In this document: piece by piece, positions 1 to 58,043 of the stretch | How the letters are laid out: each line of letters starts with the position of its first letter | Numbering within the stretch: the first letter of the stretch is position 1 | Source of the DNA: a bacterium | GTDB taxonomy: Bacteria; Patescibacteriota; Patescibacteriia; Patescibacteriales; UBA12075 | Direction of reading: 5' to 3' | DNA length: 58,043 bases | Assembly: GCA_043820875.1 (NCBI GenBank) | Contig: JBDRDI010000039.1 | Span: 1 to 58,043, forward strand | Program-made: the position numbers and the translations under genes | The notes under the pieces: model-generated | Seen by the model: only the letters and a program-made list of their open reading frames with translations | The model's database searches: none | What the model was told of the DNA's origin: nothing

Positions 1-361
1 ATATATTAATTATATATGGATAAAATATAATCACTCCCATAATAACGGCAACAAGAGAGGCAAACATCACGGCGCAAGCCATGATGTCTTTTATTTCCTT
101 GATATAGACGTCCATACGCGGTTTCAAAATATCAACAACACGCTCCACGGCGCTATTCATAATTTCCGCGAGCATTACAAAGCCGATGGCCAAAACCAAA
201 AAGCACCATTCAAAACGAGAAACGCGGAAATATGCGCCCAAAAAAATTACCAGCGCGCCAACAGCGCTTTGCACTCTCAGATTCTGCTCTTCGCTCATCA
301 CTCTCGCAAAACCGCGCAAGGCGTATTGAAAACTCTTAAATAAACGTTTTATTTTTATCAT
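1..361 (-). CDS. dgkA: Diacylglycerol/undecaprenol kinase family protein; 3' end runs off the window; not in the ORF track
   Basis: Manual translation from ATG at 361: MIKIKRLFKSFQYALRGF...EEQNLRVQ...EIMNSAVERVVD...IKDIMACAV. Matches the DAGK_prokar motifs (SF..A..G, EQN, E..NSA.E..VD, KD); lies directly downstream of ybeY, a common linkage. Confidence 0.9.
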   Translation of the reverse strand, partial: MIKIKRLFKSFQYALRGFARVMSEEQNLRVQSAVGALVIFLGAYFRVSRFEWCFLVLAIGFVMLAEIMNSAVERVVDILKPRMDVYIKEIKDIMACAVMFASLVAVIMGVIIFYPYIINI

Positions 362-365
362 AATA

Positions 366-779
366 TTATATTTTAAACGCAGAGAGGCGGGAAATAAATT
401 TCTCTCCCAATACTTCCATCTCTCTCGCGCCTTTTTCAGTTTTATCACTATATCCAATCAAGTGCAAAAGGCCGTGGATTAAAATAAATACCAATTCTTC
501 CAAAAAATTTTTTCTCGCCATTTTTGCCTGTCTTTTAATTTGCGCGCAATCAATAATTATCTCGCCCAAAAATTTACCCTCGCCACTGAAAGAAAGAACA
601 TCGGTCGGACCGATTTTTTTTCTGTATTTCAAATTCAAATCGCGCATTGCCGCGTCGCCGACAAAAGCGATGGAAACTTCATGGTTTTCTTTTTGATAAT
701 ATTTTAAAAACTTTTTTACGGTGTTTAAAAGAAATTTCTCCGGAATTTTTGTTTTGGTTTTATTGTTAATTTCCACCAT
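366..779 (-). CDS. ybeY: rRNA maturation endoribonuclease YbeY
   Basis: LN.KYRKK..PTDVLSF, LGEIII and the HGLLHLIGY metal site; the third His position of H3xH5xH reads S (GYSD). Confidence 0.93.
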   Translation of the reverse strand: MVEINNKTKTKIPEKFLLNTVKKFLKYYQKENHEVSIAFVGDAAMRDLNLKYRKKIGPTDVLSFSGEGKFLGEIIIDCAQIKRQAKMARKNFLEELVFILIHGLLHLIGYSDKTEKGAREMEVLGEKFISRLSAFKI

Positions 780-785
780 AACTTT

Positions 786-1838
786 TTACATTCCGATTTC
801 CAGAGAATTAAACATCATTTTAAAAATATTTTCATAATACAGATTGCTATTCTCTCCGGTATTGTAAAACAAGGTGAATATTCTATCCGACTTATCGCTT
901 GTTAAATAAACCGTCAAGCCGTCTTCGTTTTGAATCGCGGTCCAACCGTTTTTCACAAGCATTTGGCTGTCTTTGATTTCTGTGACACTGAATTGTTCTC
1001 TATACCAGTCGTCCAGCATCCTACCTTCTGTATTTTGTCCGGCAACAACTTGAATAAATTGTCCGTCTTGCGTGTTAAACATTATTGAAGAAACGCCGCC
1101 GACATTGTTTATGCTCCAATCTTTAGGATAATATAGATAATATCCGTAGGCTGTATTTTCATATCTTTCTATTCCGGAATTAACCATAATTTTTTCAGCG
1201 CCGTCCGGATTATAAAGAGCAAGAACTTCGGTCAGGTCACTATAACTATCCAAATCAGAATCCTCCAAATCGCTTCTGGTTCCAAAAATACTTTCTTCTT
1301 TGTCGCCCAAGCCGTCTTGATCGGCGTCCAAAACGATTTGCGAAGTATTTTCTTCTTGAACTTCTTCTTCGGAATTTGTGGAAGAAGCGGATTCACTATT
1401 TATAATGATTTTTTCAATATCACCGGTCGTGTTTTCTTCCTCTATTGTTTCATCAACCGTATCTACGTTGGACAAAATACCGGAGTCTTCTTCTTGTTCA
1501 ATCACGTTTTTGTCTTCTGGTATTGTTTGAATAAAATTATCTTCTGTTCTTTTTTCTTCTTCCACTATTATTTCATTTTTTGTTTTTAACAAACCCATAT
1601 TTTGCTTCTTAAACAAAAAGAAGTAAGCGCCAACCAAAATAACGGCCAAAATCAATACGCCGCCTGCGATAATAAAAATTCCTTCGCTCTTGGCTTTGTT
1701 CGTAGCGGTTCGAAAATTTAAAAAACGTTTGGGCATAGTATGCACCACAACATCTTTAATATCAACATCATCTTCTCTTTTTACAAATTCTCCGTGACCC
1801 AATTTGGAATCTTCTTTTTTTGGTTCGTTTTCAGTCAT
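786..1838 (-). CDS. Single-pass membrane protein with acidic linker, TSP3-like Ca-binding repeats and a C-terminal PsbP/Mog1-like domain
   Basis: TM segment IFIIAGGVLILAVILVGAYFFLF; DADQDGLGDKEE and DSDLDSYSDLTEV; C-terminal YENTAYGYYLYYPKDW start typical of PsbP-like folds. Confidence 0.6.
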   Translation of the reverse strand: MTENEPKKEDSKLGHGEFVKREDDVDIKDVVVHTMPKRFLNFRTATNKAKSEGIFIIAGGVLILAVILVGAYFFLFKKQNMGLLKTKNEIIVEEEKRTEDNFIQTIPEDKNVIEQEEDSGILSNVDTVDETIEEENTTGDIEKIIINSESASSTNSEEEVQEENTSQIVLDADQDGLGDKEESIFGTRSDLEDSDLDSYSDLTEVLALYNPDGAEKIMVNSGIERYENTAYGYYLYYPKDWSINNVGGVSSIMFNTQDGQFIQVVAGQNTEGRMLDDWYREQFSVTEIKDSQMLVKNGWTAIQNEDGLTVYLTSDKSDRIFTLFYNTGENSNLYYENIFKMMFNSLEIGM

Positions 1839-1850
1839 AATTTTATAATT

Positions 1851-2720
1851 TTAGGGAGTTAATTTTTGTGGCAACTTACCTTCTCCGTTTGGATTATAGC
1901 CGTTTTTTACTTCTTCACCATCACTATAGCCATCACCGTCAGTATCGGAATTGTTGGGATCGGTTTTGTATATGGTAACTTCTTCCAAATCAAACAAGTC
2001 GTCATGATCCGTATCTATCAGAAAAGGATCTGTGCCAAGTTCCTCTTCTCTTCGGTCGGACAACCCATCTTGATCAAAATCATTTTCAGCCTCAATACCG
2101 ATTTCGTTCAAATTTGATTCTACAGGTTCTGTGCTGTCAATTTCCACGTCCGAGGAATTTATTTCAATTTTTGGCGTAATATTTTTGTCCTCTTCCACAA
2201 CGTTTTGATTCAAATCTTTTGAATCTATAATTATTTCTTCTTGACCGATAAAATATTTATACCCGAAATAAGAAGCGGCCGATATGCCAACAAGGCCCAA
2301 AAATAATATAACTAACAAAACAAATTTCTGCATCTTTCCGCTTGCCGGTATTTCTTCAGTTTCCGCTATTTGTGTTGGTCTATTCTCGGAGCGGAATACC
2401 GCCGGTTTTTGTTTTTCAACTATCGGCTCTCCTTCTTCGGCAAAAATATCTTCCAAATCTTTTCTGGATTGCGCATTATCAATCGGTGGTGTGACAGGAG
2501 CAGGCTGGCTTTTCACGGCCGGATGATGAGTTTCTTCTTTTACAAAATGCCCTTGACCGGCACCCATCGGACGGTTGGTTTCGGTTTCAAATGGCGTTTC
2601 CGTAAAACTCTTATCCTCTTGTTTCGGAAATAACGGACGCGGAACAGGTGCTTTTGGCGCAACCGAATTATTATCGGAAGCCACGGGCGGATTTGATTTT
2701 TTGGTTAAGTCGTCAAACAT
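1851..2720 (-). CDS. Single-pass membrane protein with Pro-rich N-terminus and C-terminal bacterial TSP3-type Ca-binding repeats
   Basis: TM segment FVLLVILFLGLVGISAASYFGY; repeats DFDQDGLSD, DTDHDDLFD, DTDGDGYSDGEEV..GYNP. Confidence 0.7.
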   Translation of the reverse strand: MFDDLTKKSNPPVASDNNSVAPKAPVPRPLFPKQEDKSFTETPFETETNRPMGAGQGHFVKEETHHPAVKSQPAPVTPPIDNAQSRKDLEDIFAEEGEPIVEKQKPAVFRSENRPTQIAETEEIPASGKMQKFVLLVILFLGLVGISAASYFGYKYFIGQEEIIIDSKDLNQNVVEEDKNITPKIEINSSDVEIDSTEPVESNLNEIGIEAENDFDQDGLSDRREEELGTDPFLIDTDHDDLFDLEEVTIYKTDPNNSDTDGDGYSDGEEVKNGYNPNGEGKLPQKLTP

Positions 2721-2842
2721 AAATTAATAATTTTAATTTTTAAAATATAAACACGTGTTTGGACTGCTGTGTTTTAACAGCTTTTGTCCGTCGCATATTT
2801 ACGTATCTTTATGGCCACCGATTATAAATCTTTAAAAATATA

Positions 2843-3697
2843 TTATTTCTCGGCAATAACAAATAAATTATCCACGTTTACTTTATGGGCGGATGTAAAA
2901 AAAATAATCTTAGAAATATAAAACCAAAAATTTTTTAACAATTTTAAAAAAATATTCTTGCTGCCAGAGACGCTTTGAATCGGTTTGAGGTGGATAAATT
3001 TTATTTTTTTGAAATTATTTTTTGCAAGTAGCACTTTGATTGTTTTTGGAGTATATATATTGACATGATCTTTCGCCTCCATGTAATGGGCATGCGGATT
3101 TACGTTTTGAAAAATTTTTTTTAATTTTGCCTTAAAGAGTTGGACATCGGCGTTAGGCGTATGCATAAAAATAAAACCGCCTCTTTTTAATATTTTATTT
3201 AAATAACGAAGCGATAGATGCGGATTCGGAATATGTTCTATAACGTCCCACAAGGTGATGACGTCAAAATAATTATCCGGAAAAGAAGAATCTTCCACGC
3301 GACCTCGAAAAACATTTTTTAATTTCAAACTATTTTTCGCGAATTCTACCGCGGGACCAGAAACCTCATATCCAAAAACTTCCCAATCCGGATACGCGCT
3401 ATTCTTTTTCACAAAATAACCGAGGCCGCAACCGACATCTAAAAGTTTTCCGCGTCCGCCGCAGATAAACTTTTCGCAAAAATCTTCATACATTTTTTCA
3501 TGAGCGTCTTTCCACCAAAAATGGTCTTCCGCGACAATCCGCTCTCCGTAATAATCTTCATAATCATCCTTTTGCCGATAAGAAGAAAAAATATGCCCGC
3601 AATTTTCGCATTTTAAAATATCAATGCCGTTTTCCCTAAATACCGACTTACTTTCATTTTTCCCGCACAAAATACATTTCATATATTTAAATAACAC
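2843..3697 (-). CDS. Class I SAM-dependent methyltransferase with N-terminal Cys-x2-Cys motifs
   Basis: LLDVGCGLG motif I; FDVITLWDVIEH; CILC and CENCG at the N-terminus. Confidence 0.88.
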   Translation of the reverse strand: MLFKYMKCILCGKNESKSVFRENGIDILKCENCGHIFSSYRQKDDYEDYYGERIVAEDHFWWKDAHEKMYEDFCEKFICGGRGKLLDVGCGLGYFVKKNSAYPDWEVFGYEVSGPAVEFAKNSLKLKNVFRGRVEDSSFPDNYFDVITLWDVIEHIPNPHLSLRYLNKILKRGGFIFMHTPNADVQLFKAKLKKIFQNVNPHAHYMEAKDHVNIYTPKTIKVLLAKNNFKKIKFIHLKPIQSVSGSKNIFLKLLKNFWFYISKIIFFTSAHKVNVDNLFVIAEK

Positions 3698-3712
3698 TAT
3701 TTTTTAAAAAAA

Positions 3713-4132
3713 TTAATTTTTATTTTTAATCAACTTTTTTATTCCTATACCGATTCCATAACCAACGGCGAGAAGGCAGAGCATCAAAATTAAAAATCCA
3801 ATATTGTCTTGCAGGGCATATTTATCAAAATCTGTAATTATAAAAAGAATCGATAATAACCAAAATAAAAAAGTTCCGATTAAATAAACTTTCCAAGCTT
3901 TTTTCTGTATAAATATCGCAAAGGAAAAAATAGCCAACAAAAAAATATAAAAATAAACAAAACCTTCCGTAACGGCTCTTTCATCACATAACCCAATGAA
4001 AATATCACATCCTTTAAACTCCCAAAAAAACCTATGTAATGCTCCGCCTACCGGCGCCAATATCAACGCCAACAGTATAGATCCGCAATAAACGCTGATT
4101 ATTGTTATAATATCTTTCGTTTTTTCACTCAT
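3713..4132 (-). CDS. Hypothetical membrane protein with about 4 TM segments
   Basis: Four hydrophobic stretches; co-oriented, 6-bp gap to the upstream lipase gene. Confidence 0.7.
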   Translation of the reverse strand: MSEKTKDIITIISVYCGSILLALILAPVGGALHRFFWEFKGCDIFIGLCDERAVTEGFVYFYIFLLAIFSFAIFIQKKAWKVYLIGTFLFWLLSILFIITDFDKYALQDNIGFLILMLCLLAVGYGIGIGIKKLIKNKN

Positions 4133-4138
4133 AAATTA

Positions 4139-6421
4139 TTATAAATTATTTTTTAAATAATTAATATCTTGTTTAATTATATCACCTCCATACTTTATTA
4201 TCCAATCTTGCTTTTCGTAAATATTTATTAACTTTATCATAACCTCGTATTTTGTTTTAATTATTTTTTTCAGAATCTCCGCATTAGGATTGTCTTGATG
4301 CTTTTCAATATATTCCTTTACCCATTCCAAATCTTTTATTAACGTATTTTTAATCCGTTCCCGTTTTATAATATTTTCGCCGTAACATCTTTTCACGTCA
4401 TCAATCGCGCTGTCTATACTGGATATTATCATAAAATCAATTTCTTTTATTGTTTCATTGCCGGCCATGTCTACCGCGGTAATTTTTAAAACATGCGCGC
4501 CGAGCCTTTGATAAAACAAATCAACCGTGGTTGTTGATAAAATATTTCCGTCCAAATATATATAAATATTTTCTATTCCGGAAAAATCATCGGTTGCCGA
4601 ATAATCAATCGTCAAATTTTCACTATGTAAATACTTTTCCCCTTCAATCGGATTGTTTATCGCTATAACCGGCGGAATTTCGTCTTCCGGCTCCAAATCG
4701 CCAATCGGATTTTCTTCGTTTTCATTATTATAATTAAAATCAAAAGCATGATTTTCATTCAAGTTGATATTACCGGTAAAATCTTTGGTGATTTCTTTTT
4801 CTTCACTGATATAATCTACTTCCACTGCATATTCGCCGTTATCAGTTCCTTGTAATTCTATTTTATATTCGCCCTGTTCCGGATTTATAATCACGGCGAA
4901 TTCCGGTTCATTAATAAAGCCCGTATAAAAAGAGTGTTCTATTTCATTGATATTCACATTATTTGTAAAATCTTTACCCAATTTTTGGCCGCTCGGAGAA
5001 GTAATCACAAAATCAGCCGGAGAATGAATGCTAATTACTAATATTTCTTCCGGCTCCGGCGTGTTGTTAATTTCATAAATTGGCATTGTACCGGTTAAAT
5101 ATGATATCACTTGTTTTTGAGCTTCTGTCGGAAAACTATCATGAGAAGCATCATTAATTACAGATACAGGGAATGGCAATGAACTAATATTTGGCACCGT
5201 TCCATCGCCAGCTAAATTTATTGTCTCTTCTCTATATCCATGTTCCCACATCGGACTATAATCCTCACCAGAACTTACTTTAATCACATTTATGGTATTG
5301 TCGCCAGTATAACCAGTAATGTTTAATGCGCTTATACCACTGTTTAAAAATTGATTTATTTTTTCTTCCGAATTCAAGTATTCCAAAAAATCATTATATG
5401 GATAATTGTCAGGATAATTAATTTTATCGTACGGCCTTAATGATATGCTGTCCATATCTTGCAGATAAATGTAATCTGGCAATAGTTCTTCCACTGATTT
5501 TACTCTGTCTTGAATATAACTAAATAAACTATCATAACCAAACAAGTGAGCTTCAGAAATAAAATATATTTTTGCTATTTTTTCTTGATAACTTTCAAAT
5601 CCTGTCGCTCCTTCCCATCTTAAATAACTCTTCGGCACTCCTTTGTGCGGAGTCCCTAAAAATACAATCTTATCAACATCGTGGTCATAGTAATCGCTGA
5701 CAACATAATACCGTGTCACAAGTCCGCCCATGCTATGAGCCACAATATCAACTTTATCACTGCCGGAAATTGTTTTTACTTCATCTATTTTTTGTTTTAA
5801 AAATTGCGCGGTTACAACATTGGAATTGCGCCATTGGTATGGAAAAGCGAATAAAGTTTTATTCTCTTCATAGCCGGCTTGGAGAAAAGCGTCCCATAAA
5901 TTATCATAGGTGTCAAGAATTGGATCCAACTTCCACTCGCCATCAGAATACCAACTCCCCATAATCCCTGGCACAATAATGATCGGATTGGACGCAACAG
6001 CGGGGATATTAAAAGTCTTATTGTAAAAAACTGTCCCAGCTGGCCAACCTTCGCAACCATCTTCTTGACCATCGTCCAATTTAACGCTCTCATCTCCATA
6101 ATGAAGCCAGAGCGGTCCAATACCGCGACATCCGCCCTTTGAGTCAATAGCAGATACCATTAACACGTCTCCGACGCTAGCTTGAAAATTAACCGGCTGA
6201 TTATTGCAACTAGCCCAGTGCGGATCTATATCGCTATAAATCAAATTTCCGTTCAAATAAACATAAATATCATCGTCAACGCAAAAATTGTCCGTAAGCT
6301 GCGATCCACCGGAAAGTATAAAATTTCCGAAAGCAGCCCGCGCCACATTCACATCCGCGGCGGAAAAGAAAAACAGCGCGAAAAAAACCACAACGCAAAA
6401 TACAAATATTTTTTTCAACAT
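4139..6421 (-). CDS. Secreted alpha/beta hydrolase (PGAP1/LCAT-like lipase/acyltransferase) with flanking beta and Ig-like domains
   Basis: Signal peptide; IIIVPGIMGS; FPYQWR; nucleophile elbow VAHSMGG; FLGTPHKG; GDGTVP; candidate His in HDSFP; C-terminal Ig-like PPVIAINNP...AVDMAGN. Confidence 0.82.
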   Translation of the reverse strand: MLKKIFVFCVVVFFALFFFSAADVNVARAAFGNFILSGGSQLTDNFCVDDDIYVYLNGNLIYSDIDPHWASCNNQPVNFQASVGDVLMVSAIDSKGGCRGIGPLWLHYGDESVKLDDGQEDGCEGWPAGTVFYNKTFNIPAVASNPIIIVPGIMGSWYSDGEWKLDPILDTYDNLWDAFLQAGYEENKTLFAFPYQWRNSNVVTAQFLKQKIDEVKTISGSDKVDIVAHSMGGLVTRYYVVSDYYDHDVDKIVFLGTPHKGVPKSYLRWEGATGFESYQEKIAKIYFISEAHLFGYDSLFSYIQDRVKSVEELLPDYIYLQDMDSISLRPYDKINYPDNYPYNDFLEYLNSEEKINQFLNSGISALNITGYTGDNTINVIKVSSGEDYSPMWEHGYREETINLAGDGTVPNISSLPFPVSVINDASHDSFPTEAQKQVISYLTGTMPIYEINNTPEPEEILVISIHSPADFVITSPSGQKLGKDFTNNVNINEIEHSFYTGFINEPEFAVIINPEQGEYKIELQGTDNGEYAVEVDYISEEKEITKDFTGNINLNENHAFDFNYNNENEENPIGDLEPEDEIPPVIAINNPIEGEKYLHSENLTIDYSATDDFSGIENIYIYLDGNILSTTTVDLFYQRLGAHVLKITAVDMAGNETIKEIDFMIISSIDSAIDDVKRCYGENIIKRERIKNTLIKDLEWVKEYIEKHQDNPNAEILKKIIKTKYEVMIKLINIYEKQDWIIKYGGDIIKQDINYLKNNL

Positions 6422-6483
6422 AAAAATTTTTCAAAACTAAATATTTTTTATCCGACTCGCCAATTAAATAAAAACCATTGTTT

Positions 6484-9400
6484 TTACTTCGCAGCCACAC
6501 TCACTTCACCGGTCGGAGCGCTTTCAATATTCGCTTGATTAAACGACTTGATTCTAAAATAATAAGTGATACCTGAATTTAAATTCGCGACTGAATAAGT
6601 TTCAACGCGATGGTCAATGGTCTCTCGTGTCCATTCTTGTGAAGACGCGGTTCGGCTTTCAATAATAACTCCTGCCACGCCTTCGGCAGGCAATGTCCAA
6701 TTTAAATCAATTGTCCCATCCTCTGTTCCCGCTTTGGCGCTAGGATTGGACGGCGTCGCAAAAGGAGCCAAGTTCACGAGTTCCGCTTTTTCGGAAAAAT
6801 TTCCGGAAGTATCATAAGCCGCGATAGCCACTTTATAAATTACGCCATTCTTAACATCACTGATTATCGCGCCCCATTCCAAACCGATATCGGACTTGTT
6901 GGCATAATCTGTGGCGCTCTTTTCTGCCCAAAACACTCTGAATCCGGCCAAATCATTATTTGCCGCAAGTGTGGCATCTTTTGTTTCAGACCAGTCCAAA
7001 TCAATATTTTTATCTCCCGGAACGGCCTTAAACAAATTGCCGTTTACTATGACTGGAGAGGCGGTGTCTTGAATTTTTACCGAAATCTCTGAAGAAAGTT
7101 CACTTTCCGCGCCGGTAATACTGTTTTTTGCCGAAATAACGAAATAGTATGTCGCGCCTTTTTCCAAGGAAAAAATATAATAAGGACTGAACTCGCTGTG
7201 ATTTTTCGTTTCGCTGACAGATATATTATCAGAATAAGAGCCGGATGCTTTTCCGTAATAAATAACATAACTGTCTGCGTCAGGAACCGAATCCCACCAA
7301 AAAGCCGCGTTATCTCCTTCCTCTGTTTGGCTGTCGCTAACGTTATAAAGAATCAGATCTCCAATCACGGGAACTGATTCGCGGAAATAATAAGCTTCTT
7401 TAAACACACCATCACAAATTCCTTTCTTTTGACAATCCGCATCATACGCGCAAGTTCCGCCATCGATTAAGTCTGTTTGACAATGGCCACTTACACAGCT
7501 GATATTAGTTGTCGGCACATTGGGTACGGCGCAACTTGATTCATCCGCGCATAATTCATTGTTATAAAATCCGCCACGACACCTCCACTCTGATTTTCCT
7601 TTTATTAAAGTGCTTCCGCTCAATATTGCCGGTAAATCATCGTATGTCCCGGTTACGCCGGCATCACGGCAATAATATATTTCATAATTCGTATTACCAC
7701 AACTGGCGGAAGGAGGATTGCAATTTCCGGACGCGTCTTTCCACGGCGACCAAAAACCGTCGGAGTCTATTGGCGGCCACGGATTATCACAAATAAAAAC
7801 ATAAACATCTGCTTGTCCGGTGAACGAGGCGCTTGACGTGACAACGTTTGCTGTTGCTGAAACGCTTGTTCTCCAATCTGTTATTCCGTCCACGGCTTGT
7901 ATCAAAACGCGATTGGACCCGACAAGAACGGCAGGACTAATGTCTTTAACAATATCTTCATTACCTATGGACCAGTCCCATATCCAACTGTAAACGCCCG
8001 GAAGAGAAACCAATTTTTGACCGTTGGCGCTTAAGGATTGGGCGATAAAAAGTTTATCTCTATCGCGCGCCGTATCAAAAGTTGAATCGTTTGGATTGGT
8101 ATCAATTTCATCCAGATCGTTGGTCGTTGTTTGGAATAAATATGAAGAAGGGTTCACTTCCACACGGCTGATTTCGCAAACACCATTGTTTCTGGCCTGC
8201 TCCGGCATGGTAGTGAACATGGAGATATGGGCTCGGCTGAATTGCGCCCCGCTCATTGTTTCCGTATCATTGCCGTTCATCCCTATGCCCCAATAATTTT
8301 TTACGCCCTCGGAACTGTCTAAATTTTTGTCTCCCTTTACTATCACATAATATCTTCTGTCTCCGTCCAGTACTTTGTTCGGTTTGAACTCTAATATGCC
8401 ATGCTCGGCCGCGTTGTTATATCCGCCGGTTGCTCCGGTTATGGCGCAAAAATTATGTGTCGGATCCGGCGTCTCATAAGCAACAGCGGATTCTATCGGG
8501 AAAATTGAATAAATTGATTTTGCCAATCTACTGAATATGTTTGCTATAATAAATTTATTTTTATTTTTATTCAAATCATTTAAAGAAATATATGTTGTAT
8601 CATCCGGGCATAAATCCGCTCCATAATCTCCAACGATAATAATATTTCCGGAAAAACTGGACACATCCATTTTTTGGTCAAACTCAACGGAGATAATTGC
8701 GTTGCGACAAATATTTACGGCATTATCAGTCGGCGCAGTTTCAGTCGGAGCGACACTAACCACGTTGGGTCTGGCGCGACAGCAAGTATCACGTCCGCAA
8801 CCGGCCAATTCCGCCTCTCCAGACGGTGCGCATTGACTATCATCACTGCAACCGCAACACAACCCCCTTTGTCCGCCCGCGCACGGCTCAGCTTCGCGGC
8901 AATCCAAGATTGAGTTAATATTAGTGCAAGAATCAGGTGAGGCTGAAGTGTCACAGCAACAAGAACAAGTCGTATCATTCGGAACACAATTTCCGCCCGC
9001 ACAACCGCTTTCTCCGATACAACTATAAGGGTTTGAACAAAGCAAACCACAATTTCCGGTTGATTCATCAAAGCACGATTGACCTCCGATCGAACCGCCA
9101 TTACCACATTTTGATGAACAGATATCCAGTGACTTGTATGTCCCGGAAATATCCGGACTATTTTCGCAAGTTATCGGATCAGTTTGTGTACAATCATAAT
9201 ATGGACAATAGGCAAGTCCGTTGCCTCCCGGAATTGACGATTCATCTTCATCTACTCCGCGACAAGCGGAATTTTTCATATTGTCTACGCAACAATATTG
9301 ACTATGAGTTGAACACTCATTACTTGTAGAAAGAGCTCCGCAGTCGCGACAAACTCCTTGCGGATAATCCGCGCTACTTGTATCACAATATTTTCCGGAA

Positions 9401-12400
9401 GCTCCGGAACAATTACAAGCAGCATCTTGTTCGGCTGCGGTGGAACCAGCGTCGGCGCAACCAGTACAATATCCAAAAGACGCACCATCGGAAGAAGTGC
9501 CACTGCCACATTCACCGGAACATTCAAGAAGCGGGCAACAATCTCTCGCGCTTTGGCCGACTTCACAACAGCATTCGCAAGAAGCGCCTTTTGTTTTTTG
9601 GCATTCGCCATTACTTTGACAAATTGAATTATCCGGACAAATATCACTGCTAAATACACAATCCCAATCGCCGTCATTGTCATAGTCTTGACAGGTAGAA
9701 CCTGTCGCGCATGCAGAACAAACCGCACCGACTTTTTGGCATCTACTCTTGCCACCACTATCTTTTATCCAGTCCGTGGGACAGGACGCGTAAGTGTCAA
9801 AATATAATTTTCCGGCTTCACAATAAGCTATTACCGGATCATTAAAAACATCTTGCGCGGCTTCGCGACAAGTTGAATCTGCGACCACACATCTATCAAT
9901 TGTATCGCGATAAACGCATCCTTGTGTAGAACAAAAAGAACAAGAATAATCACAAGTGACAAGAGTCTCGTAGACGCCTCCTTGGCTGGCTGAACAGCGC
10001 CCCGGAGAATTCGGACAATAGACAGAGTCAAAACATTGTGTGGAACCAAGACCTGAACAAGATTCGGTATTCGCCGGAACACATACACATGAATCATTAC
10101 ATTCATAATCAGCAGGACAGACACTATTGTCTTGGACGCAAAAATTTTGACTGCTGGAGCAAGATTCCGGAAGATCAACTCCAAGACCGGTGGAAAATCC
10201 CCACTCAAAAACCGAACTTTTAATATCCGGATAACAACCGACGCTGATATCGTCAACGCAATAACCTGCGTTATAAGTACCGACGGGGCAACAGCTTTGA
10301 ACTCCGCAAGCATCATCTGGGCTGGAAGCTTCCAGACAAGAACCGATTGAAAAATTCAAACCGTTACTTTCTGAGGCAGGGCTTCCTTTGGAAACTTTTA
10401 CCGGACCGGTGATTGCGGTCGCTGGAACCGTGGTGCGCGCTTCATCTGCTCCGGATTCAGCATCTTCCTCCCAGTTTAAAATCGCGCTTCCTGATTGTCT
10501 TTCATTTCTATAAAACAATATCGCGCTATCGTTTGTGGCCGCGTCAAAATATTCGCCGATAAAATTTATTTCACTGTCAGGCACGCCCATAACCGGACTG
10601 ATTTTACATAATCCGGGCGCAAGAAGCGCGGAACTATCATATAAAAAGAGAGGCGAAATTCCGCCGGTTCGTACAATATTTTTGGTATCCGCTTCTTTTC
10701 CATTTGCATCCACTTTTATATAAAAATTACTATCTGTAAAATCTGACAAATCAGGAGCCTTAACTATAATTTGATTATTGGTCCATAAAGATGCGGAACA
10801 AGCAGCTGGAAATTCGTAATCTGCTTCTTTTTCATTCCCTTCCGCATTAAAGAAAAACACTCTATATGTTTCCCCAATTTGAGAAGGAGAAGCATTGCCA
10901 AAATTACCGCCGGATATCGTCACATATTGACCGTCTCTCCCTTGTACAGGACTGAAAGAGATTATATACGGCCCGGAATAAGCGCTTTTTATTACCTCAA
11001 AATTAAAATAATTACTAAATGCTCCATTACCATTTAAAATAAAAGTTGTGGCTCGGCCGGAATTCAAATTCGGAACTACCGCGTTTATTCTTTCAGGTGA
11101 AACGAACACGGAATTAAACGCCGGAACAAAAGATGATGTATTTCCGAAGTTGGCTTGCGCGCTATTATTAAAACGCAAACCATGATATGTTATCGCGGTA
11201 TCGGCTGATCCGGATAATGGGTCCAAAGCGCAAATTCCCGGTCGGGCTATTTGATTTATTATAAAATTAAATATCGATCCGCGATTATCCATATTGGAAT
11301 CGGAACGTCCATCGACAGAAACTATTATTTTTGCCGAATTCACAAGATCAGGATTGACATTGGCAGGCACCACGACCAAAATCTGATTATCAGACCAATT
11401 GTTTTGGCAATTTGAATTTGTGGCTTGCGGATTCAATGCCAACTCACCGTTTATTGTTACGGTTCCGGCGGAATTTCCAAAAAATCTGCCATTGATTGTG
11501 ATCATACCTCCTGGAGAAGAATTCGCGGTTTCCAAATCACAGTTATTACTTTGGCAATCACCATCCTCTGCGCAAAAAGAATTTGTTGGATTACCGGCGC
11601 CGTCGCGACAGAATCCTCCTGCCGGCGATACGGAATCAATGCGTGGCGCGTTTTGACAAAGACAACAATTGTTTACTCCTGTCGCGTAATTCGCGGCCTG
11701 GCAATCGGCTGTTGAAGCAGAACATTCGCACAAGTCAGAGGCACAACGATTATTATTTAAATTACAATCAATTTGATTACTTGCGCAATCATCGTTCAAA
11801 CTGTTCCCGCAGGCCGCGCCGGAGCAAGAAGCGCAATCTTGCCCACCGCAATCTATACCGGTTTCGTTTTCATCCAATATGTTATTGCAACAATGCGCCG
11901 CTCTTAAAACAAAATTTTTCTCCGCTGACGCGGTATTGCTGTCCAAATCGGAAGCGGTGGCATTAATCGCGTAAGATCGACCAGCGGAATAGGCTGGCTC
12001 TTCCGGCTGCCAAATAATTGTTCCCAATCCTTCCGTCCACCAATTGATTCCTTGTCCGCAAGGAGAAGAATCACAACCAATAATAAATGGCGGGGTATCT
12101 TGAAATGGTGAAGGAATTTGCAATGCTCCGCCATTCTCTTCTTCTTTAAATTCAACTTGGGAAACTCCGCTGTCGTCATTGGCGCTAAACCCAAGCTGGT
12201 TCGGCGCACCAAGACAAAGTTGACTATCAGACAATATGGCCACTGACGGTTTGGCGCAATCAATTTGATCGCTGGTGTTAAACGTTAAATCACAAGAATT
12301 ATTTTCGTTAAGTCCGCAGGAAAGTGTTGTCCCGCCGACATCCAATATTCCTCCTTGGCCGTTTAACGCGTTAACATTTATGGTTTGGCCGGGTTCAAAA

Positions 12401-13062
12401 CAACGAGTTGCTCCACAATCATTTTGAGGACAATCGCCACTGGGAATAAATTCAATATATCGTCCGGCAATATTATATGTTCCGTTCACATTACCGTTTT
12501 CGTCACTTAAAACAAATGAAGAAGCGGAAACCGTGTCAGCATCAACATCACGAGAAAAATAATATCTAACCACTGTGTTTATGGGGTAAATGCCGTTACC
12601 CGGGCTTTTTGAAAGAACGGAAAATGATTCACCGGATTGCGTTATTTCTCCGCCATCGCCGGGATCTGTCCCGTCGGAAGAAGTTCCCCCCAAGGAGCTT
12701 TGCATTTGATTCAATACCCACGAGACTATCAAAAACGCGCTCATAATAATAACTAAACCGATGACTGCATTGATTAAAGTTTTTTTGGCCGTTTCCATTT
12801 TTTGCGAGTCGCCGGCGCTGGTCATCCAAAGAAAGCCTCCATATAATATAATAATCGTCGCTATAATTCCTAAAAATGTCAAAGCGATGCGCACAATATT
12901 AACGGCCACGACTCGCGGATCAGAATCCCCGCCTCCCAAGCCAACATTATTGGCGTAATTCAATCCGAAATCGCTTGATTGCGCAAAAGCAAAATTTACA
13001 GCCCCAAAAACAGCAACTGCGATTATAGCAAAAATAAAAATTTTACTTGCTTTTTTAAACAT
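6484..13062 (-). CDS. Giant (2192 aa) Cys-rich surface protein: signal peptide, TrbC/VirB2-like pilin domain, Ig-like and IPT/TIG domains, disulfide-rich repeats, C-terminal FN3 repeats
   Basis: Two-TM pilin-like block LGIIATIIILYGGFLWMTSAGD...AKKTLINAVIGLVII; Big_5-like PINTVVRYYFSRDVD and RNAIISVEFDQKMD; IPT-like PRIDSVSP, ITINGRFFG, VTISGGNFG; FN3-like WDSVPDADSYVIYYG, LDWS and YYFRIKSFN. Confidence 0.75.
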   Translation of the reverse strand: MFKKASKIFIFAIIAVAVFGAVNFAFAQSSDFGLNYANNVGLGGGDSDPRVVAVNIVRIALTFLGIIATIIILYGGFLWMTSAGDSQKMETAKKTLINAVIGLVIIMSAFLIVSWVLNQMQSSLGGTSSDGTDPGDGGEITQSGESFSVLSKSPGNGIYPINTVVRYYFSRDVDADTVSASSFVLSDENGNVNGTYNIAGRYIEFIPSGDCPQNDCGATRCFEPGQTINVNALNGQGGILDVGGTTLSCGLNENNSCDLTFNTSDQIDCAKPSVAILSDSQLCLGAPNQLGFSANDDSGVSQVEFKEEENGGALQIPSPFQDTPPFIIGCDSSPCGQGINWWTEGLGTIIWQPEEPAYSAGRSYAINATASDLDSNTASAEKNFVLRAAHCCNNILDENETGIDCGGQDCASCSGAACGNSLNDDCASNQIDCNLNNNRCASDLCECSASTADCQAANYATGVNNCCLCQNAPRIDSVSPAGGFCRDGAGNPTNSFCAEDGDCQSNNCDLETANSSPGGMITINGRFFGNSAGTVTINGELALNPQATNSNCQNNWSDNQILVVVPANVNPDLVNSAKIIVSVDGRSDSNMDNRGSIFNFIINQIARPGICALDPLSGSADTAITYHGLRFNNSAQANFGNTSSFVPAFNSVFVSPERINAVVPNLNSGRATTFILNGNGAFSNYFNFEVIKSAYSGPYIISFSPVQGRDGQYVTISGGNFGNASPSQIGETYRVFFFNAEGNEKEADYEFPAACSASLWTNNQIIVKAPDLSDFTDSNFYIKVDANGKEADTKNIVRTGGISPLFLYDSSALLAPGLCKISPVMGVPDSEINFIGEYFDAATNDSAILFYRNERQSGSAILNWEEDAESGADEARTTVPATAITGPVKVSKGSPASESNGLNFSIGSCLEASSPDDACGVQSCCPVGTYNAGYCVDDISVGCYPDIKSSVFEWGFSTGLGVDLPESCSSSQNFCVQDNSVCPADYECNDSCVCVPANTESCSGLGSTQCFDSVYCPNSPGRCSASQGGVYETLVTCDYSCSFCSTQGCVYRDTIDRCVVADSTCREAAQDVFNDPVIAYCEAGKLYFDTYASCPTDWIKDSGGKSRCQKVGAVCSACATGSTCQDYDNDGDWDCVFSSDICPDNSICQSNGECQKTKGASCECCCEVGQSARDCCPLLECSGECGSGTSSDGASFGYCTGCADAGSTAAEQDAACNCSGASGKYCDTSSADYPQGVCRDCGALSTSNECSTHSQYCCVDNMKNSACRGVDEDESSIPGGNGLAYCPYYDCTQTDPITCENSPDISGTYKSLDICSSKCGNGGSIGGQSCFDESTGNCGLLCSNPYSCIGESGCAGGNCVPNDTTCSCCCDTSASPDSCTNINSILDCREAEPCAGGQRGLCCGCSDDSQCAPSGEAELAGCGRDTCCRARPNVVSVAPTETAPTDNAVNICRNAIISVEFDQKMDVSSFSGNIIIVGDYGADLCPDDTTYISLNDLNKNKNKFIIANIFSRLAKSIYSIFPIESAVAYETPDPTHNFCAITGATGGYNNAAEHGILEFKPNKVLDGDRRYYVIVKGDKNLDSSEGVKNYWGIGMNGNDTETMSGAQFSRAHISMFTTMPEQARNNGVCEISRVEVNPSSYLFQTTTNDLDEIDTNPNDSTFDTARDRDKLFIAQSLSANGQKLVSLPGVYSWIWDWSIGNEDIVKDISPAVLVGSNRVLIQAVDGITDWRTSVSATANVVTSSASFTGQADVYVFICDNPWPPIDSDGFWSPWKDASGNCNPPSASCGNTNYEIYYCRDAGVTGTYDDLPAILSGSTLIKGKSEWRCRGGFYNNELCADESSCAVPNVPTTNISCVSGHCQTDLIDGGTCAYDADCQKKGICDGVFKEAYYFRESVPVIGDLILYNVSDSQTEEGDNAAFWWDSVPDADSYVIYYGKASGSYSDNISVSETKNHSEFSPYYIFSLEKGATYYFVISAKNSITGAESELSSEISVKIQDTASPVIVNGNLFKAVPGDKNIDLDWSETKDATLAANNDLAGFRVFWAEKSATDYANKSDIGLEWGAIISDVKNGVIYKVAIAAYDTSGNFSEKAELVNLAPFATPSNPSAKAGTEDGTIDLNWTLPAEGVAGVIIESRTASSQEWTRETIDHRVETYSVANLNSGITYYFRIKSFNQANIESAPTGEVSVAAK

Positions 13063-13121
13063 GACGCTGATTTATATCTTAAAATATTTATAAATAACTG
13101 AAGACCGAGGACTGGGGACTG

Positions 13122-15833
13122 TTATAAGCAGTTCCCTTCTGCGTCCAAATCCGCCGTACTGCTCCCGTCACAACAAGAAGGCGAAGCGGAATTGGCAGAG
13201 CAACCAGGGCCGGCACTTGGCTTGTAACAATTTTGATAAACATCACGCACGCCCGAACCGATTTGTGTTCTGACACCGGTATTGCCACCAAAATCCGTAT
13301 GTCTGATTTCCACAGCGGTTTTGTCCAGCTCACTGCTTGCTCCGGAATCACTGTTTATTCCCTCGCTTGCTATCCAATAACCAACTGCCAAATTATTTAA
13401 ATTCCAAAGATTTATATTTTTATGCCTGACTACTGTCCCATTGTTAACGCTTACTTCCCTAATGCCTGTTGCCAAGCTGGAATTCATCATTACTTTGTTG
13501 AATTGAATTTTTACCGGTTCAATTTGTGAGACTCCGTTTTGCCCATAATCCGGACTTATTGATTCAATTTGTGGAGACGATGCGTCCAATACGTTACTAA
13601 TAAAAAACGACCAGCTGTAATTATCGCCACTCCCCGTCCAGTTATTTTCATTATAATATTCAACCGGACCTTCGGCTTCTTCGCTTCTGTCGCCGTCAAG
13701 AGAGTTTCTGGCCGCATCCATAATACCGTCAAAATTCAATGACGACATCGGATAATTTTTTTGAAGAGAGTCACTGCGACAATGTCCGCTTTCACAAACG
13801 TTATATGGAGAGAAAGGCAGACAATCATTATTATCGGAACAAGCTATCAAGTTGGCCGCGTTTAATTCAACACGCAAATTGCTGTTTTCCGGCAAACAAT
13901 AAATTTCCTCGCCACAGCCGTTGACCCCGCAAATATTACTGGAAATAAATTCAACTGTTTTATATACATTTGATATAACAAATTTTCCGGATAAATAATC
14001 ATTCCTGCAAACTCCGGCCGAACAATCATATGAAAGACAATCGCTATTTGTTGAGCATGCCTCGCCGGCGTGAACAACGCCGGAATTATTATTAACCACT
14101 CTGATACGATCGCTTACTTCGTCCGCGCCACCTGACACGACAGAAGGCATAATCGCTTCATTAAAATTAATCTGGATTACGGAATTTTTTGGCTTATCGC
14201 TTTTGTCGCGCACGCTCACTGAAACGCCTTGGTCTTTACCATCGCTTAAATATCCGGTCAAAGGAACAATAAGACCGGAAGAATTTGATGACACTTTAAT
14301 ATGGTTGCCAACGGCTCCGGCAATCTTGGCGATTATGGTAATCATGTTTCCGGAATAGTTGGCCGATACACTTGGATTGGCCGGCGAATCAGATGTTCCG
14401 TTGATAACATTGGAAATATTTTGAGCAGTAATTGCCGTTGTTCCTCCCAAAGGAATTTGCCCAACAGCAAGATTTGTTGCTCCAGCCGGAACAAAAGAAT
14501 AAATAATTGAACCGACTGTCAAAATATCAGACTCGCGAAACGGAGTCACGGCAATGCTCCAACTTTGTCCGGCTGTATATTCTTGCGGCAAGCGCAATGT
14601 AAAAAAAGAAGAAAAAACAACCGTATTATTATTTCCAACAGTAGACGCGCCCAACGGACCGGAACTTCCGCTCAGTGAAATTGTCTTTGCGTCTTGCTCC
14701 ACAGCCAAGGTTAAATTACCGGATTGATTATGTCTTTCATTGATTGATATTATTTCCAAACCTGACACTGGAGCGTTTATACTGGCTGTCGCTTTGACCA
14801 AGGCAAGTGGCTGACTATTGACCGTAATGTTGCCCGAAGCCCTCGCGGAGGCGCTGGCCGTAAAAACATCTTGTTCATTATCCGGAGGTGGAAAAATTCC
14901 ACTTTGCAAAACTTGTGGTGGATCCAAATCAATTCTATTGCTTACTTCAAAACTCCAGAGAAGATAATCCAAACTGCAATGAGCGAATATTCCTTGTCCA
15001 CCGGAATTTTCAACCGCGTTGGATATATAAACCGAATACCAAATATATTCCGAAGGCGAACCCAAATAATTGGCCGGAATAAATACAAAAGTACGATTAT
15101 CATTACTTACTGCTATTAAATCGGCTACCAAACTGTTACAAACCGTGCCGTTAACACAACTATCTGTTTCGTTTCTATAAAATATTTTCACACTTGGATC
15201 GTCTCCGCCCGTGATTGCCCGGTCGCAATTCGCGCCAACGCAATCACAATATGTTCCATTATTATTGGTATCTTGGCAAACTGTTTGAGGATTAATGTCT
15301 TCTTTAAATGTCACTATGATTGAAGTATTTCTGGCCACTTCTTTTTGATTCACTTCCGGATAAACCGTTTCCACCGAGCAAGAGCCAATTGCTCCATATC
15401 CGGACACTGTCCCGGGCTGATTGATTCCACCTTGTTGCCGTTGTCCATCCGGACCCAAATTATTCAATACCCAACTGACAATCAAAAACGCGCACATAAT
15501 AATAATCATGCCAATAATTGCATTGATTAAAGTTTGTTTGGCTTTTCTTATTTTTTCTTCATCTCCTTGACTGGTCATCCAAAGCCAGCCGGCATACATA
15601 ATAATTACTACCGCAATAATTCCTAAAAACGTCAAAATAAGCTGCAAAATTCTCACGGCCACTACTCGCGGGTCAGAATCTCCTCCACCTAATCCCACAT
15701 TATTGGCATAATTCAATCCAAAATCAGTATTTTGCGCCATTGCAAAATGAGCCGTGGCAAAAAGAGACACGGCGACTATAAATAAAATTAAAATTTTTGT
15801 TTTTATGCTATTCTTTTTCACCATAAAAAACAC
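13122..15833 (-). CDS. 903-aa surface protein: signal peptide, TrbC/VirB2-like pilin domain, Ig-like (Big_5-type) domains and Cys-rich inserts
   Basis: Pilin block FLGIIAVVIIMYAGWLWMTSQGD.EKIRKAKQTLINAIIG; YPEVNQKEVARNTSIIVTFKEDI, NSVIQINFNEAI, SPDYGQNGVSQIEPVKIQFNKVM. The start may be a few codons downstream (MVKKN). Confidence 0.75.
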   Translation of the reverse strand: MFFMVKKNSIKTKILILFIVAVSLFATAHFAMAQNTDFGLNYANNVGLGGGDSDPRVVAVRILQLILTFLGIIAVVIIMYAGWLWMTSQGDEEKIRKAKQTLINAIIGMIIIMCAFLIVSWVLNNLGPDGQRQQGGINQPGTVSGYGAIGSCSVETVYPEVNQKEVARNTSIIVTFKEDINPQTVCQDTNNNGTYCDCVGANCDRAITGGDDPSVKIFYRNETDSCVNGTVCNSLVADLIAVSNDNRTFVFIPANYLGSPSEYIWYSVYISNAVENSGGQGIFAHCSLDYLLWSFEVSNRIDLDPPQVLQSGIFPPPDNEQDVFTASASARASGNITVNSQPLALVKATASINAPVSGLEIISINERHNQSGNLTLAVEQDAKTISLSGSSGPLGASTVGNNNTVVFSSFFTLRLPQEYTAGQSWSIAVTPFRESDILTVGSIIYSFVPAGATNLAVGQIPLGGTTAITAQNISNVINGTSDSPANPSVSANYSGNMITIIAKIAGAVGNHIKVSSNSSGLIVPLTGYLSDGKDQGVSVSVRDKSDKPKNSVIQINFNEAIMPSVVSGGADEVSDRIRVVNNNSGVVHAGEACSTNSDCLSYDCSAGVCRNDYLSGKFVISNVYKTVEFISSNICGVNGCGEEIYCLPENSNLRVELNAANLIACSDNNDCLPFSPYNVCESGHCRSDSLQKNYPMSSLNFDGIMDAARNSLDGDRSEEAEGPVEYYNENNWTGSGDNYSWSFFISNVLDASSPQIESISPDYGQNGVSQIEPVKIQFNKVMMNSSLATGIREVSVNNGTVVRHKNINLWNLNNLAVGYWIASEGINSDSGASSELDKTAVEIRHTDFGGNTGVRTQIGSGVRDVYQNCYKPSAGPGCSANSASPSCCDGSSTADLDAEGNCL

Positions 15834-15871
15834 AAAAATATTTGACTAATCCACAGTTATATAATAATATT

Positions 15872-15880
15872 ATTATAACA
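15872..15880 (-). promoter_or_regulatory. Extended -10 element (TGnTATAAT) upstream of the pilin-fusion operon
   Basis: The minus strand reads TGTTATAAT about 40 bp upstream of the 903-aa ORF, in the divergent intergenic region. Confidence 0.4.
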
Positions 15881-15949
15881 CAAAAAACAAAAAAAACACA
15901 ACCAAAAAATAATAGCTTCAGCAAAAATCATAAACAATAATTTAAATTT

Positions 15950-17431
15950 ATGACCATCGACAGGATAATTGCCAAAGTTCTTGAAAACGATCCGCATTCT
16001 GACACGGATCTTTTGCAGTTGGCTTATGATTTCGCGAAAAAAGCGCATGAAGGGCAAAAAAGAAAGAATGGCGAACAATATATTCAGCACGGCCTGCACA
16101 CTGCTTTTCTTTTGACGCAGATGCGAGCTGACTTGAACACCGTAATTGCCGGAATTTTGCACGATGTTCCCGAAGATACAAATTATTCGCTGGAAGATAT
16201 TAAAAAAAATTTTGGCGATGAGGTGGCCAAATTGGTGGAGGGAATTACAAAATTAAGTAAAATAAAATATCACGGTGTTAAAAGACAAAGAGAAAATTTA
16301 CGCAAAATGTTTATTGCCATGGCGCGCGACTTACGAGTAATAATTATAAAATTCTGTGACCGCCTTCATAATTTAAGAACTTTGGAAGCTCACAAAGAAG
16401 AAGAAAAAAGAACGCGCATCGCCCAAGAGACAATGGAAATTTACGCACCAATCGCCGGACTTTTAGGAATCTGGCGGTTAAAATGGCAGATGGAAGATAT
16501 TTGTTTTAAGTATTTAAACCCCAAGGAATATAAAGAACTGGAATATAAATATGAAATTGATAAAAAAACAGAACGCAACCAATACATTCAAAAAATAAAA
16601 AATATTTTAGGAAAAAGTTTAAAAGAATCCGGCATTGAATATAGAATTGACGGTCGATTCAAACACTTATACAGCATTTATAAAAAAATGCGCATCAAAG
16701 ATTATAAATTTGATGAAATTTATGACGTATTCGCCCTGCGCGTTATTGTACCGACAGTCTCAGACTGTTACAAAACGCTGGGCGTAATTCACTCCACGTG
16801 GAAGCCAAAAGCGGATCGGATCAAAGATTATATTGCCATGCCAAAACCAAACGGCTACCGCGGTTTGCACACTACTGTTTTCGCTCCGGAAAAAAAATCC
16901 GTGGAGTTTCAAATTAGAACGCAGGAAATGCACGAAGAAGCTTTGTATGGAATCGCCGCTCATTGGTATTACAGCAAACAAAAATCAGGAAACAAAACCG
17001 ACTATTTCAAACAACCCAGATGGGTCAAGGAAATATTAAACATCCAAAAAAGAGCCTTGGACACAAATGAATTTATCCAAGAAATAAAAATGGATATCTT
17101 TAATGATCGCATATTTGTTTTGTCTCCCAAGGGCGACGTGTTTGATTTGGTTGACGGCTCAACACCAATTGATTTCGCGTACGCGGTGCACACTGAAATT
17201 GGCAATAAAGCAACCAGCGCCCGCGTCAACGATAAAATGACGCCGCTCGATCAAAAATTAAGCAATGGCGATGTGGTGGAAATAATTATTGAAAAAAATC
17301 GAAAAAACCCAAACCAAGATTGGCTGAAATTCGTGAAATCCAACCGAGCAAAAGAAAAAATAAAATCATTCTCCAAGACATCGCGTTTTGAGCAGATTAA
17401 AAAAATTATTCCCGGGATACAGCGGAAATAA
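15950..17431 (+). CDS. rel: RelA/SpoT homologue (HD hydrolase, synthetase and TGS domains; no ACT domain)
   Basis: H.GQKRK.GE.YI.H; LHDVPED; IKFCDRLHNLRTL; GRFKHLYSIYKKM; DVFALRV; KDYIAMPKPNGYRGLHT; EFQIRT; TGS motif GSTPIDFAYAVHTEIG. Confidence 0.93.
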   Translation: MTIDRIIAKVLENDPHSDTDLLQLAYDFAKKAHEGQKRKNGEQYIQHGLHTAFLLTQMRADLNTVIAGILHDVPEDTNYSLEDIKKNFGDEVAKLVEGITKLSKIKYHGVKRQRENLRKMFIAMARDLRVIIIKFCDRLHNLRTLEAHKEEEKRTRIAQETMEIYAPIAGLLGIWRLKWQMEDICFKYLNPKEYKELEYKYEIDKKTERNQYIQKIKNILGKSLKESGIEYRIDGRFKHLYSIYKKMRIKDYKFDEIYDVFALRVIVPTVSDCYKTLGVIHSTWKPKADRIKDYIAMPKPNGYRGLHTTVFAPEKKSVEFQIRTQEMHEEALYGIAAHWYYSKQKSGNKTDYFKQPRWVKEILNIQKRALDTNEFIQEIKMDIFNDRIFVLSPKGDVFDLVDGSTPIDFAYAVHTEIGNKATSARVNDKMTPLDQKLSNGDVVEIIIEKNRKNPNQDWLKFVKSNRAKEKIKSFSKTSRFEQIKKIIPGIQRK

Positions 17432-17500
17432 AAAAATACCGCATTTTTGTAGAGACAGGTTTCAAACCTGTCTCTACAAAAATGCGGTATTTTTTTATTT
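17426..17500. repeat. 75-bp perfect palindrome centred on REP core GTAGAGACAGGTTT-C-AAACCTGTCTCTAC; probably also a bidirectional terminator
   Basis: 37-bp arms pair perfectly around position 17463; lies between convergent rel and yqeY. Confidence 0.9.
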
Positions 17501-17949
17501 TATTCTGACAAAATCTTTTTGACAATCGCGTTGATTGCTCCTCCGTCCGCCTGACCTTTCAACTTGCCCATTACCGCTCCCATTGCTTTTCCCAAATCAT
17601 TTGCGGAAAATTCTCCTGAACTTATAATTTCTCGCGCGATTTTTTTAATTTCTTCCTCGCTCATCTGTTCCGGAACATATTTTGTTAAAATTTCTATTTC
17701 TTTTTTTTCCTTATCTGCCAAATCCGGACGAGAACCTTGCTCATAAGCAAGAATAGAATCTTTTCTTTTTTTTATTTCTGTTTTTATCACTGCCACAATT
17801 TGTTCATCGTTCAGATCATCACCTTGTTTCAATTCTATTTTTTTATTCTTAATGGTGGCAATAATCATACGCAAGGTTGATAATTCCAACTCGTTTTTAA
17901 CGCGCATAGCATCTTTCAAGTTGTTATTTATTTCTTCGAATTTTGACAT
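17500..17949 (-). CDS. yqeY: GatB/YqeY domain protein
   Basis: LKDAMRVK...LSTLRM...EIKKRKDSI.AYEQG.R.DLA.KE..EI.IL..Y.PEQMS...GKAMG.VM. Start re-assigned to MSKFEE because the longer ORF start lies inside a palindrome. Confidence 0.88.
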   Translation of the reverse strand: MSKFEEINNNLKDAMRVKNELELSTLRMIIATIKNKKIELKQGDDLNDEQIVAVIKTEIKKRKDSILAYEQGSRPDLADKEKKEIEILTKYVPEQMSEEEIKKIAREIISSGEFSANDLGKAMGAVMGKLKGQADGGAINAIVKKILSE

Positions 17950-17973
17950 AAAAATTTTATGATGAAATTCCAA

Positions 17974-18041
17974 CGCTTTTTTCCGCTTTTTTGTTAGGCT
18001 GGGTTTTAAAACCCAGCCTAACAAAAAAGCGGAAAAAAGCG
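17974..18041. repeat. 68-bp perfect palindrome centred on core GTTAGGCTGGGTTTTAAAACCCAGCCTAAC
   Basis: 34-bp arms; the same 30-bp core recurs at about 39182 and 44590. Confidence 0.9.
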
Positions 18042-18052
18042 CGGTTTAATTT

Positions 18053-18289
18053 TTACCATCTGCCCTTCGGCTCTTCTTTTAATTTTCCTGTTTTCTTTAA
18101 ATACTCTCTTTTCGCGCGCAACTTTAAACCAGTCAAGGCACGTTCTTTCTGCTTGTTCTTGTTTCTTTTTGGAACGACATGCTGTTTGGCACGCACTTCT
18201 TTTAATTTTCTGCTTTTTATCAAGGTTTTGTTGAATCTTCTTAAAAAGCTTTCAAAATTTTCGCCCTTTTTTCTTTTAAATTCAACCAT
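18053..18289 (-). CDS. rpsU: 30S ribosomal protein S21
   Basis: VEFKRKKGENFESFLRRF, basic C-terminus; lies upstream of yqeY, a conserved rpsU-yqeY order. Confidence 0.85.
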   Translation of the reverse strand: MVEFKRKKGENFESFLRRFNKTLIKSRKLKEVRAKQHVVPKRNKNKQKERALTGLKLRAKREYLKKTGKLKEEPKGRW

Positions 18290-18322
18290 GGTAAACACCT
18301 TCCTCTCTAGTTAATAATAATT

Positions 18323-18430
18323 ATGATGCAAATCTACAAATATAATGCGAATCTACAAATGAATGCGAATTTACGAATACGTGAATTATAATATTTGTAG
18401 ATTCAAATATCATTCGTAGATTTGCATCAT
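18323..18430. repeat. 108-bp element with 15-bp terminal inverted repeats and internal direct/inverted ATGCGAATCTACAAAT-like units
   Basis: ATGATGCAAATCTAC (18323-18337) is the exact reverse complement of 18416-18430; direct units at about 18326, 18345 and 18363; inverted units at about 18393 and 18412. Confidence 0.75.
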
Positions 18431-18431
18431 G

Positions 18432-19793
18432 CTACGCTTCTTCCGCATCCTTAATTCTTTTATTTATTTCATTATATATTTTTTTGTAATCAACAACTTC
18501 CTGCGTACCGGCTTCCATATCGCGGATAATGATTGTGCCGTCCAATAATTCTTTTTGTCCAAGAATCAAACTGAATCTCGCGCCGAGCGCGTTCGCATCT
18601 TCCAATTGCGCCTTTAAACTATCTTTGGTAAATGATTGGGCAATATTATATCCGGTGCGCCTCATTTCTTCAAAAAGCAGGAATACTTTCTTTCGCGCTC
18701 CTTCGCCAAGCTGGGCGATGAATATTAAATTTTTTCTATTATCCGTAATGGGGATATTACCTTCTTTTATTTTTGCCACCAACCTTTCCACTCCGATGCC
18801 AAAACCGCAAGCAAAAGTCGGCCTTCCTCCCATGTGTTCAATCAACCCGTCATAACGTCCTCCTCCTCCAAAAGAATCTTGTCTTTTTAATTCTCCTTCA
18901 ATCGCTTTCGCCGGCACCACTTCAAAAACGGTCCGATTATAATAATCCAATCCGCGCACAAGAAAAGGATCTAAATTATACGGTATGTTCATTTCATCCA
19001 AATATTCCAATACCCTAATAAAATGGTCGCGACAATCTTCACATAAAAAATCCACAATCTGCGGCGCTCCTTCCGCTACGTTTCGGCATTCATCTTCCTT
19101 ACAATCCAAAAGGCGCAAAGGATTTTTCACAAATCTTCTTTTACAATCATTACACAACTTGGATCTTTTTCCTCTTTCTTTATAAAATTCCACCAATTTT
19201 ATTACATACTCTTCGCGGCACTCTTCGCAGCCGATGCTGTTAATCTGAATCTGGACATCGATCTGCAGTTCTGAAAAAATGTTATAAACGATTAATATCA
19301 ACTGGCTGTCAGCCACCGGTCCTTCTTCACCAAATATGTCAAAATTTATCTGCGAATGCTGTCGATATCTTCCGGCTTGAGGTTTGTCGTGCCTAAAAAC
19401 CGGACCGAACCAATACGTTTTTACCGGCTGTGGTAAATTAAACATTCCTTGTTCAATATACGCTCTCGCTATACCGGGCGTGGCCTCAGGACGCAAAGCA
19501 ACTTTATCACCGCTTTTGTCTATGAATAAATACATTTCTTTGGAAACAATATCCGTTTCTTTGCCGGTTGATTTTTCATATAACTCCAAACGTTCCAAAA
19601 CCGGCGTTGCTATTCCTTTGAATCCATAAACTTCAGCCAAATCATTGGCCTTTTTTGTCACAACGTTCCAGTATTTATATTCATCAAATAAAATATCCTT
19701 CATCCCGCGAAGTCTAAAGAATTTTTTTTCTCTTCTTACGGGAATCTCATTATTGATTTCTTTTTTTATTAATTTTTTTAGCATAAAACTCAA
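18432..19793 (-). CDS. hisS: Histidine--tRNA ligase
   Basis: RGMKDIL; LRPEATPGIARAY; FRHDKPQAGRYRQH.Q; LVRGLDYYNRTVFE; GGGRYDGL; GFGIGVERL. Confidence 0.97.
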   Translation of the reverse strand: MSFMLKKLIKKEINNEIPVRREKKFFRLRGMKDILFDEYKYWNVVTKKANDLAEVYGFKGIATPVLERLELYEKSTGKETDIVSKEMYLFIDKSGDKVALRPEATPGIARAYIEQGMFNLPQPVKTYWFGPVFRHDKPQAGRYRQHSQINFDIFGEEGPVADSQLILIVYNIFSELQIDVQIQINSIGCEECREEYVIKLVEFYKERGKRSKLCNDCKRRFVKNPLRLLDCKEDECRNVAEGAPQIVDFLCEDCRDHFIRVLEYLDEMNIPYNLDPFLVRGLDYYNRTVFEVVPAKAIEGELKRQDSFGGGGRYDGLIEHMGGRPTFACGFGIGVERLVAKIKEGNIPITDNRKNLIFIAQLGEGARKKVFLLFEEMRRTGYNIAQSFTKDSLKAQLEDANALGARFSLILGQKELLDGTIIIRDMEAGTQEVVDYKKIYNEINKRIKDAEEA

Positions 19794-19814
19794 TAATTAT
19801 ATTCAATGGTTGTA

Positions 19815-20387
19815 TTAATTTCCATATTCAGGTGTTGTAAAAACTTTCATTTCATCAACCGGAAAACCACGAAAGAAAACTCGACCGACAATAAAACTTT
19901 TATTCACCGAACCGAAACTTCGGGAATCTTTTGAAGAATTCCGGTTATCTCCCAAAACATAATATTCATTTTCGCCCAATTTTATTTTTTCCGCCGAGGA
20001 GCTATAGGTTTTTACTCCATCCAAATATTCTTCTTCCAATATAAAACCGTTTTGACTATTACTGTTATATATAATAATATTTCCTTCTTTAATTTGAATT
20101 TCTTCGCCCGGCAAGCCAATCAGTCTTTTAATAAAATATTCCTGCGGATCTTTCGGATAGCGAAAAACAATAATGTCTCCTCTCTCCGGCGCGTTGAAAC
20201 GATATGAAAGTTCATCAATAATCAAATATTCGCGGTCATGGAAATTCGGTTCCATGGATTTACCATTTACATAAAACGGCTGAATCAAAAAATATCTAAC
20301 CGGAATAATGATTGCCAAAGAAACAACCACTATCTTTGATAATTCAAGTATAAAAAAGAAAATTTTCTTAAACATATAAAATAACAA
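19815..20387 (-). CDS. lepB: Signal peptidase I
   Basis: QPFYVNGKSMEPNF (catalytic Ser); YFIKRLIGLPG (catalytic Lys); GDNR.SSKDSR.FG. Confidence 0.95.
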   Translation of the reverse strand: MLFYMFKKIFFFILELSKIVVVSLAIIIPVRYFLIQPFYVNGKSMEPNFHDREYLIIDELSYRFNAPERGDIIVFRYPKDPQEYFIKRLIGLPGEEIQIKEGNIIIYNSNSQNGFILEEEYLDGVKTYSSSAEKIKLGENEYYVLGDNRNSSKDSRSFGSVNKSFIVGRVFFRGFPVDEMKVFTTPEYGN

Positions 20388-20522
20388 AAAAATAAAAAAT
20401 TAAAATAAGCAACTGTTGTTTTACTGCTATTTTAACAGATTATTTGGTTTATTTTGATAAATAATCAACTTATATAGAATAATAACATTTAATTTTAAAA
20501 AAATCAAATGTAAAATTTTTCA

Positions 20523-20551
20523 TTGCCAAAACAAAAAATCCCTTGTATAAT
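20523..20551 (+). promoter_or_regulatory. Sigma70-type promoter for the LCP-der-pth operon
   Basis: TTGCCA-N17-TATAAT, about 58 bp upstream of the ATG at 20609. Confidence 0.55.
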
Positions 20552-20608
20552 CAAGATATAAAAATTACAAAAATATCTCGCTTAAAAAAGCGGTGTTTTA
20601 TTGTTTAA

Positions 20609-22132
20609 ATGATTGATATAAACAACAAAAAAAAGAATCTTGACTCAATTGGCGCGACTTTGCGTGAAACAGTTGCGGACGAAATTGAAATAATAGATTT
20701 AAAAATAAAAAGAAAAAAAAGCGGACTATCAAGAATCGCCGGATATTTTTCTATTTTTCTCATAATCTCACTTTTCTTTTTCGGCAACCGAATGTCAATC
20801 TCTGAAAACTCATCTTCGTCTTCTTCTTGGTTTTATAATCTGCCGATTGTCAAACAAATCAAACAACTGGCGCTTAGTTCGGAAACTAAATTAAAAGGAG
20901 AAAAATATGACAGGATTAATATTCTTCTTTTGGGCATGGGCGGCAGACAACATGAAGGCGGATATTTGACAGACACTATTATGCTTGCCAGTTTGGAACC
21001 GTCAACAAAAAAAATCGCGCTCGTTTCCATACCGCGCGATTTGGACATGCCCATGGAGAACAGCGGCTGGCAAAAAATCAACAGCGTCAACGCCTACGCG
21101 GAAATGGAAAATCCCGGAAGCGGCGGCATGGCTGTGAGCCAAGCCGTAAGCGACCTTTTGGACCTTCCGATTGATTATTACGTACGAATTGACTTTGAGG
21201 GCTTTATAAATATAATCAATCTTGTTGACGGAATAGGGGTAATGGTAGACAATACTTTAAACGATTATGAATATCCGATCATGGGCAGAGAAACAGCGGA
21301 AGACTACTCTTCCAGATTTGAACATTTGTATATTGAAGCCGGATGGCAGGAGATGGATGGCGAACTGGCTTTAAAATATGCTCGGTCGCGCCATGGCGGC
21401 AGCGGCGAAGGTTCTGACTTTGCGCGCGCGCGACGTCAGCAAAAAATATTGCTGGCCGTAAAAACAGAACTTTTAAACGCCAAAAATCTTCTTAAGCCAA
21501 AGATGCTCTCAGATATTGTCGGCGAATTAAACGAACACGTCAGCACCAATTTAAAAGTTTGGGAGATGCTAAAGTTATGGGACATGTTCAAAGATATTCA
21601 AAAAGAAAATATTACCAATAAAGTATTGGACAACAGTGCCAACAGCCTTCTGATTGAATCAAGAAATGAAAACGGTGCTTATGTTCTTTTACCAAGAAGC
21701 GGAGACTTCGCGGAAATTCAATATTTTGTAAATAATGTTTTTTCCGATGCGCCAAAGGAACAAAAAACCATAGTCGCGAAAGAAAAGTCATCCATAGAGG
21801 TGCGCAACGGCACATGGATCAACGGCTTGGCATCCAGGGTTTCCATGGATTTGGAAAAATACGGTTTTACCGTGGTGCGCATCGGCAATAGCAGTCGGCA
21901 AAATTTCCAAAAATCGGTAATTTATGATTTAACTTACGGCGAAAAAGCCGAGTCTTTGGAAATTCTTAAAGCAAAAACAAACGCCAATGTATCTCTGGAA
22001 TTGCCTGAGTGGCTGGCTGAAGATATTAAACAAGAAGTGTCAAAAGAATTCTCTCCGATACAACCTGATTTTATATTGGTACTCGGTCAAGACGCTGACG
22101 CAACCTCTTCCGGAGAGGAAAATAAAGAGTAA
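20609..22132 (+). CDS. LytR-CpsA-Psr (LCP) family protein with C-terminal LytR_C domain
   Basis: INILLLGMG; LTDTIMLAS; SIPRDL; KINSVNAY; ALKYARSRH; SDFARARRQQ; C-terminal IEVRNGTWINGLA. Confidence 0.92.
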   Translation: MIDINNKKKNLDSIGATLRETVADEIEIIDLKIKRKKSGLSRIAGYFSIFLIISLFFFGNRMSISENSSSSSSWFYNLPIVKQIKQLALSSETKLKGEKYDRINILLLGMGGRQHEGGYLTDTIMLASLEPSTKKIALVSIPRDLDMPMENSGWQKINSVNAYAEMENPGSGGMAVSQAVSDLLDLPIDYYVRIDFEGFINIINLVDGIGVMVDNTLNDYEYPIMGRETAEDYSSRFEHLYIEAGWQEMDGELALKYARSRHGGSGEGSDFARARRQQKILLAVKTELLNAKNLLKPKMLSDIVGELNEHVSTNLKVWEMLKLWDMFKDIQKENITNKVLDNSANSLLIESRNENGAYVLLPRSGDFAEIQYFVNNVFSDAPKEQKTIVAKEKSSIEVRNGTWINGLASRVSMDLEKYGFTVVRIGNSSRQNFQKSVIYDLTYGEKAESLEILKAKTNANVSLELPEWLAEDIKQEVSKEFSPIQPDFILVLGQDADATSSGEENKE

Positions 22133-22137
22133 ATAAT

Positions 22138-23598
22138 ATGACAACAAAAAAACAAAAACCTCTCGTCATAATCTTCGGCCGGACAAACGTTGGCAAATCC
22201 ACTCTTTTTAACTGCTTAGTCGGTAAAAATCGGGCCCTTGTCTCCCCGATTGAAGGCACAACACGCGATAGTAACATCGGCGAGGTGGAATGGGGTGATT
22301 TTATTTTTCACATTGTTGACACCGGCGGAATCATGGACATAAAAAAATTAAAAAGAAAAATAATTGGAAATAGTATTGACGACCTGGTTCAAAGACAAGC
22401 CCGCGATTATATTTTGCGGGCGGATTTAATATTATTTTTGGTTGACACCGTTGATGGCACATTGCCACAAGATAAAGAAATGGTTATGGAACTGAAAAAA
22501 ATTCTTTCCGGAGTGGAAAAAAGCAAGCGACCGGAAATAATATTAACAGCGAACAAGGCGGACAGTCCAAAACTCCGAAAAGAAATCGCGGAATTTAATA
22601 AATTGTCGCTTGGCGAACCACTGGCGATTTCCGCCACAACCGGTTCAGGCACCGGTGACTTGTTGGATTTGGTAAATAAAAAAATAAAAAAGCGCGGTTT
22701 TAAAAAAAATTCAATAAAAAAAGAAGAAGATTCAAAAGAAAAATTAAATAACAAAATTCGCGTTTGCATTTTGGGTAAACCGAATGTTGGGAAATCAAGC
22801 TTGATTAATGCCATATTGGATGAAGAAAGAATTATAGTAAGTGATGTTCCACACACCACCCGAGAACCGCAGGATATTTTTATCAATTATCAAAACAAGG
22901 ATATCTCTTTGGTGGACACGGCCGGCATCAGCCGCGAAGAGCAGAAGAGCAGAAGAAACAAAAAAGGGAAAGAAGCACTGACAAAACAAAGTATTGAAAG
23001 ATCTTTAAAAGCGCTCTATCGTGCCGATGTCTGTTTATTTATGATTAATATTTACGAAGGAATCACGCGCCAAGACGCGAGAATAATCGAAGAAATTATT
23101 GAACGAAATATCAGTATGATTATTGTCGCCAATAAATGGGACTTGGTGGAAGAAAAAGATACCGAAGTTTTTAAAAAAGAAATTTATGCCCGCTTCCCTT
23201 TTTGCCAATGGGCGCCAATCCAATTCGTTTCCGCCAAAACCGGCAGTAAGGTTGATAAAATATTGGATTTGGTTTTGGAAGTTGCCGAAGCGCGCAAAAC
23301 CGAAATCAGCGCAAACGGTTTGAGCAAATTTTTAAACAAAATAGTAAAGTGGCACAAGCCTGCCAAAGCCAAGGGTATAAAACATCCGCACATCTACGAA
23401 CTCGCGCAAGAAAGATCAAGCCCGCCCATATTCAAAATACGCATCGGCGCGAAAGATACCATCCATTTTTCTTATTTACGTTTTATTGAAAACAGATTGA
23501 GGGAAAAATTTGGATTTATTGGCGCGCCAATTAAAATTTACGTTGAAAAAAATAAACAAATACACGGAAAAACGGATAAAAAAATTAAAAATAAATAA
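22138..23598 (+). CDS. der: Ribosome biogenesis GTPase Der (EngA)
   Basis: Two G domains: GRTNVGKSTLFN, DTGG, NKAD; GKPNVGKSSL, DTAG, NKWD; C-terminal KH-like domain with YLRFIENRLRE.FG. Confidence 0.96.
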   Translation: MTTKKQKPLVIIFGRTNVGKSTLFNCLVGKNRALVSPIEGTTRDSNIGEVEWGDFIFHIVDTGGIMDIKKLKRKIIGNSIDDLVQRQARDYILRADLILFLVDTVDGTLPQDKEMVMELKKILSGVEKSKRPEIILTANKADSPKLRKEIAEFNKLSLGEPLAISATTGSGTGDLLDLVNKKIKKRGFKKNSIKKEEDSKEKLNNKIRVCILGKPNVGKSSLINAILDEERIIVSDVPHTTREPQDIFINYQNKDISLVDTAGISREEQKSRRNKKGKEALTKQSIERSLKALYRADVCLFMINIYEGITRQDARIIEEIIERNISMIIVANKWDLVEEKDTEVFKKEIYARFPFCQWAPIQFVSAKTGSKVDKILDLVLEVAEARKTEISANGLSKFLNKIVKWHKPAKAKGIKHPHIYELAQERSSPPIFKIRIGAKDTIHFSYLRFIENRLREKFGFIGAPIKIYVEKNKQIHGKTDKKIKNK

Positions 23599-23602
23599 AA
23601 AT

Positions 23603-24139
23603 ATGCGTTTAATTATTGGCCTGGGCAACCCTGGCGAAAAATATACAAACACACGGCATAATTCCGGATTTATAATTCTGGACAAAATCGCTTTGGCGCG
23701 AGGACTCGTTTGGAAATTTAATAAAAAATTCAATGCCGAAATCTGCGAAGACGGAGAAATAATTTTTATGAAAGGAGCAACTTTCATGAACGACTCCGGA
23801 CAAGCTGTGCGTGCAATAATGGATTATTATAAATTAATTCCAAAGAAACTCGGACTAATTGCCAAAAAGGAAAGCGATCTCTCCCAAATTTTAACCGTTA
23901 TTCATGATGATCTGGACATTGAATTTGGAAAAATAAAAGAATCAATAAATTCAGGTTCAGCCGGACACAGAGGTGTGGGGTCAATCATCGCACATCTTAA
24001 AACCAAAAACTTCCGACGCCTGCGAATCGGAATCAAAACCGATAATCAAAAAAACATTCCGGCAGATAAATATGTTTTGCAAAAATTCAATAAAGAGGAA
24101 TTGGGAGTGATTGATTCGTTGGAAGTGAAACTATCGTAA
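23603..24139 (+). CDS. pth: Peptidyl-tRNA hydrolase
   Basis: MRLIIGLGNPG..Y..TRHN.G; FMNDSG; HDDLD; AGHRGV; RLRIGI. Start re-assigned to the ATG at 23603. Confidence 0.95.
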   Translation: MRLIIGLGNPGEKYTNTRHNSGFIILDKIALARGLVWKFNKKFNAEICEDGEIIFMKGATFMNDSGQAVRAIMDYYKLIPKKLGLIAKKESDLSQILTVIHDDLDIEFGKIKESINSGSAGHRGVGSIIAHLKTKNFRRLRIGIKTDNQKNIPADKYVLQKFNKEELGVIDSLEVKLS

Positions 24140-24140
24140 A

Positions 24141-24394
24141 TTGTCATTCCGAATCCCCGTGCCGTAGCGGGGTGAGGAATCGCTTCGACTTTTTAGTCGC
24201 ACAAATCTCTGTATAAATCATCCACGCAAGGATTGGATGAGGTAACCAATCTTTTATTTTCGCGTTTTTCTCTTTCGCCTTGTCAAAGGGATTCCTCACC
24301 CCGCAAAAACTTTATCCAAAATTATTTCATTAAAATAATTTTATTAGTTTTTGTGTTAATAGATAAAACACCCTTGCGGGGTTCGGAATGACAA
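24141..24394. mobile_element. Non-autonomous MITE/REPIN-like element with TTGTCATTCCGAA terminal inverted repeats and an extra AT-rich insert in the right arm
   Basis: Left end TTGTCATTCCGAATCCCCG...GAGGAATC; right end GATTCCTC...CGGGGTTCGGAATGACAA; diverged homologue at 53561-53758. Confidence 0.75.
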
Positions 24395-24401
24395 TATAAA
24401 G

Positions 24402-24435
24402 AAAGGCCAATCGCGCTTCGCGCGATTGGCCTTTT
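24402..24435. terminator. Bidirectional intrinsic terminator
   Basis: AAA-GGCCAATCGCGC-TTC-GCGCGATTGGCC-TTTT between convergent pth and the hypothetical gene. Confidence 0.8.
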
Positions 24436-24469
24436 GTGAACTTGTGAACTCGTTTTTGAGCTCTTTATG

Positions 24470-25510
24470 TTATGTCTTTATATCTTCTTTCAGCTCTCTC
24501 ACCTTCTTGGCAAAGATTTTTTGCATTTCAGACGGCAAGTCAAGTTTCCCTCGCAGAACCAAAATGAACCAATCGGGCACGCTACGCGCGTCTACACTTT
24601 CTATGAGAATAGCAACACATCTTATTGCCAAAAACCGTAAGTGGCCGGTGTCAGCTTCACAATAATCTTTAAGCCGAACCATGTCCGTGATACTTGAAAG
24701 AATTTCATTCATACGAGCTGCCAGAAGATCTCTTTCCGTGCCCCGACCATGGCTAGCATTCTGCCAGTATTTTTCAAGCTCGTCTAAACTCATGACGCCT
24801 GACAATGCTCCAGCCATAACAGCTCTTGCAAAAGCTATTTTTTCCTCATCATCAGGCGTGGCAGAATCAAAATATATTATGGCTTTATCAATATCTCTTG
24901 ACGAAACCTCTTCTATGCGTTTTCTTATTTGAAGCTCCATCTGCGCATCGGAGGAAAAAATCGACTCCAAACATATGAGCTTGTTTATATTATTAATGCT
25001 CGGCAGGGTAGCCGGTAAAATTTCCGCCAAATGAATTTTTGTCAAATTCCTTAAACCATCATGACAATTAGCGGCAAAATAATATTTTATAAGCTTATCT
25101 ACGTCAGTGACATTCTTTAAAAAATCCGGTGTGGATTTTATCATACGAGCTACTATCAACATCCCTAACGAAGAAAATCCCCAATACTCTGAAAATTCAT
25201 ACACATCCTTGTCAGAAAAAACATCCGGCAAGATTTCAGCTATACGAGCTTCTATTAATGCTCTTAAATCATTGTCGCAAGAGTGTTGCCAATATTCAAT
25301 AAGCTTTTTAATATCAGTAACGCGCGACAAGGTTTTCGGAAAAACTTCGACTAGTCTTACCTTTATAGCATGCTCTGTCCCCTGATCAACATTGTTTCGA
25401 TAGCTCATGAGTGTATCTACGCTTGAAGTACGTTGAATCTCTTCTCTGGTTATTATCCCGTTGCGCCTAATAAAGTCATCCAACAAACTCACCAATTTTC
25501 GTTTATTCAT
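24470..25510 (-). CDS. Hypothetical alpha-helical repeat protein
   Basis: Recurring L.EI.P..L..(V/I).D..KLI.Y units; start re-assigned to MNKRKL at 25510 (ORF track start is 25633). Confidence 0.6.
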   Translation of the reverse strand: MNKRKLVSLLDDFIRRNGIITREEIQRTSSVDTLMSYRNNVDQGTEHAIKVRLVEVFPKTLSRVTDIKKLIEYWQHSCDNDLRALIEARIAEILPDVFSDKDVYEFSEYWGFSSLGMLIVARMIKSTPDFLKNVTDVDKLIKYYFAANCHDGLRNLTKIHLAEILPATLPSINNINKLICLESIFSSDAQMELQIRKRIEEVSSRDIDKAIIYFDSATPDDEEKIAFARAVMAGALSGVMSLDELEKYWQNASHGRGTERDLLAARMNEILSSITDMVRLKDYCEADTGHLRFLAIRCVAILIESVDARSVPDWFILVLRGKLDLPSEMQKIFAKKVRELKEDIKT

Positions 25511-25778
25511 TTTCTTCCTCTCTTTTTTGCTTGAATATAATTTTTTAATGTTCAATGTTGTTGCGTGATTTATATCACGCTCATTTCTCCGCCTAAAAAC
25601 CGGATTGCTCCGATTAAGGCAAGGCAAAATCAAGGAGGGTAGATTTTGCCTTAGCCGCTTTTAAGCGGAAAAACAGGCATGATAATTGTTTTAAAAACTT
25701 TAGAAAAATTTTATCTCTTATTTGCTATAATTATAAAGGATTTACCATCTTAACATATTTTAAAAAAATATCAAGAGC

Positions 25779-25851
25779 CCACGGGAAAAATTAATTTTTT
25801 GTAGAGACGGGTTTGAAACCCGTCTCTACAAAAAATTAATTTTTCCCGTGG
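25779..25851. repeat. 73-bp perfect palindrome centred on REP core GTAGAGACGGGTTT-G-AAACCCGTCTCTAC
   Basis: 36-bp arms around position 25815, just upstream of dprA. Confidence 0.9.
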
Positions 25852-25867
25852 ACAATATCCATGATTT

Positions 25868-26968
25868 ATGAACAAAAACTATCCTCTTTACCTAATCGCT
25901 TTACACAATTTCCCAAAATTCGGGCCTGTAAGCCTGAAAAGATTGAAAAAATATTTTAAAAATTGGGAAAACGCTTATAAAGGCTCACCAAGCGAAATTA
26001 TGCGCGCCGGTATCAAAGAAAATGTCGCGCTGGAATTTGCGGAACACAGAAAAAAAATAAATCCGGAGGAGTTGATTGAAAAATTGATTCAAGAAAACAT
26101 CGGCGCTGTGGCGTTGCAAGACGATGATTATCCGAAGCGCCTAGCGGAAATTTATGAACCGCCGCCTCTTCTTTTTTACAAAGGAAAGTTGGTTCAAAAC
26201 GAACATGTTTTGGGCGTTGTGGGCACGAGAAAATACACGCGATATGGACAGCAAACAGCCGAAAATTTTGTCACGGAGCTTTGCCGCTCCGGACTTACAA
26301 TTGCAAGTGGCATGGCTCTTGGGATTGATACTGTGGCTCATTGTGCCGCTATTCAAGCTGGTGGAAGAACCATTGCCGTGTTGGGCTCGGGGATTGACCA
26401 ACAAAATATTTATCCGGCCACAAACCAAAACTTGGCGCGCCAAATTGTTGAAAAGGGCGGTTTAATTTTTTCGGAATTTCCGATTGGCACACCGGCTTTG
26501 AAACATAATTTTCCACAAAGGAACAGAATTATTTCAGGGCTTTCTCTCGGGGTGTTGGTCATTGAAGCCGGAGAAAAATCCGGCTCACTCATTACGGCCA
26601 ACTGCGCTTTGGAACAAAACCGCGAAGTTTTCGCGGTGCCAGGAAATATTTATTCACCGGTTTCAGCGGGAACAAACGCCTTGATCAATCAAGGCGCAAA
26701 AATGGCCGTAAATGCCGAGGATATTTTGGAATCGCTCAATTTGAAACAAGCCGATTTGATATTGGAAAATAAAAACATTATTCCGGCAACAAAAGAGGAA
26801 GAAGAGATCCTAAAAACGCTTTCGCATGAATCAAAACACATTAACGATATCATCCGTGAAACCGGCCTTAACGCTTCCCTGGTCGGCTCAACATTAATTA
26901 TGATGGAAATGAAAGGTATGGTAAAAAATGATGGCGGAGGAGAATATCGAATGGCGACGCGGAGATAA
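25868..26968 (+). CDS. dprA: DNA-processing protein DprA
   Basis: YPKRLAEIYEPPPLLFYKG; VVGTRK.TRYG; IASGMALGIDT.AH; FPQRNRIISGLS; VIEAGEKSGSLITA; C-terminal winged helix. Confidence 0.96.
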   Translation: MNKNYPLYLIALHNFPKFGPVSLKRLKKYFKNWENAYKGSPSEIMRAGIKENVALEFAEHRKKINPEELIEKLIQENIGAVALQDDDYPKRLAEIYEPPPLLFYKGKLVQNEHVLGVVGTRKYTRYGQQTAENFVTELCRSGLTIASGMALGIDTVAHCAAIQAGGRTIAVLGSGIDQQNIYPATNQNLARQIVEKGGLIFSEFPIGTPALKHNFPQRNRIISGLSLGVLVIEAGEKSGSLITANCALEQNREVFAVPGNIYSPVSAGTNALINQGAKMAVNAEDILESLNLKQADLILENKNIIPATKEEEEILKTLSHESKHINDIIRETGLNASLVGSTLIMMEMKGMVKNDGGGEYRMATRR

Positions 26969-26989
26969 TTCAATTTTAAAAATAATATT

Positions 26990-27592
26990 ATGACATTATA
27001 TAAAAATAAATATCGCGTGGAATCAACGCGCTTAAAAAATTACGACTATACGTCAGACGGCGCGTATTTTATAACCATCTGCACGAAAGACAGAGAATAT
27101 TTTTTCGGAGAAATTAAAAATTCACAAATAAATACGCCTCAGACAAAAATTGCCGCAGAATGTTGGCGCGATTTGCCAAAACATTATCCAAATTGCGTTT
27201 TAGACGAATTTATTATAATGCCAAATCACGTTCACGGAATAATTATTATAGATAATAATTTATTAAATGTTTCTGTACCGTTAAATACGTTTGTTCCATC
27301 AAACATGTCCGCGGAGACGGGTTTCAAACCCGTCTCTACGGATGGGTTAAACGCAGTAAATATCAATTTAAAACAACATTCGTTGTCGGAAATGATACGA
27401 GCATTTAAAACATTTACTGCGCGCCGAATAAACGAAATGCAAAATACGCGAGGCCAACCATTTTGGCAAGAAAGATTTTATGATCGTATTATCAGAAACG
27501 GGGAAGAATTGAAAAAATCCAGAAATTATATTATAAAAAATCCGGAAAGGTGGGAATTAAACAAAAATAATTCTAAAAATATATTTATTTAA
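26990..27592 (+). mobile_element. REP-associated HUH tyrosine transposase (RAYT / Y1_Tnp), type 1
   Basis: STRLKNYDY...YFITICT; HUH motif IIMPNHVHGII; FWQERFYDRIIR; NYIIKNP (catalytic Tyr); flanked by GTAG-type REPs. Confidence 0.93.
27311..27339. repeat. REP copy inside the RAYT-1 coding sequence (in frame, AETGFKPVST)
   Basis: GCGGAGACGGGTTTCAAACCCGTCTCTAC. Confidence 0.85.
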
Positions 27593-27616
27593 TTCGTTCT
27601 ATCGTCAGTTCGTAGA

Positions 27617-27720
27617 GTAGAGACGGGTTTGAAACCCGTCTCTACGAACGTGTTTATTCTGTTAGAGATGTTTATTTCATCAAACATGTCCGCGGAGACG
27701 GGTTTCAAACCCGTCTCTAC
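27617..27720. repeat. Two REP copies downstream of RAYT-1 (27617-27645 and 27692-27720)
   Basis: GTAGAGACGGGTTTGAAACCCGTCTCTAC and GCGGAGACGGGTTTCAAACCCGTCTCTAC; the second shares its upstream flank CATCAAACATGTCC with the in-gene copy. Confidence 0.9.
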
Positions 27721-27833
27721 GGTGGCGGAATAAAATTTGCAAAAATTTTTGAAATAGGGTATAAATAAAACTATTGAGATTAACTAAAAAAATAATTGTT
27801 GACCGGCGACTGTCGACTGACTTACCATTATAT

Positions 27834-30068
27834 ATGAATTTAATCATTGTCGAATCCCCCACCAAGGCAAAAACCATTGCAAAATTTTTGGGAAAAGAAT
27901 ACAAGGTAGAATCTTCTTTCGGGCATATCCGTGATTTGGAAAAGAAAAATATGGGTATTGATATAAAAAATAATTTCAAGCCCAAATATATTGTTCCGAC
28001 CAAATCCAAAAAAATCGCTGCCAAACTGAAAGATGAAGCGCGTAAAGCCGATGAGGTAATACTTGCTCCCGATGAAGACCGCGAGGGCGAAGCCATTGCT
28101 TGGCATTTGTCGGAAATTTTGAAGCTTGATGAATCAAAAACCAAAAGAATTGTTTTCCATGAAATAACCAAAAATGCCATTACCGAGGCGCTCAAAAATC
28201 CGCGTCATATTGACATGGGCATGGTTGACTCTCAACAAGCGCGGCGCATCTTGGACCGCTTGGTCGGCTTTGAGCTTTCACCATTTTTGTGGAAAAAAAT
28301 TTCTTATGGCTTGTCAGCCGGACGCGTTCAAAGCGTTGCCGTACGTTTGATTGTGGAGCGCGAACGAGAAATTCAAGCCTTTAAGCCGGACGAATATTGG
28401 ACTATCGAAGCGGAATTTAATCAGAAAGATGGTAAACAAAAATTTGAAGCAAAACTGAATAAATCAAACGGAAAAACAATTGAAAAATTGGAAATAAAAA
28501 CACAAAAACACGCGGATGAAATATTAAAAAAATTAAATGGCGCAAAATATATTGTATCAGAAACAAATCGGAAAGAAATAAAAAAGAAAACGCCATCGCC
28601 GTTCACAACTTCAACTCTTCAACAGACAGCCAACAACATGCTCGGATTTTCAGCCAAACAAACCATGATGATTGCCCAACAGCTCTATGAAGGACTTGAT
28701 TTGGGCGGAGAATCAGGAGGGCTCATAACCTACATGAGAACTGATTCAATGAATTTGTCGGAAAAATTTTTAAACGAAAGCCAAAACTATTTAAAAGAAA
28801 AAATCGGCGAAAATTACGCGCTTGACAAGCCACGCCGATTCAAAACAAAATCAAAAAGCGCACAAGAAGCGCACGAAGCGATCAGACCGACAGAAGTTTG
28901 GCGTGATCCGGAGTCTTTGAAAGAAAAATTAAATCCGCGCCAATATAGATTATATAAATTGATTTGGGAGCGAACACTCGCGAGCCAGATGCCGGAAGCG
29001 ATTATGGATAATACCGCGGTGGATATTGACGCCGAAAATACAGCCTATCAATTCCGCGCGAACGGACAAATCTTGAAATTTGACGGTTATTTAAAAATAT
29101 ATCCGGAAAAAAGCAAAGAAACAATTTTACCTGAATTAAAAACAAACGAATCTCTTGATTTGGAAGATTTAAAAAACACTCAACATTTTACTCAGCCGCC
29201 CGGGAGATATTCCGACGCGACGCTCGTCAAGGTTTTGGAACAACACGGTATCGGCCGTCCTTCCACGTACGCACCGACCATTGCCACGATTGAATCCCGC
29301 AATTATACAGAGAGAGATGATAATAAAAAATTAAAGCCAACGGAAATCGCTTTCATCGTGGTGGATTTGCTTGTCAAACATTTTCACGATATTATTGATT
29401 ATAAATTCACGGCCGAGATGGAAGAAAAACTGGACAAAATAGCCGATAAAGAAAATAAATGGCAAGAAATAATTCGAGATTTTTATTTTCCTTTCCATGC
29501 CAACTTGGAAAAAAAAGATAAAGAAATAAATAAAAAAGATATTATGAAAGAAGAAAAAACAAAAGAGATTTGCGAAAAATGCGAATCTCCCATGATTATC
29601 AAAACCGGCCGTTACGGAAAATTTTTGGCTTGCTCAAATTATCCTGAATGCAAAAACATTAAAAGCTTGGATGGAGAAAATAAACCCGACCCGGAAAAAG
29701 ACAAAGAACTTGCGGCCTTGCGCGAAAAATATAAAAACGAAGTTTGTGAAAAATGCGGTTCAGCAATGGAAATTAAAAACGGCAAATTTGGACTTTTTCT
29801 TGCTTGCTCCGGATATCCAAAGTGCAAATCAATAAAAAACATCAAAGAGAATAATCACGGCACCGGTATAAAATGCCCGAATTGCGAAAAGGGAGAAATC
29901 GTTCAGAAAAAAAGCCGGCATGGAATATTCTACGGCTGTGATCAATATCCGGAATGTAAAACCGCTTTTTGGGGGAAACCGACCGGAGAAAAATGCCCAA
30001 CCTGCGACGCGTTAATGATTGAAGGAAAAAACGGCAACAAATGCTCAAACAAGGAATGCGGAAAATAA
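27834..30068 (+). CDS. topA: DNA topoisomerase I with C-terminal Zn-ribbon repeats
   Basis: MNLIIVESPTKAKTI; GHIRDL; PDEDREGEAI; RRILDRLVG; SAGRVQS; ITYMRTDS (catalytic Tyr); GIGRPSTY; several C..C Zn ribbons. Confidence 0.97.
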   Translation: MNLIIVESPTKAKTIAKFLGKEYKVESSFGHIRDLEKKNMGIDIKNNFKPKYIVPTKSKKIAAKLKDEARKADEVILAPDEDREGEAIAWHLSEILKLDESKTKRIVFHEITKNAITEALKNPRHIDMGMVDSQQARRILDRLVGFELSPFLWKKISYGLSAGRVQSVAVRLIVEREREIQAFKPDEYWTIEAEFNQKDGKQKFEAKLNKSNGKTIEKLEIKTQKHADEILKKLNGAKYIVSETNRKEIKKKTPSPFTTSTLQQTANNMLGFSAKQTMMIAQQLYEGLDLGGESGGLITYMRTDSMNLSEKFLNESQNYLKEKIGENYALDKPRRFKTKSKSAQEAHEAIRPTEVWRDPESLKEKLNPRQYRLYKLIWERTLASQMPEAIMDNTAVDIDAENTAYQFRANGQILKFDGYLKIYPEKSKETILPELKTNESLDLEDLKNTQHFTQPPGRYSDATLVKVLEQHGIGRPSTYAPTIATIESRNYTERDDNKKLKPTEIAFIVVDLLVKHFHDIIDYKFTAEMEEKLDKIADKENKWQEIIRDFYFPFHANLEKKDKEINKKDIMKEEKTKEICEKCESPMIIKTGRYGKFLACSNYPECKNIKSLDGENKPDPEKDKELAALREKYKNEVCEKCGSAMEIKNGKFGLFLACSGYPKCKSIKNIKENNHGTGIKCPNCEKGEIVQKKSRHGIFYGCDQYPECKTAFWGKPTGEKCPTCDALMIEGKNGNKCSNKECGK

Positions 30069-30091
30069 AAAAATAAAAAAATAAATTAAAA

Positions 30092-30123
30092 AAATACCGC
30101 CGGTAAAAAACCGACGGTATTTA
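30092..30123. terminator. Probable bidirectional intrinsic terminator
   Basis: AAATACCG-C-CGG-TAAAAAA-CCG-A-CGGTATTT between convergent genes. Confidence 0.7.
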
Positions 30124-30137
30124 TATTCAAATAATTT

Positions 30138-30437
30138 CTACTTTTTATTTCTCTTCTTCTTACCATTTTCCGAATAATTTCGTGCGACTTCCACGAGCTT
30201 TTTCACGCCCTCGCCAATCAAAAGAAGATAAGAAGCGCTATGATCTATTTTGTCGTGAATTTTTTTAATAACTTCATCGATCTTTTTCATTCTCTCGCGC
30301 AAGCCCTTTATGGCCAAAAATCCTTGCCTTAAAATTTGCGCGAAATAAAATATTGACCAACATATAAAGACCGCAATTCCAAAAATTGAAAAAGCGATTG
30401 ATAAATTTAAAATGTCTTTTGATGTTTCTATTATCAT
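30138..30437 (-). CDS. Small hypothetical membrane protein (one TM plus coiled-coil tail)
   Basis: Hydrophobic LSIAFSIFGIAVFICWSIFYFAQIL; co-oriented downstream of pheT. Confidence 0.7.
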   Translation of the reverse strand: MIIETSKDILNLSIAFSIFGIAVFICWSIFYFAQILRQGFLAIKGLRERMKKIDEVIKKIHDKIDHSASYLLLIGEGVKKLVEVARNYSENGKKKRNKK

Positions 30438-30441
30438 AAAT

Positions 30442-32871
30442 TTAGAAATCTCTTATTTGCGCGCCGAATTTTTCTTCCAGTTTTTTAATCAATCTTCCTT
30501 GAATTTCGTCCACTTCTTCGGCAGTCATGGTTTTATTTGTTTGATAAACAATATGAAAAGCCATGCTTTTTAAGCTCTTGCCTACCTTGTCACCTTCATA
30601 AATATCAAACAATTCGGCTTGCTTTATATACTCGTGAAAGTTTAATATTTCTCTTCTAATATCATTATACAATACTTTTTCATTTATGACAAAGGATAGG
30701 TCGCGTCCGGACGATGGAAATTTTAAAAATGCCTGAAATTTCTTTTCACCGGCGGCACGAATCGCTTTATTAAATTCCGTTAAACTAATCTCAACCACAG
30801 CCGCGCTTTTTTTAATGCCGTTCTTTTTGGCAATCGCGGATGAAAGAGAATAAACAAAACCAATTACCATTTGACCCGAGTTAACTTGTGCCGATTGACG
30901 CCCATCCGCCCAACCGGGAATATTTTCCGTAATATTAAATTCCAAATTTAAATTAAAACTTTCTCCAAGAAGCATAACTATCCCCTTGGCTTTATCAAAA
31001 GTTTCTCTTGCATTTTCTCCCGCGGAAACAACTCCCAAACGTTTTTCTTGATATGGCAAATTTTCGTTATCATGATCTCTTTTTTTCAATTCTCCATCTA
31101 TGGGCAAATACACGAAGCCGATTTCAAAAAAGGAAAATTCTTCATAACGCGCTTGATTTATTTTTATGTTGCCAAACAAATTCACAGCCATTGTTTGCCG
31201 TAAAAGCGATTGGTGCGAAGCAATCGGGTTTGCCAAACGAATATGAGAAGAAAAATCAACTCCCAATTTTTCCAGTTGATCTTCGCCCACAAAAGAATAA
31301 TTGTAAACTTCGGTAAGGCAAGCGCCAAGCGACAATAAATTTTTTATTTTCCTCTCCACTTCTCTTTCATTATTTGATAACGGCGCTTTCATTTCCACTC
31401 TAGGCATAACCGGAACCAAATTATCATATCCATAAATTCTGGTTATCTCTTCTATCAAGTCTTCCTTGATTGAAATATCTTTGGTTGCCCGCCAAGAAGG
31501 AACAATAATATTCAAAATATTATCTTTATTTTCCACTTCAAACCCCAAACTTTCCAAAGTTTTTATAATCCTCTTTTCCTCTACATCTTCGCCAATAATT
31601 TTTTTCACTAAGTTTAAATCCAATTCAATCGGGTCTTGATTTAATTTAAAATTTTTCTCGTCAGCGATTTCACTCTCAATCCGCGCGTTCGGAATTATCT
31701 TTTTTATCAATCCAGCGGCCAAGAGCATTGCTTCTTCGCATAAATTCGGATCCAAAAATTTTTCAAACCTAACCGATGATTCTGTGCGAAGACCCAATTT
31801 TTGGGAAGCTATCCTGATTGATGTGCTGTTAAAATTCGCTGATTCCAAAACAATGCTATCGGTTTCTTCGTTTATCCCGCTGTCTTCACCGCCCATTACG
31901 CCGGCGATAGCCAAAGGAAGTTTTTTATTGGCAATTAAAATCACTCCGTTGTCCAATTCTCTTTTTTGACCGTCCAGGGTGATGAAGTTTTCTCCTTTTT
32001 TAGCCTTACGGACAATAATCTCCGCTTCTTTTTCTTCGCCAAAAACCGTTCTTTTATCAAAAGCGTGCATTGGCTGGCCAAGTTCCAACATGACATAATT
32101 GGTAATATCCACGATGTTGTTGATTGGCTTCATTCCAACCGCAATCAATCTTTTTTGCATCCAATCCGGCGAAGGGGCGACTTTGATTCCACCAATACTT
32201 AAGGCCATATATCTTGGACAAAGAGAAGCGTCTTCAACTTTTATTTTTATCTTATTCTGAATATCTTTCTCTTTTGATTTTATTTCACTCTTGTCCCACA
32301 CTTTAAATTTTGTATTTAAAAAAGCCGCTATTTCACGCGCCATGCCAACATGACCCCAGAGATCCGGCCGATTGGTAATGGATTTATTATCCACTTCAAA
32401 AATAATATCATCATATCCCAAATAATCTCCGAAAGATTGTCCAACTTTTCCGCTTTGCAAAATCATTATTCCGGAATGATCATTTCCCAAACCAAGTTCA
32501 TCTTCGGCGCAAATCATACCGCAAGAAATTTCGCCTCGTACTTCCGCCTTTTTAATTTCCGCACCCCCTGGAAGAATTGTTCCAATCGTAGCGACCGGCA
32601 CTGTTTGCCCCTCTTCAATGTTGGACGCTCCGCAAACAACATCCAAAACTTCTGACCTGATATCAACTCGTACCAATTTTAAACGATCGGAATTGGGATG
32701 TTCTTTTATTTCCAAAATTTTTCCAACAACAATACCATCAAATTTGTTTTTTTGTTCAATAACACTATCTATCTCCACCGTGTGCATCGTGAGCTTTAGG
32801 CCCAATTCTTCGGAAGAAATATTTTTTGGAATATCCAGAAAATCTTTTAACCAATTCAAACTTAAATACAT
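30442..32871 (-). CDS. pheT: Phenylalanine--tRNA ligase beta subunit
   Basis: MYLSLNWLKDF; HPNSDRL; VVCGASN; RGEISCGMICAEDELG; NRPDL; INNIVDITNYVMLELGQPMHAFD; VPSWR..KDI; RDLSF. Confidence 0.97.
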   Translation of the reverse strand: MYLSLNWLKDFLDIPKNISSEELGLKLTMHTVEIDSVIEQKNKFDGIVVGKILEIKEHPNSDRLKLVRVDIRSEVLDVVCGASNIEEGQTVPVATIGTILPGGAEIKKAEVRGEISCGMICAEDELGLGNDHSGIMILQSGKVGQSFGDYLGYDDIIFEVDNKSITNRPDLWGHVGMAREIAAFLNTKFKVWDKSEIKSKEKDIQNKIKIKVEDASLCPRYMALSIGGIKVAPSPDWMQKRLIAVGMKPINNIVDITNYVMLELGQPMHAFDKRTVFGEEKEAEIIVRKAKKGENFITLDGQKRELDNGVILIANKKLPLAIAGVMGGEDSGINEETDSIVLESANFNSTSIRIASQKLGLRTESSVRFEKFLDPNLCEEAMLLAAGLIKKIIPNARIESEIADEKNFKLNQDPIELDLNLVKKIIGEDVEEKRIIKTLESLGFEVENKDNILNIIVPSWRATKDISIKEDLIEEITRIYGYDNLVPVMPRVEMKAPLSNNEREVERKIKNLLSLGACLTEVYNYSFVGEDQLEKLGVDFSSHIRLANPIASHQSLLRQTMAVNLFGNIKINQARYEEFSFFEIGFVYLPIDGELKKRDHDNENLPYQEKRLGVVSAGENARETFDKAKGIVMLLGESFNLNLEFNITENIPGWADGRQSAQVNSGQMVIGFVYSLSSAIAKKNGIKKSAAVVEISLTEFNKAIRAAGEKKFQAFLKFPSSGRDLSFVINEKVLYNDIRREILNFHEYIKQAELFDIYEGDKVGKSLKSMAFHIVYQTNKTMTAEEVDEIQGRLIKKLEEKFGAQIRDF

Positions 32872-32876
32872 ATGTT

Positions 32877-33899
32877 TTAAATAAAAAATCTTAAATCACC
32901 GCTATTAAAAAGCCGGATATCTTCAACCCCATACTTCATCATGGCCAGACGGGTAAGACCAAGTCCAAAAGCAAAACCGGAATATTTTTTTGAATCTATA
33001 CCACCGTATTTCAAAACATTGGGATGAACCATGCCGGCAGGAAAAATTTCCAACCAACCACTATGTTTACAAGCCGGGCATTTTGCGCCATTGCAAATTG
33101 TGCATTTAATATCCATTTCTATTGCCGGCTCCACAAAAGGAAAAAAGCCGGGTCGGATTCTTGTTTCCATTTCTTTCTTAAATATTTTATTAATCAATTC
33201 TTTCATCACGGAAATCATGTTGGCAATGGAAACATCTTCGTCAATCATCAATCCTTCCATCTGATAAAAAGTATGCTCGTGGCAAGCGTCAGTCGCTTCA
33301 CATCTGAATGTTCGACCCGGCGAGACGCATCGCAAAGGCGCGCCGTATTTTTGCATAGCACGAACCTGCACCGGCGAAGTATGCGGACGCATAACCATGT
33401 CGCACTGACCGGATTTATTTTTTGCGTCAATATAAAAAGTATCCTGCATGTCGCGCGCCGGATGATTGGGCGGAATATTCAAGGCTTCAAAACAAAAGTA
33501 ATCACTCTCCAGTTCAGGTCCGTCCAACACCATAAATCCCATGTCAGAAAACAAATCTTCCAGTTCGTTCTGCAATTTGGTGATCGGGTGCAGATGGCCG
33601 GCAACAATTTTTTCACCCGGCAAAGTCACGTCCGTAAAAGAGCTTTGTTGTCCCGACTTTTCAATTAAATTTTCCGCTTCCTTGAATTTCAAGGCCAAAT
33701 CGCTTTTTATTTCATTGGCCAACTGGCCAATTTCTTTTTTTTCCTCTTCTTTCAATTCTTTAATGCTTCGCAAAATTTGAGTAAGCTCTCCTTTTCTGCC
33801 AAAATATTTCACTTCCAATTCACGCAAAGCGGAAAGGTCGCGAACACTGGACAATTGATCCGATATTTCTTGTCTTAATTTATTTAATTTATTCTGCAT
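32877..33899 (-). CDS. pheS: Phenylalanine--tRNA ligase alpha subunit
   Basis: DVTLPG; GHLHP; HPARDMQDTFY; RPHTSPVQ; FYQMEGL; RPGFFPFVEP; GFAFGLGLTRLAM. Confidence 0.98.
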   Translation of the reverse strand: MQNKLNKLRQEISDQLSSVRDLSALRELEVKYFGRKGELTQILRSIKELKEEEKKEIGQLANEIKSDLALKFKEAENLIEKSGQQSSFTDVTLPGEKIVAGHLHPITKLQNELEDLFSDMGFMVLDGPELESDYFCFEALNIPPNHPARDMQDTFYIDAKNKSGQCDMVMRPHTSPVQVRAMQKYGAPLRCVSPGRTFRCEATDACHEHTFYQMEGLMIDEDVSIANMISVMKELINKIFKKEMETRIRPGFFPFVEPAIEMDIKCTICNGAKCPACKHSGWLEIFPAGMVHPNVLKYGGIDSKKYSGFAFGLGLTRLAMMKYGVEDIRLFNSGDLRFFI

Positions 33900-33905
33900 A
33901 TTAAC

Positions 33906-34328
33906 TTATCTTTGTTTATAACTTAATAAAAAAAATTCCAATATGGAAATTCCGGCCACCAAAAATAATAAATTCACCCAGGAAAACAAACCCCTTTCTT
34001 GCAAAAACAAACTCGCAATTAAGAGTAATGAAAACAAGAAAGACTGCCGAAACGCTTCTTTGACCGAATGAAAAGCCAATATTTGATGCCGACCGCCGCC
34101 ATCCTCTTCTTCTGAAGCTTCATAACGAGGCGAAAATATTACGAACCTGGCCGTAAAACCGATAATCGCGGCAGTACCAACGATGGACAGATAAAGCGAA
34201 ATATAAAACATCACCAAACCAATCCAATTCGTTTCTTCCGGATTAATGGTAAAAAGGACATAAATCCAGGCCAACCAACAAATTATGGTCATAAAAACCA
34301 TTATTTTTAAATACGAACCAAGGGTCAT
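33906..34328 (-). CDS. Four-TM hypothetical membrane protein with a polar insert in a loop
   Basis: Four hydrophobic segments; polar insert SPRYEASEEEDGGGRHQ before AFRQ. Confidence 0.7.
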   Translation of the reverse strand: MTLGSYLKIMVFMTIICWLAWIYVLFTINPEETNWIGLVMFYISLYLSIVGTAAIIGFTARFVIFSPRYEASEEEDGGGRHQILAFHSVKEAFRQSFLFSLLLIASLFLQERGLFSWVNLLFLVAGISILEFFLLSYKQR

Positions 34329-34377
34329 AATTTTTAAATAATACTTTTTTCCACTCTAACACTAAAAAAAACAAAAA

Positions 34378-35157
34378 TCAATTGGAATCAGCAATTGACT
34401 CGCAAGCCTGCTTTATTTCCTCGTCTGTAATGTTTGTGCAAAGCTTCGCGTCTTTGTTTTTTTGAACTTCATTAAAATAATATTGATTGAAGCAAATATT
34501 TTGGTTTTCTTTATCTTGAAGCTTCGCGCAATTTTCTTTACTCGTTAAAAGCAAGACTATGCAAGAATTTTTTAATCCGGAAACTAATTTTTCGCAAGCC
34601 ATAATATCTTTGTTCGCCTTGGCCATTTCATAATTTATCCAGTTTAAACAGTCATTTTTTACCTCCTCGTCCTTTATGTTTTTGCAAAGAGTTTCATCTT
34701 TATTTTCTATCGCAATATTTTTAAGACAGAGATCTGTGGCATCAATTTTGGGCATTTCCAAACATTTATCGCCTGTTTTTTCTTTCTTGGCCGCCGCATA
34801 AAGCTCTTCATTTTTTTGAAATTCCGCCGTAGCTATTTTTCGCTTTTCACTGTCCTCCGCGACCGCGATAGCATCTTCTTGAAAAGATCCGTTGACAAGC
34901 ACGTCGCAAAGTTTATTTAAATCCACTTTCATTCTCTCGGACAATTCTTTTTTGTCAGCCAAACACTTTTCCATGTTAAGTTCTTTTTTCTTTTTTTCTT
35001 CTAAAACGTTTTGAGAATTTTCTCCTGTTTTAATAGACTCTTTGTTTTTTATTATTTTAACTTGTCCTGTTTTATCCAAATAATAAAAAACACCGGCGCC
35101 AAAAACAAGAACGGCTAGAAAAACAATAATTGCGGTGATAATATTTTTTTTAGGCAT
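34378..35157 (-). CDS. Membrane-anchored protein with tandem two-Cys helical repeats
   Basis: N-terminal TM; repeats C-x9-11-C such as CLEMPKIDATDLC, CKNIKDEEVKNDC, CAKLQDKENQNIC, CTNITDEEIKQAC. Confidence 0.7.
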   Translation of the reverse strand: MPKKNIITAIIVFLAVLVFGAGVFYYLDKTGQVKIIKNKESIKTGENSQNVLEEKKKKELNMEKCLADKKELSERMKVDLNKLCDVLVNGSFQEDAIAVAEDSEKRKIATAEFQKNEELYAAAKKEKTGDKCLEMPKIDATDLCLKNIAIENKDETLCKNIKDEEVKNDCLNWINYEMAKANKDIMACEKLVSGLKNSCIVLLLTSKENCAKLQDKENQNICFNQYYFNEVQKNKDAKLCTNITDEEIKQACESIADSN

Positions 35158-35160
35158 ATG

Positions 35161-38100
35161 TTAATTGCAATTTTTACAATAATTTATTACCGGATCGTAC
35201 ACTGTAATTTTACCGTCAGAATCGGGATTTACGATCATCACTGTCCACTGCCAAGAATCTGAACAAATTTTAGAAGAAACTGAAAATTCTCCGGTTTGCA
35301 TTCCCGGTATGGCTTGAGCTGTAAAATAATCTGTGACAAAAGATTCTACAAGACCGACGCCAATATTAATCTCTCCGCTTGGAACATCCAAAACATTTCC
35401 AGTTATGGCTCCCAAAACATCCTCAATCTGTGAAGCAGTGCTGACCCATGCATATTCTTCATTATCACAATTATTACCACCAGCGCTGGACCAATCGCAC
35501 ATTGCGATTTTTAAAGCGCTATTGTTTACGGCGGCTCCGTAAGCGATTGTATATATATCAATACCGCTTGCTTTTATTTCATCTACCGTATTTACCGGAT
35601 CTTCAGCCGGTAATGGGTTGGGCTCACCATCCGTAAGCATAACAATAGCCCTGTTCGACATACTAATGGTCTCATCTCTACCAAAAAATGCTTGCGCGTA
35701 TTGGAAAGCGGAGTTTGTCGGTGTGGCGCCACTGGCTGTATAGGTATCAATTTCAGTCAATAAACCTTCCAAGGAAGAAGCATTTAACGGAGCGCCAGAA
35801 TAATACCATCCAACCGAACTGCCGAAATCCACCAATCCAATATAAACAGTATCCAAATTCCATTGTCTGGTTTGCACATATAAACCGGTAATAATTTCCT
35901 TTAAAGCATCTTTAACACTTTGTAAAGATCCGGACATACTTCCGGAAACATCAGTAACAAAAATAATACCGGTCGTCTCTTGCGCCGGAATCACTTCAAA
36001 CTGGAACGAGCCTTTATATGGCAAATAACCTTCAATCGCTTCCGGACCGGAATCAAGCACTTTCCGGCAAGGCGGAAAATTCATTACCGTCATCATGCTA
36101 AAGCCTGCTGAAGCCGGATCATAATAAAAAGTATGAGATGATGATTTGTTATTTTGAAAATCAGCTGGGTTATTACTGTCCAATAACACTGAATTATCAG
36201 AAAAAGCCAAGGGTCTGCTTTCGTATCCATCACCATTTATTCCGGGGCAAGACCGGCGGCAATCATTGCCACAACAATCACTGTTATTCATGTTCCCGTC
36301 GTCGCATTCTTCGCCATAATTCGTTTGGGTTACACCGTCGCCGCACCAACCACTTACAGAGTGACATTGGCTGTCGCACTGATATTGATCAACAATACTT
36401 GCGCCATCTCCATCGGATTCGCATTGTTCGCCATAATTCGTTTGAATTGAAGAATCTCCGCACCAACCACCTTCCCATAAACAATTGCGACATTTATATT
36501 GGTCATATTCACTTGTTCCTCCGCCTTTGCCGTCTTTGGTGCCAAAAATATCGCACTTTTCATTAAAATTCCAAACGTTGCCGCCCGCGTCAGCATTATT
36601 TTCATCCTGCACCATACCGTCTCCACAATATCCACCACGCCAAGAGCAGGTGCCAAGACAGTTGCCGGAACCTACCGGACACTCTGGAATTAAAGTCGGG
36701 ATGCTTAAGTTACTGCACCAATATTGTCTGGTTGGTCCGGAATCGGCCGGAGAAACAGCCACGCCATCTGCGCCGTCGCATTGTTCTTGACCATTGCCGC
36801 TTGGTCCGCCTCTTCCTTCTGAGTTCGGATTTTGCACTTTATTGTCTCCGCAATAACTATCAACTTTCAAATTCCAATTTACTTGACCGCGCGCGCCCAA
36901 ATTATCTTCAACCGTAATGGCAATATTGTATTGGCCCGCTTTTGTCGGCGCGCCGTGTATTGTTCCCGGAATTTTTACCAAAGGATTATTGGAAATGGCG
37001 ATACCGTCCGGAAAAACATTGGCAAAAGCGAAAGTTGATTGGTTGATTGATTGGCCGGAATCAGGATCCCAGGCGCTGACTTTGCATTCCGAGCTCAAAT
37101 TCTGTCCGGCGCGAACAACACTTGGACAGCCACTGACATTCAATGCCGGTGGATTGTTAAATACTCTAAAATTAATTTGTTTTGAAGAAACCGCGCCCAA
37201 TGCGTCTTTAACATAAAGAGTGGAAACATAATCTTTGTATGTGGCTATTTTTTCAATCGGCGTGCCAACCAGTCTTACAATCAATTCATTGCCGACAATC
37301 TCGGATGTAAAAGAAATACCGTTATTTAATATTGGGCTATGTTCCCAGTTGATGTCGTTCGTAATTACCGCCCTACCTCCACTTCTGGCTCTGGCTACCT
37401 CAATTCCCGGGTCGGCTATGGCGGAACCAACCAAGAGCGGATTTATTTTTTTGACTTCAATAATCGGCGCTGTATTGGAGAACGTGATGGAAAATGTTTT
37501 GTGCGAAACAGCATTATTTTGATCATGAAAAGCAATATCAAAAGTATAAGAAAAATTATCTTGAATAATAAATAATGCGGGATTCCACTCAAATTGGTAA
37601 AAACATCTATTATTATTTTGGTCACAATCAGACGAAACAAAACCAAGCCCAGTATTTACTAAACTCGTATATACATATCCATTATTACAATTTGGATGTT
37701 CACCGGAAAGACAACGAAAACTGTCAAAATTTGCGATTGGATCCGTAAAATTCAAATCGGAATCTTCCACCACCACTTGATACGAAGCTGTTTGAGACGG
37801 GTCAGCCGTAAAAAATTGATCATTAATCATTATTTTCGGTCCGGCATTGGAAATTGTAATTGAAAAAGAAAGGTTTAAAATTTCACCGCGGCCGTCATTA
37901 ATCTGAACCGTAAATTCATAAACACCGACATTCCCGGCTTTGGACGCATGTATTTCTTTTTGGTTTATGTTATTGGTATCGCGGAAAACAACGTCTTGCC
38001 AAGAACCCCAATCACCAATCGGAGCAAAGTTAGACCAAATTAATTTGTCTCCGTCAGGGTCAATCGCTTCAATAAATCCTGAGTATTCTTTTCCTGGCGA

Positions 38101-46506: not shown

Positions 46507-46562
46507 ATATTTTTATTTTTCTATATTATCACATTTATGTATTGTTGTCATTATGCCCCGAC

Positions 46563-46604
46563 CCCATCCTGTCCTTCTCCTTGCCAAGGGGGAGGGACGA
46601 TGGG
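46563..46604. repeat. Purine/pyrimidine-skewed hairpin (CCCATC...TCCTTCTCCTT/AAGGGGGAGGGA...GATGGG)
   Basis: Imperfect inverted repeat similar in style to the CCCTCCTCTT/AAGAGGAGGG hairpin at 53799-53826. Confidence 0.55.
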
Positions 46605-46635
46605 AAATGTTTTTTTATTATTTATTATTCTTTAT

Positions 46636-46939
46636 TGAAATTGTCCCGGCAGAGTCTCCTCGCAAGGGACTCTGCCGCGGTTTTCTATTCTGCACGGCGT
46701 CGTAGTCCTCTGCGGAGAGACTACGACGGGACAGAAGCGAGAGACTACGACGGGACAGAAATATATTTTTCCATTCTAATATTGTAAATGTAATAAAATA
46801 GGTTTGATCAGAAATGAATATTTTGTTATCTCTTACGGCCATATTTTTTATTTTGTTCCGGCAGAGTCTCTCCGCAGAGGACTCTGCCGTTCCGCCGCCG
46901 CGTCGTAGTCCTCTGCGGAGAGACTACGACGGGACAGAA
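46636..46939. mobile_element. REP doublet cassette (RAYT-2 family) enclosing a RAYT 5' relic
   Basis: Unit 46636-46760 (with duplicated GAGACTACGACGGGACAGAA), relic 46764-46842, unit 46855-46939. Confidence 0.85.
46764..46842 (-). pseudogene. Truncated 5' fragment of a RAYT-2 paralogue
   Basis: Encodes MAVRDNKIFISDQTYFITFTILEWK, versus MAVRDNKIFIPDRTYFITFTILDWK in RAYT-2, then runs into a REP. Confidence 0.88.
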
Positions 46940-46960
46940 ATATCCGCCATCCGCCATCCG

Positions 46961-49900
46961 TTACTTCGCGCATCTAAACCCTACCGTGCTCGTCGCTTCT
47001 GTTGGGCTATAACTCAGATTCAAATCGTATAATCCGATTTCACCGCGGACAAATCCTCTTAAGTTATTGCTATTATCCCCGTTCGACAAGCTCAGGGCAG
47101 GCGACTTAATCTTACCAATACCGTTGGCTGAATTGTAATAATATGGAGGCGCGATGTTTAAGCCTTTGTAATCCGTGATGTTGGAATATTCTTGCCAGTC
47201 GTTATCCATTGGCGCGACAATTCCGGACTTGGTAATTGTTTGGTCTGTCCACTCGCCCACTCCGCCGATGATATTATAAATCATATTACCGTTGGAAAGG
47301 GTGGAATAAATATTGGCTGTAATATATGAGTAAATATTTACGTCTGTCGCATCATAAACCGCCGCGGCTTGCCAAAGCTGTAATCCATCTTTTGCCACAT
47401 CAGCATCATTTTCCGCGGTTCTAATAATATTTTCCGCGATGGTGAGCCATTCATTCTCGCTCAAAAGGTGGTATCCTTCACCCACGCCAAGACAAGCCAG
47501 AGCGGCTTCTCCTTGCGACACGTTAACCCATGATATACTAGTCGTTGCTCCATCTCCAGCTCGCGCCTCGTCCGATTGCGCGCAGAATCCCGGCATGGTT
47601 CCGTATTTCGCGGAACCCGGCACCCATACATATCCATCATCGCATACAGATTCAAACGCGCCGGCAACGATTGTTCCTTCAACTCCCATATCACCCATTG
47701 TTTCATCCACCGCGTTATCCAATTCGCTACCACAAACTCCGCCCGAACAAACCATGATCCTGCCGTCAACGAGCATCTCTCCCACAACGGTCACTTGACC
47801 GGTTTGAGCGATATTAACGATTGAAATTCCTCCGGCTTGAAAATCAGCCACTGAAGCGTCTCCGCCTTGATTCACAACCAAAGCGGTTTTGTTTGTGCTT
47901 GTGGCAGTGATAATTTCCACAATAGCAACGTCTTCTTCAATCTCCACGGACGAACTGGCTGTATCCTCAATGTTCGTAATCTTTATATTTCCTTCCGCTG
48001 TTTCTTTAATTACTTCCGGCAGAGATGAACTGGCCAAATCAATTGAAGGGATAAATCCTGCTTGCCACGCCTCTAATATTCCCATTCTTGCATTCAAGTT
48101 ATTTGTACTATTTTCTAAAACGCCAACTCTGCTGATCAAGTCATCAGCGCTTGCGGATATTTGTACAAGTTGTCCATTCACAGCGTCAAATCTCACAGAC
48201 AAATCTTGATCAAACAAAGCAATCTGTTCTTCAGCAATATCTTTTATGTCTTGATCCAGATTCAAATTATTAACCGCGTTGGAAATAAGGATCTGCACTT
48301 CGTCTTCAATCTCCATGCTGGCGATGCGCTCTGTGATCTGAGCTTCCACAGCTTCCACAGTCAGACTCTTGTTTCTTCTGGATATCAGAACTTTTATCTC
48401 GCCAATTCCGCCTGAAAAAGATTCCAAAGCAACGCCCACGGTCGGATCTCCGACACCGGCTTTCATCACATATCCCGGAGTGCTGGACGCGCTGGTCAAC
48501 GAATCACCCGGCCTAATCTCGCCATTTTCAGACGACACCTTGGCAGGAACCTGACCAAGCATTCCAACAATTACATACTTATCATTGTCAACATATTCTT
48601 CTTTTCTATTACCAATAATCGCCGGCTTGGTAGAAACAATGCCCATCACATTTGAATCCGCTCCCCGATCGCATCTCTTCACCATATTGTTTTCCGTAAT
48701 ATCCACACAAACCACCTCTCCTGATTTCAAATCCGCTTCTCTTGCGCGAAAATATTCCGCGTAATCAGCGCCGGCGTTGTTAAACGCCACATCGGAAATC
48801 GCTTCGCCATTGCCCATCACTTTGAATCCGATACCTGTACTGGTGGAAACCGCGAATAAAGTATCAGTATTATCGCCGTCTGATTGATAAATATTTAATT
48901 TAGCAATTGGCGTCGTCGTCCCAATCCCCACATACCCCGCGTTCATATCTCCATAAATCGTATCACCGATGTTTAAGAATTTGTATGAAGCAGAGGAGGT
49001 GGCGTCAACGCCGTAGCCAATAATAATATTGTTTGAGCCTGTAGTAATATTATCTCCTGCCTGATAGCCCAATAATAAATTATTAGCGCCGGTGGTGTTG
49101 GCAAGGCCTGATTGATAGCCTACAAAAGTATTATTATCTGAACCTGTTTCCACGGCATAACCGCTCTTGTATCCGACGTAGACGCCATTTTGATTGGAAT
49201 AAGTGGCTGAACCTTGTGCAGATAAAGTACCAATAGCGATAGTAGAAGTGGCGGAAGTGTTGAAATAAAGAGACTGGCGTCCCACAGCTGAATTCTGTGA
49301 GCCGGTGGTGTTATAACGGAGAGACCAAGGTCCCAAAGCTGTATTATTTGTGCCGGTGGTGTTGGAGTAGAGAGAATGATATCCCAAAGCTGTATTATTT
49401 GAGCCGGTAGTGTTGGAATAGAGAGCTTGATAACCAATGCCGGTATTCCAATCCGAAGAAGTAGCCACATATCCCGCCTGATAACCGATGAAAGTATTAT
49501 ACAACCCATCAGCCAAAACATCTTTGCCCGCACCTTCGCCCACAAATATTCCTTTATTCGTGCTGGAAGCATATAAAATAGTATTGCCGGCTTGTTTGTA
49601 TCCGGAATATTGATTAACATTCACAAACCCATCCACATCCAAAGCATATTGAGGCGTCGTCGTCCCAATCCCCACATTCCCCACCTCATTAACATACAAC
49701 ATAGACGCGCCGGTGGAAGAAGCGATGTTCAACGGAGAAACGCCAGCTGAAGCTTGGACGGAGAGTTTGGAGAGGGGGGAGGTGGTGCCGATGCCGACAT
49801 TGCTATCAAAAGAAGCCACTCCATCAGCGTGAAATGTTCCTTGAACATCTAATTTATAATCAGGTGTAGTATCACTCCCTATTCCAACATTTCCATTTGA

Positions 49901-52900
49901 TGTATCTACGACCATTAACTTAGCAGTAAGATTATTTTGAAATTCAATTAAATTACCATAGCTCCTAAAATAGAAATTATTAGTTGTTCCTTCTAATCCA
50001 ACTATTCCTTTAATATTTCCAGAACCAGCCCCACGACTAAATAAAATAGCAGCATAACCATCAGTATTAGCATTATCAATAACAATAGCTGGATAGCCAC
50101 CATACGATGAGCTATTAGTGCTTTTTGAAATATGCAACATTACATCTGGACTCTCCGTCCCAATCCCCACATACCCATTAGTAGCCATATAAAGAGAAGA
50201 AGTAGCTGTTGGATTATTGCTGGCATCGCCGATGTAAATGTTGCCTGTGGCGAGGGTCATGTCAGAAAGAGAATCAAAAAGCCCCAAGGTGGAAGTCGCC
50301 ACCCAATTATATCCTGTTCCGGTAGTCTGCAAAACCATACCGTTCGTGCCGGCAGAATAAGTATTGTCATACAGCATGCCGGTTGCCATCATGTTGCCGG
50401 CGACTGTGAAGGTTGTGAAGGGGGTGGTTGTGCCGATGCCGATGTTGCCTGTACCTGCCCATGTCAATACTGGCGTTCCCAACGCTGTTTGCGAAGCTCC
50501 GTAACCAAGCGACCATTTATCCGCGGCATCATTTTGAATTAATCCATAATAAGATCCCGCGCTGTTCATAACAAACCCTGGTCCACTATTATTGTTGGCA
50601 TAGAACGGTACCCCAACTGATTGAGGACCTTCGCCATTGATTCTAAATCTTTCTGTATTGGCAGGTTTAAAAACGATAGCGTTGACGAGGCTGTTATAAT
50701 ACGTAGAGAAAGTCAAAGTCGTATATCCAGAATCATCATAAACGATATCCGCGTATTCTGTCGGTCCTGAAATACCGCCCAGTCTGATTGTTCCATTAAC
50801 TGAACCATAAGGACCATAATTAGACGCTATAACTCCTGCCACATCCAACTTATATTGTGGGCTGGTCGTCCCAATCCCCACATACCCCGCGTTCATATCT
50901 CCATAAATCGTATCACCGATGTTTAAGAATTTGTATGAAGCAGTGGAAGAAGCATCAACGTCATAGCCAATAATAATATTATTTGAACCTGTAGTAATAT
51001 TATCCCCTGCCTGATAGCCCAATAACAAATTATTAGCTCCGGTGGTGTTGGCAAGTCCTGATTGATAACCGAGGAAGGTATTGTTATCTGAACCTGTTTG
51101 GACAGCATAACCGCTTCGGTATCCGATATAGACGCCATTTTGGTTGGAATAATTGGCTGAACCTTGCGCGGCATAAGCTCCGATAGCGACAGAGGAAGTG
51201 GCGGAAATGTTGTAATAAAGAGAATAATATCCCATAGCTGAATTATCTGAGCCGGTAGTGTTGAAAGGAAGCGAAGCATATCCCACAGCTAAATTACTCG
51301 AGCCGGTGGTGTTGGAGTAAAGAGATGACCGTCCCACAGCTGAATTATTTGAGCCGGTGGTGTTGAAGCGGAGAGAATCATTTCCTATAGCTGAATTACT
51401 TGAGCCGGTGGTGTTGGTGTAGAGAGAATTATATCCCATAGCCGTATTATAATCCCCCTCGGTGTTGGCAACGAGAGAATCCCTTCCCATAGCTGAGTTA
51501 CCTTTGCCGATGGTGTTGGCAAGAAGAGAGCTGACTCCCATAGCTGAATTATTTGAGCCGGTAGTGTTGGAACTAAGAGAATAACTTCCCATAGCTAAAT
51601 TAAATGAGCCGGTGGTGTTAGTGTGGAGAGAATTATATCCTATAGCTGAGTTATTCGAGCCGGTGGTGTTGTTATATCCCGCCTGATAACCAATAAAAGT
51701 ATTATACAGCCCATCAGCCAAAACATCTTTTCCAGCATCTTCACCCACAAATGTTCCTTTATTCGTGCTGGAAGCATATAAAATAGTATTGCCGGCTTGT
51801 TTGTATCCGGAATATTGATTTGTATTTATAAAACCACCCACGTCTAATTTATATGACGGAGAAATGTTGCCGATGCCCACATTCCCATTTGTATCCATAT
51901 AAATAGAAGAAGTCGCAATCGGATTATTGCTGGCATCGCCGATGTAGATGTTGCCTGTTGCCAATGTCATGTCAGAGAGGGAATCATAAAGCCCCAGAGT
52001 GGAAGTCGCCACCCAATTATATCCTGTGCCGGTAGTCTGCAAAATCATGCCGTTCGTGCCGGCAGAATAAGCATTGTCATACAACATTCCAGTTGCCATC
52101 ATGTTGCCGGCGACTGTGAAGTTGGTGAACGGGGTTGAGCTTCCCACTCCGAGATAGCCGTTGAAATTACCAGTGTTGAATGTTGAACTGCCACTGACTA
52201 TCAAATTTGTCGTTGACGCTTGCGTTGCGGCGGTTAATGTTCCTGTCCATAAGTCTGAAGCGACAGTAAGGTCGGTTGTTGAAGCATAATTTACGGTTAA
52301 TGCTCCATCTATCCTTGTATTCCCGTAAACATCGAGAGTGTAGGCTGGCGTGGTGGTGCCGATGCCGACATTCCCGTTCGGCATCATAAATATTGTGGAA
52401 GTGCCGGAAAGAGCTGTTCCGTCCGCGGCGTAATAAGCAATTTGACCCGCGTCTCCCAATTCAACCAAACCGGAAGAAGACGCCAAACTATCTATGTTAA
52501 TCCACGAACCGGACAAGTCTTTATATTGCATCGCGCCTGCCGAATCCCTAAAGCCATATCCGGACGTGCCAGTGTCATAGCCAAAATTCAAATATCTGTC
52601 AGCACCTTCCAGTAAAGCATCTCCGTACACGACAAAGTTGGTTAACGGTGTTGAAGTGCCGACGCCCACATAGCCACTATTTAATATAATCATGGAGCTG
52701 GTTGCCCCGCTTAAAAATTCCGCGATATTTCCGGATCCGTTTTGAGTGACAGTCAACGCCGTATCGCTTGAACTTGTCGCTATATCAACAATATTATTAA
52801 AGCTCCATGCGCCAGTGACGGTTTCGTCTTCCGAAAGAGTCGCGAATTCACCTTCTCTTTTGCCGCCGACTTCCATGGCGTAAAAAGCGTACGGGAAAGA

Positions 52901-53509
52901 AGTCGTGAGTTTTCTGGGTTGCATCAATTCGCCATTGAATGTTATTTCCAAATACATTGAGTCGCTGAAATCGGTGGTTGAAATATCCTCCACCGAGCCC
53001 AAATTCACATCCACAATTCCGCCTTCAATGCGCGGGCGGTTGTTAATGCTGTCTCCAACTGTCCAGGTCTCTGAGGTGCTGGCTACAATGATTGTATTAT
53101 TATCGTTGCCATATCCAACAATCAAAGCGTAATCCGACGCAGTGGAATCGGTAAGATATTGTCCGACCCTGAGTGTTGTTGTCGCAAGTCCGGCGGAATA
53201 AGTATATTGAATACCGTCAGAAACACTATCCACGGCACTGATTGTTCCGGAGAACATATTAGCCGCATTCAAAGTTTCCGTCCAAATGGCAGTACCGCTG
53301 GTTGATGAAGCATATAAGCTGAAAACAAAGTCATAATTTCCATCCGCGATTTCCCCGCCGGCCGTAGTAGTCACTTTGCCGGAAAAATTAAGCATGAACG
53401 GAACGGTCTGCGCGCGAGCCGGAAGAGGACAAATTTGCACAGCAAAAATCGCCGTCAACACGATTGGCGCCAGTACAAATTTTGCAATTGTCCTAATTAA
53501 CTTTTCCAT
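46961..53509 (-). CDS. Giant (2182 aa) secreted tail-fibre/trimeric-adhesin-like protein with GIGTT repeats, YadA-like repeats, a Peptidase_G2-like chaperone and a C-terminal C-type-lectin (FGE-like) domain
   Basis: Signal peptide; many VGIGTT(S/T)P boxes; NS(A/T)xGxxSLxxNTTG repeats; AGADYAEYF...GEVVCVD...GIVSTKP...GQVPAKV; C-terminus WVNVSQGEAALAC...HLLSENEW...GGVGEW...VGFRCAK. Confidence 0.78.
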   Translation of the reverse strand: MEKLIRTIAKFVLAPIVLTAIFAVQICPLPARAQTVPFMLNFSGKVTTTAGGEIADGNYDFVFSLYASSTSGTAIWTETLNAANMFSGTISAVDSVSDGIQYTYSAGLATTTLRVGQYLTDSTASDYALIVGYGNDNNTIIVASTSETWTVGDSINNRPRIEGGIVDVNLGSVEDISTTDFSDSMYLEITFNGELMQPRKLTTSFPYAFYAMEVGGKREGEFATLSEDETVTGAWSFNNIVDIATSSSDTALTVTQNGSGNIAEFLSGATSSMIILNSGYVGVGTSTPLTNFVVYGDALLEGADRYLNFGYDTGTSGYGFRDSAGAMQYKDLSGSWINIDSLASSSGLVELGDAGQIAYYAADGTALSGTSTIFMMPNGNVGIGTTTPAYTLDVYGNTRIDGALTVNYASTTDLTVASDLWTGTLTAATQASTTNLIVSGSSTFNTGNFNGYLGVGSSTPFTNFTVAGNMMATGMLYDNAYSAGTNGMILQTTGTGYNWVATSTLGLYDSLSDMTLATGNIYIGDASNNPIATSSIYMDTNGNVGIGNISPSYKLDVGGFINTNQYSGYKQAGNTILYASSTNKGTFVGEDAGKDVLADGLYNTFIGYQAGYNNTTGSNNSAIGYNSLHTNTTGSFNLAMGSYSLSSNTTGSNNSAMGVSSLLANTIGKGNSAMGRDSLVANTEGDYNTAMGYNSLYTNTTGSSNSAIGNDSLRFNTTGSNNSAVGRSSLYSNTTGSSNLAVGYASLPFNTTGSDNSAMGYYSLYYNISATSSVAIGAYAAQGSANYSNQNGVYIGYRSGYAVQTGSDNNTFLGYQSGLANTTGANNLLLGYQAGDNITTGSNNIIIGYDVDASSTASYKFLNIGDTIYGDMNAGYVGIGTTSPQYKLDVAGVIASNYGPYGSVNGTIRLGGISGPTEYADIVYDDSGYTTLTFSTYYNSLVNAIVFKPANTERFRINGEGPQSVGVPFYANNNSGPGFVMNSAGSYYGLIQNDAADKWSLGYGASQTALGTPVLTWAGTGNIGIGTTTPFTTFTVAGNMMATGMLYDNTYSAGTNGMVLQTTGTGYNWVATSTLGLFDSLSDMTLATGNIYIGDASNNPTATSSLYMATNGYVGIGTESPDVMLHISKSTNSSSYGGYPAIVIDNANTDGYAAILFSRGAGSGNIKGIVGLEGTTNNFYFRSYGNLIEFQNNLTAKLMVVDTSNGNVGIGSDTTPDYKLDVQGTFHADGVASFDSNVGIGTTSPLSKLSVQASAGVSPLNIASSTGASMLYVNEVGNVGIGTTTPQYALDVDGFVNVNQYSGYKQAGNTILYASSTNKGIFVGEGAGKDVLADGLYNTFIGYQAGYVATSSDWNTGIGYQALYSNTTGSNNTALGYHSLYSNTTGTNNTALGPWSLRYNTTGSQNSAVGRQSLYFNTSATSTIAIGTLSAQGSATYSNQNGVYVGYKSGYAVETGSDNNTFVGYQSGLANTTGANNLLLGYQAGDNITTGSNNIIIGYGVDATSSASYKFLNIGDTIYGDMNAGYVGIGTTTPIAKLNIYQSDGDNTDTLFAVSTSTGIGFKVMGNGEAISDVAFNNAGADYAEYFRAREADLKSGEVVCVDITENNMVKRCDRGADSNVMGIVSTKPAIIGNRKEEYVDNDKYVIVGMLGQVPAKVSSENGEIRPGDSLTSASSTPGYVMKAGVGDPTVGVALESFSGGIGEIKVLISRRNKSLTVEAVEAQITERIASMEIEDEVQILISNAVNNLNLDQDIKDIAEEQIALFDQDLSVRFDAVNGQLVQISASADDLISRVGVLENSTNNLNARMGILEAWQAGFIPSIDLASSSLPEVIKETAEGNIKITNIEDTASSSVEIEEDVAIVEIITATSTNKTALVVNQGGDASVADFQAGGISIVNIAQTGQVTVVGEMLVDGRIMVCSGGVCGSELDNAVDETMGDMGVEGTIVAGAFESVCDDGYVWVPGSAKYGTMPGFCAQSDEARAGDGATTSISWVNVSQGEAALACLGVGEGYHLLSENEWLTIAENIIRTAENDADVAKDGLQLWQAAAVYDATDVNIYSYITANIYSTLSNGNMIYNIIGGVGEWTDQTITKSGIVAPMDNDWQEYSNITDYKGLNIAPPYYYNSANGIGKIKSPALSLSNGDNSNNLRGFVRGEIGLYDLNLSYSPTEATSTVGFRCAK

Positions 53510-53528
53510 TTTATATTTAATTTATATT

Positions 53529-53758
53529 TTGTCATTCCGAATCCCCGCGCTTTTTTATTTTTGTCATTCCGAATCCCCGCGCCGCAGCGGGGTGAGGAAT
53601 CGCTTCGACTTTTTAATCGCGCGAATTTTGGCATAAACCATTTCAACGAGGATTAACTGAGCAACGGATGGCAATTAACATATTCTTACGGCATTCGCGT
53701 TTTTATCTCTTGCCTTGTCGAAGGGATTCCTCGCCCTGCGGCGGGTTCGGAATGACAA
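53529..53758. mobile_element. Second GTCATTCCGAA MITE/REPIN-like element (53561-53758) with a duplicated left end (53529-53550)
   Basis: TTGTCATTCCGAATCCCCGCGC occurs twice, 32 bp apart; right end GCGGGTTCGGAATGACAA; interior alignable to 24141-24394. Confidence 0.75.
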
Positions 53759-53966
53759 ATGAAACGGTTTTTTCTTTCCCCTCTCAAACCTCTTCCTCCC
53801 CTCCTCTTCGTAATTAAAGAGGAGGGAAAAGACATGAGGTTTTTGACAAGCTACGACTTTGCATGGGGACTTGCTTGTAAGCAAGTACTTTATTGGGATT
53901 CTTCCCAATCGTTGATATCCTATCGTCCTAAGACACCAACGACTGTGAAGAAAAAATTGTCAATTG

Positions 53967-55856
53967 TTAACGATTAATCAAGTCTTTCAACCACCCAAAA
54001 GTTTCTTCCAATATTCTTAATATCATTTGGACTATTGATTCTTGCTGTTTGGCAGTCATTAAAGTGTGAGCCGATGATATTGTCGTGTTGCCTCCGGAAT
54101 CAATACTCTCCACTCTGAAACTATAAACTTTCCCAGGCTTGAATTTTGACACCACCATTACGTGCTCTTTCGCGTAATCAGTATTTAATTCCGTGGAATT
54201 TCTAAATTGCTCAATACCGGAACGAACGCCTTCTTGATAATAAACTTTTGATGTGGACGGCTCATTGGTCATCCAAGAAATAACTGTTTGAATTTTATTG
54301 CTCTTGTCCACAAAAACGGTTGAATCGGCTCTGATATAAGAAATCACCGGAGGTAAATCATCAGCGCTCGTAGAAAACATGGAAATTGTTTCGCTGGCCA
54401 AGCTGCCGATTGCATCCACGCTGGATAATTCAACTTCATAAATCGTTCCGCCCTCAAAATTCGCCACGATTATTTCATGGATGGCAGTCATGGCATTGTC
54501 CCGAAACACTCTGGATTCATCCACGGCCAAAACATTGTTGCGGTATGGGGTTATTTTTACTGCCGAATCAGCTTCTTTGTTGGTCACCCATTTGAACGTG
54601 GCTGTTTCCGCGTCTTGCACTTGACTGAAAAAATTTGATATTCGGAGTCCTTCCGAACCGGTTGTAAAAATGGCATCAATGGATCTCGCTGTCTGCCCAA
54701 GTCTGGTTTTACTTCTCACTTGAAAATGATATGCGGTATTGGGCAGTAAATTATATAAACGCACTTCATGATTTTGTACAAACTCTTCCGAATTCCCGGT
54801 AATTTCAATATATGGTTCCGCGGCGCCGGGCGAATAATCGTCTTCCGGCGCAATGGCCACAAGCGAATTTGAATTCACATCCGTTGTCCAAACGATACGC
54901 GCGTTATTGCCATCAATTTCCGCTGTCGGCGAAGTGGAAAAAGCGGGCGCGGGAAGAAGATTCTCCAAGTCCGCGAGTGTACCTATTTGAGAAAGATTGA
55001 TTTCGGTAAAATTTATTTCAGGGAAGAAACGAGTGAAAAAATTTTCAGATTCCGCTTCAATCGCTTGAGCTTCTTCAATCGGCAAAGGCTCTTCCACCAC
55101 CTCCCCATCCGCTGTCAAAGTAATGAGCGTCATTTGATTTGAATATCCAACGTTGCCCCATTTGTCACTGGAAAGCGCGCGGAAATAATATCTTGAAGCC
55201 GGCAGAAGATTATTAACCGTAACTGTATGGTCAGTGGAAGTTGCCCAGTTGCCATATGTCTCTCCATAACTTGGCGTCAAACCGTATTCAATAAAATTTG
55301 TAGACGGCTCATCCGTCTCCCATGAAATTGTCATGGCATCATTACCAACTCCGGCTATTCGCACATCCGTGACCAGTGGCGGAATTTCTTCGCCTCTGGT
55401 AATGACCAATACTCCTCCGCCAACAGAAGCCAGAGTTCCTGAAGACTGCGCGGTGGTAAAACTATTGATTGTTGAATCAGTGGTAATTCCGCCGTTGACT
55501 CTTTCTGATCTTACTTGATAATAGTATTGTTCCACCGCCGACAAGCCGACAAGGGCCACTGAATGACTGGTATAAGTTTTGGAATCCGTACCTTGTTCAA
55601 AACTATCGGACATGTCGCTATTTATACTATAAACAACAAAACTGTTTGCCAAAACATCCGTGCTCCACGTGATTGTTACCGTGTCTGAATCAATTGACGA
55701 CGTTGTCACTCCGGTAATAACCGGCCCGTCAAAATAATGATTAATATTTTCAAAAATAACATAACTATCACTTCTGAATTCCGCCCGTACTGAAACGCCC
55801 GCTATTAACATGGAGGCTATAACTGCCGAGCAAATTGTTTTCTTAAAATATTTCAT
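53967..55856 (-). CDS. Secreted protein with tandem FN3 / purple-acid-phosphatase-N-terminal-like domains
   Basis: Signal peptide; repeated TITWSTD...S.V.Y, ISWETDEPSTNFIEYG, IVWTTDVNSNS, ISWMTNEPSTSKVYY; YY(F/Y)(R/Q)V strands. Confidence 0.8.
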   Translation of the reverse strand: MKYFKKTICSAVIASMLIAGVSVRAEFRSDSYVIFENINHYFDGPVITGVTTSSIDSDTVTITWSTDVLANSFVVYSINSDMSDSFEQGTDSKTYTSHSVALVGLSAVEQYYYQVRSERVNGGITTDSTINSFTTAQSSGTLASVGGGVLVITRGEEIPPLVTDVRIAGVGNDAMTISWETDEPSTNFIEYGLTPSYGETYGNWATSTDHTVTVNNLLPASRYYFRALSSDKWGNVGYSNQMTLITLTADGEVVEEPLPIEEAQAIEAESENFFTRFFPEINFTEINLSQIGTLADLENLLPAPAFSTSPTAEIDGNNARIVWTTDVNSNSLVAIAPEDDYSPGAAEPYIEITGNSEEFVQNHEVRLYNLLPNTAYHFQVRSKTRLGQTARSIDAIFTTGSEGLRISNFFSQVQDAETATFKWVTNKEADSAVKITPYRNNVLAVDESRVFRDNAMTAIHEIIVANFEGGTIYEVELSSVDAIGSLASETISMFSTSADDLPPVISYIRADSTVFVDKSNKIQTVISWMTNEPSTSKVYYQEGVRSGIEQFRNSTELNTDYAKEHVMVVSKFKPGKVYSFRVESIDSGGNTTISSAHTLMTAKQQESIVQMILRILEETFGWLKDLINR

Positions 55857-55868
55857 ATTTAATTATTT

Positions 55869-56048
55869 TTACTTCATATACTTTCGGACAAATTTATCCA
55901 ATTCGGACTCAAAAACACGGTAGGTTTTCCTGCCGATGCGTGCCGCCTTTAAATCACCGGAATCAATCCAACGATAAACAGTTCTTTTGCTTACGCTAAG
56001 AACTTTGGCGGCTTCTTGAATTGTGAGAATGTCGTCTCTTTTAAACAC
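55869..56048 (-). CDS. Excisionase-family (HTH_17) helix-turn-helix DNA-binding protein, 59 aa; not in the ORF track
   Basis: GTG start; manual translation MFKRDDILTIQEAAKVLSVSKRTVYRWIDSGDLKAARIGRKTYRVFESELDKFVRKYMK fits LT..EAA..L.VS..TVYRWI..G.L.A..IG. Confidence 0.9.
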   Translation of the reverse strand: MFKRDDILTIQEAAKVLSVSKRTVYRWIDSGDLKAARIGRKTYRVFESELDKFVRKYMK

Positions 56049-56158
56049 CTGTCTTTACTTTAAATTTTTTGTCTAAAAATTATTTTAAATAATTAGTATT
56101 GTTTAAAACTTTTTTCATATTATTTTGTCAAGAAAAAAGTTATCAACAATCTACCTCT

Positions 56159-56188
56159 ATTATACAAAAATATGTCGTCCATTGTCAA
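56159..56188 (-). promoter_or_regulatory. Consensus sigma70 promoter for the HTH-FN3-giant protein operon
   Basis: Minus strand TTGACA (56188-56183), 18-bp spacer, TATAAT (56164-56159). Confidence 0.7.
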
Positions 56189-56240
56189 CAAAAAGTTATG
56201 CACATTCTATAATCATACTCTATTATAACTTATAATTTAT

Positions 56241-56340
56241 AATATTACTCCAATATAGACTATTATTTATTATATTACTCTAATATATACTATTATTTAC
56301 TATATTACTCTAATATATATTATTATTTACTATATTACTC
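56241..56340. repeat. AT-rich tandem repeat of about 3.3 x 30 bp (TATATTACTCTAATATATACTATTATTTAC)
   Basis: Units at 56241, 56271 and 56301, partial at 56331. Confidence 0.8.
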
Positions 56341-56472
56341 TATTATCTTATTATTGTCATCTATTGTCACAAAAAGTGCTATTTAATGGCTAATAATAAA
56401 ATACTGGATTTAAACAAAAAAAAATAAAGGCGCAATATTTTACGCCTATACAATTATAAATCTTTATTCTAT

Positions 56473-57789
56473 TTATTTTTCCGTTCTATTATAGTCCTCC
56501 TCTCCTCTATATATTACCCCCAAAACAAACCAAAAAAGAAATATGCCAAAATGCAAACTCCACCACCAGTGGTCAAACATAAACATAATTAAAATTAAAA
56601 CCAACAACGATATCTGCAAATATCCGCGCCGACATTGCTTGATAAAGATATAAGATAAAATCCAGATAAAAAACATAAATCCAATCAAGCCGGTTTCTGC
56701 CAAGACAAGCAAATAAACATTATGAACCGGTTGATAATCGGCATAACTCCTCTCATCCCCCAATTTTTCTTTCACCGCAAAACCATAATTTGCCAAACCA
56801 ACTCCAAAAAATTTATTATCGCGAAAAATGTTCCAAGCAATCTTTGTTTCTTCTTTTCTATCGCTGACGGATTTTAATTCCAATCGCGTTTCAACTTCTA
56901 CGCGGGCGGAAAAAATATCTTGATAAATATTTCCAAAAATAAAAAACACGGTGACAGACAATAAAAGAATTCTCAGCGCGATTTTTTGTCCAAGTAAATC
57001 ATGTTTTATAATCATTAAAAAAATAATTATCGCGAGACACGTGAAAAATCCCAAGAAAGTGGCGCGGGAAAATGTAAAGAACAACGCAACCAAAAAAACG
57101 GAAATTATCGCTAATAAAAATAAGTCATTCTTATTATTTTTATTATTTTTATTTTTAAAAAGTTCGGCGATGGCAAATAAAAGTCCGACAGCGATAAGAC
57201 CACCGAGCATATTGGGGTGATCCAAAAAGCCGTAAGCGCGAAGCCACCTGCCACCTGCCGCCACCTCAATGACTGACGCTCCCATGTCAGATGCCGAATG
57301 CGCCGCAAGTCCGAACCACTTACTCGCGAGAGTTTCCTGCGACAAAAATTGCCAAATGCCGAAAACAGCTGAAACAAAAATTCCGGAAAGAAAACTGAAT
57401 GTCATTTTAAAATTATCAAATTTGGCTTTAGAAATCAGCCAAAATACTCCCACGCCCAAAAGAAAACGCGCGTAGGCGTAAAGAGCCGTGAATTTTTCCG
57501 GCGCAAAAAACAGCCCGACAATAATAACAAATTCAAATCCGGCAATTATTATCCAAATAAAATCAATCTCTTCATTTTTTTTGGCTGAAGAACGGATAAA
57601 AAAATAAAATATTAGCAAAATAACCAAAACAATATCAGTCAAATATAGACTTACCGTGCCGGGTTCAAAATCAAACCCTCCCAAGCTGGCTTGCTTGATA
57701 ATCAACCTGGTTTGCAAAGGCAAAAGAAAAATAAAGAGATACAGGCCAAATTCAAATAATTTATTTAGTTGTAATAATATTTTGCGCAT
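56473..57789 (-). CDS. O-antigen ligase / Wzy_C family membrane protein
   Basis: More than 10 TM segments; RAYGFLDHPNMLGG; FTFSRA..LG; FFGVGLANY; PVHNVYLLVLAETGLIG. Start re-assigned to MRKILL because the ORF-track N-terminus is REP DNA. Confidence 0.88.
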   Translation of the reverse strand: MRKILLQLNKLFEFGLYLFIFLLPLQTRLIIKQASLGGFDFEPGTVSLYLTDIVLVILLIFYFFIRSSAKKNEEIDFIWIIIAGFEFVIIVGLFFAPEKFTALYAYARFLLGVGVFWLISKAKFDNFKMTFSFLSGIFVSAVFGIWQFLSQETLASKWFGLAAHSASDMGASVIEVAAGGRWLRAYGFLDHPNMLGGLIAVGLLFAIAELFKNKNNKNNKNDLFLLAIISVFLVALFFTFSRATFLGFFTCLAIIIFLMIIKHDLLGQKIALRILLLSVTVFFIFGNIYQDIFSARVEVETRLELKSVSDRKEETKIAWNIFRDNKFFGVGLANYGFAVKEKLGDERSYADYQPVHNVYLLVLAETGLIGFMFFIWILSYIFIKQCRRGYLQISLLVLILIMFMFDHWWWSLHFGIFLFWFVLGVIYRGEEDYNRTEK

Positions 57790-57828
57790 ATAATATAAAA
57801 CATAAAACTTTAAACGCGTTTCACGTTT

Positions 57829-58043
57829 TGTCCCGGCAGAGTCTCCTCGCTCTCCTCCGCGTAGCTTCAGAGAAGCGAGGCAGGGGACTCTGCCGAGGTT
57901 TTCTATCCGACACGGCGTCGTAGTCCTCTGCGGAGAGACTACGACGGGACAGAAAGATAAAAAATTAAACTTAGATATTCCCATTCCTGTTCCGGCAGAG
58001 TCTCTCCGCAGAGGACTCTGCCGAGGTTGCGCGTCGTAGTCCG
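57829..58043. mobile_element. REP doublet cassette (RAYT-2 family); second unit truncated by the window end
   Basis: Unit 57829-57953 with a nested insert in the first hairpin loop; second unit from about 57989. Confidence 0.85.

What the first reader, a model, noticed from the sequence alone, without database searches (positions are those of the whole stretch)
6484..15833. Candidate system: VirB2/TrbC-pilin-anchored giant adhesins encoded in tandem
Seen: two consecutive genes (903 and 2192 aa) start with signal peptide + short leader + two-TM pilin-like hairpin, then carry about 800 and 2,050 aa of Ig, IPT, Cys-rich and FN3 domains. No C-terminal anchor or VirB4/VirD4 ATPase is in the window. 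Established: classical VirB2/TrbC pilins are about 70-100 aa and some are cyclised. Inference: these are minor pilins that display huge host-binding domains from a T4SS-pilin-type filament or membrane array; the C-terminal cargo would preclude cyclisation.
Basis: partly seen in the sequence, partly recalled or inferred. Interest (0 to 1): 0.78.

Follow-up and report, generated by a model that had tools for sequence, protein, structure and literature searches.

The report
Giant surface proteins on secretion-pilin stems
Two neighbouring genes of an ultra-small groundwater bacterium (Patescibacteria, Falkowbacteria-like) each join a complete secretion-system pilin module to a very large Ig-like outer domain; the pair is conserved across its bacterial order, and it may be how these host-dependent cells attach contact proteins to their poorly understood type IV secretion apparatus.

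Summary
Genes at 13122-15824(-) (900 aa; 903 from an upstream GTG) and 6484-13062(-) (2192 aa) each encode four parts:
- a Sec signal peptide
- a 24-residue tag
- a two-helix hairpin that matches Pfam T4SS_pilin (PF18895) above its cut-off
- after a disordered linker, 760 or 2,050 residues of Big_5/TIG/Cys-rich/FN3 beta-domains, with no C-terminal anchor

The fusion begins where free pilins end.

The genome carries the rest of a Patescibacteria-type T4SS on other contigs: PrgI/VirB3, VirB4, VirB6-like, a TrwB-like ATPase and an 8-gene free pilin array.

The pair is syntenic in 8 of 8 sampled genomes of the order. The 900-aa protein defines at least 633 clusters at 50% identity.

The fused modules keep the pilin signature. 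They nest within one clade of free pilins and co-vary with that pilin and with each other inside each genome. The tag is identical in both fusions with 11 synonymous and 0 non-synonymous changes, and this pattern recurs in a second genome with a different tag.

Best reading: these are modular VirB2-like pilins, that is, surface proteins held by a working pilin handle. Display on a filament is unproven. Homology to classical VirB2 is weak (hhalign probability 20%). I found no published description. Verdict: a new variant of a known kind.

The parts
13122..15824 (-). Gene FA: 900-aa modular pilin made of signal peptide, tag, T4SS_pilin hairpin, linker and an all-beta Ig-like ectodomain. The ORF can be extended to a GTG at 15833 (903 aa).
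15735..15824 (-). FA signal peptide, about 30 residues, ending in the AMA|Q signal peptidase I-type site. The cleavage site is inferred from sequence.
15654..15725 (-). FA 24-residue mature N-terminal tag, DFGLNYANNVGLGGGDSDPRVVAV. It is identical to the tag of FB.
   Evidence: 11 synonymous and 0 non-synonymous codon differences. pLDDT about 45-59.
15459..15671 (-). FA pilin hairpin: helix 55-87, loop QGDE, helix 92-125. It matches PF18895.
15408..15458 (-). FA flexible linker of about 17 residues with low pLDDT. It starts where free pilins end.
13125..15407 (-). FA ectodomain: a chain of beta-sandwich domains (Big_5 at about 153-189 and about 750-805), Cys-rich inserts, and a conserved C-terminal CC...C motif.
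13063..13121 (-). 59-bp gap between FA and FB with no terminator-like site. The two genes are probably co-transcribed.
6484..13062 (-). Gene FB: 2192-aa modular pilin with the same N-terminal module as FA and a different, larger ectodomain.
12901..12972 (-). FB 24-residue tag, identical in protein sequence to the FA tag.
12706..12918 (-). FB pilin hairpin (about residues 49-119). It matches PF18895 and is 43/71 identical to the FA module over the helices and the residues that follow.
6487..12654 (-). FB ectodomain:
- Big_5 (about 148-210)
- TIG x2 (about 514-690)
- Cys-rich region with no Pfam match (about 900-1440)
- Big_5 (1440-1497)
- three FN3-like domains (about 1915-2181)
15825..15949 (.). 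Intergenic region between FA and the divergent relA/spoT-like gene. It probably holds the promoter of the pair, since it contains TATAAT-like words.
   Evidence: conserved divergent RelA_SpoT neighbour

Best explanation
FA and FB are modular VirB2-like (PF18895) pilins.

How they would be made (inferred): each protein is exported by Sec and its signal peptide is cut at an AxA|Q site. The two hydrophobic helices then insert as a hairpin, with the short basic loop in the cytoplasm and both ends outside. As a result the 760- or 2,050-residue chain of Ig-like, TIG, Cys-rich and FN3 domains sits on the cell surface, tethered through a roughly 17-residue flexible linker.

What the hairpin does: it is not a generic anchor. 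It is a pilin module that has kept the family's packing and loop signature. It evolves in step with its tandem partner and with one type of free pilin encoded in the genome's pilin array.

Most likely function: the hairpin serves as a handle that plugs the two large ectodomains into the pilin-based part of the Patescibacteria type IV secretion apparatus. That part could be the membrane pilin pool around VirB6/VirB4, a short stalk, or a filament. The secretion machine would thereby carry its own contact or adhesion proteins. This would fill the role taken by VirB5 or PrgB-type adhesins in other T4SSs.

Shown: the architecture, family membership, topology logic, conservation, co-variation, and presence of the T4SS genes.

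Inferred: processing, interaction with free pilins and the T4SS, and adhesion.
For: Module identity:
- Both proteins match PF18895 above its cut-off.
- All 35 aligned modules match PF18895 and 20 of 35 reach TrbC at E<=0.01.
- The fusions align end to end with free 125-135-aa pilins and diverge about 10 residues after helix 2.
- The hairpin is predicted at pLDDT 90-95.

Retained constraint:
- 28 of the 51 columns that are >=70% conserved in 119 free pilins keep the same residue in 120 fusions. These include the inter-helix loop WMT..GNE.K...AK.
- Across 88 orthologues the hairpin is among the best conserved parts of FA: 0.54-0.63 identity, against 0.14-0.70 per 30-residue block (most blocks 0.2-0.5) in the ectodomain.

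Partner and machinery in the same genome:
- There are 15 pilin ORFs, including an 8-gene array on C43.
- Also present are PrgI/VirB3, VirB4 (P-loop_TraG, 2e-28), a VirB6-like protein and a TrwB-like ATPase.
- VirB4 is 78-85% identical across genera.

Phylogeny and co-variation:
- Fused modules fall inside one clade of free pilins. That clade includes the first gene of the own-genome array (C43_6348) and the multi-copy pilins of relatives' arrays.
- Same-genome identity exceeds permuted pairings. For fused versus free pilin, the tag scores 0.52 vs 0.39 and the helices 0.58 vs 0.53. For FA versus FB, the tag scores 0.56 vs 0.38. In every case p=2e-4.

The tag:
- It is identical in FA and FB with 11 synonymous and 0 non-synonymous codon changes, while the rest of the module has 28 of 71 non-synonymous.
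- The same pattern occurs in Falkowbacteria RIFOXYA2_FULL_47_19 with a different 23-residue tag: 11 synonymous and 0 non-synonymous, against 22 of 66 in the helices.

Conservation of the pair:
- It is syntenic in distant relatives.
- At least 12 of the 25 genomes of the family show a ~900-aa and/or ~2,000-aa pilin-fusion ORF, and 8 show both in tandem.
- All 8 sampled genomes of the order have it, with FB directly downstream of FA.
- FA has 633 representative clusters at E<=1e-30.

Ectodomain: the full FA model is confident (pLDDT 87) and matches only Ig-like chains, with no enzyme fold.
Against: - The pair is not linked to virB4, virB6 or the pilin array. In relative G003 the three loci lie hundreds of kb apart or on different contigs.
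- No VirB2-type filament has yet been observed in any Patescibacterium (PMC12857230, PMC10633639).
- The same small hairpin family occurs in monoderm conjugation clusters that make no pili: sub-threshold NCBIfam Mbov_0395 match and a weak hit in a Pontibacillus cluster.
- The fold search cannot tell this hairpin from other helical hairpins. The best hit has E 0.84 and the T-pilus VirB2 ranks 41st.
- hhalign against TrwL/VirB2 gives only 19.7% probability.
- Within-genome co-variation could come from gene conversion rather than physical interaction. Tag identity between FA and FB is only 38-71% in 11 other genomes.
- Adhesion is inferred from fold class alone.
- No expression data exist; only one groundwater DNA run holds the sequence.
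Confidence: 0.58

Rival explanations
1. Passive anchor. The hairpin descends from a pilin but now serves only as a Sec-inserted two-TM membrane anchor for ordinary surface adhesins. It has no interaction with free pilins or the T4SS.
For: - The pair is unlinked to all T4SS genes and sits among housekeeping genes (relA, hisS, lepB, ybeY).
- No pilus is known in this phylum (PMC12857230).
- A helical hairpin is a simple, easily reused anchor.
Against: - A passive anchor should lose the conserved cytoplasmic loop and the small-residue packing motif, but both are kept.
- The hairpin is among the best conserved parts of FA.
- The modules co-vary with one free pilin type and with each other within genomes.
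- The exposed tag is under very strong purifying selection in two genomes.
Confidence: 0.24
2. Envelope lattice. FA and FB are S-layer-like structural proteins of the cell envelope, tethered by the hairpin, rather than adhesins or secretion-system parts.
For: - They are core-genome, syntenic and single-copy, and conserved across an order.
- The top structural match of the FA model is the Nitrosopumilus S-layer protein. Big_5 domains also occur in S-layer proteins.
Against: - The S-layer match is very weak (E 1.3e-3, probability 0.10, TM 0.08) and reflects generic Ig-like chains.
- This reading does not explain retention of the pilin signature, co-variation with free pilins, or the matched tags.
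- No abundance data are available.
Confidence: 0.1
3. Processed precursor. The fusion is cut after helix 2, releasing a normal free pilin and a secreted ectodomain. This would resemble the C-terminal trimming of RP4 TrbC.
For: - A disordered linker of about 17 residues separates hairpin and ectodomain exactly where free pilins end.
- Classical TrbC is trimmed at its C-terminus (general knowledge).
Against: - There is no dedicated TraF-like peptidase; the genome has one S26 enzyme.
- The linker is poorly conserved, with no evident cleavage motif (0.31 identity in block 121-150).
- The genome already encodes many free pilins, so a precursor route would add little.
Confidence: 0.06

Closest known systems
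VirB2-like pilins and pilin arrays of the Patescibacteria T4SS (Wang et al. 2023, PMC10633639; Quinonero-Coronel et al. 2025, PMC12102498)
   Same: - The Pfam family is the same (PF18895), with the same signal peptide and two-helix hairpin.
- This genome has an 8-gene array and the monoderm-type T4SS genes PrgI/VirB3, VirB4 and VirB6-like.
- The fused modules nest inside one clade of these free pilins.
   Different: - Here the pilin carries 760 or 2,050 extra residues of Ig-like ectodomain.
- The two genes form a conserved tandem pair beside relA, unlinked to the array and to virB4.
- The 2025 survey states that no adhesins such as PrgB were detected, and it does not describe fusions.
Classical conjugative pilins VirB2 / TrbC / TrwL / TraA (PF04956 and relatives)
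   Same: - Both have a long leader, two hydrophobic helices joined by a short polar/basic loop, and both termini outside.
- There are sub-threshold but co-linear TrbC matches (E 2.5e-5 for the isolated module).
   Different: - The match is below Pfam's cut-off, and hhalign against TrwL gives only 19.7% probability.
- There is no outer membrane, no VirB5/7/9/10, and no cyclisation.
- Polymerisation is unproven.
- The size is 900-2192 aa instead of 70-120.
Modular type IV pilins, e.g. PilB of Streptococcus sanguinis (Raynaud et al. 2021, PMC8179133)
   Same: The design principle is the same. A small N-terminal pilin module is joined by a short linker to a bulky functional module for presentation by the filament. 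Such pilins are widespread, and the paper's examples include Falkowbacteria proteins.
   Different: - The pilin superfamily and machinery are unrelated: class III signal peptide, prepilin peptidase and PilB/PilT ATPases.
- FA and FB have a signal peptidase I-type site and a two-helix hairpin, not an alpha1-plus-beta-sheet pilin fold.
Surface adhesins of monoderm conjugation systems (PrgB-type, LPxTG-anchored) and VirB5 tip proteins
   Same: They share the proposed role: contact with the partner cell on behalf of a T4SS.
   Different: - FA and FB have no LPxTG or C-terminal anchor and no polymer adhesin domain.
- Attachment would be through a covalently fused pilin, not through sortase or docking on a pilus tip.
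Mbov_0395 family pilin-like conjugal transfer proteins (NCBIfam NF045849) of Mycoplasma ICEs and Bacillota elements
   Same: - These are small two-helix hairpin proteins next to VirB4-like ATPases in monoderms.
- FA and FB match at E 5e-8 and 2e-6.
- There is a weak tblastn hit inside such a cluster in Pontibacillus.
   Different: - The matches fall below the curated cut-off (32 and 27 bits against 40).
- Those proteins are small and unfused.

Membership tests
Pfam PF18895 T4SS_pilin | Profile match above the gathering score | tested here: met
   FA scores 40.6 bits and FB 40.4 bits against a cut-off of 26.6. The isolated module scores 45 bits, and 35 of 35 aligned relatives match.
Pfam PF18895 T4SS_pilin | Signal peptide followed by two hydrophobic helices joined by a short polar loop | tested here: met
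   Hydropathy segments. AlphaFold2 helix 55-87, loop, helix 92-125 at pLDDT about 90-95.
Pfam PF18895 T4SS_pilin | Small stand-alone protein (about 110-170 aa) | tested here: not met
   The proteins are 900 and 2192 aa. Free relatives end 10-15 residues after helix 2.
Classical VirB2/TrbC conjugative pilins (PF04956) | Profile match above the gathering score, or a confident profile-profile match | tested here: not met
   TrbC scores 22.0, 17.6 and 24.8 bits against a cut-off of 27.9. hhalign of A1 against a TrwL alignment gives probability 19.7% and E 0.0012. Distant relationship is plausible but not established here.
Classical VirB2/TrbC conjugative pilins (PF04956) | Encoded with VirB4 and other T4SS genes | tested here: inconclusive
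   None are in the window. VirB4, PrgI/VirB3, a VirB6-like protein and a TrwB-like ATPase are present on other contigs. They are unlinked in near-complete relatives.
Classical VirB2/TrbC conjugative pilins (PF04956) | Polymerises into an extracellular pilus with bound phospholipid | not testable with these tools
   This needs cryo-EM/ET or biochemistry. No such filament has been reported for Patescibacteria (PMC12857230).
Classical VirB2/TrbC conjugative pilins (PF04956) | Head-to-tail cyclisation (T-pilin, RP4 TrbC) by a TraF-like peptidase | tested here: not met
   The C-terminus lies 780-2070 residues from helix 2. The genome has a single S26 peptidase.
Modular type IV pilins (T4P/T4F) | Class III signal peptide with G|F/M-xxxE prepilin peptidase site and hydrophobic alpha1-N | tested here: not met
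   The sequences show signal peptidase I-type AMA|Q and AFA|Q sites and no prepilin motif.
LPxTG / sortase-anchored Gram-positive adhesins | C-terminal LPxTG motif, hydrophobic segment and basic tail | tested here: not met
   There is no hydrophobic segment beyond residue 128 (FA) or 121 (FB). The C-termini end ...DAEGNCL and ...EVSVAAK.
S-layer proteins | Forms a regular 2-D lattice and is a dominant envelope protein | not testable with these tools
   There is only a weak generic structural match to an archaeal S-layer chain, and no expression data.

The most novel reading that the evidence does not exclude
FA and FB would be the first modular conjugative-type (VirB2-family) pilins. On this reading the essential but functionally unexplained T4SS of Patescibacteria builds a stalk or filament in a monoderm envelope from the multi-copy type-1 pilin. 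A matched FA-FB pair, recognised through the shared lineage-specific N-terminal tag and the co-evolving hairpins, would form its first-assembled (tip) layer. This pair would replace both the VirB5 tip protein and the PrgB-type adhesins, and would provide the host-contact device of these epibionts.
Probability: 0.22. Interest if true: 0.85.

Novelty: new variant of a known kind. Interest (0 to 1): 0.62.

Why it matters
Patescibacteria make up a large share of bacterial diversity and depend on other cells. In the one species studied genetically, the T4SS and its VirB2-like pilin array are essential, yet nobody knows what the system does or whether it builds a pilus. The 2025 genomic survey reported finding no T4SS adhesins.

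Here a pair of very large surface proteins is built directly on the pilin module and conserved across an order. This yields a concrete, testable link between the secretion apparatus and cell contact:
- Label FA or FB and see where the pilin-based structure is.
- Test whether the hairpins bind the free pilin.

It would also extend the 'modular pilin' principle, so far documented for type IV pili, to the unrelated conjugative-pilin family.

Tried and rejected
- Foldseek of the isolated hairpin against the PDB was uninformative. The best hits were ion-channel and kinase helices at E about 1, and the T-pilus VirB2 ranked 41st. A PDB sequence-profile search found nothing.
- hhalign against a TrwL/VirB2 alignment gave only 19.7% probability, so I do not claim membership of the classical family.
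- PF03135 (the VirB4 N-terminal domain) found nothing in the genome. VirB4 appeared only with AAA_10/P-loop_TraG.
- A HerA/DUF87 ATPase with N-terminal TM segments (C27) was considered as a T4SS ATPase. I rejected it because it sits next to a ~249-aa ORF and two large ~830-aa ORFs that by eye resemble type I restriction-modification and nuclease genes; I did not scan them.
- A search for RNA or other sequencing runs to gauge expression found only one groundwater DNA run.
- tblastn of the module against plasmids gave one weak hit (E 0.8) to a Mbov_0395 pilin-like gene.
- I suspected an NlpC/P60-like motif in the C-terminal part of a 343-aa pilin fusion on C18. Neither Pfam nor a PDB sequence search supported it.
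- The idea that the tag's 100% identity is general was rejected, because 11 other genomes show 38-71% identity.
Full report
**What is there**

The window is contig C39 of a 920-kb, 60-contig genome that is about 93% complete. Its closest named relatives are Candidatus Falkowbacteria and other Parcubacteria-group MAGs. The only public run holding the sequence is a groundwater metagenome.

Two same-strand ORFs lie at 13122-15833(-) and 6484-13062(-), separated by 59 bp with no terminator-like site. The first most likely starts at ATG 15824 (900 aa, MVKKNS...), which matches the database entry. I call the two proteins FA (900 aa) and FB (2192 aa).

**Anatomy**

- Each protein has exactly three hydrophobic segments, a signal peptide and two helices, and nothing hydrophobic at the C-terminus.
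- Both N-termini match Pfam PF18895 (T4SS_pilin) above the gathering score.
- Both match TrbC/VirB2 (PF04956) and NCBIfam Mbov_0395 'pilin-like conjugal transfer protein' below their cut-offs.
- AlphaFold2 with 35 aligned sequences gives helix 55-87, a four-residue loop and helix 92-125 at pLDDT about 90-95.
- The loop region is basic (EKIRKAK). By the positive-inside rule it should be cytoplasmic, which puts both the mature N-terminus and the C-terminal extension outside the cell. This step is an inference.
- Free pilins of the same family (125-135 aa) align end to end with the module and stop 10-15 residues after helix 2. The fusion therefore begins where free pilins end.
- A full-length FA model is confident (pLDDT 87, pTM 0.71). 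It shows a disordered linker at about 125-140 followed by an all-beta ectodomain.
- Structural neighbours of that model are only Ig-like chains and CopC/Big_5-like sandwiches, with no enzyme fold.
- Pfam on pieces shows Big_5 domains in FA. In FB it shows Big_5, two TIG domains, a roughly 540-residue Cys-rich stretch without a Pfam match, another Big_5 and three FN3-like domains.
- FA and FB share only the N-terminal module, which is 49% identical over the first 195 residues. Their ectodomains are unrelated.

The genome encodes 15 PF18895 ORFs:
- the two giants
- a tandem array of eight free pilins on C43
- three scattered free pilins
- a tandem pair of 343- and 357-aa fusions on C18

T4SS machinery exists on other contigs:
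- PrgI/VirB3, a 226-aa ORF and a VirB4 ATPase (P-loop_TraG, 2e-28) on C22
- a VirB6/TrbL-like 828-aa protein on C42
- a soluble TrwB/VirD4-like ATPase with a zinc finger on C28

This is the monoderm-type Patescibacteria T4SS described by Quinonero-Coronel et al. 2025 (PMC12102498) and Wang et al. 2023 (PMC10633639). VirB4 is single-copy and 78-85% identical across genera of the family. In relative G003 (two contigs), virB4, the pilin array and the FA-FB pair lie far apart or on different contigs.

**Conservation**

- FA has more than 90 full-length orthologues at 36-50% identity. Nearly all carry PF18895 plus Big_5, and sources name them 'pilin' or 'hypothetical'.
- FA has 633 representative clusters at E<=1e-30 in the 1.84-billion-protein library, most aligned from the first residues.
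- The pair and its flanks are syntenic in distant relatives, with a divergent relA/spoT upstream and TSP3-repeat protein, a roughly 350-aa membrane protein and ybeY downstream.
- All 25 genomes of the GTDB family carry 4-18 pilin ORFs. At least 12 show a ~900-aa and/or ~2,000-2,300-aa fusion ORF, and 8 show both in tandem.
- FA's ectodomain is found in 51 of 301 sampled genomes of the class, and FB's in 23 of 301. Both are present in all 8 sampled genomes of the order, always with FB just downstream of FA.
- The proteins evolve faster than housekeeping neighbours. FA is 41% and FB 32-39% identical to relatives, against 51-72% for RelA, HisRS and LepB.

**Is the hairpin still a pilin, or just an anchor?**

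Four results bear on this.

1. *Signature retained.* The fused modules keep the family signature. Of the 51 columns that are >=70% conserved among 119 free pilins, 28 hold the same conserved residue in 120 fusions. These include the small-residue motif of helix 1 and the inter-helix loop WMT..GNE.K...AK. The hairpin is among the best conserved parts of FA.

2. *Phylogenetic placement.* In a tree of 104 modules from 13 genomes, the fused modules fall within one clade of free pilins. This clade holds the first gene of this genome's array (C43_6348) and the pilins present in two to four tandem copies in relatives. The fused modules do not group with the other array pilins. The tree rests on a short alignment and I did not examine branch supports.

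3. *Co-variation within genomes.* Fused modules resemble the type-1 free pilin of their own genome more than those of other genomes. The tag scores 0.52 against 0.39 for permuted pairings, and the helices 0.58 against 0.53. FA and FB resemble each other more within than between genomes, with the tag at 0.56 against 0.38. In every case p=2e-4. For paralogues that split before the species did, this excess indicates either co-evolution or gene conversion.

4. *The tag.* The 24-residue segment between the signal peptide and helix 1 is identical in FA and FB. The two copies differ at 11 synonymous sites and at no non-synonymous site, whereas the rest of the module has 28 of 71 non-synonymous codons. 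The same pattern occurs in Falkowbacteria RIFOXYA2_FULL_47_19 with a completely different 23-residue tag: 11 synonymous and 0 non-synonymous changes, against 22 of 66 in the helices. The tag is predicted disordered, as expected for a segment that folds on a partner. In 11 other genomes FA-FB tag identity is only 38-71%, so the extreme case is not universal.

**Limits**

- The fold search cannot distinguish this hairpin from other helical hairpins.
- No PDB sequence matches.
- Profile-profile comparison with a TrwL/VirB2 alignment gives 19.7% probability.
- Membership of PF18895 is therefore established, while homology to classical VirB2 remains plausible but unproven here.
- No VirB2-type filament has been observed in Patescibacteria (PMC12857230).
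- Related small hairpin proteins sit in monoderm conjugation clusters that make no pili.
- Adhesion is inferred from fold class only.
- No expression data were found.

**Interpretation**

The best-supported reading (about 0.58) is that FA and FB are modular VirB2-like pilins. They are surface proteins whose pilin module is still functional as a pilin module and acts as the handle that joins them to the pilin-based part of the T4SS. That part could be a membrane pool, a stalk or a filament.

Rivals:
- a passive two-TM anchor (0.24)
- an S-layer-like envelope protein (0.10)
- a precursor cleaved after helix 2 (0.06)

The bold version has probability about 0.22. In it, a matched FA-FB tip complex sits on a T4SS filament built of type-1 pilin and replaces VirB5 and PrgB-type adhesins.

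**Comparison with known systems**

The pilin family and its arrays are published. I found no paper that describes PF18895 pilins fused to large ectodomains. The 2025 survey states that no T4SS adhesins were detected. The nearest conceptual precedent is the modular type IV pilin (PMC8179133), which belongs to an unrelated pilin superfamily.

Earlier notes of this scan report the same architecture in other Patescibacteria genomes. They agree with this reading but are not independent evidence.

**Verdict**

This is a new variant of a known kind, with interest 0.62.

Noticed in passing
own genome, contig C18:5361-7467 (+), outside the window: A second tandem pair of pilin fusions (357 and 343 aa) has PF18895 modules and Cys-rich C-terminal parts. 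The 343-aa protein carries ...LDCSSYVQSLW... and ...GHAYIYGG..., which recall NlpC/P60 catalytic motifs. Neither Pfam nor a PDB sequence search supports this. If real, it would be a pilin-tethered wall hydrolase in a lineage where VirB1 is usually missing.
   Followed up: partly
window 2843-6421 (-): Three genes lie between FB and the conserved TSP3-repeat gene: a secreted LCAT/lipase-like alpha/beta hydrolase with a Big_7 domain (760 aa), a 139-aa multi-TM protein and a methyltransferase-like ORF. Relatives carry nothing, or a different 1124-aa protein, at this position. It is therefore a variable slot downstream of the pair.
   Followed up: partly
own genome, contig C43:3127-6725 (-), outside the window: There is an eight-gene tandem array of free PF18895 pilins. 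Its first gene (C43_6348, 125 aa) is the closest free paralogue of the FA and FB modules (phmmer 3.7e-35) and shares 17 of 24 tag residues. Relatives have two to four tandem copies of this type, while this genome shows one.
   Followed up: yes
own genome, contig C28:10374-13797 (-), outside the window: A soluble TrwB/VirD4-like ATPase (622 aa) carries a C-terminal treble-clef zinc finger. It is preceded by a 520-aa membrane protein with no Pfam match. This may be a two-gene module separate from the VirB4 cluster.
   Followed up: no
own genome, contig C22:73-3163 (+), and relatives G002-G021: VirB4 is 78-85% identical across different genera of the family. This is far more conserved than RelA or HisRS (51-72%) or FA (41%), which fits an essential role.
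   Followed up: partly
window 6001-16000 and 46001-56000: The genes for large surface proteins have 42-46% G+C, against 34-37% in the housekeeping flanks. This probably reflects Gly/Ala/Ser/Thr/Cys-rich ectodomains rather than foreign origin, given the conserved synteny.
   Followed up: no
window 35161-39090 (-), 46961-53509 (-) and 53967-55856 (-): Three further large secreted proteins lie in the same window. One is a 1309-aa He_PIG plus vWA protein. One is a 2182-aa protein with no Pfam match. One is a 629-aa protein of FN3/purple-acid-phosphatase-N-like repeats. The window is unusually rich in surface proteins.
   Followed up: no
own genome, contig C27:12579-20682 (-), outside the window: A HerA/DUF87 ATPase has an N-terminal multi-TM region. 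It sits next to a ~249-aa ORF and two large (~830-aa) ORFs that by eye resemble type I restriction-modification and nuclease genes; I did not scan these. It is probably a defence locus, not part of the T4SS.
   Followed up: no

What the first reader, a model, noticed from the sequence alone, without database searches (positions are those of the whole stretch)
12901..15725. 24-residue mature N-terminal tag identical in both pilin fusions despite 11 synonymous changes
Seen: DFGLNYANNVGLGGGDSDPRVVAV is encoded at 12901-12972 and 15654-15725. Codon comparison by hand gives 11 synonymous and 0 non-synonymous differences, while the signal peptides before it and the cargo after the TMs are unrelated. 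This excludes a very recent duplication and implies strong purifying selection. Inference: a recognition, processing or polymerisation signal.
Basis: partly seen in the sequence, partly recalled or inferred. Interest (0 to 1): 0.68.

Follow-up and report, generated by a model that had tools for sequence, protein, structure and literature searches.

The report
Co-evolving head of Patescibacteria pilin fusions
Two giant surface proteins of an ultra-small Patescibacteria bacterium begin with the same 24 residues because that stretch is the exposed outer tip of a shared VirB2-like pilin anchor; the tip differs between species but stays matched among the pilin-type proteins of one cell, as expected if they must fit each other or one common partner.

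Summary
On the minus strand, ORF A (6484-13062, 2192 aa) and ORF B (13122-15824, 900 aa) both encode DFGLNYANNVGLGGGDSDPRVVAV, with 11 synonymous and 0 non-synonymous differences.

It is not a free-standing tag. It is the extracytoplasmic N-terminal head of a T4SS_pilin (PF18895, VirB2-like) two-helix domain. That domain is 67% identical between A and B.

- A standalone 125-aa pilin elsewhere in the genome carries a 17/24-identical version.
- The motif D-x-G-L-x-Y-A...G-L...D-P-R occurs in 83 of the 150 best-scoring representative clusters.
- The B-then-A fusion pair is syntenic in at least 31 of 40 related genomes.

Between genomes the head is the most variable part of the domain. Within a genome it is matched across paralog classes, together with the outer ends of both helices. 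The inner loop region instead tracks paralog class.

Synonymous sites are near saturation in most matched pairs, so selection for matching is acting, not only gene conversion.

Best reading: a compatibility surface that lets adhesin-bearing fusions co-assemble with, or be handled like, the standalone pilins of the Patescibacteria type IV secretion system. This mechanism is inferred, not shown.

The parts
13122..15824 (-). ORF B: 900-aa pilin-domain fusion protein (903 aa if the upstream GTG at 15833 is used).
   Evidence: ORF list. Pfam T4SS_pilin 40.6 bits against a 26.6-bit cut-off, plus Big_5. Full-length orthologues at 37-47% identity in Falkowbacteria, Parcubacteria and Patescibacteria MAGs.
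15735..15824 (-). ORF B signal peptide, residues 1-30. Predicted signal peptidase I cleavage after A-M-A, leaving an N-terminal Gln.
   Evidence: Read from the sequence: K-rich n-region, hydrophobic core, A-x-A. A30 and Q31 are conserved in the family. The cleavage site is inferred by the -3/-1 rule, not tested.
15654..15725 (-). ORF B head segment (the 'tag'), residues 34-57: DFGLNYANNVGLGGGDSDPRVVAV.
   Evidence: AlphaFold2 gives pLDDT about 40-55 for D34-D54; helix 1 starts at P55-R56.
15462..15653 (-). ORF B helix 1, Lys-rich loop and helix 2 (residues 58-121), the core of the VirB2-like pilin hairpin.
   Evidence: Pfam PF18895 match at residues 62-122. AlphaFold2 helical hairpin with pLDDT above 90.
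13125..15461 (-). ORF B flexible Gly-rich linker (about residues 122-142), then a beta-rich cargo of Ig-like domains.
   Evidence: AlphaFold2: linker pLDDT below 50, cargo pLDDT 80-94 and mostly strands. Best Foldseek hit is the S-layer protein SbsC (E 2.7e-6), followed by adhesin and cadherin rods. Big_5 in Pfam.
6484..13062 (-). ORF A: 2192-aa pilin-domain fusion protein, 59 bp downstream of ORF B on the same strand.
   Evidence: Pfam T4SS_pilin 40.4 bits, Big_5, TIG, fn3. Proteins of about 1800-2400 aa with the same N-terminus lie next to B-like genes in at least 31 relatives.
12982..13062 (-). ORF A signal peptide, residues 1-27. Predicted cleavage after A-F-A, leaving an N-terminal Gln.
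   Evidence: Sequence. Cleavage site inferred, not tested.
12901..12972 (-). ORF A head segment (the 'tag'), residues 31-54. Identical in protein to the ORF B copy, with 11 synonymous differences.
12709..12900 (-). ORF A helix 1, loop and helix 2 (residues 55-118). 67% identical to ORF B.

Best explanation
The 24 residues are the membrane-external N-terminal head of a VirB2-like (PF18895) pilin module.

Proposed sequence of events:
1. After Sec export and signal-peptidase cleavage, the head and the cargo both lie outside the membrane. The two helices form a membrane hairpin with a Lys-rich loop inside.
2. By homology with VirB2 and TraA, the genome's type IV secretion machinery (PrgI/VirB3, TrsD-like, VirB4-like) extracts such hairpins and stacks them into a fibre or stalk. 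In that structure both termini point outward.
3. The head, together with the outer ends of the two helices, forms the surface through which co-resident pilin-domain proteins contact each other.
4. The adhesin-bearing fusions A and B must therefore keep this surface matched to each other and to the standalone class-1 pilin, so they can be built into the same structure as cargo-carrying minor subunits.

This surface drifts between lineages but is held in step within a cell, by selection and occasionally by gene conversion.

Shown: homology, topology-compatible sequence features, presence of the machinery, purifying selection, and the genome-specific matching pattern. Inferred: polymerisation, co-assembly, and the head being a contact surface.
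For: (1) Domain identity. PF18895 scores above its cut-off in both proteins. The AlphaFold2 hairpin has pLDDT above 90, with the helix starting at the P-R of D-P-R.

(2) Same head on a cargo-less pilin. The first gene of an 8-gene pilin array on contig C43 carries EFGLNYASNLELGGENSDPRDVAV, 17/24 identical.

(3) Machinery is present. PrgI (3.5e-8), a TrsD-like protein and a VirB4-like ATPase (P-loop_TraG, 2e-28) lie on C22. A coupling protein lies on C28.

(4) Strong selection in this genome. The tag has dN 0 at pS 0.60, while the helices have pN 0.22.

(5) Matching within genomes.
- Cross-paralog identity of the head is 0.525 within genomes against 0.325 with genome labels shuffled (z=19, 0 of 500 shuffles). 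The helices give 0.582 against 0.499.
- Examples: one head, NMLWGG..GNVQ.ATGLGNTDPR, is shared by six genes in G009 and in G019; G027, G029, G034 and G040 show similar matching.

(6) The genome-specific signal is bipartite in sequence but contiguous in the fold.
- Excess identity by region: head +0.19, outer helix 1 about +0.20, outer helix 2 about +0.13, inner ends and loop +0.04 to +0.08.
- Paralog-class signal peaks at positions 76-102.
- On trees, inner columns group by class (14 changes against 45 shuffled). The head groups by genome (52 against 90) and barely by class (38 against 45).

(7) Most matched pairs have near-saturated synonymous sites: G009 pS 0.78 with pN 0.06; G029 pS 0.78 with pN 0.14.

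(8) In the solved T-pilus both VirB2 termini lie on the outside of the filament and the inter-helix loop faces the lumen (bioRxiv 10.1101/2022.09.25.509369). A C-terminal cargo and an N-terminal head would therefore both be exposed.

(9) VirB2-like pilin arrays are known and essential in a cultivated Patescibacterium (PMC10633639, PMC12102498).
Against: - No pilus or stalk has been seen for any Patescibacteria type IV secretion system. Polymerisation is assumed by homology.
- The fusion genes are not next to the virB4 cluster or the pilin array. They lie on different contigs of a 60-contig assembly.
- The matching is not universal. In roughly a third of genomes the A-B head is less similar than the helices (G024 0.36 against 0.73; also G036, G016, G006).
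- Gene conversion does occur. In G040 the N-terminal modules are almost identical, with no difference in the head and only a few in the helices; G027 has tag pS 0.30. Head identity correlates weakly and negatively with pS (rho -0.38, p=0.04). So part of the signal is concerted evolution.
- AlphaFold2 gives no structure for the head (pLDDT about 50), and no multimer model could be run.
- Foldseek could not confirm similarity to solved conjugative pilins (best E 0.7).
- A cargo of 800-2000 residues on every subunit would be sterically impossible. The model therefore needs sparse or terminal incorporation, which is untested.
Confidence: 0.5

Rival explanations
1. The head is a recognition handle, not a subunit-subunit contact. 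One lineage-specific partner binds the outer end of every class-1 pilin module. That partner could be an outer part of the type IV secretion machine (a VirB6- or VirB8-like protein), a chaperone, or a maturation enzyme acting on the new Gln N-terminus. All its clients therefore track that partner.
For: This explains the same genome-specific matching of the head and outer helix ends and the strong purifying selection. The head is disordered on its own, as is typical of segments that fold on binding. The conserved anchors G36, G44-L45 and D51-P52-R53 sit amid variable positions, which would suit a peptide-in-groove contact.
Against: No candidate partner was identified or shown to co-vary. The outer ends of both helices also co-vary, which fits lateral packing of hairpins at least as well. 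In characterised VirB2 and TraA systems, known maturation acts on the termini (acetylation, cyclisation) and does not need a 24-residue element (general knowledge, not tested here).
Confidence: 0.22
2. The pilin module is only a membrane anchor for surface-layer or adhesin rods and never polymerises. The head and outer helix ends are matched within a genome because all anchors face the same lineage-specific envelope, such as the wall, S-layer base or scavenged lipid head groups.
For: - The ORF B cargo resembles the S-layer protein SbsC and adhesin rods.
- The fusions are encoded away from the secretion genes.
- 75 of the 83 motif-bearing representatives are 300 aa or longer, so anchoring cargo is the commonest use of this module.
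- A lipase gene lies directly downstream.
Against: Adaptation to a general envelope would not be expected to hold 20-24 residues identical across paralogs (G000, G009, G019, G027). The same head sits on cargo-less pilins that lead the conserved pilin arrays. Pilin arrays of this kind lie within the secretion-system gene cluster and are essential in S. epibionticum (PMC10633639).
Confidence: 0.13
3. Concerted evolution alone. Repeated gene conversion between pilin-module genes homogenises them, and the identical 24 residues are simply a surviving patch with no special function.
For: G040 shows a very recent conversion of the whole N-terminal module, and G027 has low pS in the head. There is a weak negative correlation between head identity and pS. 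In the window's own pair the helices retain more shared codons than saturation predicts (10 against 24.2 expected), so some shared history is not ancient.
Against: - In this window the head has more synonymous divergence than the flanking helices (11/24 against 10/43 identical-residue codons) yet no amino-acid change. About 12 non-synonymous changes would be expected at the core rate.
- The head is the fastest-evolving part between lineages, so neutral decay after conversion should make it the least similar part within genomes. That is the opposite of what is seen.
- The genome-specific signal skips the class-specific middle of the domain, which a single conversion tract cannot do.
Confidence: 0.07
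4. The head acts in cis. It docks onto the first cargo domain as a donor strand or cap, as the first reader suggested could be modelled.
For: The head and the cargo are on the same side of the membrane, and Ig-like domains can accept a complementing strand.
Against: In the full-length ORF B model the head stays unstructured (pLDDT 39-50) and makes no confident contact. A flexible linker of about 20 residues separates hairpin and cargo. The same head occurs on pilins with no cargo, and the cargos of A and B are unrelated.
Confidence: 0.03

Closest known systems
VirB2/TrbC/TraA conjugative (type IV secretion) pilins, e.g. the Agrobacterium T-pilin
   Same: - Sec signal peptide, short external N-terminal segment, two long hydrophobic helices joined by a short basic loop.
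- Pfam T4SS_pilin above its cut-off, and a weak TrbC match.
- In the T-pilus both termini are on the outside and the loop faces the lumen with phospholipid.
- From memory, not tested: the mature T-pilin also starts with Gln after an Ala-rich cleavage site and has a Gly-rich/Asp-Pro stretch before its first long helix.
   Different: - Here the C-terminus carries 780 or 2070 residues of cargo, which rules out head-to-tail cyclisation.
- The organism is a monoderm.
- The TrbC model scores below its cut-off (17.6 and 21.6 against 27.9 bits).
- No sequence relative exists in the PDB, and the fold comparison was uninformative.
VirB2-like pilin arrays of Patescibacteria (Southlakia epibionticum SEML1 T4SS locus; survey of 3,035 genomes)
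   Same: Same phylum, same Pfam family, and tandem arrays of 2-11 divergent pilins. This genome has an 8-gene array on C43. The secretion system is of the PrgI/TrsD/VirB4 type.
   Different: The papers read describe small standalone pilins and stress their low identity within arrays (mean 25%). They do not mention pilin-cargo fusions, the D-x-G-L-x-Y...G-L...D-P-R head, or its within-genome matching. Absence from the few papers searched is not proof of absence from the literature.
Two-domain tip adhesins and minor pilins of other pilus systems (FimH/PapG of chaperone-usher pili; large minor pilins of type IV pili)
   Same: The logic is the same: a pilin-type module that fits the fibre, joined to a large binding domain, and encoded beside or apart from the major subunit.
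   Different: The fold and assembly chemistry are unrelated. There is no Ig-like pilin domain with a missing strand. There is no class III signal peptide or G|FxxxE motif. The cleavage site is of signal peptidase I type (A-x-A).
NCBIfam NF045849, Mbov_0395 family pilin-like conjugal transfer protein (Mycoplasma ICE)
   Same: It is the best NCBIfam match and covers the two helices (residues 57-124). It is another monoderm lineage with a VirB2-like protein.
   Different: Scores are below the cut-off (27.4 and 32.4 against 40 bits). The match does not cover the head, and the family has no cargo.

Membership tests
Pfam PF18895 T4SS_pilin (VirB2-like pilin) | Match to the family model above the curated gathering score | tested here: met
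   40.4 bits (ORF A) and 40.6 bits (ORF B) against a 26.6-bit cut-off. The whole-genome scan gives 49.3 and 47.0 bits. The match starts at profile position 11-12, so the first roughly 17 residues of the head lie outside the model.
Pfam PF18895 T4SS_pilin (VirB2-like pilin) | Signal peptide followed by two long hydrophobic helices joined by a short basic loop | tested here: met
   Read from the sequence. AlphaFold2 helices at 22-54 and 59-93 of the mature domain, pLDDT above 90. The loop is TSQGDEEKIRKAKQ.
VirB2-type pilin of a type IV secretion system | The genome encodes the VirB4-family ATPase and VirB3/PrgI partner | tested here: met
   Contig C22 carries PrgI (3.5e-8), a 226-aa TrsD-like ORF (weak TraC_F_IV match only) and a 652-aa ATPase with P-loop_TraG (2e-28). 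A coupling protein lies on C28. PF03135, the diderm VirB4 N-terminal domain, is absent.
VirB2-type pilin of a type IV secretion system | Pilin gene encoded in or next to the secretion gene cluster | tested here: inconclusive
   ORFs A and B have no secretion genes within the 58-kb window. The pilin array (C43, 8.3 kb) and the virB4 cluster (C22, 6 kb) are on separate short contigs, so linkage cannot be judged.
VirB2-type pilin of a type IV secretion system | Small protein (mature length about 70-100 aa) that polymerises with phospholipid into a tube | not testable with these tools
   The size criterion is met by the standalone C43 pilin (125 aa precursor) but not by A or B. Polymerisation needs microscopy or biochemistry.
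VirB2-type pilin of a type IV secretion system | Fold similarity to solved conjugative pilins | tested here: inconclusive
   Foldseek against the PDB gives best E 0.74. An archaeal conjugative pilin (8dfu) appears only at rank 11 with E 3.6. A plain helical hairpin carries too little information. The profile search of PDB sequences found only spurious hits.
Pfam PF04956 TrbC/VirB2 | Match above the gathering score | tested here: not met
   17.6 and 21.6 bits against a 27.9-bit cut-off.
   The head is predicted as coil or a short helix with pLDDT 39-55. It does not dock on the Ig-like cargo in the full-length model. Only monomers were modelled.
Type IV (prepilin-peptidase dependent) pilins | Class III signal peptide with G|FxxxE and an N-terminal hydrophobic helix | tested here: not met
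   The sequence shows a classical tripartite signal peptide ending A-x-A followed by Q. No G|F..E motif is present.

The most novel reading that the evidence does not exclude
Patescibacteria use the VirB2-like pilin hairpin as a universal plug. Two conserved families of giant Ig-rod proteins (about 900 and about 2000 aa), and many others, would be inserted through this plug into the same type IV secretion fibre or stalk as the small pilins. The result would be an adhesin-decorated conduit to the host cell. The fast-evolving but internally matched outer head would be the species-specific compatibility code that decides which subunits can assemble together.
Probability: 0.3. Interest if true: 0.8.

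Novelty: new variant of a known kind. Interest (0 to 1): 0.6.

Why it matters
The type IV secretion system and its pilin array are essential for the epibiotic life of the one genetically tractable Patescibacterium. Nobody yet knows whether a pilus is built or what it does (PMC10633639, PMC12857230).

Three results here turn that open question into defined experiments: which proteins co-assemble, through which surface, and with what on the outside.
- The same pilin module, with a matched outer head, sits on two widely conserved families of giant Ig-rod proteins.
- That outer end co-evolves among all class-1 pilin proteins of a cell.
- The inner end tracks paralog class.

It also gives annotators a simple motif for recognising pilin-anchored surface proteins in thousands of uncultivated genomes.

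Tried and rejected
- Close relatives for a shallow dN/dS test: none exist. The 90%-identity clusters of A and B have one member each. Genome and metagenome scans reach at most about 50% full-length identity. The closest N-terminal domain in 40 relatives is 57% identical.
- Fold comparison of the pilin domain with solved pilins: uninformative. The profile search of PDB sequences gave only spurious repeat-protein hits.
- PF03135 (diderm VirB4 N-terminal domain): absent. The ATPase was found instead through AAA_10 and P-loop_TraG.
- A 776-aa DUF87 membrane ATPase on C27 was considered as VirB4 but has no specific match.
- Nucleotide-level explanations for the identity (RNA element, antisense ORF) are rejected. 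The two copies differ at 11 of 72 bases. Only a mechanical 65-aa plus-strand ORF overlaps copy A, and none overlaps copy B.
- An RTX-like calcium motif in GLGGGDSD was considered by eye and does not fit the GGxGxD register.
- The promoter and terminator scan gave nothing decisive: no terminator between B and A, and a weak promoter-like site upstream of B.
- The literature search for pilin-adhesin fusions in this phylum found nothing beyond the two T4SS papers.
Full report
**The observation**

The two copies of DFGLNYANNVGLGGGDSDPRVVAV lie on the minus strand.
- Copy 12901-12972 is residues 31-54 of ORF A (6484-13062, 2192 aa).
- Copy 15654-15725 is residues 34-57 of ORF B (13122-15824 from the ATG, 900 aa).

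I count 11 synonymous and 0 non-synonymous codon differences, as reported. By Nei-Gojobori the segment has pS 0.60 (dS about 1.2) and dN 0. The next 64 codons have pS 0.45 and pN 0.22.

A run of 24 identities occurs in 0.04% of shuffles of the 119 aligned positions, and in 0.7% for the 89 mature positions. Changed residues are 0/24 in the segment against 22/65 in the helices (Fisher p=0.0005).

If synonymous codons were fully randomised, 14.8 +- 2.2 of the 24 codons would differ; 11 do. In the identical residues of the helices only 10 of an expected 24.2 differ. So the segment is not a younger conversion patch than its neighbours. If anything it is older.

**What the segment belongs to**

Both proteins match Pfam T4SS_pilin (PF18895) above its cut-off (40.4 and 40.6 against 26.6 bits). 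They match TrbC/VirB2 below its cut-off. The best NCBIfam match is a Mycoplasma pilin-like conjugal protein, also below cut-off.

The homology between A and B does not stop at the 24 residues.
- The signal peptides are diverged homologues (11/30 identical, both ending F-A-x-A followed by Q).
- The following helix-loop-helix is 67% identical, up to ...FLIVSWVLN.
- Only the cargos are unrelated by BLASTP (best E 0.32), although both contain Big_5-type Ig-like domains.

AlphaFold2 of the mature ORF B module (77-sequence alignment) gives a helical hairpin with pLDDT above 90. Its first helix begins at the P-R of D-P-R. The preceding 21 residues, which cover the first 18 of the 24 tag residues, are unstructured (pLDDT about 50).

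The full mature ORF B model leaves the head unstructured too. It shows a flexible linker of about 20 residues, then a beta-rich rod. The rod's best structural match is the S-layer protein SbsC (E 2.7e-6), followed by adhesin and cadherin repeats.

The 'tag' is therefore the membrane-external N-terminal head of one pilin module. Cleavage after A-x-A, leaving an N-terminal Gln three residues before the head, is inferred from the sequence.

**The genome**

The window is contig C39 of a 0.92-Mb, 37% G+C, 60-contig genome. Relatives carry the names Falkowbacteria, Parcubacteria or Patescibacteria.

The genome has 15 PF18895 matches. Only one further protein carries the head. It is a standalone 125-aa pilin, the first gene of an 8-gene pilin array on C43, with EFGLNYASNLELGGENSDPRDVAV (17/24 identical).

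A secretion core lies on C22: PrgI/VirB3, a TrsD-like ORF, and a VirB4-like ATPase (P-loop_TraG 2e-28). A coupling protein lies on C28. This is the Patescibacteria type IV secretion system described in PMC12102498. Its pilin array is essential in Southlakia epibionticum (PMC10633639). No secretion gene lies in the window itself.

**How widespread it is**

An exhaustive HMMER search with the ORF B module found 35,012 representative clusters at E<=1e-3.

Of the best 150, 83 carry the head motif, loosely D-x-G-[LIM]-x-Y-[AG]-x3-[GD]-L-x(2-7)-D-[PIV]-R. Of those 83, 75 are 300 aa or longer, with size peaks at 800-1050 aa and at 1700 aa or more.

Family-wide, only a few head positions are well conserved: G36, G44, L45, D51, P52 and R53 in ORF B numbering.

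All 41 genomes searched (own, family and order) have the module. In at least 31 relatives a B-like gene (about 850-1000 aa in most; about 350-690 aa in some) is immediately followed by an A-like gene (about 1800-2400 aa in most). ORF B orthologues align over their full length at 37-47% identity. The pair is thus an old, conserved two-gene unit.

**The key result: how the head evolves**

I extracted 150 N-terminal modules from these genomes: 31 A-like, 32 B-like and 87 standalone.

Between genomes the head is the most variable part, at 0.30-0.37 identity against 0.47-0.60 for the helices.

But the head varies in concert within each genome.
- G009 and G019 carry NMLWGG..GNVQ.ATGLGNTDPR on both fusions and on four standalone pilins.
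- G034, G040, G027, G029, L117, L109 and L128 show the same behaviour with other sequences.

With one genome per genus (104 class-1 modules), cross-paralog identity of the head is 0.525 within genomes against 0.325 with genome labels shuffled (z 19). The helices give 0.582 against 0.499.

Column by column, the genome-specific excess is distributed as follows:
- Head: +0.19
- Outer third of helix 1: about +0.20
- Outer third of helix 2: about +0.13
- Inner ends and loop: +0.04 to +0.08

The signal that separates A, B and standalone classes peaks at positions 76-102, reaching +0.58.

Trees agree.
- Inner columns group by class (14 changes against 45 when shuffled).
- The head groups by genome (52 against 90) and hardly by class (38 against 45).
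- The outer helix ends alone also follow genome (62 against 90).

The genome-specific part is split in the sequence but contiguous at the outer end of the hairpin.

**Conversion or selection**

Gene conversion does happen. In G040 the N-terminal modules of the pair are almost identical: the head shows no difference and the helices only a few. G027 has pS 0.30 in the head. Head identity correlates weakly with low pS (rho -0.38, p 0.04).

Most matched pairs, however, have near-saturated synonymous sites with very low dN:
- G000: pS 0.60, dN 0
- G009: pS 0.78, pN 0.06
- G019: pS 0.67, pN 0.10
- G029: pS 0.78, pN 0.14

A region that evolves fastest between lineages should decay fastest after a neutral conversion. 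The class-specific middle of the domain also interrupts the genome-specific signal. So selection for sameness of the outer end is needed. Conversion is an occasional helper, not the explanation.

The matching is not universal. In about a third of genomes the A-B head is less alike than the helices.

**Mechanism**

In the solved T-pilus, VirB2 is a U-shaped hairpin. Both termini lie on the outside of the filament, and the loop faces the lumen with phospholipid (bioRxiv 10.1101/2022.09.25.509369). By homology, the head and the C-terminal cargo of A and B would both be exposed.

I therefore favour the following reading (confidence about 0.5). The head plus the outer helix ends form the contact surface by which co-resident pilin modules pack. 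The fusions keep this surface matched to the standalone class-1 pilin so that they can be built in as sparse or terminal cargo-bearing subunits.

The rivals are:
- A common partner that recognises the outer end (0.22)
- A mere membrane anchor adapted to a lineage-specific envelope (0.13)
- Conversion alone (0.07)
- Cis-docking on the cargo (0.03; contradicted and by the cargo-less pilins)

Polymerisation, co-assembly and the contact role are inferences. No multimer model could be run here.

**Comparison and novelty**

The module is a member of PF18895 and works like a VirB2-type pilin. It fails the TrbC model cut-off. The fold comparison with solved pilins was uninformative.

The papers I could read describe small, divergent pilins in arrays and raise the possibility of a pilus in a monoderm. 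They do not mention pilin-cargo fusions, the head motif, or its within-genome matching. My literature search was limited.

I rate this a new variant of a known kind, with moderate to good interest. It is not a new kind of system, but it gives a concrete, testable handle on what the Patescibacteria secretion pilins assemble with.

Noticed in passing
own genome, contig C43:3127-6725 (minus strand), outside the window: There is an array of eight tandem PF18895 pilin genes. The first carries the class-1 head (FGLNYA...SDPR). The other seven have a different N-terminal region (often ...GL...AGY...). The same order, with one to four class-1 genes followed by four or five class-2 genes, recurs in relatives (G002, G003, G026, G030, G036).
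   Followed up: partly
own genome, contig C22:73-3163 and contig C28:10374-12242: C22 carries a type IV secretion core: PrgI/VirB3-like (146 aa), TrsD-like (226 aa) and a VirB4-like ATPase (652 aa). C28 carries a separate coupling protein (TrwB/TraG-type) with a C-terminal treble-clef zinc finger.
   Followed up: partly
window 4139-6421 (minus strand): A 760-aa secreted lipase or acyltransferase-like protein (LCAT, Lipase_2, Big_7) lies directly downstream of ORF A. Conjugative pili contain stoichiometric phospholipid, and these bacteria cannot make lipids, so a link is conceivable. Its synteny in relatives was not checked.
   Followed up: no
G040:C23:6883-10195 (locus L071): In this relative the N-terminal modules of the B-like and A-like genes are almost identical: no difference at all in the 22 aligned codons of the head, and about 3 synonymous and 2 non-synonymous differences in the 64 helix codons. 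This is a clear recent gene conversion of the module, with unrelated cargos downstream.
   Followed up: partly
proteins P0002-P0020: Many top hits are single proteins with 4-17 tandem pilin-like hairpin units (for example 1775 aa with 17 matched stretches). These poly-pilin proteins are of unknown origin and were not examined.
   Followed up: no
window 46961-53509 and 35161-39090 (minus strand): The window holds two further giant surface proteins: a 2182-aa ORF with no Pfam match, and a 1309-aa ORF with He_PIG and a C-terminal vWA domain. Neither has the pilin module.
   Followed up: no
own genome C18:5361-7467: Two adjacent paralogs of 343 and 357 aa have the PF18895 hairpin in mid-protein, preceded by a shared motif (PQVTIDDTFK...). 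This is another kind of pilin-module fusion with a different N-terminal region.
   Followed up: no
record titles: Several clearly Patescibacteria contigs with full-length ORF B orthologues are titled 'uncultured Gammaproteobacteria bacterium' in their public records. These are probably placeholder or wrong labels.
   Followed up: no
window residues ...FLIVSWVLN in A and B; ...FMIVSWVFR in the C43 pilin: A Trp at the outer end of helix 2 is shared by all three class-1 modules of this genome. It is rare in the family, occurring in 10 of 136 sequences where the consensus is Phe. This is a local example of the genome-specific outer-end signature outside the 24 residues.
   Followed up: partly

What the first reader, a model, noticed from the sequence alone, without database searches (positions are those of the whole stretch)
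46961..48800. Internal autocleaving-chaperone domain followed by about 500 more residues ending in a lectin fold
Seen: AGADYAEYF...IVSTKP...GQVPAKV...GDSLTS, then a coiled-coil-like stretch, a beta segment and an FGE/CLec domain. Established: DYAE-type (Peptidase_G2, phi29 gp12-like) chaperones sit at the C-terminus of trimeric phage spikes and cleave themselves off. Inference: one gene yields two products, a trimeric fibre and a released or non-covalently held lectin-tipped trimer, i.e. a phage-spike assembly strategy reused for a cellular adhesin.
Basis: partly seen in the sequence, partly recalled or inferred. Interest (0 to 1): 0.68.

Follow-up and report, generated by a model that had tools for sequence, protein, structure and literature searches.

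The report
Phage self-cutting chaperone inside bacterial fibre
A 2182-residue secreted fibre protein of an ultrasmall (Patescibacteria/CPR) bacterium carries the self-cleaving folding module of phage phi29 tail spikes 600 residues before its end, followed by a helical stalk and a lectin-like head. The layout is common in this bacterial group and suggests the fibre is cut in two after assembly, but no cleavage has been shown.

Summary
The gene at 46961-53509 (-) encodes a 2182-aa protein with ADYAEYF at aa 1581-1587. The surrounding domain is a genuine Peptidase_G2 (phi29 gp12 D4-type) intramolecular chaperone. Support comes from Pfam (24.8 bits, cut-off 25), profile hits to solved G2 chaperones, and an AF2 model that matches gp12 (3SUC/3GQH) and viral preneck-appendage models. 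The motif aligns with gp12 S691|DFAE, so the predicted scissile bond is A1581|D1582. D-Y-A-E is invariant in two sets of 20 homologues each.

About 470 residues follow the domain: a conserved helix, a heptad stretch, one fibre repeat unit and a weakly supported FGE/C-type-lectin-like head.

The layout is not peculiar to this gene. Of the 150 closest cluster representatives, 144 have at least 100 residues after the domain, and 104 of 301 sampled Patescibacteria genomes carry it. In some relatives the unrelated S74 chaperone sits before the same tail.

Cleavage into two products is plausible but untested. Internal self-cleaving chaperones (MYRF) and cellular phage-like fibres (Bdellovibrio MAT) are already known, so this is a new variant of a known kind.

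The parts
46961..53509 (-). Whole gene: 2182-aa secreted giant fibre protein (stop codon included)
   Evidence: ORF list and translation. The C-terminal 623 aa have 177 homologues, all giant proteins and mostly from Patescibacteria.
53408..53509 (-). N-terminal Sec-type signal peptide, aa 1-34 (basic n-region, hydrophobic core, A-R-A|Q)
   Evidence: Read directly from the sequence; no predictor was run. Homologues P0007, P0011, P0012 and P0013 share this start and the conserved domain that follows it.
48767..48901 (-). Last fibre strands before the cleavage motif, aa 1537-1581 (LFAVSTSTG..FKV..G....AFNNAGA)
   Evidence: Strands E14-20, E23-29 and E34-36 in the AF2 model. Profile positions 9-45 also align with chlorovirus P22 and Dpo31 upstream of their DYAE.
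48755..48766 (-). D1582-Y-A-E1585, the D-x-x-E motif of Peptidase_G2. The predicted scissile bond is A1581|D1582.
   Evidence: Invariant in alignments A3 and A4 and at least 90% conserved in 80 sequences. hhalign places ADYAEYF on phi29 gp12 S691-DFAEYF. Mature gp12* ends at residue 691 (PMC6542822).
48374..48766 (-). G2-type intramolecular chaperone core (beta-rich, beta-tulip type), aa 1582-1712
   Evidence: pLDDT is 86-97 over most of it. Foldseek hits 3SUC, 3GQH and phage decoration (beta-tulip) proteins and BFVD preneck appendage proteins. Pfam PF11962 scores 24.8 bits.
48233..48373 (-). Conserved helix that always accompanies the G2 core, aa 1713-1759 (NKSLTVE..RIA.MEIEDEV)
   Evidence: AF2 helix 180-212 and 216-223 in model numbering. 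It co-occurs with the G2 core in every homologue mapped. Nearly invariant residues are listed.
48065..48232 (-). Variable helical, coiled-coil-like stalk, aa 1760-1815
   Evidence: Pro-free, with an a/d heptad pattern at 1770-1812 seen by eye. Weak similarity to trimeric coiled-coil constructs 6h9m and 5apz (E=0.04-1.1). The sequence is poorly conserved among homologues. The periodicity test was not significant.
47933..48064 (-). Variable Ser/Glu-rich linker, aa 1816-1859
   Evidence: No conserved columns. Absent from the blastp module maps of homologues.
47654..47932 (-). Fibre repeat unit followed by a conserved Cys-containing neck, aa 1860-1952 (TALVVNQ.G..VADFQ...DGRIMVCSGGVCG)
   Evidence: Similar to aa 240-283 of the same protein. 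Travels with the lectin-like head, including in proteins that have no G2 domain. AF2 could not model it as a monomer (pLDDT 31-39).
46964..47653 (-). C-terminal FGE-sulfatase / C-type-lectin-like head ending GFRCAK, aa 1953-2182
   Evidence: Pfam PF03781 E=0.013, below threshold. Profile against PDB: EgtB-IV 0.004, TaqVP 5vf4, SUMF2. Foldseek hits are weak (E>=0.1) but are to CLec/FGE folds. PF03781 is precomputed on P0037, P0043 and P0117, and NCBI names P0008 'FGE family'.

Best explanation
The gene encodes a Sec-exported, trimeric surface fibre of a Patescibacteria cell, a candidate host- or surface-attachment fibre. Its body is built from GxVGIGTTxP fibre units and YadA-head-like NTxG repeats.

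At aa 1582-1759 it carries a catalytically intact G2-type intramolecular chaperone: beta-tulip-type (gp12 D4-like) core plus helix, as in phi29 gp12 D4. By homology, this domain brings the three chains into register and lets the upstream beta-fibre fold. It then most probably hydrolyses the A1581|D1582 bond.

Cleavage would give two trimeric products. The first is the fibre (aa ~35-1581). The second is a 601-residue piece made of the chaperone trimer as base, a helical stalk, one fibre unit and an FGE/C-type-lectin-like head.

I lean towards the cut piece staying docked on the fibre tip as its lectin head, at least for a time, rather than being discarded.

Shown here: homology, fold, motif conservation, internal position, and recurrence of the layout. 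Inferred: export, trimer state, cleavage, the fate of the C-terminal piece, and carbohydrate binding.
For: Homology and fold of the G2 chaperone.

The motif aligns with gp12 S691|D692..E695, and mature gp12* ends at residue 691 (PMC6542822). The depositors' isolated Dpo31 chaperone domain starts at DYAEYFE.

D, Y, A and E are invariant in two sets of 20 homologues each, at 25-48% identity over the full-length alignments (45-59% within the C-terminal cassette). In contrast, extra G2-like copies in P0046, P0059 and P0064 keep the beta core but have lost D-x-x-E, and C-terminal copies in P0048, P0050 and P0055 keep D[LV]AE. The motif can therefore decay, yet is held fixed in this position.

The tail is not random junk. 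The G2 core plus helix is followed by about 400 residues in 144 of the 150 closest cluster representatives. The heads vary (FGE-like, or a weakly H-lectin-like domain) behind a variable stalk.

In P0051, P0052, P0036 and P0038 the unrelated self-cleaving chaperone S74 occupies the same slot just upstream of the same beta-unit plus FGE tail. It scores above the Pfam cut-off and its SDxxxK dyad is intact.

Phi29 and K1F spikes aggregate without their chaperone domains and are cut after folding (PMC3357383; PMC4690869). A cellular fibre, Bd3182, does self-cleave at its S74 domain (PMC10769870).
Against: There is no direct evidence of cleavage for this protein or any CPR homologue.

The single-sequence Pfam score is just under the gathering cut-off and covers only a quarter of the model. 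The hhalign probability to gp12 is low (15.9%).

Conservation of DYAE could reflect a structural role.

Auto-chaperone domains that stay in the mature protein exist, for example the P22 tailspike (PMC3357383).

Discarding or loosening 600 residues per chain looks costly for a 0.9-Mb genome.

From my own recollection of the Xiang et al. 2009 abstract (paper not held), release of the cut gp12 domain needs ATP, which an exported protein would lack.

The trimer state was not modelled. The lectin fold is weakly supported.
Confidence: 0.5

Rival explanations
1. No cleavage. The G2-like domain serves only as a built-in trimerisation and registration knot in the middle of one continuous chain. The mature fibre is a single 2150-residue polypeptide per subunit with a covalently attached distal lectin head.
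For: The domain is internal in nearly all close relatives. Several proteins carry two copies in one chain (P0039, P0046, P0048, P0050), and some copies have lost D-x-x-E, so a purely structural use of the fold exists in this family. The P22 tailspike keeps its auto-chaperone domain (PMC3357383). Beta-tulip domains are general trimer-interface modules (bioRxiv 10.1101/216911). A covalent lectin tip is the simplest adhesin design.
Against: D-Y-A-E is invariant in the copy at this position, whereas it decays in clearly secondary copies. The equivalent slot can be filled by S74 with an intact Ser-Lys dyad. It is hard to see why two unrelated peptidase motifs would both be kept if nothing is cut.
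Confidence: 0.33
2. Cleaved and discarded. The whole 601-residue C-terminal piece is a disposable assembly cap, as in phages. The lectin-like head acts only before or during assembly, for example by holding the nascent fibre at the producer's own glycan layer, in the way MYRF is held by its C-terminal anchor. It is then shed or left behind.
For: In phi29, K1F and T5 the chaperone leaves the mature fibre (PMC4690869). In MYRF the part after the chaperone is the anchor and the N-terminal trimer is the released, active product (PMC3742443). An earlier scan note reached a similar reading for an S74 relative (e1-1029404).
Against: The heads are diversified and swapped behind the chaperone, which is the pattern expected of a receptor-binding tip rather than a constant assembly aid. 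The protein has an N-terminal signal peptide and a conserved N-terminal domain, the end that is cell-proximal in the analogous MAT fibres.
Confidence: 0.1
3. The gene is a prophage or phage tail-fibre gene rather than a cellular adhesin.
For: PHROG hits to tail spike and virion structural proteins on aa 647-866. The chaperone is phage-type. A RAYT/IS200-like gene and repeats lie nearby (note e1-5250449).
Against: No phage structural, packaging or lysis genes are among the neighbours. These are an FN3 protein, a TSP3/PT protein, Wzy_C, an M16 peptidase and a UvrD-PDDEXK helicase. tblastn of the domain against 50,697 phage records finds nothing. About a third of sampled Patescibacteria genomes carry such genes, often several.
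Confidence: 0.03
4. The C-terminal GFRCAK lectin domain is the variable protein of a diversity-generating retroelement, and the upstream chaperone is incidental.
For: CLec/FGE domains ending GFRC are typical DGR targets. The weak structural hits include Mtd and TaqVP. The genome has two reverse-transcriptase genes.
Against: No template repeat for the last 240 nt exists anywhere in the 92.6%-complete assembly; only matches of 19-25 nt were found. Both RT genes are on other contigs.
Confidence: 0.04

Closest known systems
Bacillus phage phi29 gp12 (pre-neck appendage) D4 auto-chaperone; MEROPS G2, Pfam PF11962; PDB 3SUC, 3GQH
   Same: Same fold by Foldseek. The same (S/A)|D-[FY]-A-E-Y-F motif lies at the junction with the beta-fibre. 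It is preceded by a beta-rich fibre.
   Different: In gp12 the domain is the last 163 residues and the protein is cytoplasmic. Here about 470 residues follow it (helix, stalk, fibre unit, lectin-like head) and the protein has a signal peptide. Sequence identity is only about 15-20%.
Tailspike/depolymerase Dpo31 with separately crystallised 'chaperon domain D4' (PDB 28lx, 28nb), and chlorovirus PBCV-1 fibre protein P22 (8h2i)
   Same: Best sequence-profile matches (E=1e-3 and 7e-6). They share the motif ADYAEYFE / GADYAEMMEW and the conserved strands before it.
   Different: In both, the domain lies at or near the C-terminal end of a virion protein. No lectin tail follows.
MYRF (myelin regulatory factor) ICA domain, eukaryotes
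   Same: A cellular protein with a phage-type self-cleaving trimerising chaperone placed internally. A long functional C-terminal part follows, and one gene gives two products (PMC3742443, PMC8326128).
   Different: MYRF uses the unrelated S74 (Ser-Lys) chaperone. Its C-terminal part is a membrane anchor, and its N-terminal product is a transcription factor.
Bdellovibrio bacteriovorus MAT (mosaic adhesive trimer) fibres, e.g. Bd3182, Bd2740 (Caulton et al. 2024, PMC10769870)
   Same: Cellular, signal-peptide-bearing, phage-like trimeric fibres with a conserved N-terminal domain and swappable adhesive tips, including a C-type lectin fold. Self-cleavage of the chaperone was shown for Bd3182.
   Different: In MATs the chaperone is S74, it is terminal, and it is an alternative to an adhesive tip. 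Here a G2 chaperone and a lectin-like tip occur in series in one chain. Homology of the N-terminal domains was not tested.
Salmonella phage P22 tailspike C-terminal auto-chaperone
   Same: A trimerising C-terminal auto-chaperone that remains part of the mature protein (PMC3357383). This is the model for the uncleaved rival explanation.
   Different: No sequence or motif similarity, and no peptidase motif.
FGE-sulfatase / C-type-lectin fold ligand-binding domains (DGR variable proteins Mtd, TaqVP; EgtB C-domain)
   Same: Weak profile and fold matches, and the C-terminal GFRCA(K/R) ending.
   Different: No template repeat in the genome. The match is below Pfam threshold. No evidence for enzyme activity.

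Membership tests
Peptidase_G2 (phi29 gp12-type intramolecular chaperone, PF11962) | Sequence match to the family model at the curated threshold | tested here: inconclusive
   24.8 bits against a cut-off of 25, E=1.7e-5, profile positions 41-99 of 228 only. The whole protein gives no Pfam hit. Homologues P0027, P0030, P0048, P0061 and P0066 carry precomputed PF11962.
Peptidase_G2 (phi29 gp12-type intramolecular chaperone, PF11962) | Profile-level homology to experimentally studied G2 chaperones | tested here: met
   Profile A5 against PDB: 8h2i P22 at E=7e-6, Dpo31 28lx at E=1e-3, and its D4 chaperone 28nb at E=0.03.
Peptidase_G2 (phi29 gp12-type intramolecular chaperone, PF11962) | D-x-x-E catalytic motif directly after the scissile bond (gp12 S691|D692...E695) | tested here: met
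   ADYAEYF aligns with SDFAEYF of gp12. Mature gp12* ends at residue 691. D1582 and E1585 are invariant in A3 and A4.
Peptidase_G2 (phi29 gp12-type intramolecular chaperone, PF11962) | Beta-rich (tandem beta-tulip) fold of gp12 D4 | tested here: met
   AF2 pLDDT 79.8. Foldseek: 3SUC E=1.7e-4, 3GQH TM(target) 0.57, and decoration/beta-tulip proteins. BFVD preneck appendage proteins at E~1e-9, TM(target) 0.64.
Peptidase_G2 (phi29 gp12-type intramolecular chaperone, PF11962) | Position at the extreme C-terminus of the spike | tested here: not met
   601 residues follow D1582, and about 420 follow the end of the domain-plus-helix (aa 1760). The same holds for 144 of the 150 closest representatives.
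Peptidase_G2 (phi29 gp12-type intramolecular chaperone, PF11962) | Autoproteolysis after trimerisation | not testable with these tools
   Needs expression, mass spectrometry or proteomics.
FGE-sulfatase / C-type lectin fold (PF03781) | Match to the family model or fold | tested here: inconclusive
   Pfam E=0.013, 15.6 bits against a cut-off of 23.3. Profile against PDB: EgtB-IV E=0.004. The AF2 model is poor. Foldseek hits are E>=0.1 but are to CLec/FGE folds.
FGE-sulfatase / C-type lectin fold (PF03781) | Catalytic residues of formylglycine-generating enzymes | not tested
   Not examined. The domain is treated here as a binding fold only.
DGR variable protein | Template repeat near-identical to the C-terminal variable region, with an RT gene nearby | tested here: not met
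   No match longer than 25 nt to nt 46961-47200 in the own genome. The two RT genes are on contigs C8 and C21, not in the window.
Peptidase_S74 / MYRF-type ICA | SDxxxK Ser-Lys dyad and PF13884 match | tested here: not met
   Absent from this protein. Present in relatives P0051, P0052, P0036 and P0038 at the equivalent position.
MAT-type cellular trimeric fibres (Bdellovibrio) | Signal peptide plus conserved beta-rich N-terminal domain, trimeric beta-fibre, swappable adhesive tip | tested here: inconclusive
   The signal peptide and a conserved N-terminal domain shared with P0007, P0011, P0012 and P0013 are seen by eye. Tips are swappable. Homology to the MAT N-domain and the trimer state were not tested.

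The most novel reading that the evidence does not exclude
Patescibacteria use phage-derived 'fold-then-cut' chaperones of two unrelated families (G2 and S74) interchangeably. They act as an in-line processing joint in giant surface fibres. Each fibre is exported as one chain, trimerised by the chaperone, and then cut. The result is a fibre carrying a non-covalently docked, exchangeable lectin-tipped module (chaperone base, stalk and head). The cut joint would then work as a designed break or release point, comparable to autoproteolysed GAIN/SEA modules of eukaryotic adhesion receptors. This would let the tiny cell let go of, or leave a tag on, its host. Proteins with two or more chaperone copies would be true polyproteins yielding several trimeric pieces.
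Probability: 0.3. Interest if true: 0.78.

Novelty: new variant of a known kind. Interest (0 to 1): 0.55.

Why it matters
How ultrasmall CPR/Patescibacteria recognise and hold on to their host cells is largely unknown. Their giant surface proteins are obvious candidates, but most have no annotation; whole-protein Pfam and NCBIfam searches on this one return nothing.

This work shows that a large subfamily shares a defined C-terminal cassette: self-cleaving chaperone, stalk and lectin-type head. The profile finds 10,775 cluster representatives at E<=1e-10, the domain occurs in about a third of sampled genomes of the phylum, and the closest 150 representatives show this layout. That gives a concrete, cheap experimental handle, with a predicted cleavage site, two point mutants and a soluble head domain for glycan or host-binding assays.

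If the cut occurs, it extends the MYRF principle (an internal phage chaperone makes two products from one gene) to bacteria and to the G2 family. It would also mean that gene-length 'giant proteins' of CPR are partly polyproteins.

If the cut does not occur, it shows a phage peptidase motif retained for a structural reason. That would also be informative for annotating the thousands of 'peptidase G2 domain-containing' proteins.

Tried and rejected
- Whole-protein Pfam and NCBIfam scans gave no hit. Only sub-segments gave signals.
- Single-sequence searches of both C-terminal halves against PDB sequences gave only weak coiled-coil hits or nothing.
- tblastn of the G2 domain against 50,697 phage records gave no match. 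The CPR subfamily therefore has no close phage relative in that collection.
- The AF2 model of the beta unit plus lectin tail was poor (pLDDT 53.7; the first 99 residues were unmodelled), so its fold search is only suggestive.
- A 3.5-residue hydrophobic periodicity test of aa 1713-1815 was not significant. 'Coiled coil' rests on the AF2 helix and on a heptad pattern seen by eye.
- The DGR idea was tested and rejected for this assembly: there is no template repeat, although two RT genes exist elsewhere.
- Pfam on seven alternative post-chaperone tails gave only a sub-threshold H_lectin hit (E=0.0085).
- The prophage origin was rejected from the gene neighbourhood.
- The key paper on gp12 (Xiang et al. 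2009, PMC2692858) is not held. The ATP-dependent release of the cut domain is therefore cited from memory only.
- Full-length alignments of 80 giants were too large to export, so smaller sets were used.
Full report
**1. What is there**

The finding lies in the 3' third of a single long ORF, 46961..53509 on the minus strand, encoding 2182 aa. The protein starts with a Sec-type signal peptide, read by eye (MEKLIRTIAKFVLAPIVLTAIFAVQICPLPARA|QT).

The body has a conserved N-terminal domain shared with several homologues. It then has many GxVGIGTTxP fibre units and two blocks of YadA-head-like NTxGxxN repeats. The repeats give the only PHROG hits, to tail spike and virion structural proteins.

Whole-protein Pfam and NCBIfam scans return nothing.

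The genome is a 0.92-Mb, 92.6%-complete assembly. The window also holds other giant surface proteins typical of Patescibacteria.

**2. Is the chaperone domain real?**

Yes. Four lines of evidence agree.

- Pfam on aa 1565-1819 gives Peptidase_G2 at E=1.7e-5 and 24.8 bits, a hair under the 25-bit cut-off and covering only the motif-proximal quarter of the model.
- A 26-sequence profile of aa 1537-1761 and its homologues (A5) hits three solved G2-type proteins. These are chlorovirus fibre protein P22 (8h2i, E=7e-6), tailspike Dpo31 (28lx, E=1e-3) and its separately crystallised 'chaperon domain D4' (28nb), whose native sequence starts at DYAEYFE.
- An AF2 model (pLDDT 79.8; 86-97 over the core) matches premature phi29 gp12 (3SUC, E=1.7e-4) and the released gp12 C-terminal fragment (3GQH, TM 0.57 on the target). 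It also matches phage decoration proteins. That is expected, because gp12 D4 is a tandem beta-tulip (bioRxiv 10.1101/216911). Against predicted viral structures the matches reach E=6e-11 and include 'preneck appendage protein' entries at TM 0.64.
- hhalign of the profile against gp12 aa 631-854 puts ADYAEYF on S691-DFAEYF. Mature gp12* ends at residue 691 (PMC6542822; see also PMC4690869).

The predicted scissile bond is therefore A1581|D1582, with E1585 in the place of gp12 E695.

**3. Conservation**

D1582, Y1583, A1584 and E1585 are invariant in two independent sets of 20 homologues, at 25-48% identity over the full-length alignments (45-59% within the C-terminal cassette). They are at least 90% conserved in 80 sequences.

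This is informative because the motif can decay. Secondary G2-like copies in P0046, P0059 and P0064 keep the beta core (GD.LT.SS.PG, GIALE) but read SGYAQMM, GSMNEED and NSIANQV at the motif. Truly C-terminal copies in P0048, P0050 and P0055 keep D[LV]AENY.

**4. What follows the domain**

- A strongly conserved helix (NKSLTVE..RIA.MEIEDEV, aa 1713-1759). AF2 predicts it as a helix, and it accompanies the core in every homologue mapped.
- A variable, Pro-free stretch with an a/d heptad pattern in aa 1770-1812. This was seen by eye; a crude periodicity test was not significant. There is weak similarity to trimeric coiled-coil constructs.
- A variable linker.
- One more fibre repeat unit with a conserved Cys neck (aa 1860-1952), which is similar to aa 240-283 of the same protein.
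- A 230-residue domain ending GFRCAK.

The FGE/C-type-lectin assignment of this last domain is the least secure element. Pfam gives E=0.013. The profile against PDB gives E=0.004 to the FGE-like domain of EgtB-IV, with TaqVP and SUMF2 below it. Foldseek gives E>=0.1 on a poor model, although nearly all hits are CLec/FGE folds. Some homologues carry precomputed PF03781 or an NCBI 'FGE family' name.

No DGR template repeat for this domain exists in the assembly, although two RT genes lie on other contigs.

**5. How general is the layout?**

Very general. The 623-residue C-terminal cassette has 177 homologues. About 30 are full-length at 45-59% identity, attached to quite different bodies: FG-GAP, NosD/beta-helix, LVIVD, DUF5011 and intein-containing.

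An exhaustive profile search of 1.84 billion cluster representatives finds 24,379 proteins at E<=1e-3, 10,775 at E<=1e-10 and 640 at E<=1e-30. Among the best 150, 144 have at least 100 residues after the domain-plus-helix, with a median of about 395.

In a sample of 301 genomes of the phylum, 104 carry the domain. It often occurs two to four times, and several times within one giant ORF. The own genome has only this one copy.

**6. The modules are combinatorial**

- G2 plus helix occurs with other tails. Examples are a weakly H-lectin-like domain followed by Pro/Thr-rich and Cys-containing repeats.
- Two G2 copies occur in one chain (P0039, P0046, P0048, P0050). P0048, P0050 and P0055 read as fibre, G2, about 1000 residues, then a terminal G2.
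- The beta-unit plus FGE tail occurs without G2. In four such proteins (P0051, P0052, P0036, P0038) the slot directly upstream of the same tail is filled by the unrelated S74 chaperone. It scores above the Pfam cut-off and its S-D-x-x-x-K dyad is intact.

Two non-homologous self-cleaving trimerisation chaperones in the same position before the same tail is the strongest comparative argument available here. It suggests that what is selected in that position is the chaperone/cleavage function, not a particular fold.

**7. Mechanism proposed**

- Export through Sec. Inferred from the signal peptide.
- The G2 domain and its helix bring three chains into register and template folding of the upstream beta-fibre. 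This is inferred by homology: phi29 and K1F spikes aggregate without their chaperone domains (PMC3357383).
- Hydrolysis of A1581|D1582 once the trimer is formed. Inferred from motif alignment and conservation.
- The products are a fibre trimer and a 601-residue trimer consisting of chaperone base, helical stalk, fibre unit and lectin-like head.

Whether the second product stays docked or leaves cannot be decided here. I lean towards docking for three reasons. The heads are diversified like receptor-binding tips. The N-terminus is the probable cell-proximal end, as in MAT fibres. And release of cut gp12 D4 is, as I recall from the Xiang et al. 2009 abstract (paper not held), ATP-dependent, and ATP is not available outside the cell.

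I put the whole cleavage model at about 0.5. The uncleaved, purely structural reading is at about 0.33; its precedents are the P22 tailspike and the motif-less extra copies. A disposable cap or anchor is at about 0.1. Phage origin and DGR-target readings are a few per cent each. The neighbours are FN3, TSP3/PT, Wzy_C, M16 peptidase and UvrD-PDDEXK genes, with no phage genes, and there is no match in phage records.

**8. Comparison with what is known**

The domain works like, and by sequence and fold belongs with, the G2 chaperones of phi29 gp12, Dpo31 and chlorovirus fibres. It fails one customary feature, the terminal position.

Internal placement with a long functional C-terminal part is known from MYRF, but with the S74 family and in eukaryotes (PMC3742443).

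Cellular use of phage-type trimeric fibres with a self-cleaving chaperone is known from Bdellovibrio MAT proteins. There the S74 domain is terminal and is an alternative to adhesive tips such as a C-type lectin (PMC10769870). Here, chaperone and lectin-like tip are in series.

Homology of gp12 D4 to bacterial adhesins was already remarked on by Rossmann and colleagues, as quoted in 10.1101/216911. NCBI names some of these proteins 'peptidase G2 autoproteolytic cleavage domain-containing protein'.

I found no paper describing the internal G2-stalk-lectin cassette of Patescibacteria. Earlier notes of this scan report the same layout in other genomes. I treated these as leads and re-tested the G2/S74 interchange and the generality here.

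**9. Verdict**

This is a new variant of a known kind and is moderately interesting. Its main value is that it gives a precise, cheap experiment on an otherwise unannotated and very large class of CPR surface proteins.

Noticed in passing
homologues P0016, P0020, P0048, P0050: Several giant fibre genes of this family are interrupted by inteins: Hint/Intein_splicing Pfam hits, and ...VYDIEVEGTHNFVA...HNT junctions placed directly before a GNxGIGT fibre unit. Inteins in surface-fibre genes are unusual.
   Followed up: no
homologues P0046 aa 1620-1775, P0059, P0064: Secondary G2-like beta-core copies lack the D-x-x-E motif. P0048, P0050 and P0055 end in a diverged terminal G2 with D[LV]AENY followed by a short coiled coil. 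The family therefore contains motif-bearing and motif-less versions, and fibre-G2-body-G2 chains.
   Followed up: partly
homologues P0044, P0047, P0049, P0053, P0057 post-chaperone tails: Alternative tails behind the same G2 plus helix. They consist of a variable coiled coil, a domain ending ..GF.I.....L.FDWIALAV (sub-threshold H_lectin, E=0.0085), and then Pro/Thr-rich spacers with repeated GCTD..A.NYN..A..DDGSC.Y units of unknown function.
   Followed up: partly
homologues P0040, P0041, P0042: The same beta-unit plus FGE tail is preceded by neither G2 nor S74. Instead there is a conserved segment ...NSYVGDLIFANNFRFTEA...ALFLQNQNGENIMSFDENG with no Pfam match. This may be a third kind of junction module.
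   Followed up: no
own genome, G000:C8:33844-34521 and G000:C21:16194-16802 (loci L021, L022): Two reverse-transcriptase genes (RVT_1, 84-85 bits, frames of 375 and 348 aa) in a 0.92-Mb genome. They may be DGR RTs, but neither has a template matching this gene's C-terminus.
   Followed up: partly
window 47079-47101: A stretch of about 23 nt inside the lectin-domain coding region recurs at 88-96% identity on contigs C34 (twice), C58, C4 and C20 of the same genome. The cause is unknown; it could be a shared protein motif or a short repeat.
   Followed up: no
window 6484-13062 and 13122-15833 (minus strand): Two adjacent giant proteins (2192 and 903 aa) share an N-terminal segment (NYANNVGLGGGDSDPRVVAV... 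plus two TM helices) that resembles the pilin-like heads common in CPR. It is fused to very long Cys-rich and FN3-like extracellular parts.
   Followed up: no
window 49000-52200 (aa ~470-545 vs ~1040-1115, and ~560-880 vs ~1295-1520 of the fibre protein): The fibre body contains a large internal duplication: MMATGMLYDN.YSAGTNGM.LQTTGTGYNWVATSTLGL.DSLSDMTLATGNIYIGDASNNP and the YadA-head-like repeat block each occur twice. This agrees with scan note e1-5250454.
   Followed up: no
window 42343-42894 (minus strand): A 183-aa Y1 transposase (IS200-like, RAYT-type) gene lies between the M16 peptidase and the UvrD-PDDEXK helicase genes. This agrees with the REP/RAYT notes on this window.
   Followed up: no

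What the first reader, a model, noticed from the sequence alone, without database searches (positions are those of the whole stretch)
48915..52140. Modular fibre gene: internal duplication with swapped cassettes joined at conserved GIGTT DNA boxes
Seen: three blocks recur, including 79 bp identical at 48915-48993/50865-50943, 67 bp identical at 49549-49615/51754-51820 and a close copy at about 50190-50420/51905-52135. Offsets differ (1950, 2205, about 1710), so modules were gained or lost between blocks. The 16-mer GTCCCAATCCCCACAT occurs at 48918, 49662, 50157 and 50868, and a second codon version (GTGCCGATGCCGA) near 49785, 50425 and 52355. The module at about 49800-50150 is visibly more AT-rich. 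Inference: the boxes act as crossover points for shuffling or importing binding modules.
Basis: partly seen in the sequence, partly recalled or inferred. Interest (0 to 1): 0.65.

Follow-up and report, generated by a model that had tools for sequence, protein, structure and literature searches.

The report
Fibre gene reshuffled at conserved boxes
The repeats lie in the shaft of a 2182-residue surface fibre protein of an ultrasmall (CPR/Patescibacteria-type) bacterium, and the recurring "GIGTT" boxes encode a known structural loop that also marks where duplications, insertions and foreign-looking patches begin and end, much as conserved motifs do in phage tail-fibre genes.

Summary
One minus-strand gene (46961-53509, 2182 aa) carries 11 boxes encoding xVGIGTxxPxxKL. 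It contains an internal duplication A-B / A'-B' at 82-89% nt identity. The three offsets are explained: 2205-1710 = 495 nt is a 165-codon D-E-F block lying between A' and B', and 2205-1950 = 255 nt is five fewer 17-aa repeat units in B'.

The box is the "capping loop" motif of trimeric beta-helix modules described for Bdellovibrio MAT fibres, so its protein-level conservation is structural.

DNA-level exchange at the boxes is also supported:
- Four boxes share a codon version expected about 1e-4 per box.
- Boxes 7 and 10 form a 17-nt direct repeat flanking D-E-F.
- B/B' homology ends right after box 5/11, preceded by 25 identical codons.
- An AT3-rich patch (GC3 0.10) ends within 2 codons of box 9.
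- In relatives, the C-terminal cassette joins unrelated shafts at the last box.
- Across 16 genes, 30 box pairs have identical cores but unrelated flanks, against 2.75 expected.

No close alleles or reads were available, so active shuffling is inferred, not shown. The modules are shaft segments, not demonstrated binding modules. This is a new member of a known kind (T-even tail-fibre motif recombination; MAT fibres).

The parts
46961..53509 (-). Fibre gene, 2182 aa. In order: signal-peptide-like N-terminus, conserved N-terminal domain (aa 35-280), modular shaft (aa 281-1526), Peptidase_G2-type IMC domain, stalk, C-terminal FGE-sulfatase/CLec-like domain.
   Evidence: ORF and translation. PF11962 E 4.8e-6, 26.6 bits against cut-off 25; PF03781 E 0.0027, below cut-off. 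More than 3300 homologues, named 'tail fiber domain-containing protein' or 'trimeric autotransporter adhesin' by their sources.
52655..52669 (-). Box 1 (aa 281, YVGVGTSTP). It ends the conserved N-terminal domain.
   Evidence: N-terminal matches in relatives end at aa 285-302.
52355..52369 (-). Box 2 (aa 381), codon version v2: GTC GGC ATC GGC ACC.
   Evidence: Shares a 21-nt exact run with box 9, although modules m2 and F are unrelated.
52139..52153 (-). Box 3 (aa 453, YLGVGSSTP), lying before module A.
   Evidence: It is diverged from box 6; A/A' identity starts 6-10 codons downstream.
51881..52153 (-). Module A (aa 453-543), first copy.
   Evidence: 260 nt at 89% identity to A'; 92% aa identity.
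51866..51880 (-). Box 4 (aa 544, NVGIGNISP), the A|B junction of copy 1.
   Evidence: Here copy 1 stops matching A'/box 7 and starts matching box 10/B'.
50882..51880 (-). Module B (aa 544-876), with an array of about 8.9 units of 51 nt (17 aa, consensus NTTGSNNSAxGYxSLxS) at 51208-51671.
50867..50881 (-). Box 5 (aa 877), codon version v1: GTG GGG ATT GGG ACG.
   Evidence: It ends the 79-nt perfect tract. B/B' homology stops right after GIGTT.
50444..50881 (-). Module C (aa 877-1022), single copy, lying between the two duplicate units.
   Evidence: No internal paralogue.
50171..50443 (-). Box 6 plus module A' (aa 1023-1113), second copy of A.
50156..50170 (-). Box 7 (aa 1114), v1. It is the left direct repeat flanking D-E-F.
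   Evidence: 17-nt exact repeat with box 10.
49676..50170 (-). Modules D, E and F (aa 1114-1278), 165 codons. They lie between A' and B' and are absent between A and B.
   Evidence: Offset arithmetic and junction alignment. Module GC3 values: D 0.19, E 0.13, F 0.66.
49805..50095 (-). AT3-rich tract (codons 1139-1235, GC3 0.10). The 3' edge has a support interval of aa 1225-1238, which includes box 9. The 5' edge is resolved only to aa 1095-1140, which includes box 7.
49784..49798 (-). Box 9 (aa 1238), v2. A sharp GC3 switch from about 0.10 to about 0.7 occurs at its 5' edge.
49661..49675 (-). Box 10 (aa 1279), v1. It is the right direct repeat flanking D-E-F.
48932..49675 (-). Module B' (aa 1279-1526), second copy of B, with only about 3.7 repeat units (49257-49447).
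   Evidence: 316 nt at 82% plus 506 nt at 85% identity to B; repeat counts.
48917..48931 (-). Box 11 (aa 1527), v1. This is the junction to the IMC-stalk-lectin cassette.
   Evidence: In many of the 17 relatives' proteins that carry the cassette, homology to it begins within a few residues of their own last box, e.g. L039 574/576, L029 2027/2027, L031 3934/3936.
48915..48993 (-). 79-nt tract identical to 50865-50943 (25 identical codons, ending in box 11/5). Probable gene-conversion patch.
   Evidence: Runs of 25 and 22 identical codons have P = 0.009 and 0.0002 when only synonymous differences are shuffled.
49549..49615 (-). 67-nt tract identical to 51754-51820 (22 identical codons, inside B'/B).

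Best explanation
The region is the modular shaft of a secreted, probably trimeric, MAT-like surface fibre. Each beta-helix module is delimited by a capping-loop motif, xVGIGTxxPxxKLxV, which is the 'GIGTT box'. Because this loop is kept by structural selection, it supplies short stretches of near-identical DNA (16-26 nt here) scattered through otherwise dissimilar modules. Recombination and short-tract gene conversion between these stretches have remodelled the gene. The traceable events are: (1) a segmental duplication A-B to A'-B'; (2) a 165-codon D-E-F block gained or lost between two identical boxes; (3) a compositionally foreign, AT3-rich patch that ends at a box; (4) homogenisation of box DNA within the gene. 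On a longer timescale, the N-terminal domain and the C-terminal IMC-stalk-lectin cassette are joined to unrelated shafts at the first and last box.

Shown directly: where the junctions lie, that boxes are identical by descent, and that box pairs in relatives share codon versions more often than expected.

Inferred: that homology at the box, rather than only selection afterwards, directs the crossovers; the direction and order of the events; and trimeric assembly.
For: The box equals a structural loop. The only PDB sequence match is Bd2133 (8OND, E 7e-4), and it aligns through that protein's own boxes. The paper on these fibres defines a capping-loop consensus V-G-G/N-pi-x-x-P-x-x-x-L at beta-helix edges (PMC10769870).

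Identity by descent. The v1 codons are expected at 1e-4 per box from the gene's own codon usage (GGG is 6% of Gly codons), yet 4 of 11 boxes carry them. Boxes 2 and 9 share 21 nt although their modules are unrelated. Against a stricter null built from box-position-specific codon frequencies, 4 of 6 gives P = 6e-9.

Junctions. Copy 1 switches from matching A' to matching B' inside box 4, and boxes 7 and 10 form a 17-nt direct repeat flanking D-E-F. B/B' homology ends immediately after box 5/11. The GC3 change-point lies 2 codons from box 9.

Conversion patches. Runs of 25 and 22 identical codons have P = 0.009 and 0.0002.

Relatives. 60-78% of homology-block ends lie within 20 aa of a box against 33% expected. 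The cassette junction is at the last box on shafts of about 570 to over 8000 aa.

Family-wide. 30 identical 15-nt box cores have unrelated flanks against 2.75 expected. Within genes 5.7% of such pairs are identical; between loci 1.1%.
Against: Selection for foldable proteins alone would also place surviving junctions at module borders. No experiment or population data show that crossovers start in the boxes.

The left edge of A/A' is not in a box core, and boxes 3 and 6 are diverged. One conversion tract and the repeat-number change lie inside module B.

Boxes have a codon bias of their own: the second Gly is GGG in 45% of sampled boxes. This inflates significance values computed from codon usage outside boxes. 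Box pairs are not independent of one another.

Identity of 16-26 nt is at or below the usual length needed for efficient RecA-dependent exchange (general knowledge, not tested here).

No donor for the AT3 patch was found; the best matches are 30-44% identical. HSP-end counts among relatives are small (n = 27-38) and phylogenetically non-independent.
Confidence: 0.6

Rival explanations
1. Structural filter only. Rearrangements arise anywhere, by illegitimate recombination or slippage. Only those that keep whole beta-helix modules, and so join at capping loops, survive. On this view the boxes have no role at DNA level, and box identity reflects recent duplications plus ordinary gene conversion between paralogous segments.
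For: The box is a proven structural element in homologues. Protein-level conservation of 'FLNIG(D/N)TIYGD(M/L)xAGxVGIGTTTP' across genera shows strong constraint. Some tract edges are not at boxes.
Against: This does not explain identical synonymous sites confined to boxes whose flanks are unrelated: boxes 2/9, 7/10, 7/5 and 7/11. It also does not explain the roughly 5-fold higher within-gene than between-locus box identity, or the direct repeat exactly flanking D-E-F.
Confidence: 0.22
2. Box-specific codon preference. Selection on translation or mRNA at the loop (for example a pause for co-translational folding) fixes particular codons, so boxes converge on the same DNA without any recombination.
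For: There is a class-wide position-specific bias inside boxes: Gly2 is GGG in 45% and Val is GTC in 67% of 150 sampled boxes, against about 9% GGG outside boxes in relatives' genes.
Against: The 11 boxes of this one gene use at least 6 different codon versions. v1 is not the preferred class-wide version: 2/150, with a position-specific expectation of 0.44% per box. Yet it fills 4 of 6 VGIGT boxes here (P = 6e-9). Box versions track the GC3 of the adjoining module.
Confidence: 0.08
3. Assembly artefact. The genome is a 60-contig metagenome-assembled draft. The module order, or the sharp composition switch, could be a chimeric join between strains or paralogues at perfect repeats.
For: Perfect repeats of 79 and 67 nt exist inside the gene.
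Against: The duplicates differ about every 7-10 nt, so short reads should resolve them. The frame stays open for 2182 codons. No alternative-allele contigs exist in the assembly; the only hits are 76-79 nt at 77-81% on C42. The composition switch at box 9 coincides with only 21 nt of repeat. Relatives show comparable E-F-like mini-modules upstream of a large module and the cassette.
Confidence: 0.06
4. Programmed variation. The repeats would belong to a dedicated diversification system: either a diversity-generating retroelement acting on the gene, or silent cassettes recombined into an expression site.
For: The genome encodes two RT genes of DGR-like size, each with its own local 116-127-nt repeat pair. 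The fibre ends in a CLec/FGE-like domain.
Against: No segment of the fibre gene matches either RT locus beyond chance (best E 0.049). The genome has only one short paralogue and no cassette array. Duplicate divergence is spread over all bases and includes amino-acid changes, insertions and deletions.
Confidence: 0.02

Closest known systems
Bdellovibrio bacteriovorus MAT (mosaic adhesive trimer) fibres, e.g. Bd2133 (PDB 8OND) and Bd3182; Caulton et al. 2024, PMC10769870
   Same: Secreted fibre with a conserved N-terminal part. The shaft is built of beta-helix modules bounded by the capping-loop motif V-G-x-G/N-pi-x-x-P-x-x-x-L, which is the GIGTT box. There is an autoproteolytic chaperone domain and a variable adhesive tip that can include a C-type-lectin fold, and the domain composition is mosaic. 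There is a direct sequence match through the boxes.
   Different: This protein is about twice as long (2182 aa against about 1000). The chaperone is of Peptidase_G2 type rather than S74 type, and it is internal, about 480-655 residues from the C-terminus. The host is a CPR-type bacterium. The paper does not discuss DNA-level recombination at the loops: 'recombination' appears only in its methods.
Conserved-motif recombination in T-even phage tail-fibre adhesins (gp37 and gp38 glycine-rich motifs); Tetart et al. 1996/1998 as cited in Trojet et al. 2011, PMC3157838
   Same: [quoted passage not shown] This is the same logic proposed here.
   Different: The proteins and motifs are unrelated (glycine-rich motifs forming a core, not beta-helix capping loops). 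The phage case has experimental crosses. Here there is only comparative and compositional evidence, in a cellular genome.
Phage phi29 gp12 pre-neck appendage / Peptidase_G2 intramolecular chaperone (Pfam PF11962)
   Same: A Pfam match just over the gathering threshold lies immediately after the last box.
   Different: This concerns the part downstream of the finding. It is not at the protein's end here, and cleavage is untested.
Trimeric autotransporter adhesins (YadA-like), the name some sources give to homologues
   Same: Long repetitive fibre with short Gly/Asn/Ser-rich repeats. The 17-aa NTTGSNNSAxGY units are reminiscent of head repeats.
   Different: No YadA anchor or other TAA Pfam domain was detected. 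Not a member.

Membership tests
MAT (mosaic adhesive trimer) fibre superfamily (PMC10769870) | Beta-helix shaft modules carrying the capping-loop motif V-G-x-G/N-pi-x-x-P-x-x-x-L | tested here: met
   Eleven boxes fit the consensus. phmmer hit to Bd2133 8OND, E 7e-4, with all three informative stretches aligned through that protein's boxes.
MAT (mosaic adhesive trimer) fibre superfamily (PMC10769870) | Signal peptide followed by the conserved beta-rich N-terminal domain of about 130 aa shared by all 21 Bdellovibrio MATs | not tested
   A hydrophobic N-terminus with ...PARA|QT is visible in the translation. An N-terminal domain (aa 5-300) is conserved at about 50% among CPR relatives. No Bdellovibrio N-terminal domain was available for comparison.
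MAT (mosaic adhesive trimer) fibre superfamily (PMC10769870) | C-terminal S74 chaperone/protease, or an alternative adhesive tip domain | tested here: inconclusive
   The domain found is Peptidase_G2 (PF11962, 26.6 bits against cut-off 25), not S74, and it is internal. The FGE-sulfatase/CLec-like tip scores only E 0.0027, below cut-off. Most homologues carry PF13884 (S74).
MAT (mosaic adhesive trimer) fibre superfamily (PMC10769870) | Intertwined homotrimer | not testable with these tools
   The single-chain AF2 model failed (mean pLDDT 34). No multimer prediction is available.
Trimeric autotransporter adhesins | C-terminal YadA-type beta-barrel membrane anchor | tested here: not met
   No such Pfam or NCBIfam match in the whole protein or in 8 segments at E <= 1.
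Diversity-generating retroelement target | A template repeat near an RT gene that matches a variable region of the gene | tested here: not met
   Two RT loci exist (C8, C21) with their own local repeat pairs, but neither matches the fibre gene (best E 0.049).
Conserved-motif-mediated tail-fibre recombination (T-even type; a functional class, not a homology family) | Exchange breakpoints concentrated in conserved motifs between variable segments | tested here: met
   Intragenic junctions at boxes 4, 5/11, 7, 9 and 10. Among relatives, 60-78% of block ends lie within 20 aa of a box against 33% expected. This is comparative evidence only.
Conserved-motif-mediated tail-fibre recombination (T-even type; a functional class, not a homology family) | Experimentally observed recombinants with crossovers in the motifs | not testable with these tools
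   No cultured organism. No close alleles were found.

The most novel reading that the evidence does not exclude
The capping-loop box may be kept uniform at nucleotide level, beyond what the protein needs, because it serves as a portable recombination linker. The same 15-21-nt version (GGG xAT GTG GGG ATT GGG ACG) occurs in this gene and in fibre genes of five other genera of the same family/order, in different module contexts (6 boxes against <=0.47 expected). The exact 21-mer also occurs in many other bacterial phyla, archaeal MAGs and viral contigs. If the linker is maintained by frequent exchange or by GC-biased conversion, CPR bacteria, and perhaps their phages, would share a common system for swapping fibre shaft and tip cassettes.
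Probability: 0.17. Interest if true: 0.65.

Novelty: new member of a known kind. Interest (0 to 1): 0.4.

Why it matters
CPR/Patescibacteria are thought to live attached to other microbes, and how they recognise hosts is largely unknown. Giant MAT-like fibres are plausible host-contact organelles. A gene architecture that lets shaft length and tip cassettes be re-assorted at a conserved loop would explain the very wide length range (about 0.9 to 8.8 kaa) and mosaicism of these proteins among related genomes. It would also give a concrete, testable handle, the boxes, for following fibre evolution in metagenomes. The principle itself is already known from phage tail fibres, so this extends a known idea to a new host group and motif rather than establishing a new mechanism.

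Tried and rejected
1. Whole-protein Pfam and NCBIfam scans gave nothing. Scanning in segments recovered PF11962 and a weak PF03781 match.

2. The other 2192-aa giant ORF in the window (6484-13062) is unrelated.

3. Binary segmentation of GC3 found no change-point. Optimal partitioning did.

4. A single-sequence AF2 model of aa 994-1320 was unusable (pLDDT 34), so no fold search was run.

5. The search for alleles or close relatives failed. The protein collection gave at most 52% local identity, metagenome contigs 39-46%, and relatives' genomes 31-60%. No donor for the AT3 patch was found.

7. HSP-end statistics on the wide protein collection were uninformative, because the hits are dominated by the 17-aa repeat array.

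8. A 'pan-domain canonical box' is not supported. There are at least 119 genomic and 112 viral exact 21-mer hits, but an unbiased class-wide sample shows v1 at 2/150, close to expectation. The raw counts mainly reflect how many boxes exist.

9. No nucleotide similarity beyond 20-30 nt around boxes was found between this shaft and any fetched locus. Recent inter-genome module transfer is therefore not shown.

10. Apparent colinearity E-F-B'-IMC with the G014 protein is loose and box-anchored (34% identity, 21% gaps). It does not date the E|F junction.

11. A DGR acting on this gene is rejected.

Full report
**What is there.**
The window is contig C39 of a 0.92-Mb, 60-contig, 92.5%-complete draft genome with 37% GC. 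Homologues are mostly annotated in Patescibacteria/CPR, and the neighbouring genes encode surface or envelope proteins: FN3, a Wzy_C O-antigen-ligase-like protein, PT/TSP3 repeats and a vWA adhesin.

The protein has these parts:
- a signal-peptide-like N-terminus;
- an N-terminal domain (aa 35-280) conserved at about 50% among relatives;
- a shaft (aa 281-1526);
- a Peptidase_G2-type intramolecular-chaperone domain directly after the last box (PF11962, E 4.8e-6);
- a stalk;
- a weak FGE-sulfatase/CLec-like C-terminal domain.

**Checking the observation.**
The 79-nt and 67-nt perfect repeats, the four copies of the 16-mer (expected 0.03) and the three copies of the 13-mer are all exact.

In protein terms there are 11 boxes [x]VGIGTxxP, at aa 281, 381, 453, 544, 877, 1023, 1114, 1208, 1238, 1279 and 1527. 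They cut the shaft into modules:

m1 - m2 - A - B - C - A' - D - E - F - B' - (IMC)

A/A' are 92% identical in protein and 89% in DNA. B/B' are 82-85% identical in DNA.

The three offsets have a simple cause:
- 2205-1710 = 495 nt is the 165-codon D-E-F block, present between A' and B' but absent between A and B.
- 2205-1950 = 255 nt is five 51-nt (17-aa) repeat units: about 8.9 in B and about 3.7 in B'.

The AT-rich module is real and extreme. Codons 1139-1235 have GC3 = 0.10, while the genome's genes have a median of 0.37. Only 0.03% of 97-codon windows in this genome are that low.

**What the box is.**
The only solved structure with sequence similarity is Bd2133 (8OND), a Bdellovibrio MAT fibre. 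All informative aligned stretches run through that protein's own boxes: SGNLGLGTAAPTSALHV, GLVGINTAAPLQKLHV and AGNVGIGATAPTAKLEVAG. The paper on these fibres describes 'capping loops' on the edges of the trimeric beta-helix modules, with consensus V-G-G/N-pi-x-x-P-x-x-x-L, also present in MyRF (PMC10769870).

The GIGTT box is therefore an established structural element at module edges. That explains its protein-level conservation without any reference to DNA.

**Is there more at the DNA level? Evidence within this gene.**

1. *Codon versions.* Four boxes (5, 7, 10, 11) use GTG GGG ATT GGG ACG. GGG is only 6% of glycine codons elsewhere in the gene, so the expectation is 1e-4 per box. Boxes 2 and 9 share a 21-nt exact run (version GTC GGC ATC GGC ACC), although their modules m2 and F show no similarity. 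The other boxes use other codons, so this is not a uniform codon preference.

2. *Junctions at nucleotide resolution.* Copy 1 matches A' up to 'AAT GGG xAT GTG GG', and matches B' again from a few codons after the box core. Both ends of the D-E-F indel are therefore inside a box. Boxes 7 and 10 form a 17-nt exact direct repeat flanking D-E-F. B/B' homology ends immediately after GIGTT of box 5/11. The left edge of A/A' is different: boxes 3 and 6 are diverged, and identity starts 6-10 codons later.

3. *Conversion patches.* B/B' contain runs of 25 and 22 identical codons in a background where 64% of aligned codons are identical. Shuffling only the synonymous differences gives P = 0.009 and 0.0002. 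The longer run ends in box 5/11.

4. *Composition.* The 3' edge of the AT3 tract has a support interval of aa 1225-1238, and GC3 switches from about 0.1 to about 0.7 exactly at box 9. The 5' edge is only resolved to aa 1095-1140, which includes box 7. Box codon versions tend to match the GC3 of the adjoining module.

**Evidence from relatives.**
There are no close alleles; the best local identity in the shaft is 45-52%.

Among 60 genomes of the same family or order, the IMC-stalk-lectin cassette (46-58% identity) sits on shafts from about 570 to over 8000 aa that are otherwise unrelated. The homology commonly begins at the relative's last box, for example 574/576, 2027/2027 and 3934/3936. N-terminal-domain matches end at aa 285-302, which is box 1.

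Ends of homology blocks of at least 80 aa lie within 20 aa of a box in 60-78% of cases, against 33% expected. The numbers are small (n = 27-38) and not independent.

Across 16 fibre genes, 30 box pairs have identical 15-nt cores although both flanks are unrelated, against 2.75 expected from codon usage. Six genes, including this one, are individually significant at P < 0.01. Within-gene identity (5.7% of such pairs) is about five times between-locus identity (1.1%).

**How far does box sharing between genomes go?**
Version v1 also occurs in five other genera of the family/order, in different module contexts: 6 of 107 boxes, against 0.018 expected from codon usage outside boxes.

The exact 21-mer is found in at least 119 genomic stretches, covering many CPR phyla, Bdellovibrionales, Bacteroidota, Planctomycetes, Gammaproteobacteria and archaeal MAGs, and in 112 viral stretches.

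An unbiased sample tempers this. I searched the degenerate back-translation of G(N/Y)VGIGT in 400 genomes of the class. It shows that boxes have their own position-specific codon bias (second Gly is GGG in 45%, Val is GTC in 67%), and that v1 is not special class-wide: 2/150 against 0.66 expected.

With this stricter null, v1 is still enriched in this gene (4 of 6, P = 6e-9) and in the close relatives (6 against <=0.47 expected, P = 9e-6). No nucleotide similarity beyond 20-30 nt around boxes links this shaft to any fetched locus.

Homogenisation within genes and within the clade is therefore supported. A universal 'canonical' linker, or recent inter-genome transfer, is not.

**Interpretation.**
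The best reading (confidence about 0.6) is that the capping-loop motif is conserved for structural reasons and thereby provides islands of near-identical DNA. Recombination and short-tract conversion between these islands have produced the duplication, the D-E-F indel, the patch boundary and the homogenised boxes. Over longer times the same process has re-assorted N-terminal, shaft and C-terminal cassettes.

The main rival is a purely structural filter on random rearrangements. It explains where junctions survive, but not identity at synonymous sites that is confined to boxes. The other rivals are weaker:
- a box-specific codon preference;
- programmed variation. The genome has two RT loci with their own repeat pairs, but neither matches this gene.

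The swapped units are shaft segments, not demonstrated binding modules. Not all edges are at boxes. The repeat-number difference arises inside the 17-aa array.

**Novelty.**
This is a new member of a known kind: a MAT-like fibre in a CPR bacterium showing conserved-motif-associated recombination. I treat that as a lead, and my class-wide sample argues against its boldest reading.

Noticed in passing
window 53527-53550 and 53559-53582: A perfect 24-nt direct repeat, TTTTGTCATTCCGAATCCCCGCGC, occurs twice, starting 18 nt upstream of the fibre gene's start codon. It looks like a REP-type element in the 5' leader.
   Followed up: no
G000 contig C8 about 32682-34521 and contig C21 about 16194-17920 (outside the window): Two reverse-transcriptase genes (375 and 348 aa, PF00078 about 84 bits). 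Each has a nearby imperfect repeat pair: 116 nt at 90.5% and 127 nt at 82.7%. These are candidate diversity-generating retroelements. Neither matches the fibre gene.
   Followed up: partly
class-wide sample of 150 boxes, and relatives L024-L042: Inside G(N/Y)VGIGT boxes codon choice is strongly position-specific. The second Gly is GGG in 45% of boxes (about 9% of Gly codons outside boxes), Val is GTC in 67%, and the preceding Gly is GGC in 67%. The cause is unknown; GC-biased conversion at recombining boxes is one untested idea.
   Followed up: partly
window 39279-42209 (-): A 976-aa AddA/RecB-like helicase-nuclease (UvrD helicase plus PD-(D/E)XK nuclease), so the genome has at least part of an end-processing recombination pathway.
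   Followed up: no
window 42343-42894 (-): A 183-aa IS200/Y1-transposase-like (RAYT-type) gene lies a few kb downstream of the fibre gene.
   Followed up: no
window 6484-13062 (-): A second giant ORF (2192 aa), unrelated to the fibre. It has a T4SS-pilin/TrbC-like N-terminus followed by Big_5, TIG and FN3 domains.
   Followed up: no
G000 contig C42 about 19273-20010 (-), loci L002-L004: The only paralogue in the genome is a 720-aa open frame with boxes. It shares 76-79-nt stretches at 77-81% nt identity with the m1/m2 boundary and with A' of the fibre gene.
   Followed up: partly
relatives L029, L031, L032, G014 (L025/L026): Mini-modules of 41-43 aa between boxes, similar to module F and to the first module after box 11, recur in pairs or triplets just upstream of larger modules. 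They look like a standard adaptor unit of these fibres.
   Followed up: no
relative G014 contig C8 (L025/L026): One relative encodes an 8794-aa open frame with 34 boxes that ends in the same IMC-stalk-lectin cassette. This shows the extreme length range of the family.
   Followed up: no
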